Of a DNA stretch of 31,890 nucleotides, positions 1 through 31,890 are shown piece after piece. Under the pieces are notes generated by a model. It had not been told where the DNA came from. It saw nothing but the letters and a program-made list of their open reading frames with translations, and did not search any database. Every line of letters starts with the position of its first letter. The stretch's first letter is position 1. This DNA is from Armatimonadota bacterium (lineage in GTDB: Bacteria > Armatimonadota > Armatimonadia > Armatimonadales > Armatimonadaceae): assembly GCA_043754515.1 (NCBI GenBank), contig JAYUUO010000194.1, positions 1 through 31,890 of the forward strand. The letters are read 5' to 3'. A program made the position numbers and the translations under genes.

Positions 1-330
1 TTCACGCTCAAGACCCGCCCGCTCAAGCGCGCCGACCTCGACGAGTTCGTGTCCGTCTACAACGCCGCGAACCGCCACGAGCGGGCGGAGACGTGGAGCG
101 ACGCGAACCTCACGGGACGCTGGCGTGCCTACGACTACGCCGAACTGATCGCCCGCGACAAGGTGAGTCTGGACATATTCTGGTTGCGCGACGAGAGCCT
201 GGAGGACTCCGCAAACCTGCCCGCCCCCGACGTGCTGGCGCGGGAGATCATGGACGATCTGGAAGCGGCTCTCGCGCAGTTCTCCGAAATCCACGCGACT
301 CCAAGCGAGGATGAGTTGGTCATCAAGTAG
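1..330 (+). CDS. hsdM: Type I restriction-modification methyltransferase (M subunit, N6-adenine DNA methylase), C-terminal fragment; 5' part is outside the window
   Basis: Frame is open from base 1: FTLKTRPLKRADLDEFV...GRWRAYDYAELIARDKVSLDIFWLRDESLEDSANLPAPDVLAREIMDDLEAALAQF, the typical HsdM C-terminus. Confidence 0.85.
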   Translation, partial: FTLKTRPLKRADLDEFVSVYNAANRHERAETWSDANLTGRWRAYDYAELIARDKVSLDIFWLRDESLEDSANLPAPDVLAREIMDDLEAALAQFSEIHATPSEDELVIK

Positions 331-400
331 GACCCCCTCCGTCGCTACGGGCGCGTGCTAACGGGGGCGGGGTGGGCGGTATGATCCAGCACGAGACATT

Positions 401-434
401 AAAAGACGCCCCTTGATTCGCATCAAGGGGCGTC
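401..434 (-). terminator. Rho-independent terminator of the tRNA gene
   Basis: 13-bp perfect stem GACGCCCCTTGAT (405-417) / ATCAAGGGGCGTC (422-434), 4-nt loop; AAAA at 401-404 gives a U-tract on the minus strand. Confidence 0.8.
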
Positions 435-450
435 AATATATACCGGTAAA

Positions 451-524
451 TAGCAACGACGGGACTTGAACCCGTGACCTTCGGGTTATGAATCCGATGC
501 TCTAACCAGCTGAGCTACGTTGCC
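451..524 (-). tRNA. tRNA-Met (CAT), elongator type; CCA not encoded
   Basis: Minus strand GGCAACGTAGCTCAGCTGGTTAGAGCATCGGATTCATAACCCGAAGGTCACGGGTTCAAGTCCCGTCGTTGCTA: acceptor stem GGCAACG/CGTTGCT, D arm, CAT anticodon, GGTTCAA T-loop; lacks initiator features. Confidence 0.93.
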
Positions 525-534
525 AAACGATTCT

Positions 535-563
535 ATTGTATCATATGTCGGGGATGCTTTCAA
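535..563 (-). promoter_or_regulatory. Sigma70-type promoter of the tRNA gene
   Basis: Minus strand TTGAAA-N17-TACAAT, preceded by an A-tract (UP-element-like), 10 nt before the mature tRNA 5' end. Confidence 0.8.
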
Positions 564-702
564 GTTTTTTTTGGCGCATCCCGCGCGAAACGAGGGAAGA
601 CACGGTTCGTGAAAAAGAGCGCGTGCAACGACGTCGCGACGTAGCGCCACCAAGCATTGCGCTGGACGCGGTGCCGCGATAGCGTAATTATTACTCGCGC
701 GG

Positions 703-731
703 CATGTTGGATTGCAACCATGTTGGATTGC
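703..731. repeat. 13-bp direct repeat upstream of the dioxygenase gene (candidate transcription-factor site)
   Basis: CATGTTGGATTGC at 703-715 and 719-731. Confidence 0.6.
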
Positions 732-748
732 CACAGGGAAAGAAATAT

Positions 749-1642
749 ATGAACGAGATAACGGCTTCGCCGGCGGAGCTACTAACAGGGGCACTGACGC
801 CGGAGAATTGCGCCGCCGTCGTGGAGGCTCTGCGCACCGAAGGGTTCGTGGTGCTGAGTAACGCGTTGGACACCGGGCATTTGTTGCGAATCCAGGAGCG
901 GATGCTCGAAGATATTCCACTCATCTTGAAGCGCGCGGACGCCCCGTTCAACTGGGTGACCGATAACCTGCAACAAACCGCGCCCCCTTTCGAGCCGTAC
1001 CTGTTCCGCGACATCCTGGTCAACGACCTGGTGATACAGGTGACAAAGGCTGCGTTCGGGCGCGGGCAGTTCTGCAACTTCTACTCCGGCAATACCGCTA
1101 TGCCGAGCGAACACCGTCAGCCGGTGCATTTCGATTTCGCGTCGCTGTGGCCCGGCCAGTCGTCCGATCATCCGGCCTACGGGTTTATCGTCAACATACC
1201 CGTCGTCCCTATGAGCGCGGAGAACGGCTCGATAGAACTGTACCCGCGCTCGCACACGGTCACGATACCGCAGGATCTTCAAGGGCTGACACTGCCGGAG
1301 GAGATGCTGGCGGCGCAACGGCAAATCGCCGCTCCGCTTCAGCCAACGGTGCCGCTCGGCGGGGTGGTCATCCGCGACAGCCGTTTGTGGCACGCCGGGA
1401 TGCCGAACCGCACGCAAACCCCGCGACCGATGATCGCCCTAATCCACTGGATTGACTGGTTCCGAACGTCCGGCGGGGTAACGCTCCCGGTCGGGTCGGA
1501 GGGGTATGTCAGTCATCCCGATCTGCGCTACCATGTCCGCTTCACGGAGAAGGCAACCGATCATATATCCCATGGCGACGCCTACGATTTCCAGGCGGAG
1601 GATGGGGTGGAGGTCGTCGGCGGCGAGGGGGACGCGGGGTGA
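749..1642 (+). CDS. PhyH-family Fe(II)/2-oxoglutarate dioxygenase, KanJ-like
   Basis: HxD motif QPVHFD, ENGS..PRSH, VVIRDSRLWHAGMPN, PRPM; start moved from 704 to ATG749, which follows AGGGA. Confidence 0.85.
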   Translation: MNEITASPAELLTGALTPENCAAVVEALRTEGFVVLSNALDTGHLLRIQERMLEDIPLILKRADAPFNWVTDNLQQTAPPFEPYLFRDILVNDLVIQVTKAAFGRGQFCNFYSGNTAMPSEHRQPVHFDFASLWPGQSSDHPAYGFIVNIPVVPMSAENGSIELYPRSHTVTIPQDLQGLTLPEEMLAAQRQIAAPLQPTVPLGGVVIRDSRLWHAGMPNRTQTPRPMIALIHWIDWFRTSGGVTLPVGSEGYVSHPDLRYHVRFTEKATDHISHGDAYDFQAEDGVEVVGGEGDAG

Positions 1643-1685
1643 TGACACGTCCCGTGGGGAAGTCGAAGGGCGTCGTCGCGCGGGC

Positions 1686-1715
1686 GTGACGCCGCGCGAA
1701 CAATTGGGGTAAAAT
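1686..1715 (+). promoter_or_regulatory. Putative leaderless promoter of the M48 gene
   Basis: GTGACG-N18-TAAAAT, then 6 nt to GTG1722; no SD sequence. Confidence 0.55.
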
Positions 1716-1721
1716 AGGCGC

Positions 1722-3083
1722 GTGATTCTCGATACCAATACCATCGCTTGGGACGCCCGTGACCGCGTCCGACTCGACAACCTGAGTGCCTCGGCGTTCG
1801 TCAGCGACACCGACCGCGCCGCCCTGGAGAACATCCAGAAGATACCGCTGTTGCCGCAGATATTGCGCAAGTTCAACGAGATGGCACTCGACAAGATCTC
1901 GTACGCCCGCAACTCGGCGGAATCGGTGCGTTGCGGGCCGAACCAGTTCCCGACTCTGCACCGGATGCTCCGCGAGTCGTGCGAGATACTCTCGATCACC
2001 GAACCGGAATTGTATATTCACCAGAGCGAGGTGTTCAACGCGTACACGTCGGGCACCGACCGCACCTTCATCGTTCTGCATTCCGCGCTGGTCCGGCACT
2101 TCACCGACGAGGAGCTGCTCTTCGTGATCGGGCACGAGTGCGGACACATCAAGGCGGGACACGTGCTGTACCAGGAGCTTGGCCGCATGCTGATGCCGCT
2201 CCTGGAGATGCTCGGGCAGGCGACGCTGGGTTTAGGGCAGCTCGCCGGAATTGGGTTGGTCGCGGCGTTCTACGAGTGGATGCGCCAGGCGGAAATGAGT
2301 TGCGACCGGGCGGGGCTGCTCGTCGCGCAGGACTCGCGCGTCGCGCTGTCCGCTCTGATGAAGCTCGGGGGCGGCTCGACGCGCTTCGATAGCGAGGCAA
2401 ACCTGGACGCGTTTTTGGAGCAGGCGCGTAACCATTCGCAGATGGCCGGTCTCGAAGGGCTGTCGAAGGCGTTGCTGTTCGTGATGTATAACTGGCAACT
2501 CGACCACCCGCAGGTCATTCATCGCGCGAAAGGCTTGGACGAATGGGAGGGGAGCGGTGCCTACGCGCAAATATTATCGGGCGACTTCCCGCGCGACATG
2601 TCGGGGACGTACCAGATGGGGCAGCGCATCAAGTGCCCGAAGTGCAAGAAGATGACGTCCGCCTCGGTGTCATTCTGCCCCGAGTGCGGTCAGGATCTGC
2701 ACCCGGAGCGTATGGCGACGGGTTCGTTCCTGCCCTGCCCCCGTTGCGGCGAGAAACTCGCGCCCGGCACGAAGTTCTGCCCGAAGTGCGGCTTCGCGAC
2801 GGCGGACGCGCCGCCCGCAGGCCCCGCGCCGGCTAATAATGGTGGGCAATCGCCGGGCGCGGGGCTTGCGGGGGCGGCGATGCAGGGGGTGTCGTCGCTG
2901 TGGGGCGCGGCGAAAGACGTCGTGAAAACGACCCAGGCGCACGTGGTGCCACCACAGGCACACGCGGTGCCTCCACCACAAGTGTATGCCGTACCGCCCG
3001 CCCCACCTGTCCCGGTCGCGCCTCCCGTTGTCGCGGGACCGCCTCCTGTTATCGCGCCGCCTACGAGCGATAAATCCGAGTAG
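1722..3083 (+). CDS. M48-family zinc metallopeptidase with C-terminal double zinc ribbons and a Pro-rich tail
   Basis: FNAYTSG, HECGH (HExxH), AEMSCDRAG, HP motif; four CxxC pairs (CPKC, CPEC, CPRC, CPKC); tail repeats QAHVVPP/QAHAVPPP/QVYAVPP. Confidence 0.9.
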   Translation: MILDTNTIAWDARDRVRLDNLSASAFVSDTDRAALENIQKIPLLPQILRKFNEMALDKISYARNSAESVRCGPNQFPTLHRMLRESCEILSITEPELYIHQSEVFNAYTSGTDRTFIVLHSALVRHFTDEELLFVIGHECGHIKAGHVLYQELGRMLMPLLEMLGQATLGLGQLAGIGLVAAFYEWMRQAEMSCDRAGLLVAQDSRVALSALMKLGGGSTRFDSEANLDAFLEQARNHSQMAGLEGLSKALLFVMYNWQLDHPQVIHRAKGLDEWEGSGAYAQILSGDFPRDMSGTYQMGQRIKCPKCKKMTSASVSFCPECGQDLHPERMATGSFLPCPRCGEKLAPGTKFCPKCGFATADAPPAGPAPANNGGQSPGAGLAGAAMQGVSSLWGAAKDVVKTTQAHVVPPQAHAVPPPQVYAVPPAPPVPVAPPVVAGPPPVIAPPTSDKSE

Positions 3084-3464
3084 ATGATGGAGCGTGAGAC
3101 TGGATGCCCTGCTCGCGAGACGCCAACATCCCTCGTCTTTCATCACGGAACCACGATGCTGGAGGCCGAGTTAGCAGTCACGACGGCGTTAGCAACGGTC
3201 GGATTGCGGGTCACGCTCGTCGGGACGCTACGTGGGGTACCGGGTTGCGTCCACTGGCACGGGAAGAGCGGACGCGACTCGGGCACCCTGGAGTTGACGC
3301 TCGCGCCCGGTGTTCCCCCGGTGCTCTCCTTCGCCGTGCACGCCAACCGAACCGGCGCGTGGACGGATGGCACAATAAACGCCATCGCGTCCGAACTGGT
3401 CGCGGACAGCCTGGTCGCGCAGCTAGATCGCGCGTCGGGGGGGATTTCTGATGGCGTCGTTTAA
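3084..3464 (+). CDS. Hypothetical protein; start uncertain
   Basis: Begins immediately after the M48 stop; protein-like core GTLRGVPGCVHWHGKSGRDSGTLELT. Confidence 0.6.
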   Translation: MMERETGCPARETPTSLVFHHGTTMLEAELAVTTALATVGLRVTLVGTLRGVPGCVHWHGKSGRDSGTLELTLAPGVPPVLSFAVHANRTGAWTDGTINAIASELVADSLVAQLDRASGGISDGVV

Positions 3465-3609
3465 GCGTTGCGCTGTTCAGTCCCATTATCAGCCATCAAA
3501 GCGGCAGATCTACTATCCAATCTCCCCGCCTTTCTTGCGCCCCGCCGATAAGCGTGGTACCGTGTGCCGGTCATGACGACGGATCGCGCGGCCCCGCGCA
3601 CCGGCGATA

Positions 3610-3638
3610 TTGATACGCTTTGTTTGACAACATACAAT
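3610..3638 (+). promoter_or_regulatory. Sigma70-type promoter for the rpsN-led ribosomal operon
   Basis: TTGATA-N17-TACAAT; a weaker upstream candidate TTGCGC-N17-TACCGT lies at 3535-3563. Confidence 0.7.
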
Positions 3639-3710
3639 GGCGGCCGGAGGTGACTCCGCACCGCGCCAAAGTGCGAGCGACAGCCAACGCGCTCGAAACT
3701 GGAGGAAATA

Positions 3711-3980
3711 ATGGCACGAGAAGCATGGAAAGAGCGGCAGAAACGCCGCGTCGCGACCGTGGCGAAGTACGCCGCGATTCGCAAAGAGTTGAAGGATAAG
3801 AAGGACTACGAAGGCCTCGCCAAACTGCCGCGCGACGCCTCCCCGACGCGCCTCAAGAACCGATGTTCCATCACCGGTCGGGCGCACGGCTTCATCCGCG
3901 TCTTCGGCGTCAGCCGCATTATCTTCCGAGAGTTCGCGCACCGCGGACTACTGCCGGGCGTCCGCAAGGCGTCGTACTAG
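3711..3980 (+). CDS. rpsN: 30S ribosomal protein S14, 89-aa zinc-independent type
   Basis: LPRDASPTRLKNRCSITGR...SRIIFREFAHRGLLPGVRKAS; only one Cys; SD GGAGG. Confidence 0.97.
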   Translation: MAREAWKERQKRRVATVAKYAAIRKELKDKKDYEGLAKLPRDASPTRLKNRCSITGRAHGFIRVFGVSRIIFREFAHRGLLPGVRKASY

Positions 3981-4000
3981 GAAAGCAGGGGAATTAACCA

Positions 4001-4411
4001 ATGGTAATCTCCGATCCTATCGGCGACCTTTTAACACGTCTGCGCAACGCGACGGCGGCGAACCACGACACTCTGGAACTGCCAGACAGCAAGATAAAGC
4101 GCGAGGTATTGCGCATCCTGCTCGCGGAAGGCTTCATCAAGGGCTATGAGCTAATCCAGGACACGCCGCAGAACCGGATCAAGGTCGCGCTCCGCTACAT
4201 GCAGAGCGTCGGGCAACGCCGGATACCGGCACTCGCTGGATTGAAGCGCGTGTCTAAGCCCGGTCTGCGCGTTTACGCCCAGGCGGACGAGATCCCGGTC
4301 GTGCAACGTGGCCTAGGTGTAGCCATCCTCACCACGTCGCAGGGCGTGATCACGGGGAAGCAGGCGAAACGCCTCGGCATCGGCGGCGAAGTTCTCGCCT
4401 TTATCTACTAA
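4001..4411 (+). CDS. rpsH: 30S ribosomal protein S8
   Basis: DPIGDLLTRLRNA, RVSKPGLRVY, GVAILTTSQG, GGEVL. Confidence 0.98.
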   Translation: MVISDPIGDLLTRLRNATAANHDTLELPDSKIKREVLRILLAEGFIKGYELIQDTPQNRIKVALRYMQSVGQRRIPALAGLKRVSKPGLRVYAQADEIPVVQRGLGVAILTTSQGVITGKQAKRLGIGGEVLAFIY

Positions 4412-4520
4412 GCAACCCATCGTTTTCGCGGCGCGCGTCCTCCCCTCGGGGCGGGACGCGCCCCGCGCGGTGATCGAGACCCGGCGCATACGCTTGCGTC
4501 AGGGGGAGTAACCACGAATT

Positions 4521-5114
4521 ATGTCACGAATCGGAAAACAACCCATCGCGGTCCCGGTGGGCGTTTCTATAAGCGCCGAGGCCGACGGTCGCGTCACGGT
4601 CAAGGGCCCCAAGGGCAGTTTGATCAGGCAGTTCTCGCCCGAAATGAAGATCGTGGTCGAGGGCGCGGTCGCCCGCGTCGAGCGGCCGACCGACCAGGAC
4701 CGGCACCGCGCCCTACACGGTTTGACCCGCACCCTGCTTTTTAACATGGTGACGGGAGTATCTACCGGCTTTCAGAAGATCCTGAACATGACCGGCGTCG
4801 GGTACCGCGCCCAGGTCAACGGCAAGAATTTGCAGCTCAACGTCGGCTTCTCGCACCCCGTGCATGTCGAGCCGAAAGAGGGCATCACGTTCTCGGTCGC
4901 GCAGGACCCCGGAAGCCGTCTGCCTGTCGTCACGGTCGCGGGGATTGACAAAGAAGTTGTCGGGCAACAGTCCGCCGAGATCCGCAAGGTGCGCCCACCC
5001 GAGCCATACAAGGGCAAGGGAATCCGCTACAGCAACGAGGTCATCCGCCGCAAGGCCGGTAAGTCGGGCAAGGCTGGCGCGAAGGGCGGCAAGGGCGGGG
5101 CGAAGAAAAAGTAA
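4521..5114 (+). CDS. rplF: 50S ribosomal protein L6
   Basis: MSRIGKQPI, VKGPKG, GVGYRA, RPPEPYKGKGIRY. Confidence 0.98.
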   Translation: MSRIGKQPIAVPVGVSISAEADGRVTVKGPKGSLIRQFSPEMKIVVEGAVARVERPTDQDRHRALHGLTRTLLFNMVTGVSTGFQKILNMTGVGYRAQVNGKNLQLNVGFSHPVHVEPKEGITFSVAQDPGSRLPVVTVAGIDKEVVGQQSAEIRKVRPPEPYKGKGIRYSNEVIRRKAGKSGKAGAKGGKGGAKKK

Positions 5115-5246
5115 GGGATGATGGTTCGCGGCGGGGTTGACGGGTCATGCTCGTTGATGCCGCCGCCGATATTTCCCCGCGGCGGCTGGGGATCGGTGCA
5201 TAGCCCTTCCCCCTAACCGCACATCGGAAACGAAGCAGGAAACAAA

Positions 5247-5597
5247 ATGAACGTTCAACGTAAAGTGATTCGCAACCGAATCCACACACGCATCCGCAAG
5301 CGGGTCGAGGGGACGCCGACGCGGCCTCGTCTCGCGGTCTACCGCTCCGGGCTACATATATACGCGCAGGTGATTGACGACACCATCGGTCACACCCTCG
5401 CGTCCGCTTCCTCGCTGAAAGCCGAGGGCATCAAGGGCGGCAACATTGAGGGCGCGATCGTGGTTGGGAAACTGATCGCGGAGAGCGCGAAAGCCGCTGG
5501 GGTCGAGAAGGTGGTTTTCGACCGGGGCGGTTACCTTTATCATGGGCGAGTCAAAGCCCTGGCTGACGCCGCGCGCGAAGGCGGACTGGACTTCTAG
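5247..5597 (+). CDS. rplR: 50S ribosomal protein L18
   Basis: [46 protein letters not shown]. Confidence 0.98.
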
Positions 5598-5608
5598 GGA
5601 GCAAAACA

Positions 5609-6229
5609 ATGGCACGCATCAATGCCGATTCGCTTAATCTGGGTGAGCGTATCGTTCGTACAAACAAGGTCCAGAAAACTAACAAGGGCGGGCGCACCAT
5701 GTCCTGGTCCTCGCTGATCGTGGTCGGGGACGGCGAAGGGCACGTGGGTGCCGGTCTCGGCAAAGCCCGCGCGATCCCCGACGCGATCCGCAAAGGCACT
5801 GAGGACGCGAAAAAGCAGCTCATCCTCGTGCCGATGGTGGACGGTACCATCCCGCACGAAGTGCTCGCCGAGCACGGCGCGACCACGGTTCTCTTGAAGC
5901 CGGCCGCGCCGGGTACCGGCGTGGTGGCCGGCGGCGCGGTGCGCATCCTGCTCGAAGCGGCGGGCGTCCGGGACGTTCTAGCGAAGTCCATCGGGTCGAA
6001 CAACCCGATCAACAACGCCTGGGCGACCATCAACGCGCTGAAGAAACTGCGCACTATCCAGGACGTCGCCCTCCTGCGCGGCAAAACCGTGGAGGAAGTG
6101 CGGCGTGGTTCCACCATCGGCGCGCCGGTGGTGTCGGCGATCGTCGAGCCAGTCACCGCGCCTGTCGCGGTCGCGGATCCGGTTCTGATCCCGACCATGG
6201 AAAGCGCACTCGCGGAAGGAGCGGCATAA
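5609..6229 (+). CDS. rpsE: 30S ribosomal protein S5 with C-terminal extension
   Basis: [42 protein letters not shown]. Confidence 0.98.
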
Positions 6230-6232
6230 TAA

Positions 6233-6463
6233 ATGGGACAGATTAAAATCACGCAGGTACGTAGCGCGATCGGGTACGAAAAGTCGCAGGGTTTGACGGT
6301 TCGTGCTCTGGGTCTGCGCCGGATCCGCCATTCGGTGGTACAAACCGACAACGGGGCGATCCGCGGCATGATCCACAAGGTCCGTCATCTGGTCGTTTTC
6401 GAGGAGGTCGCGGCGGTGTCCGCGACGGACGCGGCGGGAATTACCGCCGGGGAGGTTAAATAA
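6233..6463 (+). CDS. rpmD: 50S ribosomal protein L30
   Basis: IKITQVRSAIG...TVRALGLRRIRHSV...IRGMIHKVRHLV. Confidence 0.96.
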   Translation: MGQIKITQVRSAIGYEKSQGLTVRALGLRRIRHSVVQTDNGAIRGMIHKVRHLVVFEEVAAVSATDAAGITAGEVK

Positions 6464-7041
6464 TGAACCTGACAGATTTACGACCCGCCCCGGGTTCGGT
6501 CAAGCGGCGCAAGAAAATCGGGCGTGGTCCCGGCTCCGGGCACGGCAAGACGTCCACGCGCGGCCACAAGGGTGACAAGGCGCGGGGTCAGTCCAAGATC
6601 GGCTTCGAGGGCGGACAAACCCCGCTCCATCGCCGCCTGCCGAAGCAACGTGGTCTGGGAACGGGCCTAACGTCGCGCGGATTCAACAACGGCCGCTATA
6701 AGACGCACTACCAGATCGTCAATATCTCCGAGCTGGAGCAGTTCGAGAACGGCACCGAGATCACGGCGGAATTTTTACTGGAGCATCGTGTAATAAAAGA
6801 CACCACACTTCCCGTAAAGATATTGGCGGATGGTGTGTTCACCAAGAGCCTGACGATTCACGCCGCGAAGTTCAGCGGCGCGGCCGAAGTGATGATCGCC
6901 GAAAAGGGCGGTTCGGCGCAGGTAATCGCGGCGGGCCGTACGGTGGCGGAAGGCATCGCCGAGCGACGCATAGTGAACCGCGCGGCGGCGGAAGTCACCG
7001 CCGAGCGGCGCGCGGCGAAGGCTGCGGCGCGGGCCAAATAA
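6463..7041 (+). CDS. rplO: 50S ribosomal protein L15
   Basis: GRGPGSGHGKTSTRGHKG..AR, GFEGGQTPLHRRLPK. Confidence 0.98.
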   Translation: MNLTDLRPAPGSVKRRKKIGRGPGSGHGKTSTRGHKGDKARGQSKIGFEGGQTPLHRRLPKQRGLGTGLTSRGFNNGRYKTHYQIVNISELEQFENGTEITAEFLLEHRVIKDTTLPVKILADGVFTKSLTIHAAKFSGAAEVMIAEKGGSAQVIAAGRTVAEGIAERRIVNRAAAEVTAERRAAKAAARAK

Positions 7042-7056
7042 TCCGGGTTCGGAGTG

Positions 7057-7149
7057 TTTAACTACGGGAACACGAAGGACGCGGAGGGGGTAGGGGTTTG
7101 CCGTTGGGCGGCACTCCGACTTCGGGTCCTTCGTGTTCCCGTAGTTAAA
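7057..7149. repeat. Long inverted repeat (MITE/REP-like) between rplO and secY
   Basis: 24-bp perfect arms TTTAACTACGGGAACACGAAGGAC (7057-7080) and GTCCTTCGTGTTCCCGTAGTTAAA (7126-7149). Confidence 0.85.
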
Positions 7150-7173
7150 TCTGTTTAGGAGTTTTGTAAAACC

Positions 7174-8514
7174 ATGCTCGACAAGTTGGTAGCGGCGATG
7201 CAAGTGCCGGATATTCGGAAGCGCATTCAGTTCGTGCTTCTGATGTTCGCGGTTTACGTGGTGGCACTCCACGTACCGGCGGCGGGTGTTAACCACGAGG
7301 CGATCCAGAGATTGGTCGGCACGGGGGCACTCAGCGCGCTCGATATGTTCTCGGGCGGCGCGCTGAAAAAGTTTTCGGTGATCGCGCTCGGCGTCATGCC
7401 ATATATTAACGCCTCGATCATCATGCAGCTCCTCACGGTCGCCATCCCGCAACTGCAAGCGATGCAGAAGGAGGGCGACTCGGGGCGCAAGCAGATCAAC
7501 AAGATCACGCGCTACGCCACTGTCGGCCTCGCCATATTGCAGGCGTTCGGCCTGTACAAACTTCTCACCTCGCAGTCGGTCCTGGTGCCGGGCATCGCGA
7601 ACCTGCTGGTGGTCGTGATCACGCTCACTGCGGGCACGATGTTCCTGATGTGGCTCGGCGAGCAGATGACCGAGAAGGGCATCGGGAACGGCATCTCGCT
7701 CCTGATCTTCGTCGGCATCATGGTCTCGCTCCCCGGCCAGGTCGTGCAGACCGCGCAACTCGTCGCCTCCGACCCGACCAAGATCATCGGCGTCATCGCG
7801 ACGCTCGCGCTGTTCCTCGCATCCATCGTGGGCGTCATTTACATGACCCAGGGCGTGCGCAAGATCCCGGTTCACCACATGAAGCGTATCGTGGGCACCC
7901 GGATGAGCCAGGCGGGGACGTCATTCCTGCCGCTGAAGGTGAACACAGCGGGCGTGATCCCGGTTATCTTTGCCATGAGCATTCAGTTGTTCCCGGTGAC
8001 GATCGCGCAGTTCTTCCCGAAGATCCTCTGGCTTCAACAGGCCAAAGACTGGTTACAGCCGGGCGGTAGCATCTGGGCGAGTCTGATGTTCGCGGCACTC
8101 GTGTTGTTCTTCACCTACTTCTTCGTCGCCATGCAGTATGACACGCATGATATGGCGGATAACCTGAAGAAGTACGGCTCGCTGATCCCCGGAATTCGGC
8201 CCGGCAAGCCGACCGCCGAGTACCTGGACAAGGTGCTGTCGCGCATCACGCTCGCCGGTGCCGTGTTCCTCGCGGTGATCTCGCTGATCCAGTACTGGGC
8301 ACCGACGTGGACGGGGATTCATACGTTCTCGCTCGTGGGCGGGACGTCGCTCCTGATCGTGGTCGGCGTCGCGTTGGAAACGATGCAGGCGATTGAGGCG
8401 CAGATGGCTATGCGCAACTACGAGGGGTTCATCCGCACGCCGTCGGGACCGGCGGGCGCGGGCGCGGCGCAGACCGGCGCGAAGTCGTACTCCGGCGTGC
8501 GAAAAGCGGCATAG
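7174..8514 (+). CDS. secY: Preprotein translocase subunit SecY
   Basis: LGVMPYINASIIMQLL, WLGEQMTEKGIGNGISLLIF, PLKVNTAGVIPVIFA, IPGIRPG, GGTSLLIVVGV. Confidence 0.98.
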   Translation: MLDKLVAAMQVPDIRKRIQFVLLMFAVYVVALHVPAAGVNHEAIQRLVGTGALSALDMFSGGALKKFSVIALGVMPYINASIIMQLLTVAIPQLQAMQKEGDSGRKQINKITRYATVGLAILQAFGLYKLLTSQSVLVPGIANLLVVVITLTAGTMFLMWLGEQMTEKGIGNGISLLIFVGIMVSLPGQVVQTAQLVASDPTKIIGVIATLALFLASIVGVIYMTQGVRKIPVHHMKRIVGTRMSQAGTSFLPLKVNTAGVIPVIFAMSIQLFPVTIAQFFPKILWLQQAKDWLQPGGSIWASLMFAALVLFFTYFFVAMQYDTHDMADNLKKYGSLIPGIRPGKPTAEYLDKVLSRITLAGAVFLAVISLIQYWAPTWTGIHTFSLVGGTSLLIVVGVALETMQAIEAQMAMRNYEGFIRTPSGPAGAGAAQTGAKSYSGVRKAA

Positions 8515-8517
8515 CCG

Positions 8518-9174
8518 GTGCGTCTGCTGATTACGGGACCGCCCGGCGCGGGGAAGGGGACACAGGGGACGCGGCTCGCCGCGCACTTCGGGGTTCCCCA
8601 CCTTTCGTCGGGAGATCTGTTGCGCCGGATCATCGCGACGGGCGGCGACGGCGTGGTGACCGCGTCGGCACGCGCGATCAATGACGGCAAGATGGTGTCG
8701 GACGATACCGCGAATGCTTTGATGCTACGTGAACTCAGCGAGCCGTCCGCAACGAGCGGGTTCGTGCTGGACGGGTACCCGCGCACCGTTGGGCAGGCGC
8801 GGACGCTGGACGAGTTTCTGGCGGGGCGGGGGGAGAGGCTGGGGGCGGTGGTCGCGCTTGTGATCGGCGAGGCGGAGATCATCGAGCGGCTGGGGAACCG
8901 GATAACTTGCCCGCGTTGCGGCGAAACATATAACGCGAAACTGTCCCCGCCGAAGGCCGCCGGAGTGTGTGATGTGTGCGGGTTGCACGGCTTGTCGGTG
9001 CGCGAGGACGATCTGCCCGAGCATATTATGGTGCGCCTAGGCCTTTACAAGGAGCGAACGAAGCCGCTCCTCGGCTACTACGAGGCGGGCGCGATGCTGT
9101 TGCCGGTGGACGCCGAGGGCACGGAAGAGGAAGTGTTCGCGCGCGTTCTGGCCGCGTTAGGTGGCCGGAGATAA
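8518..9174 (+). CDS. adk: Adenylate kinase with Zn-binding LID
   Basis: GPPGAGKGTQ, GFVLDGYPRT, CPRC...CDVC, REDD. Confidence 0.97.
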   Translation: MRLLITGPPGAGKGTQGTRLAAHFGVPHLSSGDLLRRIIATGGDGVVTASARAINDGKMVSDDTANALMLRELSEPSATSGFVLDGYPRTVGQARTLDEFLAGRGERLGAVVALVIGEAEIIERLGNRITCPRCGETYNAKLSPPKAAGVCDVCGLHGLSVREDDLPEHIMVRLGLYKERTKPLLGYYEAGAMLLPVDAEGTEEEVFARVLAALGGRR

Positions 9175-9214
9175 ACGCTTTTCCGCGTAGGTATCGGGTG
9201 CGTCGAAGATCGGC

Positions 9215-9243
9215 TTGCACCCCGGAAGAAAGTTTGGTATACT
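9215..9243 (+). promoter_or_regulatory. Internal sigma70-type promoter abutting the map start
   Basis: TTGCAC-N17-TATACT with extended -10 (TGgTATACT). Confidence 0.65.
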
Positions 9244-9245
9244 CG

Positions 9246-10049
9246 ATGATTGTGCGCAAGTCTGCCGCCGATGTTGAGAAGATGCGGGCGGCGGGGCGTA
9301 TCGTGGCGGAAGTGCTGGAGGCCGTGGAAAAAGCGGTGGTACCGGGTGAGACGACCACGGCGGACCTGAATAATTTGGCGGAAACGATTTGCCGCGAGCG
9401 GGGCGGCGTGCCGACGTTTTTGGGATATAACAACTTCCCGGCGGCGGCGTGTATCTCCGTGAACGAGGCGGTGGTGCATGGCATCCCCGACGGGCGCGTT
9501 CTGGTGTCGGGGGATTTGGTGTCTTTCGACTTCGCCTGCACGCGCGGCGGGTACATCGCGGACGCGGCGATCACGATCCCGGTCGGTGAGGTTTCGGCGG
9601 AAGCGAAACGGCTTCTGAGCGTGACGCGCGAGGCACTGTACCAGGGAATCGCGAAGGCGAAGGTAGGGGCGCGTATCGGGGAGGTGGCATCGGCCATCCA
9701 GCGGTATGTGGAGGCGGCGGGTTTCACCATTGTGCGGGAACTCGTCGGGCATGGCGTGGGGCGACACCTGCACGAAGGCCCGGAAGTGCCGAACTTCGGC
9801 AAGCCGGGTCAAGGGGTTCGCCTGATAGACGGCATGACGATCGCCATCGAGCCGATGGTGAACGCGGGCAAGCGCGAAACGGTAACCTTGCCGGACAAGT
9901 GGACGGTGGTCACGAAAGATGGCAACCTGTCCGCGCATTTTGAACATACGGTCGCGATAACCAAGCGCGGTCCCGACATTTTGACGTTGCCGTTCGGCGC
10001 GCCGGTCCCGCATGGAGTTTCCATGACGCCCGACGCGGCGGTACGGTAG
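9246..10049 (+). CDS. map: Methionine aminopeptidase type I
   Basis: MIVRKS..MRAAG, CISVNEAVVHGIP, GHGVGRHLHE, AIEPM, SAHFEHT; start corrected from the track's 8976. Confidence 0.97.
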   Translation: MIVRKSAADVEKMRAAGRIVAEVLEAVEKAVVPGETTTADLNNLAETICRERGGVPTFLGYNNFPAAACISVNEAVVHGIPDGRVLVSGDLVSFDFACTRGGYIADAAITIPVGEVSAEAKRLLSVTREALYQGIAKAKVGARIGEVASAIQRYVEAAGFTIVRELVGHGVGRHLHEGPEVPNFGKPGQGVRLIDGMTIAIEPMVNAGKRETVTLPDKWTVVTKDGNLSAHFEHTVAITKRGPDILTLPFGAPVPHGVSMTPDAAVR

Positions 10050-10080
10050 CGTGCTTGAAGGAGCGAAGCACGAATAGCCT

Positions 10081-10488
10081 ATGGCTGGACGACCCGGTGG
10101 TGGCGGATATGGCGGAGCGAGACCCGGCGGCGGGCGACCTGGCGGGGTGAGGCCTGGCGGGGGTAGGCCCGGTGGTGGACGTCCCGGTGGGCGACCCGGC
10201 GGGGGTAGGCCCGGCGGCGGGCGTCCTGGCGGGGGTGGGGGCGGTGCCCCCGCGCCGGAGCCCGCGGACGACGGCAAAGAGCAGGGCATCGAGGTGCAAG
10301 GCGTGATCGCCGAGAACCTGCCGAACGCCATGTTTAAGATTAAACTGGAGTCGGGGCACGAAGTGCTCGCGCACGTTTCCGGCAAGATCCGGATGAACTT
10401 TATTCGTATTCTTCCCGGCGACCGGGTTTTAGTGGAGTTGTCTCCCTATGACCTGACGCGCGGACGCATCTTATATCGGTACAAATAA
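10081..10488 (+). CDS. infA: Translation initiation factor IF-1 with a Gly/Arg/Pro-rich N-terminal extension
   Basis: Core [20 protein letters not shown]...[33 protein letters not shown]; no in-frame ATG between 10081 and the core. Confidence 0.95.
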
Positions 10489-10552
10489 ACAAGCCCGCGC
10501 TTCGTACGGCGATCAACGCGGGGCGGAGTGGAAACGGGAAAGGGTTAAAACG

Positions 10553-10666
10553 ATGAAAGTACGGGCATCCGTCAAAAAAATCTGCGACAAGTGCAAGGTG
10601 ATCAAGCGCGAGGGCGTCGTGCGCGTGATCTGTATCAACCCGAAGCACAAGCAACGGCAAGGGTAG
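10553..10666 (+). CDS. rpmJ: 50S ribosomal protein L36 (not in the ORF track)
   Basis: [37 protein letters not shown], Zn-binding form. Confidence 0.98.
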
Positions 10667-10677
10667 GAAGTTAGAAT

Positions 10678-11052
10678 ATGGCACGTATTGCTGGCGTTGA
10701 CCTGCCGCGAGATAAGCGGGTCGAGTATGCACTGCCGGACATTTTCGGCATCGGACTGGCGAACGGTCGGGTGATTCTGGGACTCGCGGAGATTGATCTT
10801 CGCACTCGGGTCTCCGAACTGACCGAGAACCAGGTGGCGCGGTTGCGCGAGATCATCGAGCGCGAGTACCGCGTCGAGGGTGATCTGCGCCGCCAGATCG
10901 CGATGAACATCCGCCGTCTACAGGAGATCCAGTCGTACCGTGGCATCCGCCATCGGCGCGGTCTGCCGGTGCGTGGTCAGCGCACTTCGACCAACGCCCG
11001 GACGCGCAAGGGGCCGAAGCGCACCGTGGGCGCGAAGAAGAAGAAGAAATAG
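10678..11052 (+). CDS. rpsM: 30S ribosomal protein S13
   Basis: [36 protein letters not shown]. Confidence 0.98.
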
Positions 11053-11056
11053 ATTT

Positions 11057-11464
11057 ATGGCACGTAAACTTACCGCCGCGCAAGCGGCACGACAAAAAGC
11101 GGCGAAGGTGCGGAAGAATATTTCGCAGGGCATCGCGCACATCTCGAGCACGTTCAACAACACGATTATCACCCTGACGGATGTCCGGGGCGAGACGATC
11201 TCGTGGTCATCGGCGGGACAGGTCGGGTTCAAGGGCACGAAAAAGGGAACGCCGTTCGCGGCGCAACTCGCCGCCGAAGCCGCCGCCCGCCGCGCCCAGG
11301 AGCACGGCTTGAAGCGTGTCGAAGCCCACGTTAAGGGACCCGGGTCGGGACGCGAGACGGCGGTACGCGCCCTCGCGCAGGTCGGTCTCGAAGTGAGCCT
11401 GATCCGCGACGTGACGCCGCTCCCGCACAACGGATGCCGCCCGCCCAAACGCCGCCGCGTCTGA
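11057..11464 (+). CDS. rpsK: 30S ribosomal protein S11
   Basis: [44 protein letters not shown]; start corrected to ATG11057. Confidence 0.98.
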
Positions 11465-11589
11465 TCCGGCGACCGCCGGTACTTTATCTTTGTCGTCCGC
11501 GCGTCCGGCGCGGACGACACCCGTCTGAAAAATCAGACTCGTAAACCTATCGGACAGGGTAGACCCGCGATAGGGAGGAAGAGAAGCCA

Positions 11590-12249
11590 ATGAGTAAATC
11601 CGCACCTAACTCGGTGAGCGGCGACGTACGTTGCCGCCAATGCCGCCGCGCTGGTCAGAAACTTTTTCTGAAGGGCGAGCGTTGCTACACAAAGAAATGC
11701 GCCGTGGAGAAACGCCAGAACCAGGGCGTCGTCCAGCCGCCGGGCCAGCACGGTCAGACCGGACGCCCGGCGAAGATCACTACCTACGGCTCCCAGCTCC
11801 GCGAGAAGCAGAAGATGCGGCAGATGTACCGTGTCTTGGAGGGTCCGTTCCGCACATACGTCGCCGAAGCGACCCGCAGACGCGGAGTCACCGGCGAGAA
11901 CCTGCTCCAGCTTCTGGAGATGCGCCTCGACAACGTCGTTTATCGGCTCGGCTTCGCGGCTTCGAGGGCACAGGCACGGCAACTGGTCAACCACGGTCAC
12001 TTCCTCGTTAACAACAAGCCGGTGGACATCCCGTCCTACCAGACTCGGCCCGGCGAGACCATCACCGTGGTCGAGGATGCCCGGCGAATCCCGGCTATCC
12101 AAGCCGCGATGGGGTCTGCCGCACGCATCCCGATGTGGCTTTCCGTGGACAACAACCAGTTCACCGGCAAGGTGATCGCCGCTCCACGCCGCGAAGAGGT
12201 GGATTCGGAAGTTCAGGAACAGATCATCATCGAGTTCTATTCGCGCTAA
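11590..12249 (+). CDS. rpsD: 30S ribosomal protein S4, Zn-motif type
   Basis: CRQCRR...LFLKGERC..KKC, QLREKQK, LEMRLDNVVYRLGFA..RAQARQLVNHGH, IIEFYSR. Confidence 0.98.
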   Translation: MSKSAPNSVSGDVRCRQCRRAGQKLFLKGERCYTKKCAVEKRQNQGVVQPPGQHGQTGRPAKITTYGSQLREKQKMRQMYRVLEGPFRTYVAEATRRRGVTGENLLQLLEMRLDNVVYRLGFAASRAQARQLVNHGHFLVNNKPVDIPSYQTRPGETITVVEDARRIPAIQAAMGSAARIPMWLSVDNNQFTGKVIAAPRREEVDSEVQEQIIIEFYSR

Positions 12250-12349
12250 AGGCGCGGGTCGGGTTTGGGGAACGGCGGGAAGACGGGGCGGGGCAATCGG
12301 GCGTCGCCTGGCGGGTGTCTTTTCCCGCGAAAGGATTTAGAGAACACGT

Positions 12350-13378
12350 ATGGCAGTGATGGAAACGGTAACGCCGCGCATCGAGACCCTGGAGTCGGGC
12401 GCGACTTTCAGCAAGTTTGTCGTCGAGCCGCTCGAACCGGGTCTGGGCGTGACGCTCGGTAACTCGCTACGGCGGGTTCTGCTTTCGAGCATCGAAGGCG
12501 CGGCGATCACCACGGTTAAGATTGACGGCGTTCAGCACGAGTTCCAGACGATCCCCGGAGTAAAAGAGGACGCGACGGAACTTCTTCTGAACCTGAAGAA
12601 CCTGTTCGTTAAGATATACGACTCGAGTGACGACGACGCCGACGACGCCGATGCCCCCGCGAAAACCGGGAAGCATACGGTGCGGATTGAAGCGCGGGGC
12701 GCGGGGCGTATCACCGGCGCGGACGTGCTCTGCCCGCCCGACATCGAGATCGCGAACCCGGACTGCTACATCGCCACGATCTCGGACGAGGCGACGAGCC
12801 TGTACATGGAACTGACGGTCGAGAAGGGGCGCGGCTATGTGATCCCGGAGCGATCCGTCAACCGCACCGAAGTGATCGGCGAGATACTGGTCCCGGCGGC
12901 GTACGGACCGATCCGCAAGGTGAATTACACGGTTGACCCGACCCGCGTCGGCAACCGCACCGACTACGAGCGTCTGACAATCGAGGTGACGACGAACGGC
13001 ACGATCGAACCGGCACGCGCCGTTTCGCGCGCGGCGCAGTTGTTGTCCGATTACTTCTTGCGCTTCGTGGAGTTCCCCGAAGGCGGTCGGCGGTTTTCGC
13101 CGTCGCTCCTGGGTGGCGGCATGCTGATCGGGAACGCTCCGGACGCCCGCATTGAGGAGCTAGACTTCTCGGTACGTACGTATAACTGTCTGAAAAAGGC
13201 GAACATACTGACCGTGGGCGAACTGACGCAGATTTCGGAAGTTGACCTGATGAATATTCGCAACTTCGGTAAGAAATCGCTCACGGAAGTGAAAGAAAAA
13301 CTGACGGAACTGGGCTTGTCTCTGAAGGATAGCGACGGCGAGTATAGTTTCGACGACGACGAGGAAGACGGCGAATAA
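12350..13378 (+). CDS. rpoA: RNA polymerase alpha subunit
   Basis: EPLEPGLGVTLGNSLRRVLLSS, IEELDFSVRTYNCLK, IRNFGKKSL. Confidence 0.98.
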   Translation: MAVMETVTPRIETLESGATFSKFVVEPLEPGLGVTLGNSLRRVLLSSIEGAAITTVKIDGVQHEFQTIPGVKEDATELLLNLKNLFVKIYDSSDDDADDADAPAKTGKHTVRIEARGAGRITGADVLCPPDIEIANPDCYIATISDEATSLYMELTVEKGRGYVIPERSVNRTEVIGEILVPAAYGPIRKVNYTVDPTRVGNRTDYERLTIEVTTNGTIEPARAVSRAAQLLSDYFLRFVEFPEGGRRFSPSLLGGGMLIGNAPDARIEELDFSVRTYNCLKKANILTVGELTQISEVDLMNIRNFGKKSLTEVKEKLTELGLSLKDSDGEYSFDDDEEDGE

Positions 13379-13403
13379 ACCTGCCGGTTAAGGAAGAAAA
13401 ACA

Positions 13404-13778
13404 ATGCGACACCGTATTGGCGGACGGCAGTTTGGGTTGCCGTCGGATCAGCGCCAGGCACTCCTGAAGGGGTTGCTCCGCTCGTTAATCATCTATAAGC
13501 AGATCGAGACCACCGAGGCGCGGGCGAAAGAGATCCGCCCGCTGATCGAGAAGATGATCACGCGTGCGAAGAACGACGAGTCTGTCAACTCGCGCCGGAT
13601 CGTCCGCGCGCAGATCGGCGGGCACAGCGCGGACGACGAGTCCATCGTGAAGGAACTCTTCACGGTGATCGCTCCGAAGTTCACCGAGCGACCGGGCGGC
13701 TACACGCGCATGGCGCGCGTCGGCGTGCGCCGGGGTGATGCCGCGCCGATCGTGATGATCCAGTTCGTCACGGACTAA
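13404..13778 (+). CDS. rplQ: 50S ribosomal protein L17
   Basis: MRHR, IETTEARAKE, ERPGGYTR, RRGDAAP. Confidence 0.97.
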   Translation: MRHRIGGRQFGLPSDQRQALLKGLLRSLIIYKQIETTEARAKEIRPLIEKMITRAKNDESVNSRRIVRAQIGGHSADDESIVKELFTVIAPKFTERPGGYTRMARVGVRRGDAAPIVMIQFVTD

Positions 13779-13782
13779 CGCC

Positions 13783-14607
13783 GTGCGCCGCTTCCGGGTC
13801 ACCGTCGAGTACGACGGCACTGATTTCGCCGGGTTTCAGTCGCAGCCGGTCGGACTGCGGACGGTGCAGGGGACTCTGGAGGCGACGATCAAGCGGATGT
13901 CGGGGGCGGAGGCGCGGGTACACGGCGCGGGCCGTACCGACGCGGGGGTACACGCCACGGGGCAGGTCATCCATTTCGACACGGAATGGCCGATACCTCC
14001 CGGGCGAATCGCGTGGGCGTTGAACGGCGCGCTACCGGATGACGTGGTGGTACGCGACGCGGAGTGCGTGGGGGGCGGGTTTCATGCCCGCTTCTCGGCG
14101 ACCGCGCGGACATATCAGTACACCATCCTGAACCGGGAGGCGGGTTCCGCCATCCGAGGCAGATTCATGTGGCACGTGCGCGAATCGCTGGATCTCGCGG
14201 CGATGCGTGCGGCGGCGGTCGAACTGACCGGGGTACACGACTTCGCCACGTTCGGGCAAGCCGATCTGCCGGGAAAGTCCACGGTTCGTCACGTGGAATG
14301 GATTATCATTGACGGGGCCGATGACACAGTCCGGATCACGGTACGCGGGAACGCCTTTCTGAGGCAACAGGTGCGTGCCCTAGTCGGGACGTTGCAGCAG
14401 GCCGGTTTGGGCAAGCTCGGGGTAGCCGACGTGGTTGCCATCCGGGACAGCCGAGACCGGATACACTGTCCGGCGACAGCACCCGCGCGGGGGTTAGTCC
14501 TCGCGCTCGTAGAATATGACGGGACTCGTTTTACCCGACCGGGGGAAGTAGGCTACTATGCCGCGCCGGAAGGGACGGAGAAAGAAATAGGAAAGCCGAA
14601 TGAATAA
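13783..14607 (+). CDS. truA: tRNA pseudouridine(38-40) synthase
   Basis: EYDGTDFAGFQ, AGRTDAGVHA, FHARFSA, NAFLRQQVR, TAPARGL. Confidence 0.96.
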   Translation: MRRFRVTVEYDGTDFAGFQSQPVGLRTVQGTLEATIKRMSGAEARVHGAGRTDAGVHATGQVIHFDTEWPIPPGRIAWALNGALPDDVVVRDAECVGGGFHARFSATARTYQYTILNREAGSAIRGRFMWHVRESLDLAAMRAAAVELTGVHDFATFGQADLPGKSTVRHVEWIIIDGADDTVRITVRGNAFLRQQVRALVGTLQQAGLGKLGVADVVAIRDSRDRIHCPATAPARGLVLALVEYDGTRFTRPGEVGYYAAPEGTEKEIGKPNE

Positions 14608-15097
14608 AACCTACTCCGCCAAGCCGGCGGACATAGTACGTGACTGGCATATTATAGACGCGACGGGGAAGCCGGTCGGGCGTTTGTGTGTGGATGTCGC
14701 CAAATTATTGCGCGGGAAGCACAAGCCGATTTTCACCCCGAGCCTTGACACCGGGGATCACGTGATTATCATCAACGCGGAGCGGGCCATCTACACCGGT
14801 AATAACAAGCCGAAAGAGCCGATCTACCGGCACACGCTTTATCCGGGCGGTATCCGCCAGATCGCGCGCGGCGAGTTGCTAGCGACGCGGGCCGACTATG
14901 CCCTTTATCGTACGGTGAAAGGCATGCTCCCGCACAACAAACTCGGCGCGGCGATGCTGAAGAAACTTCGCGTCTACAAGGGCGACACCCATCCGCACGA
15001 AGCACAAATCAAGGGGATGGAAAATCGGAAGGCAGGCGTCTCGGTAGCGGTAGTTCCGGAAGCCCCGGACTTCGTGATGCAGGAGGCGCAAGGTTAA
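14600..15097 (+). CDS. rplM: 50S ribosomal protein L13
   Basis: [33 protein letters not shown]. Confidence 0.98.
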
Positions 15098-15101
15098 TAC
15101 T

Positions 15102-15497
15102 ATGGCAGAACTGAATCGCTACTACGGGACCGGCAAGCGCAAGAACGCGATCGCCAAGGTCTGGCTCATGCCCGGTGACGGCACGATCACGGTGAACAAC
15201 CGCACCGCGCAGGAGTATTTCCGGCGTGCGACGCTCGAAGCGTTGCTCTCGCAACCCTTCCGCGCCACGCAGACCGAAGGCCGCTACGCCGTGATGGTGA
15301 AGGCACTCGGCGGCGGGGTGTCGGGCCAGGCGGGCGCGGTGCGCCACGGCATCGCCAAAGCACTGATCGAGGCGGACCCGGAACTGCGCCCGGTGCTACG
15401 GCGCAACGGCTTCCTGACCCGCGACCCACGCGTCAAGGAATCGAAAAAGTACGGGCGCAAGCGCGCGCGGCGCGGGTTCCAGTTCAGCAAACGTTAG
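15102..15497 (+). CDS. rpsI: 30S ribosomal protein S9
   Basis: [43 protein letters not shown]. Confidence 0.98.
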
Positions 15498-15528
15498 TCG
15501 GGGTTCGGGCGACGTTTCTTACAACACG

Positions 15529-15564
15529 GCGGGCGGGGCGAGACAAGCGTCCCGCCCGCTTTTT
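15529..15564 (+). terminator. Rho-independent terminator of the ribosomal operon
   Basis: GCGGGCGGGGCG-N7-CGTCCCGCCCGC followed by TTTTT. Confidence 0.85.
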
Positions 15565-15646
15565 CGTCGCACCCGATAACACTGCGTGTAACTTTGTGCG
15601 GTCGAGAGGGCAGGATTCCGCCGCGAAATGCCGAAGATATAAGGAG

Positions 15647-16513
15647 ATGATTTTTCGTTCCCTGGTTCCTTCCTCCTGCCTGATGCTTTCGCTAGTACTC
15701 GGCACTCCCGCCGGGGCGCAGACCGTGCGGAGTACCAGTCGCGGCTCGCTTGTGTCACGCCACGGTTTTCGTGGCGTAATACGCACGCTCCCTCCCGTCG
15801 GCGCGTCCTCGGTGAAAGCGGTGTCGCGACCGCTCGTCATGGGGCGGGTCGGGCTGGTGCGTGTCCCGTCCGTCACGCTCCGCGTTGGACGCGGCGTCAA
15901 TGACAAATCCATTGCCACCGTGACAGAGGGTACGAATCTGGCGGTGCTGATGGAGAAGGACGGCTACTACGGCTGTCTCATGCAGGACTCGACGCTGGGA
16001 TGGGTGATCACCGGAGCGGTCGAACTGCTGGACTACCGGGTTCAAGCTCGCCTCGGCAGACCCGCCGCGTCGGAAACACCGCAAGCATCCCCCGAGCAAC
16101 CCGCCGAAGACGTCCAGGAAACGCAGACTACCGACCCCCGATCCGGTGCCGTTATCCGCGAGGCGTTCACCTATCTCGGCGTGCCCTATGTCTGGGCGGG
16201 GAACTCGCGCGGCGGTCTGGACTGCTCCGCGTTCTTAAAGAACGTGTTCGCCGCGACGCGGGCAATGGATCTCCCGCGTCACAGCGGCGATCAGGCACGC
16301 TACGGCGTTCCGGTCGTGTCTACAGAGAATCTGCAACCGGGGGACCGCCTCTACTTCGACATGAAACGTCAGGGGCGTATTTCGCATTGCGGGATCTACA
16401 TCGGCAACGGCTATTTCATCCACGCCTCGTCGAACCGGCGTTGCGTCGGCGTGGATAAACTGGCGTCGGGTAATTACTGGCACTGCCTGGTAGCCGCCCG
16501 ACACGACCCCTAA
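15647..16513 (+). CDS. Exported SH3-like plus NlpC/P60 (C40) peptidoglycan endopeptidase; start uncertain
   Basis: Signal peptide ending PAGAQ; SH3-like LRVG...GWV segment; YLGVPYVWAG...GLDCSAF, LQPGDRLYF, SHCGIYIGNGYFIHASS. Confidence 0.9.
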   Translation: MIFRSLVPSSCLMLSLVLGTPAGAQTVRSTSRGSLVSRHGFRGVIRTLPPVGASSVKAVSRPLVMGRVGLVRVPSVTLRVGRGVNDKSIATVTEGTNLAVLMEKDGYYGCLMQDSTLGWVITGAVELLDYRVQARLGRPAASETPQASPEQPAEDVQETQTTDPRSGAVIREAFTYLGVPYVWAGNSRGGLDCSAFLKNVFAATRAMDLPRHSGDQARYGVPVVSTENLQPGDRLYFDMKRQGRISHCGIYIGNGYFIHASSNRRCVGVDKLASGNYWHCLVAARHDP

Positions 16514-16527
16514 TCGCTTCGCGAGAC

Positions 16528-17160
16528 CTACTTCTTCAGGAGTGGCTTGAACTTCGCGCGGAACTCGGTGATTTCCGGCGCGATGACATACTTGCAGTAG
16601 GATTGATCCGGGTGCAAGTTGTAGTAGTCGTAGTGGTAATCCTCGGCGCGGTAGAAGGTGCCATACGGCGCGACGGCGGTTACGATGGGTGCTTTCCAGA
16701 TGTGCGCGGCGTTGATGCTACGGATGACGTTCTCCGCCTCCTTCTTCTGTGTCGGTGTGCGGTAGAAGATAATAGACCGATACTGTGGCCCCTGATCGTT
16801 GCCTTGCCGATCTACCGTGGTCGGGTCGCGTACCGTGAGAAGCACGCGTAGCAGGTCGTTGTAGGTGATGACAGCCGGGTCGAACGCGATGTTGATGCTC
16901 TCCGCGTGCCCCGTGCCACCCGTCTCTACCTGCTCATAACTCGGGTGGGACACGTTCCCCCCCGCGTATCCTGGGTCCACCTTTTTGACGCCTTTGAGTT
17001 GCTTAAAGATGGCCTCCATGCTCCAGAAGCAACCGGCGGCGAATGTGGCTTGTTCGGTGCGCGGCTTCTGCGGCGCGGCAAAGATCGTGAGCGGCGCGGC
17101 TAGCAGGAGTGCCGCAAGGATAGTAACGGTAGCGAACGTTCGTTGGATTTGTGGGATCAT
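16528..17160 (-). CDS. msrA: Peptide-methionine (S)-S-oxide reductase with N-terminal signal peptide
   Basis: AAGCFW, GYAGG, TGHAE, RQGND.G.QYRS, FYRAEDYH, resolving YC. Confidence 0.95.
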   Translation of the reverse strand: MIPQIQRTFATVTILAALLLAAPLTIFAAPQKPRTEQATFAAGCFWSMEAIFKQLKGVKKVDPGYAGGNVSHPSYEQVETGGTGHAESINIAFDPAVITYNDLLRVLLTVRDPTTVDRQGNDQGPQYRSIIFYRTPTQKKEAENVIRSINAAHIWKAPIVTAVAPYGTFYRAEDYHYDYYNLHPDQSYCKYVIAPEITEFRAKFKPLLKK

Positions 17161-17181
17161 AATAGTTTACTTTCTCCCTAT

Positions 17182-17223
17182 AAAACAGTTCGCGGCGGGT
17201 CGAAAGTTCCCGGCCCGCCACGA
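17182..17223 (-). terminator. Hairpin after the first DUF1559 gene (terminator or stability element)
   Basis: Stem 17190-17223 with TTTT a few nt downstream on the minus strand; shares TCGCGGCGGGTCG with 18150-18162. Confidence 0.5.
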
Positions 17224-17252
17224 TATGCTGGCTCCCGAGGTCCGCGACCGGG

Positions 17253-18122
17253 CTACTTGATATGAAACGTCCCGAAGTAGTGACGCCCGTTGAACGTCAT
17301 CCCGTCGCTTTGCTTTGATTCCTCTCCTGGTATCGGCCCGATCTGTTGTTTCGTCACCGAATCAACCGCGCTTCTGCTCGCCGACTGGCGCGGGGGGAAG
17401 AAGATCGGGTCATCTATAGCACTCTGGCTCCCCTTAAACCACTTCACGTGCCCGTCGGCGAAGGCGAAGTTGCTACCACCCATGTAGCGGAATCGTGTCT
17501 CCTTGCCGACGGTCGCTCCCTGTCCTGGATCGCAGCCGCCGTGGGCGTTGAAGGAAGAGCCGAAGGGGCCTGTGCCTAGCGTCAGCGCATGTCCCGCGTT
17601 ACCGGGGCGGTTTTCCGCGCACGTAATCAGTACCGTCCGGCTGGGGTTGGTGAGCGCGTTCTGGGGCACCCCGTTTAGAAGGTCGTTGTACATGTAATAC
17701 AAGTCACCCTTCTTACCCGGAAGGCGTCCACCTCCCGGTGCGATGTACAGTTGGTCGCTCTTGACATAAGGATCGAGCAAACCCTGCGCAATTCGCCCGT
17801 CCGGGAGTATCCGGTTCGGCCCCCAACCCCGGGCAAACGACTCGTTCGTCTTATGCAATTCAGAGCCTGAAGAGGGAGGCACCTTGCTCGTGTAGCTGAC
17901 TGACGGCGGGAAGTGCCCGTCGTAGTCCTGCATATACTGCAGAAAGCCGAGCGCGATCTGTTTCTGATTCGAGGCGTCGCCCGCGCGGGAGGCACCTTCA
18001 TGTCTGTGCCTATCCCGATCGCCGGAAGAAAAAATGGCACATATGGCCATCACGATTACCAGTGAAAGCAGTATCTCGGTGAGCGTAAGCCCGCGCTGGC
18101 TACGAGGGGAGAGTGATACCAT
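17253..18122 (-). CDS. Divergent prepilin-type / DUF1559 protein with H-X9-DG-like motif
   Basis: QRG|LTLTE pilin-type site, SNQKQIALGFLQYMQDYD, RYMGGSNFAFADGHVKW. Confidence 0.85.
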   Translation of the reverse strand: MVSLSPRSQRGLTLTEILLSLVIVMAICAIFSSGDRDRHRHEGASRAGDASNQKQIALGFLQYMQDYDGHFPPSVSYTSKVPPSSGSELHKTNESFARGWGPNRILPDGRIAQGLLDPYVKSDQLYIAPGGGRLPGKKGDLYYMYNDLLNGVPQNALTNPSRTVLITCAENRPGNAGHALTLGTGPFGSSFNAHGGCDPGQGATVGKETRFRYMGGSNFAFADGHVKWFKGSQSAIDDPIFFPPRQSASRSAVDSVTKQQIGPIPGEESKQSDGMTFNGRHYFGTFHIK

Positions 18123-18140
18123 CGTTGTTCGTTCCTTTCT

Positions 18141-18184
18141 AAAAGCCGCTCGCGGCGGGTCGTGAACTTTTAACCCGCCGCGAG
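18141..18184 (-). terminator. Hairpin between the tandem DUF1559 genes
   Basis: 12-bp perfect stem CTCGCGGCGGGT / ACCCGCCGCGAG (18149-18184), then CGGCTTTT on the minus strand. Confidence 0.55.
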
Positions 18185-18208
18185 TGGTGTCCTCCGATCC
18201 GCCATGGC

Positions 18209-19047
18209 CTACCTGATGTAGAACGTCCCGGCGTAGGAACGCCCGTTGAACGTCATCTCGCCGCCCGGTTTCGGCCCGATCAGCCGCTTCGTTATCGGGT
18301 CAACCGCGCTCTTGCACGCCGACTGGCGCGGGGGGAAGAAGATCGGATCGTCTTGTGGGTCTTCGCTTCCCTTGAACCACTTCACGTGCCCGTCCGTAAA
18401 GGCAAAGTTGTTACCCCCTTTGTGACGGGACCGCGCGCCCCTGCCGACGCTCGCGCCCCTGTCCGCGTCGCAACCCCCGAGGGCGTTGAACGTGGCATAG
18501 GCCGGGTATGAGTCGAGCGAAAGAGAATGCCCCGCGTTAGCGATGCGGTCTTCCGCGCCGGTTATCAGCACCGTCAGTGATGGCGCGGCGATGGAGTCTG
18601 CTTGAACGTGTACGAGGAGGTCGTTGTACATGAACTCCAGGTTCGGCGGGACGACGGTGTATTTTCGTCCAGGCGTCACGTCTACAAACAGCTGGTTGCT
18701 TTTCGTGTAGGGCGAGAGTATCCCTGGAACTATCCGTCCGTCAATCGTTGTTCGATCCGGCCCCCAACTCTGTGTAACCGGCCCCAGCCTCCATCTACCC
18801 GCACGGTCTTGAAGCCGCATGTTTGCGTACCCCACGGCAGGAGGGAACCGGTCGTCATAGTCCTGGCAGTACTGAATGAAGCCGAGGGCAATCTGCTTCT
18901 GGTTAGAAGCGGCACTGGGACCACGACCGCATCTCTTCTTGCAAACAGGGAGTATAAGAACAACCCCAAAACAAACATGATGAGAACGCAGACGGTCAGC
19001 TCGGTGAGCGTAAACCCGCGTTTTGGATGATGAGATAATGATGGCAT
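18209..19047 (-). pseudogene. Frameshifted prepilin-type / DUF1559 paralog
   Basis: Frame 1 from ATG19047: MPSLSHHPKRG|FTLTELTVCVLIMFVLG. The -1 frame continues VVLILPVCKKRCGRGPSAASNQKQIALGFIQYCQDYDDRFPP...RHKGGNNFAFTDGHVKW. Switch at or near the TTTTGGGG tract (18964-18971). Confidence 0.85.
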
Positions 19048-19109
19048 CGTAGTTCGTTCCTTTCTGCTTAAAGAAACGAAAAGCGGGCGGGGTTCGTTAC
19101 GGGTCAGCC

Positions 19110-19146
19110 AAAACAAAAGCGAGCAAGGATTTCTCCTTGCTCGCTT
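19110..19146 (-). terminator. Rho-independent terminator after the SRP RNA and ABC operon
   Basis: Minus strand AAGCGAGCAAGGA-GAAA-TCCTTGCTCGCTT then TTGTTTT. Confidence 0.85.
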
Positions 19147-19155
19147 ATCAAACTA

Positions 19156-19231
19156 TGCGACACGCGGGGCGTATCTCTTAGGGCTGCTGCCTTCCGACCC
19201 TGACCCGGTTCGTGACCACCCCGCTGCCGTG
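19156..19231 (-). ncRNA. ffs: Signal recognition particle RNA (small bacterial 4.5S type); ends approximate
   Basis: Minus strand GAACCGGGTCAGGGTCGGAAGGCAGCAGCCCTAAG matches the helix-8 core (CAGG...GGAA...AGCAG), closed by GCGGGGTG/CGCCCCGC; -10 TACAAT at 19237-19242. Confidence 0.88.
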
Positions 19232-19262
19232 CCCGTATTGTACCCGCTGGTGCTCGGGTTCG

Positions 19263-20951
19263 CTACTTTTCGACCAGCACTTTTTCGCCGGTGCCGACGA
19301 GATCTGCCTTGTCAATCTCGATCACGCGCCGGATCATGCGCAGATCGTGCCGCGTCGGATCGGTCACCAGGTAGTTCTTGTCCGTCAACCCCTCGCCGCT
19401 ATAGCCGAACCGATCCTGAATGTTATCCGGGAACACGCGCGGGTTGAGCGACAGGATCAGTTCGTACTTGGGGCGACTGAACGAGTACATCGTCGGATCT
19501 TTGCTCATGTCGAACTGGCGCGAATACTCGCCCGGCTTTTCCGCGCTGGCTTGCGCCACCGAGTAATGCTTCTTATCCAGTTCCGCGAGCTTCGCGGTAT
19601 CTTTAACCAGTTGCGCGAATTTGGCTGTTGCCTCGGCGTCGGAGTAGAACGGCTCCGGGCTGTTATACGGCAGGGGATACGCGACGCTGACCGCCTGCTT
19701 CTTGCCCCACGGCGACAACTGGCTCAGGCCCTTCGACAGCGTCACGTTACCGAGTCCGTACGTTTTCACCTCGGCATCGGTGAACTGGTAGACGTTCGTG
19801 TTCTGTCCCGCCCGCTCCGCCGTGCTGGAAAACTTGCCCGCCGCGACGAACAGTCCGCCCTTCTCCGCGAGCTTACCATCGCGGGTCGAGATCTGATCCT
19901 GCATGATCGTTATGGTCTGATCAATGTCGAACGAGAACGCGCTCTGGGTGGGTTGCTTATAACCTTCGTCTTGCAACCGAACGTCAACGCGCGCGCCATC
20001 GGCGGGACCCGCGAGCAGTACGCCCTTGCCCGGCTTGGCGAGCGTACCCATGTCGAACGACTTGCCGGACGCACCCCAACACCGCCACGTGCCTTCGATC
20101 TTCAGCACCTTCGATTTGAGACGGGTCACCTTGCAGGTGAACTGGACATCAATCGGTGGCTTCGCGTTCTCGGCGCGTACCATCTTGCGGATCTGGAGGT
20201 GTTCCCAGTTCTTGCGGCTGGAGTTCAGGCCCGACTCGTTGCGCCCCTTATCTTCCGGCGACGTCTTCGGATCTTTGATACGCCGCTCATGCTCGTCAAT
20301 GACCGACTGCCACTGCTTCACCGCCTCGTCCGTGCGACCGGCCCGCTCCAGCGAATGCGCGAGGAGGTGTCCCACCTGCGTCACGTCGTAGTTCGGATCG
20401 GCCTTCACGCCGGATTGAAGCGTTTCGACGGACAGATCGTAGTCCTTAATCTTGTCGAACGCGTTCCAACCCTTCTCCTTGTACAAGTCGTAGACGTTCG
20501 AGTTGTTCGCGATGCCCTCGTTCAAGAGGGCCATGCCGGGACCCAGGTAACGCCGGTCGGAGCGCTGATCGGTGTCCGTGAAGTTGTACATGAGGTGCCA
20601 GGCACCGGTCGCGTACACGTCCAGCCAGTTCGGGTCGAGCCAGGTAATTAGGCGGATCATCGGTAAAATCGCGTCGTAGTTTCCCGAGTGGAAGAACTCA
20701 TCGGTGCGCACCCAGAGTAGCCCCGCGATCACCTGCCGGAAGCCAGTCAACGCGCCGAGGGTGTACTCGAACGGCAAGGTCACCGGGTTACCTTTGACAG
20801 TGAGCTCCCCGACTGTTTTCCCCACAGCCGGGGGCTGGATCGCGACTTGCATTCGGAGCGGATCAATTCCGTATTGAAGTACGAATACGCCGACCATTAA
20901 AGCGGCGGCGGTGCCCATCAGAGTGTTTTTCTGTTGATTAGTATAAGCCAT
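19263..20951 (-). CDS. Membrane-anchored TPR-like protein, PilG/XapA-like partner of the ABC transporter, with a long C-terminal domain of unknown function
   Basis: N-terminal TM helix; GFRQVIAGLLWVRTDEFFH...ITWLDPNWLDVY..GAWHL.YN...LLNEGIANN helical-repeat pattern; operonic with the ABC genes. Confidence 0.7.
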   Translation of the reverse strand: MAYTNQQKNTLMGTAAALMVGVFVLQYGIDPLRMQVAIQPPAVGKTVGELTVKGNPVTLPFEYTLGALTGFRQVIAGLLWVRTDEFFHSGNYDAILPMIRLITWLDPNWLDVYATGAWHLMYNFTDTDQRSDRRYLGPGMALLNEGIANNSNVYDLYKEKGWNAFDKIKDYDLSVETLQSGVKADPNYDVTQVGHLLAHSLERAGRTDEAVKQWQSVIDEHERRIKDPKTSPEDKGRNESGLNSSRKNWEHLQIRKMVRAENAKPPIDVQFTCKVTRLKSKVLKIEGTWRCWGASGKSFDMGTLAKPGKGVLLAGPADGARVDVRLQDEGYKQPTQSAFSFDIDQTITIMQDQISTRDGKLAEKGGLFVAAGKFSSTAERAGQNTNVYQFTDAEVKTYGLGNVTLSKGLSQLSPWGKKQAVSVAYPLPYNSPEPFYSDAEATAKFAQLVKDTAKLAELDKKHYSVAQASAEKPGEYSRQFDMSKDPTMYSFSRPKYELILSLNPRVFPDNIQDRFGYSGEGLTDKNYLVTDPTRHDLRMIRRVIEIDKADLVGTGEKVLVEK

Positions 20952-20977
20952 TGGTTTGAAAATCTTCTCTAAACGCG

Positions 20978-21766
20978 TCAGACCTCTTTGCGGTCGAAGG
21001 CCAGCACCGCGATGATCAACAACACCGCCGAGTACACTATCGAGTAGATGATGTTCTGCGCGACGAACAGTACCGGGCTGGTAACCTGGACGGTCGTGTT
21101 GAGCAGGGGGTTCGTGTAGTTAAAGTTGCCGAAGTTCGGCACGATATAATGAACCGCGCTGAAGAACGCCTTCGCGAGCGGGTTGCCCGCGTTCTTCGCC
21201 AGGTCGTAGGTCACCGGCGACATCGAGCCGATGATGAACAGCGACAGGGTGGCGAAGAAGTTGATCAGCGGAGGCGTGAACACCGACAGGAACACCGACA
21301 GCGAGCAGAGCAGGATCAACTGAAACAGGGTCAGTAGCACCTGGATCAGCAATAGCGGCGCGTCCACCACCTGGTGTCCGAGCGCCTGCTTGATGGCGAC
21401 CGCGATCACGAACAGGATGCCCATCAAGCCGATGTTGATGGAAACGGTGCCGATGGCACCGAGGTACTTGCCGAGCAAGAACTGGTACCGCGTGACTGGC
21501 TTGGACAGGATCGTGTAGATCGTGCGCCGCTCGAGTTCGGTCGGGATCAGGTAGATGGACAGGATCACCGAGATGAAAAGGCCAGCGAGCGAGATTACAC
21601 CCAGCCCCATGCCTTTGATGAGTGTCAGTTCCTGGCGGGCGGCGAAAGTGGTGAAAGAGAACATGAGAACGATCATCGCAAGCCCGACCATCAGAAAGGC
21701 GTTTAGGATCTTGCGGCGCATCGCTTCATTAATCGTGTTTCCGGCGATAACAAATGCTGTGTTCAT
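20978..21766 (-). CDS. ABC-2 type permease (PilI-like)
   Basis: IAGNTINEAMRRK, ELERRTIYTILSKPVTRYQFLLGKYLG, VPNF..FN, FDRKEV; about six hydrophobic segments. Confidence 0.9.
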   Translation of the reverse strand: MNTAFVIAGNTINEAMRRKILNAFLMVGLAMIVLMFSFTTFAARQELTLIKGMGLGVISLAGLFISVILSIYLIPTELERRTIYTILSKPVTRYQFLLGKYLGAIGTVSINIGLMGILFVIAVAIKQALGHQVVDAPLLLIQVLLTLFQLILLCSLSVFLSVFTPPLINFFATLSLFIIGSMSPVTYDLAKNAGNPLAKAFFSAVHYIVPNFGNFNYTNPLLNTTVQVTSPVLFVAQNIIYSIVYSAVLLIIAVLAFDRKEV

Positions 21767-21816
21767 GGCTTTTTTCGGGTGGGGCGGGATAGCCCCCTTT
21801 TCATTTCGTTGGGGAG

Positions 21817-22938
21817 TTACTTCCGCGCGAGATCCTTATACTTGTTCGCGCTCGCCTTCGGAGTGACTACCACGCCGACCGCTTTCGGGACATCCGCCGT
21901 GTCGTTCATTGACGGGGTGTTGTAGGACGCGGCACCGCCGGTCCCGTTCGCGGAAACGACTTCCGTGGTCGCGTTACCGCTATCATCTAACACGATGCGC
22001 TCGCCGACGACCTGTACGAACAGGTCTTCAAGCGTGCGCCGCTTCGGCTCGATGGACAGTATAGACGCTTCCGCGCGGCGGGCGGCGTCTATTACCGCGC
22101 TCACCGCCTCGGGCGTGTTGCGCATCGTGATGCTGGTGCGAGTGCCGTTGACCTGGATCTGACCGTCCTTCGCCGCCGAGCGGATCGTTTCGCCCAGCCC
22201 CGGCGTGACACCGGACAGCACGATCTCGACGAGTTCACCCGCTAGCAGTTCTTCGACGCTCCCTAGCACGCGCAATTTGCCCTTGTGGATGATGGAGACG
22301 CGGTGGCAGACGGCTTCGACGTCTTCCAGTTGGTGCGACGAAAGGAACATCGCCTTGCCCTGCCGCTTGAGTTCGAGCATCAGGTCGCGGATGTCGCGCC
22401 GCGCGATGGCGTCAAGCCCCGACGTCGGCTCGTCGTAGAACAACAGGTCCGGGTCGTTGATCAGCGATTGCGCGATGCCGACGCGCTGGCGCATACCTTT
22501 CGAGAACTCGTGGATGCGCTTGCCGCGGTCGCCTTTGCCGCCGAGTCCCACGAAGTCCACTAATTCCTCGGACTTCTTGCGGGCGTCTTCTCTCTTCATA
22601 CCGAACAACTGCGCATAGAAAGTCACTACTTCCATCGCAGTCATATGCTCGTAGAAGTAGGGCGATTCCGGCAAATAGGCGATGCGCTTTTTGACTTCGA
22701 TGTCACCGGCGGGCGCACCGAGAACGGTCGCTTCGCCGGCGGTGGGGTAGATGAGGCCGAGCAAAATCTTGATCGTGGTCGTTTTTCCGGCACCGTTCGC
22801 GCCGAGGAAGCCGAATATCTCGCCCTCCCCGATGTTGAGTGTCAGATTATCAACCGCGTTAACTACCTCGTTCTTGCGCGCGATCGGGTACTGCTTGGTC
22901 AGATTCTTAATAACAATGGCGTTTGCCGTATCGGGCAT
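21817..22938 (-). CDS. ABC transporter ATP-binding protein (PilH-like)
   Basis: Walker A GANGAGKTT, YLPESPYFY, signature FSKGMRQR, Walker B LLFYDEPTSGLD, SSH. Confidence 0.95.
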   Translation of the reverse strand: MPDTANAIVIKNLTKQYPIARKNEVVNAVDNLTLNIGEGEIFGFLGANGAGKTTTIKILLGLIYPTAGEATVLGAPAGDIEVKKRIAYLPESPYFYEHMTAMEVVTFYAQLFGMKREDARKKSEELVDFVGLGGKGDRGKRIHEFSKGMRQRVGIAQSLINDPDLLFYDEPTSGLDAIARRDIRDLMLELKRQGKAMFLSSHQLEDVEAVCHRVSIIHKGKLRVLGSVEELLAGELVEIVLSGVTPGLGETIRSAAKDGQIQVNGTRTSITMRNTPEAVSAVIDAARRAEASILSIEPKRRTLEDLFVQVVGERIVLDDSGNATTEVVSANGTGGAASYNTPSMNDTADVPKAVGVVVTPKASANKYKDLARK

Positions 22939-23269
22939 AACTTTCTGGACTCCTGCGGGCGGATGGGTATTAACTGGCTATTTGTCGTCAGCGTTGCCGG
23001 TTATAGTTGACTCGAAAGGTGTCAACAAGAACTTTCGCGAATAAAAGTCCGTGACTACAGTATAGACCGGAACGGAAGCAAGGGAAGTTCCCAAAACCCC
23101 ACCGAATTAAACCTGTCGCGCAACTGTTTCCCCGTGGATGACGCCGGTGTAGGATACCATACGGTACCGCTCTGCCGCCAAAACAGAATGTGCCACCGGC
23201 GTTTCCGGATCATTGACGCCGTTCCCCGCGCCCAAGTCAGTCGGCTTTCGACGCCCCCGCGATCCGGTG

Positions 23270-23275
23270 TACAAT
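23270..23275 (+). promoter_or_regulatory. -10 box of a putative leaderless promoter
   Basis: TACAAT, then 7 nt to ATG23283; no SD sequence. Confidence 0.5.
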
Positions 23276-23282
23276 GAAAGAC

Positions 23283-25268
23283 ATGTCCGACGCCGCTGTC
23301 ACCGCCGCTCCCACGCCGAAGCCGTCCGAAATCACGCCCCGCGCCGTTCTGCTCGGACTACTTCTGACTGTACTGAACGTAATCTGGGTGACGCAGGTCG
23401 AGGTGCGCTACTACATCCTGGATGGTTCCTCACTCCCGCTCTTCATTACGCCGATCTTTCTGCTCCTCGTGCTGGTCGCGGGGAACGCGCTGGCGCGGCT
23501 GTTCCCTGGCGGCGGGGGGCGAGCGTTGCGCCAGGAGGAGTTGCTCGTGGCGTATCTGATGGCGGTTATCTCGAACACGTTCGCGGGGCATGACATGCTC
23601 CAGAACCTGTTCGGACAGATCACGCACCCCTACTATTTCGCGCCGCAAAACGACTGGCAGGAGATTTTCATCGCGCGGCTCCCCGCTTTTCTGTTCGTGT
23701 CCGACCCCGAATCGCTCAAGTTCTGGTACCGGGGCAACGTCCCGCCGCAGACGGCGGCCGGCTACTTCGTCCACTGGAGCGTCCCGCTGGCATTATGGGG
23801 CGTGTTCTTCCTGGTGCTCGTGTTCCTGTTCGTCTGCATCACCGTGATAGTGCGCAAGGCGTGGACGGAGAACGAGAAGTTGTCGTTCCCCGTGATCCAG
23901 TTGCCGCTGGTGATGACGGAGCCGGGCGGGGCATTCTTCAAAAACCGGGTCATGTGGGCGGGGTTCTCCGCCGCCTTCGCGGTCGGGCTTGTGAACGGCA
24001 TGCACCAACTATTCCCGCAGATGCCGGAAAACCAGTGGATCAAGCTCTATGACGTCGGCCAGTACTTCACGCAGCCACCCTGGAACGCCATCCGCACCTA
24101 CGGCATGCAGACCTCGCTCTACCCGTTCGCCATCGGGCTGTCGTACCTTATACCGCTCGACCTGGCGTTCTCGTGCTGGTTCTCGTACCTGCTGGCGCGG
24201 GCGTACTTCGTGTTCGGTCGCGCGTCGGGGCTTGACGGGCCGTCCGCCGGGCAGGGCTGGCCCTACCTGAAGGAGATTTCGGCGGGCGCGTGGATCGGTG
24301 TCGCGGGCGCGATCCTGTGGGCGAACCGCCGCTACCTAGCGTATGCGTTCGACCGTGCTTTCGGGACGCGCCAGAGCGGGGGGTATGGGTTCCAGACGGA
24401 GGACGACCCGGTCGAGGATCGCCGCTACCGCTTCGCCTTTATCGGGGTCGCGTTCGGCGCGGCTTTCCTGCTCGCATGGGGCTACCTACTGGGCATCGCG
24501 GTCTGGGCGTCGGTCGCGTTCTTCGGGATCTTCTTCGCGCTGTCGCTCGCGATTACGCGGGTGCGCGCCGAGTTCGGCACCCCGCACGAGATCGTTTTCG
24601 TCAAGCCCGCCGACATTCTGGTCACGCTACTGGGCACTCGCGCCATCGGGGACGCGTCGCTGATTGGGATGCAGAGCATGTACTGGTTCAACCGGGGCTA
24701 CCGGTGCCACCCGATGCCGAACTTCCTGGAGGGGTTCAAAATCAGCGAGAACCGGCGTATGCCGTTCGCGCCGCTACTCGGCGTGTTCGCGCTGGCGGCG
24801 GTCGCCTCCCTCGTGACGACGTTCGCGGCCAACTACTTCACGACCTACTCTGCCGGGGCGCAGGCGAAGGCGATCGGCTATAAAATGTGGGTGGGGCAGG
24901 AGGCGTTCGGGCAACTCGCCGGCTGGCTGAAGAGCGGGCAGCGACCGGCGGAGCAGAGTTTCTGGTTCTTCCTCGGCGGGCTGGTGCTGGTTGGGCTGTT
25001 CGCGTATTTGCGGCAGGAGTTCCTCTGGTGGCCCCTGCACCCGACCGGGTTCGCGCTCGGTATATCGTACGCGATGAACTACTTCTGGTTCTGCGTCTTC
25101 GTCGCGTGGCTGGCGAAGCTGTGCATCACGCGGTACGGGGGGATGGAGGCGCACAAGCGGGCGTTGCCGTTCTTCCTGGGTCTGGTGCTGGGCGACTACA
25201 CGGTCGGCGCGATCTGGTCGTTATTCGGACTCTGGCTCGGCACCCCAACCTACAAGATATTCATCTAG
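23283..25268 (+). CDS. Polytopic membrane protein, DUF6785/DUF6784-type (putative transporter); alternative start 23274
   Basis: Many TM segments; EKLSFPVIQLP, AIGLSYLIPLDLAFSCWF, RVRAEFGTPH, WWPLHPTG, RYGG...PFFLGLVLGD. Confidence 0.75.
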   Translation: MSDAAVTAAPTPKPSEITPRAVLLGLLLTVLNVIWVTQVEVRYYILDGSSLPLFITPIFLLLVLVAGNALARLFPGGGGRALRQEELLVAYLMAVISNTFAGHDMLQNLFGQITHPYYFAPQNDWQEIFIARLPAFLFVSDPESLKFWYRGNVPPQTAAGYFVHWSVPLALWGVFFLVLVFLFVCITVIVRKAWTENEKLSFPVIQLPLVMTEPGGAFFKNRVMWAGFSAAFAVGLVNGMHQLFPQMPENQWIKLYDVGQYFTQPPWNAIRTYGMQTSLYPFAIGLSYLIPLDLAFSCWFSYLLARAYFVFGRASGLDGPSAGQGWPYLKEISAGAWIGVAGAILWANRRYLAYAFDRAFGTRQSGGYGFQTEDDPVEDRRYRFAFIGVAFGAAFLLAWGYLLGIAVWASVAFFGIFFALSLAITRVRAEFGTPHEIVFVKPADILVTLLGTRAIGDASLIGMQSMYWFNRGYRCHPMPNFLEGFKISENRRMPFAPLLGVFALAAVASLVTTFAANYFTTYSAGAQAKAIGYKMWVGQEAFGQLAGWLKSGQRPAEQSFWFFLGGLVLVGLFAYLRQEFLWWPLHPTGFALGISYAMNYFWFCVFVAWLAKLCITRYGGMEAHKRALPFFLGLVLGDYTVGAIWSLFGLWLGTPTYKIFI

Positions 25269-25387
25269 AAACTCCCCCTGTTGGCTCCGGTGAACCCGGT
25301 TCCTCCCAATTCAGAGTTATCGCTGGTTCAATGGGACATTCCCTTCCGTGGAGCGGCTAACGGCGCGGGTATACCTTACAATGAGGA

Positions 25388-26461
25388 ATGACCGATAAAC
25401 CATATCCGACCCCTGTCACCCTACGCGATGTTGCCGCGCGGGCGGGCGTCAACGCGACCACTGTTTCCGTGGTAACCAATGGGAGCAGGTCCGGTACCCG
25501 CGTTTCCGCCGCAACCCGTGAACATATTCTCGCCGTCGCCGCCGAACTCGGATACCGCCCGAATATAGCGGCTCGTGGCATCAAACACCGGCGCATGAAC
25601 TCGCTCGGCGTAGTGGACATCATGCACACCAAAGGGTTGAACCTCTATTTCCTCGAAGTGCTGAATGGCATTCTTGAGAAGGCGGGCGATCGAGAGCAGA
25701 ACACGACTGTCTTCACGCTCGCCAACTGGCAGACGGAGGAGGAGAAGATACTACAGTTCTGCGATGGCCGCGTAGACGGCTTGATTTTGGTGGGGCCGCA
25801 GTTCCGCGCCGAGTTTGCCCAGATACTATCCCGCCGAATCCCGTTCGTCGCCCTGCACAGTAATATAGTGCTCCCCGTCGCGGCAACCCTTGAGGTTGAC
25901 GACGAGCAGGGCGGATACCTGGCCACGAGGCATCTGCTAGAGTTGGGACACCGGAGGATCGCGCACTTCGGGGGACAGGAGCACTTCTCCGGGGCGTCGC
26001 GTCGGCGCGACGGCTACTTCCGTGCGCTCGCGGAAGCCGGGATCGCCTGCGAGGAGTCACTCGTGTTGAAGGGCGCGTTCGAGTCGCCGTCCGGGCGGGA
26101 ACAGATGGGACGGCTCCTGTCCCTGGATCCGCCGCGCCCGACCGCCGTCTTTTGCGCCAACGACCCGATCGCCTTCGGGGCTATGGAGGTTCTGGCGGAA
26201 CAAGGGATTCCAGTGCCGACCGCGATGAGCGTCGTCGGCTTCGACGATTCCTTGGTCGCACGAATGACGAACCCGCACCTGACCACGATCCGGCAACCAT
26301 TCCGACAGATGGGGCAACATGCGGTCGAACTACTTCTGCAACAGATCAGCAACAACGCTGTCAGTGCGAACGCCATCACGGAGGCGAGGGTGATCCGCGA
26401 GATGTTCCCTGTGGAACTAATCGTGCGCGGCTCAACTTGCAGGCTATCCTCCAACGCGTAG
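25388..26461 (+). CDS. LacI-family transcriptional regulator
   Basis: VTLRDVAARAGVNATTVS HTH, LGYRPN, LGHRRIA, PTAVFCAND, SVVGFDD, LTTIRQP. Confidence 0.96.
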   Translation: MTDKPYPTPVTLRDVAARAGVNATTVSVVTNGSRSGTRVSAATREHILAVAAELGYRPNIAARGIKHRRMNSLGVVDIMHTKGLNLYFLEVLNGILEKAGDREQNTTVFTLANWQTEEEKILQFCDGRVDGLILVGPQFRAEFAQILSRRIPFVALHSNIVLPVAATLEVDDEQGGYLATRHLLELGHRRIAHFGGQEHFSGASRRRDGYFRALAEAGIACEESLVLKGAFESPSGREQMGRLLSLDPPRPTAVFCANDPIAFGAMEVLAEQGIPVPTAMSVVGFDDSLVARMTNPHLTTIRQPFRQMGQHAVELLLQQISNNAVSANAITEARVIREMFPVELIVRGSTCRLSSNA

Positions 26462-26502
26462 AAGGGGAGCAAAATGTTTACGGAAAGAATTGTGGTCGGC
26501 CC

Positions 26503-26531
26503 TTGACAAATCGCGGTTCTTTCTGTAGACT
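26503..26531 (+). promoter_or_regulatory. Sigma70 promoter of the DUF1559-led glycan locus
   Basis: TTGACA-N17-TAGACT. Confidence 0.8.
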
Positions 26532-26532
26532 G

Positions 26533-26548
26533 GAACCAACGTTAGTTC
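26533..26548. promoter_or_regulatory. LacI-type operator overlapping the transcription start
   Basis: Near-palindrome GAACCAACGTTAGTTC (14 of 16 positions symmetric, central CG), directly downstream of the lacI-family gene. Confidence 0.75.
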
Positions 26549-26619
26549 ACTATCGTTTTGCGACGCACTGCTTGCGTTAATATCCGTTTGAAGACAAGCG
26601 AAAGGTATCTTTTTCCGCC

Positions 26620-27381
26620 ATGCAATCCCTTCCTACCGTTCACAAGTCCGCCCGACGAGGCTTCACGCTAATCGAACTACTTGTTGTAATAGCCATTATC
26701 GCCATCCTTGCCGCGATTTTGTTTCCAGTGTTCGCACAAGCTCGTGAGAAAGCCCGCGCCACCACGTGCCTCTCCAACGAGAAGCAGATCGGCCTAGCCA
26801 TCATACAGTACGTCCAGGACTACGACGAGACGTTCCCGCTCTCCGAGTTCGCCGCCAACACCGCTAGCCCGGGGTACACCTGGGAAAACGCCATCCAGCC
26901 CTACGTCAAGGCGGGGACCGCCAACGGCACTTATTCCGTAACTGGCGCGATATGGGTTTGCCCTTCCTTCGCGCACGCGGAAGAAACGGAGCAATACAAA
27001 GGGCTAGATAACGTCTTCGCGTGGTCAGCCAATGAGCCGATCGCTTATGCAAAAGTAGACGAGCCTTCCAACAAAATCATGGTATTCGAGGGCGGTAGTA
27101 ATTACCCGGCGGGCGACCCTAGCAACTGGGGCTATCGTGACTCGACCAGCGCGGAGTGGTTCTGGACGAGCGACAAAAACACGAATGCCGCTTTCGCCAA
27201 AGATTGTGACGGCACGATGCCGGGAAATTGGTCCGGCTGTAACCGATACCCGCGCTACCGACACAATGGCACCAGCAACTTCGTCTTCATTGATGGTCAC
27301 GTGAAAGGAATGCCGAAAGGTCGGCTATCCTGGTACGTGAACATTTGGAACCCGCAGGTGAACGACCCGAATCCCTGGTAG
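26620..27381 (+). CDS. Prepilin-type N-terminal cleavage/methylation plus DUF1559 / H-X9-DG protein
   Basis: [35 protein letters not shown]...[42 protein letters not shown]. Confidence 0.95.
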
Positions 27382-27483
27382 TCCGCGATCCGGAAATGGA
27401 TCGTACGCCCGCACCCGCCTTCGCTCCCGTCTGAGGCGGGTCGGGACCCTCTCGACAAATGCACAGGATACTCTCTCAATAGA

Positions 27484-27738
27484 ATGACAAGAACGATTTT
27501 TTTCACCGCCGGGATCATGCTTTCGGCCATCCTTATAACCGGTTGCCAGAAGCCTTCGGAAGTAACCGGAGAGGTTTCGCCATCCAGAAGTGACAGTTCG
27601 ACTCCCATACTGCACGCCCCTCCGTCCAACGTATCGCCGGAAGTCAAGGCGCGGATCGAGCAGGAGCAGGCACAGTTCCGCCAGCGATCCGAGGAGCAGG
27701 CGAAGCAGTCCGCGAGACAGGTTGGGCCGAAAAAGTAG
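27484..27738 (+). CDS. Small lipoprotein
   Basis: Lipoprotein signal MTRTIFFTAGIMLSAILITG|C; Gln/Glu-rich helical tail. Confidence 0.75.
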   Translation: MTRTIFFTAGIMLSAILITGCQKPSEVTGEVSPSRSDSSTPILHAPPSNVSPEVKARIEQEQAQFRQRSEEQAKQSARQVGPKK

Positions 27739-27772
27739 TCTGCCCTGAACGATATACTCTTACGAGGAGAAC

Positions 27773-28387
27773 ATGATACCTATGCGAATTATTTTGAAAC
27801 CTTCCGGTCTGGTAATCATGGTTGCAGTACTTGCCGCGCTGACTCTTGTAGCCGTAAATACGCAGAACAAGAAAGCCCCTGTTTCGGAGGGGTTGCGTCT
27901 ACCGTCTCCCGACTCCGGAGGAATCGTCTACGATGGCGCGCTACGAAACGACTGGTCGGACTTCAGCTGGGCGAAGACCGATTTAAAGAACGCTGTCATA
28001 TCGGCTCCGGGGCTTTGTATCCGGGTCGCGCCGAACAAGTTCGAGGCGGCTTATTTTCATCATGTCCCGATGAGCATCGCTTCGTATGACCGGTTGGCGT
28101 TCCGTATTAACGGTGGGGATACGGGCGGGCAAAAGCTGAGACTGGTCGCCCGTTACATCAAGAACAAAGAAGAAAAGAATGGCACCGAGTATATCCTGCC
28201 CACCCCGCTATCGAAACGGTGGATGTCGTTGACAGTGACATTGGCCGAACTCGGGGTCGCTGAGCAGCCGAACTTTACCGGCTTCTGGATTCAGGAGGGG
28301 GGCGGCGAGACCGCGTCTCCGTTCTACATAGACGATCTACGGTTTTTGCGTCCGGGGGATCCCGCGCCTTCGGATGCGGGGAAATGA
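27773..28387 (+). CDS. Membrane-anchored carbohydrate-binding-module-like (galactose-binding-like fold) protein
   Basis: N-terminal TM; IVYDGALRNDWSDFSWA, LAFRINGG..GGQKL, W..LTVTLAELG, FYIDDLRF; SD GAGGAG. Confidence 0.7.
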   Translation: MIPMRIILKPSGLVIMVAVLAALTLVAVNTQNKKAPVSEGLRLPSPDSGGIVYDGALRNDWSDFSWAKTDLKNAVISAPGLCIRVAPNKFEAAYFHHVPMSIASYDRLAFRINGGDTGGQKLRLVARYIKNKEEKNGTEYILPTPLSKRWMSLTVTLAELGVAEQPNFTGFWIQEGGGETASPFYIDDLRFLRPGDPAPSDAGK

Positions 28388-28563
28388 AACCCGTCGCGAC
28401 AAGCCGCGACATACCTTGCCGGTGGGCGACGTAGCAGTCCGAGGAGAGAACCGTGCCGTCCGAAAGCGTCACGGACGTTCCCAACTCGATATGGCGCAAC
28501 ATCTCTTGGTATTCACCCACCCTGGTTCCAACGAATAAAAATAGTTTTGTGGTCTCTTCTTTC

Positions 28564-28593
28564 TTGCCTTCGCGGGTGTAGCAATCGTAAACT
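28564..28593 (+). promoter_or_regulatory. Putative leaderless promoter of the GH42 gene
   Basis: TTGCCT-N18-TAAACT, then 6 nt to ATG28600; no SD sequence. Confidence 0.6.
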
Positions 28594-28599
28594 GACAGC

Positions 28600-30705
28600 A
28601 TGATGCAAAAAACTCTGGAAACGTCGCCCACACTCATGCTGTCGCGCGTCCTTCACGGCGGCGATTACAACCCGGAACAGTGGCCCCTGTCTGTTCGGGA
28701 CGAAGATGCGCGGCTGATGGGCGAGGCCCGCTGGAATGTGGCCACGCTCCCCGTCTTCGGCTGGGCGGCACTCGAACCGGAAGAGGGTGTTTACACTTTC
28801 GATTGGCTCGACCGCGTTCTAGACGGACTGCATCAAAAGGGAATCCGCGTCTGCCTCGCCACCGCGACGGCGGCGCAACCGGCATGGCTGGATCAGCGAT
28901 ACCCCGATGTTCTGGTAACAGGTGAGAGCGGCGTCAGGGCGCGGCATGGCAACCGGCACGCGTTCTGCCCGAACTCGGCGAATTTCCGGCGGCTGTCTAC
29001 CGCGCTCGTTCGCGCCATCGCCAAGCGGTACAAGGACCACCCCGCGCTGACCCTCTGGCACATCGGCAACGAGTACGGCACGGTCTGCTACTGCGACGCG
29101 AACTGCGCCCCGGCGTTCCGCGACTGGCTCCGGTCGAAGTACGGCACGCTGGACGAGCTGAACCGACTCTGGTACACGAGTTTCTGGGGACACATATTCA
29201 CCGACTGGTCGCAGGTAGAACCGCCGACACTCCACGGCGAGCGGAGCATGAACTCCCAGCGCCTCGACTACCAGCGGTTCCAGTCCGACAGTATGCTAGA
29301 TTGCTTCCTCGCGGAAAAGCAGGTGTTACGCGAGATCACGCCCCATATCCCCGTGACCACGAACTTGATGGGCGCGTTCTTCCCGCTCAACTACCGGAAA
29401 TGGGGCGAGGCCATGGACATCGTTTCGTGGGACAACTACCCCGGCCCCAATTCACCGCCCGCGCACATCGCGTTCACGCACGCACTGATGCGCGGCCTCA
29501 AGGAAGGTGCCCCGTTTCTTCTGATGGAGCAGTCGCCGTCGCAACAGAACTGGCAACCCTACAACGCAATCAAGCCGCCGCGCCAGCTACGCCTCCAGTC
29601 GTTTCAGGCGGTCGCGCAAGGCTCCGACTCGGTCATGTATTTCCAGTGGCGGCGGGGCCGGGGCGGTATCGAGAAGTTGCACGGCGCGGTGATGGAACAC
29701 CACGGCAGAACCGACGCCCGTGTTTTCCGCGAAGTCGCCGCACTGGGCGAAGATTTGGAGCACCTCGGGGACGAGACTCTGGGCGGGCGGGTCGCGGCGC
29801 GGGTCGCCCTGCTCTTCGACTGGGAGAACTGGTGGAACCTGCGCTTCGGCTCCGGCCCGTCCGTTGATCTGGACTACCACCGCGAAGTGCGCGAAGTCTA
29901 CGCCGCCCTACACAAACTCGGCATTCAATGCGAGGTGGTCGCGCCGGACGCGGATCTCGCCCGTTTCGATCTCGTAATCGCGCCGACCCTGAACCTGATC
30001 CGCGAGCGTGATGGGAAGGCGTTACAGACGTACGTTCGGGACGGCGGCACGCTCCTCGCCACGGTGTTCACGGGATTAGTGAACGCACACGACCTCGCGT
30101 ACGAGAACGGCGCGCCGGGGCCGTTCTCGGAAGTGCTGGGCTTGTGGGTCGAGGAGACGGACGCGCTACCGAAGGGGAAGACGAACGGCGTCCGGTTCGC
30201 GGGCGACTTCGGCGGGGTCGGTAGGGGACGGGTGCTCACGGCGACGCTGCTCTGCGACCGCATCCGCCCGACGTCCGCCGAAACGCTCGCGGTCTATGCC
30301 GACGATTTCTACGCGGGCGAGCCGGCATTCACCCGCAACGTCTTCGGCAATGGCTCTGGCTATTACCTGGCGACGAGCCTCGACGAGGCGGGGAACACCG
30401 CGCTTCTCGCCGCCCTATGCGCGACGCTCGGGATCGGCTCGCCCCTCGGGGGCGGTGCCGCGCCGCCGGAAGGCGTGGAGGTCACGGAACGTGTGTCGCC
30501 ATCCGGGACGAGCATTCTTTATCTTCTGAACCACTCTGGGGAGACTCGAACCGCGCGCCTCGCCGAGGGCGTATCGTACACGGATCTTCTGACCGGTAGT
30601 TCCGTGCGCGGCGAAGCGGTTCTGGAGAAGCGCGATGTGCAAGTCCTGCGGAGACACTCGGCGGGGACCGCGAGTCGAAACCCTGGTTCACGATTAAAAT
30701 CATGA
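28600..30705 (+). CDS. Beta-galactosidase, GH42
   Basis: GGDYNPEQW, LATATAAQPAW, WHIGNEY (acid/base), SWDNYP, FLLMEQ (nucleophile), YFQWR...EKLHGA. Confidence 0.96.
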   Translation: MMQKTLETSPTLMLSRVLHGGDYNPEQWPLSVRDEDARLMGEARWNVATLPVFGWAALEPEEGVYTFDWLDRVLDGLHQKGIRVCLATATAAQPAWLDQRYPDVLVTGESGVRARHGNRHAFCPNSANFRRLSTALVRAIAKRYKDHPALTLWHIGNEYGTVCYCDANCAPAFRDWLRSKYGTLDELNRLWYTSFWGHIFTDWSQVEPPTLHGERSMNSQRLDYQRFQSDSMLDCFLAEKQVLREITPHIPVTTNLMGAFFPLNYRKWGEAMDIVSWDNYPGPNSPPAHIAFTHALMRGLKEGAPFLLMEQSPSQQNWQPYNAIKPPRQLRLQSFQAVAQGSDSVMYFQWRRGRGGIEKLHGAVMEHHGRTDARVFREVAALGEDLEHLGDETLGGRVAARVALLFDWENWWNLRFGSGPSVDLDYHREVREVYAALHKLGIQCEVVAPDADLARFDLVIAPTLNLIRERDGKALQTYVRDGGTLLATVFTGLVNAHDLAYENGAPGPFSEVLGLWVEETDALPKGKTNGVRFAGDFGGVGRGRVLTATLLCDRIRPTSAETLAVYADDFYAGEPAFTRNVFGNGSGYYLATSLDEAGNTALLAALCATLGIGSPLGGGAAPPEGVEVTERVSPSGTSILYLLNHSGETRTARLAEGVSYTDLLTGSSVRGEAVLEKRDVQVLRRHSAGTASRNPGSRLKS

Positions 30706-31890
30706 AAAATGTAATATCACTCTTTATCGCGGGCGTCCTGCTCGCCGGAACGGGCGGGACTATCTACGCGATCGTCGGCAGGTCGGGCGCGAAGCCGGAC
30801 ACGTCTCCGACCCATCCCGCCGCTTACGCCTGGAAAAACGTGGTCATACGCGGCGGTGGCTTCGTCTCCGGGATCATCACGCACCCGAAGGAGCGCGGCT
30901 TGATGTACGCGCGAACCGATGTCGGTGGTGCCTATCGGTGGGACGAACGGGCGAAGCGGTGGGTGTGCCTTACCGACCGCTTCGGGGGACCGGAATGGAA
31001 CTACACGGGCATCGAAAGCCTCGCCGTTGACCCGATGAATGCAAAGAAGGTCTACATCGCGGCGGGCACGTATACGAACGACTGGGCGGGAAACGGTGCG
31101 ATCCTGCGCTCGTCCGATCGGGGCGACACGTGGCGGGTGACGCCGCTCCCGTTCAAGAACGGCGGGAACGAGGACGGACGATCCGCGGGCGAGCGGCTCG
31201 CGGTTGACCCGAACCAGCCCGCGAACCTGCTCTTCGGCTCGCGCAACAACGGACTCTTGCGGAGTCTCGATTCGGGCGTGACCTGGAACCCCGTGGCGAG
31301 TTTCCCGGTGAAGGGCAAAACGAACGGCATTGGCACCGTGTTCCTACTCTTCGACGCCAGCACCGGCAAGCCGGGCGCGGGAACGAAAACGATCTACGCG
31401 GGCGTTTCTGACAAGACGACCGCGCTGTACCGGAGCGCGGACGGCGGCGCGACCTGGAACGCCGTCCCCGGCCAGCCGAAGGGGTTTCTGCCGCACCACG
31501 GAATCCTCTCTGCGGATGGCTCGCTCTATGTGACATACGGAAACGCGCCGGGTCCCAACGGCATAACGGACGGCGCGGTATGGAAAATGAGCCGGAAGAC
31601 CGGCGCGTGGTCGGATGTGACGCCGCTCAAGCCGGGCGGCGGCGATAACTTCGGCTACGCGGGGGTCTCCGTGGACGCGAAATCGCCCGGCACGCTCGTG
31701 GTCACCACGATGGATCGCTGGGCAAGGCACGACACGATCTTCCGCACCACGAACGGCGGCAAGAGTTGGAACGACATCGGCCCGCTGTCGGAACGGGACG
31801 CATCCCTCGCGCCGTTCCTCAAGTGGGGCAGACAGACACCCGACGTCGGGCACTGGATGGGCGACATCGAGATTGATCCGTTCAACCCTG
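30702..31890 (+). CDS. GH74 xyloglucanase-like beta-propeller; runs off the window and is absent from the ORF track
   Basis: ATGA overlap with the GH42 stop; MKNVISLFIAGVLLAG...YAWKNVVIRGGGFVSGII...YARTDVGGAYRW...GGNEDGRSAGERLAVDPN...GHWMGDIEIDPFNP; Asp-box repeats. Confidence 0.93.
   Translation, partial: MKNVISLFIAGVLLAGTGGTIYAIVGRSGAKPDTSPTHPAAYAWKNVVIRGGGFVSGIITHPKERGLMYARTDVGGAYRWDERAKRWVCLTDRFGGPEWNYTGIESLAVDPMNAKKVYIAAGTYTNDWAGNGAILRSSDRGDTWRVTPLPFKNGGNEDGRSAGERLAVDPNQPANLLFGSRNNGLLRSLDSGVTWNPVASFPVKGKTNGIGTVFLLFDASTGKPGAGTKTIYAGVSDKTTALYRSADGGATWNAVPGQPKGFLPHHGILSADGSLYVTYGNAPGPNGITDGAVWKMSRKTGAWSDVTPLKPGGGDNFGYAGVSVDAKSPGTLVVTTMDRWARHDTIFRTTNGGKSWNDIGPLSERDASLAPFLKWGRQTPDVGHWMGDIEIDPFNP

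Follow-up and report, generated by a model that had tools for sequence, protein, structure and literature searches.

A predicted LacI-controlled xyloglucan operon led by a DUF1559 protein with a predicted pilin fold in an Armatimonadota bacterium

Our analysis of this Armatimonadota DNA (the window, 31,890 nucleotides, is the whole of contig C194) points to an operon led by a LacI-type repressor and its operator and predicted to serve xyloglucan use, in which a DUF1559 protein with a predicted type IV pilin fold stands ahead of the enzymes. We propose that this protein is a putative sugar-induced pilus subunit aiding glycan capture, a proposal to which we give about an even chance, and that the pilin slot ahead of predicted xyloglucan enzymes likely marks pilus-based capture of plant polysaccharides. 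The genes of 25388-31890 (LacI, operator, DUF1559, lipoprotein, CBM8-like anchored protein, GH42, GH74) are all co-oriented and lie where an initial annotation of this DNA had placed them, with GH74 incomplete because the window ends with the contig. The features are as follows.

23274-25268, plus strand: DUF6785/DUF6784 polytopic membrane protein, 664 aa, predicted OPT/YSL fold (Pfam, model)
25314-25329, no strand: second operator-like palindrome, upstream of lacI (14.7 bits)
25388-26461, plus strand: LacI-family repressor, 357 aa (PF00356 and PF13377)
26503-26531, plus strand: sigma-70-type promoter, TTGACA, 17 nt, TAGACT (10/12 consensus matches)
26533-26548, no strand: LacI-type operator, CG-centred palindrome directly after the -10 box (palindrome, matrix score)
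26620-27381, plus strand: DUF1559 protein, 253 aa, predicted type IV pilin fold (PF07596, model)
27413-27441, plus strand: GC-rich hairpin without U-tract, between the DUF1559 and lipoprotein genes (inverted repeat I13)
27484-27738, plus strand: small predicted lipoprotein, 84 aa (lipobox-like motif)
27782-28387, plus strand: membrane-anchored CBM8-like protein, alternative start 27773 (match to DdCBM8 7t7y)
28600-30705, plus strand: GH42 beta-galactosidase, 701 aa (three GH42 Pfam domains)
30702-31890, plus strand: GH74 xyloglucanase, N-terminal 396 aa, truncated where the contig stops (match to 2cn2)

Control of the locus by LacI, as claimed earlier, is supported by a conserved operator at the DUF1559 promoter, which gives a predicted pairing of repressor and site with the traits of a LacI/GalR regulon: a helix-turn-helix and a sugar-binding domain in the regulator, and a CG-centred promoter palindrome conserved in orthologues. 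With up to 2 mismatches allowed, the palindrome occurs once in the genome, and an operator matrix that leaves it out and draws on 8 sites in other genomes returns it as the top site in the 5.1 Mb scanned (22.9 bits, the next scoring 18.6). The promoter claimed beside it is also present, although the promoter scan alone, with 3 such sites against 2.0 ± 1.4 in shuffles, is not significant; in orthologue L301 the operator occupies the equivalent position at a TTGACA...TATAAT promoter. The LacI itself clusters in one clade with the LacIs of three other GH74 loci (SH-aLRT 100, 6 rows). The initial annotation had missed both the upstream site at 25314-25329 and the DUF6785/6784 gene. This second site ranks 9th of the 44 genome sites above 11 bits, and similar operator-like sites precede lacI in L301, L353, L354 and L344, so that autoregulation of lacI is likely. 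No operator-like site was found by the matrix scan before the DUF6785 gene, and the 212-bp gap upstream of GH42 holds neither a sigma-70 consensus nor an operator-like site above 5 bits, which leaves the earlier aside that GH42 has a promoter of its own unconfirmed. The hairpin at 27413-27441 was not called as a terminator.

The family matches bear out the xyloglucan-type enzyme set. GH42 matches 3tts (E 1e-206) and is likely cytoplasmic, since hydropathy gives it no N-terminal hydrophobic stretch, while the GH74 fragment matches 2cn2 (E 3.5e-110), has an N-terminal hydrophobic helix and keeps the first catalytic Asp, the one changed in entry 2cn3; the second would fall beyond the contig end, and the end of contig C206 likely carries the C-terminal 115 aa. 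The protein at 27782-28387 joins one N-terminal hydrophobic helix and a conserved motif, M[RK]II[LI]KPxG, to a domain that matches DdCBM8 (PDB 7T7Y) of Dictyostelium (E 1.3e-9 alone, 4.9e-22 as a profile), a module described in the available part of PMC9079177 as binding xyloglucan. The aromatic platform and Gln are kept in kind, with W572/W574/Y600/Q686 aligning to F61/W63/F87/Q171 and hence Phe at two of three aromatic sites; in contrast to DdCBM8 the protein is stand-alone, on a family-restricted N-terminal anchor, and is a putative binder. The lipoprotein-type ORF has a lipobox-like LITG-C21 (read from the sequence), a low-complexity linker, a polar helix-like C-terminus and no match in a Pfam search; aromatics make up about 1.5% of such ORFs (n=64).

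How complete is the pathway? GH74 orthologues stand with GH31, GH3, GH2 or GH42, and GH31 and GH3 adjoin those of L344, L354 and L347. Neither lies within the locus studied here; the genome has one GH3, unlike the enzyme of the orthologous loci, and a clear GH31 alpha-xylosidase was found neither there (one weak match) nor in G001 or G015, the genomes being 85-93% complete. The arrangement resembles the xyloglucan cluster of R. cellulolyticum (Xgh74A, ABC importer, Gal42A, Xyl31A and Glu3A, in the available part of PMC4780118) in having GH74 outside, a signal-less GH42 inside, oligosaccharide import between them and induction by xyloglucan (here predicted). It differs in having no ABC importer, GH31 or GH3, in its LacI regulator, in the pilin-fold gene, lipoprotein and stand-alone CBM that lead the operon, and in belonging to a cell with an outer membrane (LpxC, LpxD and Omp85 were found). 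Moreover, DUF1559 is not nearby in most of the 20 GH74-orthologue loci examined, and thus the xyloglucanase does not need it.

The prepilin-like character first ascribed to the DUF1559 protein has held up, and the structure prediction then proposed gives a type IV pilin fold. The protein matches PF07596 (E 6e-15), with an N-methyl motif and an H-X9-DG motif at its end; its leader scores above cut-off for TIGR02532 and PF07963 and has class III signal traits (a basic leader, cleavage at G14/F15, Glu at +5, here E19, and a hydrophobic helix), and F15, T16, L17 and E19 (F15-T-L-x-E19) are invariant in 120/120 homologues. In the model (pLDDT 91) a long helix, 17-67, and strands at 218-232 form an alpha-1 helix on a C-terminal beta-sheet. 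Structural matches at ranks 1-21 are all pilins or pseudopilins, the best covering residues 15-243 (121 aligned, rmsd 3.6) at Z 5.2, a modest score at a level that the tool says may reflect a common arrangement; Foldseek with this model gave nothing below E 1e-3. Despite the Pfam name SBP_bac_10, no solute-binding-protein chain is among the structural matches listed, and a pilin fold suffices to account for the model, which makes a solute-binding fold unlikely. The head is rich in Trp (5.4%, against a genome mean of 1.3%). A source database names one homologue 'DUF1559 family PulG-like'.

The pairing of repressor and DUF1559 gene extends well beyond this locus. Within 1.5 kb of a DUF1559 gene lie 23/28 PF13377 (LacI-type) regulators, compared with 45/1090 same-size genes (Fisher p 1.6e-25), and the 28 best DUF1559 homologues in relatives have a LacI beside them in 23 cases and a lipoprotein after them in 24. 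The enrichment near CAZymes suggested earlier appears behind LacI-led copies, where a GH or PL is among the first two downstream genes at 20/39 loci versus 12/42 other DUF1559 loci (2 GH occur among 128 control proteins of the study genome), but over all DUF1559 neighbours of the study genome GH enrichment is not significant (13/240 vs 2/128, p 0.097). Of the 56 full-length copies in that genome, 26 lack both a neighbouring LacI and a detected lipoprotein, and many copies adjoin housekeeping genes. None of the pilus machinery is in the locus; elsewhere the genome has 5 secretin matches, 4 PilC/GspF genes, 1 prepilin peptidase and 3 PilB/GspE-like ATPases as well as PilT-like genes. Published RNA-seq of another member of the Armatimonadota, Fervidibacter sacchari, shows LacI-DUF1559 sets switched by particular glycans: among 30 DUF1559 rows, 12 differ 5-fold or more between the 8 glycans, and two rows track a LacI-type gene of near accession (log r 0.96 and 0.91). 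These rows lend indirect support to the predicted release of the repressor by sugar. The main text of that paper makes no mention of these copies.

Does each glycan have its own pilin? The initial annotation took the protein for a substrate-specific subunit, which is weakened by our phylogenies. Four xyloglucan loci with one LacI clade have DUF1559 heads from three clades, and an AU test rejects a single clade for the heads of orthologous xyloglucan loci (p-AU 1.4e-35), which rules out a xyloglucan-specific pilin lineage. Those heads are 26-27% identical to the one studied here, which is background, and even the same-genus orthologue has a head only 43.5% identical, compared with 70-75% for LacI, GH42 and GH74. 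Head and LacI similarity are related weakly but non-randomly, partly through co-inheritance (Mantel r 0.19, p 0.001, 73 pairs). By sequence comparison, then, the pilin slot is conserved yet interchangeable, with differing DUF1559 subfamilies in orthologous loci, and any glycan preference would thus be broad or reached more than once.

Interchangeable heads would also suit a role that does not read the sugar. DUF1559 might be an operon-specific type II secretion pseudopilin or adaptor that exports or displays GH74 and the CBM protein and so handles enzymes, a possibility that we regard as unlikely even though the pseudopilins EpsG and PulG are among the top structural matches, level with pilins, several secretins occur in the genome, as do GspE/GspF-like genes, enzymes with signal-like N-termini come after most LacI-led copies, and the PulG-like name points the same way. 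Against this, some LacI-led copies are followed by an ABC importer or by no enzyme at all, none of the listed accession neighbours of the starch-induced Fervidibacter trio is a GH, and in known type II systems one pseudopilin set serves many substrates.

What, then, carries sugar into the cell? A Pfam search of 25388-31890 finds no SusC, SusD or ABC binding protein, as first reported, and none of the 20 ABC permease matches in the genome falls on C194 or C206, the stretch between those contigs being unseen; the genome (92.7% complete) gives 0 SusD matches, and its 2 TonB receptors lie elsewhere. Polysaccharide utilisation loci of Bacteroidota combine SusC/SusD with surface glycan-binding proteins. 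Like them, the present system has per glycan one sugar sensor and one set of binding protein and enzymes, repeated many times per genome, but here the repeated element is a pilin-fold protein whose lineage does not follow the glycan. The stronger suggestion that this protein replaces a transporter has fared less well: an OPT-fold gene abuts the locus, in the same-genus sister copy a further DUF6785 gene comes straight after GH74, and in the study genome an ordinary sugar ABC importer, complete with binding protein, stands behind one LacI-DUF1559 copy. The DUF6785 gene beside our locus ends 120 bp upstream of lacI, and Foldseek with its model (pLDDT 87) gave only 2 matches under 1e-3, both to barley YS1 (7wst, E 5e-9; 7wsr, 2e-8; next match 0.12); the former spans the whole chain at TM 0.63 but with 13% identity and rmsd 7 A. 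PF03169 is on 11% of a similar Atlas cluster. Known OPT/YSL substrates are metal chelates and peptides, and sugar transport is only suggested by the neighbours: DUF6785 genes often flank GH genes, and 3/6 lie within 4 kb of a DUF1559 gene (34/366 same-size genes, p 0.012). With synteny to the locus in G001 only, a link that does not extend past the genus, DUF6785 is a candidate inner-membrane oligosaccharide importer with a predicted OPT/YSL fold and uncertain membership of the locus.

Such a permease, whether DUF6785 or an ABC importer, might be fed with oligosaccharides by DUF1559 itself, which would then be a periplasmic binding protein that its pilin helix keeps anchored in the inner membrane, with no filament. 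We think this rather improbable, given that the structural matches listed include no solute-binding-protein fold, that the ABC locus comes with a binding protein of its own, that the loci in G015 and G323 have no DUF6785 next to them, and that an invariant cleavage motif and Glu5, as found here, are expected of polymerising subunits. The genomic placement of DUF6785 and the Trp-rich head do favour it, as does the available part of PMC8567305, in which Tuwongella N_methyl+SBP_bac_10 proteins fractionate unlike plain pilins. Quite improbable, in our view, is that DUF1559 serves as a variable adhesin or as a subunit of a surface coat, under common regulation with sugar genes for plant-particle attachment or surface variation and with no part in glycan binding or uptake, which would fit the fast head divergence, the swapped slot occupants, the copies beside housekeeping genes and the lower GC of the DUF1559, lipoprotein and CBM genes (0.55-0.57 vs 0.62-0.65) but leaves unexplained why 23/28 sugar repressors keep a DUF1559 copy and why head similarity tracks that of LacI.

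How could a sugar-induced pilus subunit aid glycan capture? A xyloglucan fragment would free LacI from its operators upstream of the lacI and DUF1559 genes. Prepilin peptidase would cut DUF1559 at G14/F15, and the subunit would enter a filament built in trans by PilB/PilC/secretin genes, likely being added to the cell's shared type IV pilus once sugar is sensed and helping to hold polysaccharide at the cell, while the lipoprotein would likely assist in assembly or tethering. The anchored CBM8-like module would bind the beta-1,4-glucan backbone and exported GH74 would cut it; oligosaccharides would pass the inner membrane via a permease, for which the adjacent OPT-fold DUF6785 is the nearest candidate, and cytoplasmic GH42 would take off galactose. 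A far-reaching extension, which we put forward as speculative and probably wrong, is that Armatimonadota import long glycan chains by a retractile type IV pilus that replaces SusC/SusD, with its own DUF1559 subunit per sugar and passage through the secretin into the periplasm, where inner-membrane-anchored CBMs (a family-specific anchor with swappable modules) hold the chains and GH74-type enzymes cut them, and with OPT-fold DUF6785 as a new class of oligosaccharide permease.

We found no description in the literature of such a repressor-controlled DUF1559 pilus/glycan system. In the Akkermansia MUL2 locus, as described in the available part of PMC13174399, PilM and a pilin-like protein are linked to mucin uptake, and there too type IV pilus components are tied to glycan attachment and periplasmic accumulation in a non-Bacteroidota bacterium. 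However, MUL2 is a single conserved locus of four machinery genes whose pilin is of archaeal type, whereas the DUF1559 cassette is many-copy and repressor-controlled, with its machinery elsewhere; a Pfam search finds no PilM or MUL2A-type pilin genes in our locus. Planctomycete N_methyl + SBP_bac_10 (DUF1559) proteins share the Pfam pair, a large paralogue expansion and flanking genes with type I or II signal peptides, but the available part of PMC8567305 gives neither a fold nor any connection with sugar repressors, with operators or with glycoside hydrolases.

Few protein families lacking an assigned function are as expanded in Armatimonadota and Planctomycetota as DUF1559. The present locus supplies one DUF1559 gene with a defined operator, a likely inducer and partner genes, and thereby makes a very large family testable, and for a cultured strain the published Fervidibacter data already include copies switched by glycans. 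The clade test cautions against predicting the glycan from DUF1559 sequence. Two side leads are a putative OPT-fold permease family, DUF6785/6784, whose genes often neighbour glycosidase genes, and the family-restricted membrane anchor of stand-alone CBMs. More generally, our analysis bears on how such polysaccharide degraders, whose TonB receptors are so few, bring glycans through the outer membrane.

Our analysis indicates that DUF1559 genes are coupled to LacI-type regulators in this genome (G000) and in its relatives; the case for the regulation and for the gene coupling is strong, and as to the function of the pilin, every step is something that we infer. In G000 there are 64 matches to PF07596, and our own profile retains 71 DUF1559 genes, 56 of them full length, after removal of three short pilins and one false match. 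For 23 of the 28 PF13377 regulators, a DUF1559 gene is no more than 1.5 kb away (one of the 23 lying downstream and below the Pfam cut-off), compared with 45 of 1090 genes of the same size (p 1.6e-25). The genome-wide enrichment beside LacI genes, which the initial annotation had proposed as a check for pairs of DUF1559 and a small lipoprotein, is borne out for DUF1559 genes, and the link is not a product of our seeded profile, since it is reproduced with PF13377. A lipoprotein-like reading frame follows 21 of 56 DUF1559 copies versus 12 of 400 random genes, by a pattern that makes about three false calls and misses some visible lipoproteins; 26 of 56 copies have neither partner.

The proposed enrichment of carbohydrate-active enzymes holds only in part. 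Among all DUF1559 neighbours (240 of 252 scanned with Pfam) 13 glycoside hydrolases were counted, one GH74 label coming from BLAST rather than Pfam, versus 2 of 128 controls (p 0.097). In LacI-led copies there is a signal, 11 of the 21 loci examined, window included, carrying a GH- or lyase-like gene and one an ABC importer. At L023:2461-8058 (contig C150), LacI and DUF1559 are followed by a family-1 sugar-binding protein and two ABC permeases, i.e. a conventional importer alongside. On C19, C118, C174, C48, C197 and C254 the assembly shows several DUF1559 genes that are short or split, and an intact LacI gene still precedes some of these.

The seven open reading frames of the initial annotation are present in the order described. 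Family scans recognise LacI, GH42, a BNR-repeat protein, and a DUF1559 protein that carries a prepilin motif and, at its end, H-X9-DG. The BNR-repeat protein is GH74, matching the solved xyloglucanase 2cn2 at E 3.5e-110 and retaining the Asp that is altered in entry 2cn3, and the GH42 protein, a match to 3tts at E 1e-206, lacks a hydrophobic stretch at its N-terminus. Elsewhere in the window, 3711-15497 is an ordinary cluster of ribosomal protein, secY, adk and rpoA genes.

A promoter scan by itself is not significant (three sites versus 2.0 in shuffles), unlike the palindrome at 26533-26548. Four other genomes have similar CG-centred sites in promoters at their orthologous loci, and by a matrix of eight sites from those loci, window excluded, the palindrome ranks first in the genome, at 22.9 bits versus 18.6 for the next. 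Before lacI there is a second site, ninth of 44 at 14.7 bits. Upstream of GH42 and of the upstream membrane protein gene DUF6785, nothing exceeds 5 bits by this matrix, and on these grounds we reject both an operator of GH42's own and membership of DUF6785 in the LacI regulon. At L353, an orthologous locus from another genus, all sites precede lacI and the genes are closely spaced down to GH74, which favours one regulon, and we infer that GH42 in the window is co-transcribed with the operon.

Expression in Fervidibacter sacchari (PMC11535203, supplementary files 3 and 5) is consistent with such coupling. Of 30 DUF1559 rows in its RNA-seq table, 12 vary at least 5-fold over eight glycans, the maximum being 43-fold, compared with 1 of 25 other rows picked by near accession, a non-random background. 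WP_259096448 (LacI), ...451 (DUF1559) and ...453 (hypothetical) share a starch peak (log r 0.96 and 1.00), and on beta-glucan, xyloglucan and locust bean gum DUF1559 ...092436 tracks LacI-type ...092439 (r 0.91); crossed LacI/DUF1559 pairs between the two sets correlate negatively, gene adjacency here being read from accession order. The proteome sheet lists 20 DUF1559 proteins, and the paper's main text does not mention DUF1559.

What kind of protein is DUF1559? Built on 120 homologues, the model has high confidence (pLDDT 91). In a comparison with 48,161 solved chains, pilins or pseudopilins fill ranks 1 to 21, the best at Z 5.2 over residues 15-243, and a PDB sequence search matched the pilin helix alone. 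Foldseek gave zero matches under E 1e-3, and no solute-binding or lectin fold stands among the matches listed. We call the fold pilin because the ranking is so uniform and the class III signal does not vary, and not because of a high score. A source database names one homologue a PulG-like putative transporter. One reading is that DUF1559 is a dedicated pseudopilin for enzyme export, which we think unlikely; another, that it is an inner-membrane binding protein, we hold to be rather doubtful. The head is rich in Trp (5.4% vs a genome mean of 1.3%), and LacI-led copies contain slightly more of it than the others (3.3% vs 2.6%, p 0.04). Two additional, divergent DUF1559-like reading frames with weak PF07596 matches stand in tandem at 17253-18835 (minus strand), the upstream one without a prepilin start in the gene call used; they come after a pair of ABC exporter genes and a membrane-anchored protein of 562 aa without a Pfam match (19263-22938).

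Of the 28 loci in related genomes that match best, which were picked by likeness to the window and are non-independent through kinship, LacI lies within 1.5 kb in 23 and a lipoprotein in 24. In a wider set, with enough flank at 120 of 206 distinct loci, 47 are LacI-led and 35 have a lipoprotein. Where a co-oriented downstream gene is present, the first two genes downstream of DUF1559 include a GH or PL at 20 of 39 LacI-led versus 12 of 42 other loci, four of these loci having been fetched for GH74 or as best match. Homologous loci with names are nearly all Armatimonadota, so that the host of the window likely belongs there as well. L301, in a same-genus genome, has the complete order from DUF6785 to GH74; L353 has LacI, DUF1559, lipoprotein, GH42 and GH74; L354, from another family, has GH31, LacI, DUF1559 and GH74. 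No DUF1559 gene lies near most of 20 GH74-orthologue loci.

The suggestion that the pilin is a substrate-specific subunit is weakened by this comparison. In quick trees with SH-aLRT support only, LacI proteins from the four xyloglucan loci fall in a single six-member clade (SH-aLRT 100, 33 rows) and their DUF1559 heads fall into three separately supported clades (34 rows chosen from 74); a single clade forced on those heads is rejected (p-AU 1.4e-35), so that we reject a xyloglucan-specific DUF1559 clade. The L353 and L354 heads share 26-27% identity with the window head, which is background. Heads cluster partially by glycan (GH18 loci; several GH74-like loci around L353), and how alike two heads are correlates weakly with how alike their LacIs are (Mantel r 0.19), as co-inheritance can explain. 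That DUF1559 is a variable adhesin, to which such divergent heads might lend themselves, we find quite improbable.

The CBM-like protein (27782-28387) matches DdCBM8 (7t7y), a Pfam scan detecting no CBM in it. CBM30 and SGBP-B identities were Atlas leads only, the CBM30-type profile match being weak (probability 33%), and CBM8 was taken instead. Most of its top 150 homologues are modules inside larger proteins, and 19 of the 150 combine the start M[RK]II[LI]KPxG with a length of at most 251 aa. This start and a hydrophobic helix form the N-terminus of 13 small G000 proteins with differing CBM-like C-terminal domains.

Examples of the M[RK]II[LI]KPxG segment with its helix, from 13 places in G000
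Window, 27782-27895: segment and helix of the CBM8-like protein
L016, 6314-6427: segment and helix
L059, 2211-2324: segment and helix

A DUF1559 gene lies within 2 kb of 7 of the 13. Within the host's own family 8 of 13 genomes have the motif, versus 0 of 19 in the sister family, and every match outside these is weaker than E 0.001; the motif may be a signal for anchoring or sorting that is as yet undescribed. If the helix is uncleaved, the CBM module would be periplasmic, which would imply that long chains reach the periplasm. A paralogous LacI-DUF1559-lipoprotein-CBM8-like module, followed by GH9 and GH38, stands at G000:C98:30160-33478 (L016). Its DUF1559 head clusters with that of the window (SH-aLRT 96), and the module of three genes may therefore have passed from one glucan locus to another.

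How would the products enter the cell? The initial annotation saw no recognisable transporter, which stands as regards conventional ones: G000 has outer-membrane genes, two TonB receptors and no match to SusD, and none of its 20 ABC permease matches lies on C194, the window's contig, or on C206, its likely continuation. Of pilus-type machinery it holds five secretin matches, four PilC/GspF genes, one prepilin peptidase, and three PilB/GspE-like and several PilT-like ATPases. However, the DUF6785/6784 gene lies 120 bp upstream of lacI, and the sole match of its model (pLDDT 87) is the OPT-family transporter YS1. DUF1559 lies within 4 kb of 3 of 6 DUF6785 paralogues versus 34 of 366 same-size genes, and in a sister copy of the locus in genome G001 (93.6% identical over 468 nt) another DUF6785 directly follows GH74. 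Because an operator is lacking and neither L353 nor L354 has the gene alongside, DUF6785 is a candidate and not an established part. DUF6785/6784, with its predicted OPT fold, is found in 58 of the order's 71 genomes (2 to 19 matches per genome), and 9 of 22 of its neighbours picked for scanning (L360-L389) carry GH domains (GH125, GH130, GH76, GH38, GH26, GH2-type). We found no literature on DUF6785 or DUF6784 in a search that covered few subscription journals.

The host assembly is 5.13 Mb and 92.7% complete, and the window spans an entire contig. No contig overlaps its end at 31890, two low-cover sequencing runs gave no extending piece among those listed, and no RNA sequencing run was among those listed. 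By similarity alone (62% to the G001 tail), C206 likely continues C194 with the GH74 tail, after which comes an opposite-strand gene. Only part of what lies past the end, which the initial annotation wished to see inspected, is in view. A clear GH31 alpha-xylosidase is absent from the assemblies of G000, G001 and G015, the three genomes with LacI-DUF1559-GH42-GH74, which is puzzling if xyloglucan is used fully.

More generally, we propose, giving it about an even chance, that DUF1559 is a sugar-induced pilus subunit that would aid glycan capture, with the CBM8-like module binding the glycan, GH74 cutting it, a permease importing the products and GH42 trimming them in the cytoplasm. The locus shares its enzyme logic with Ruminiclostridium cellulolyticum (PMC4780118). 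Among published sources, one links pilus parts to glycan uptake in Akkermansia MUL2 (PMC13174399), one describes DUF1559 expansion and signal-peptide neighbours in Tuwongella (PMC8567305), and one does no more, in the passage seen, than name the domain (PMC5352709). Searches that covered few subscription journals found, in the passages seen, no report of LacI-controlled DUF1559 cassettes or of DUF1559 tied to sugar repressors or glycan uptake. The parts and the logic are known, and the pilin-based front end is, by these searches, undescribed. Some LacI-less DUF1559 copies in G000 (L024, L005, L012, L025, L026) adjoin other uptake genes, namely a TonB receptor with ExbB, NMT1-type and Peripla_BP_2 binding proteins, HupE/UreJ and ZIP transporters, which hints at a role for DUF1559 in nutrient capture beyond sugars.
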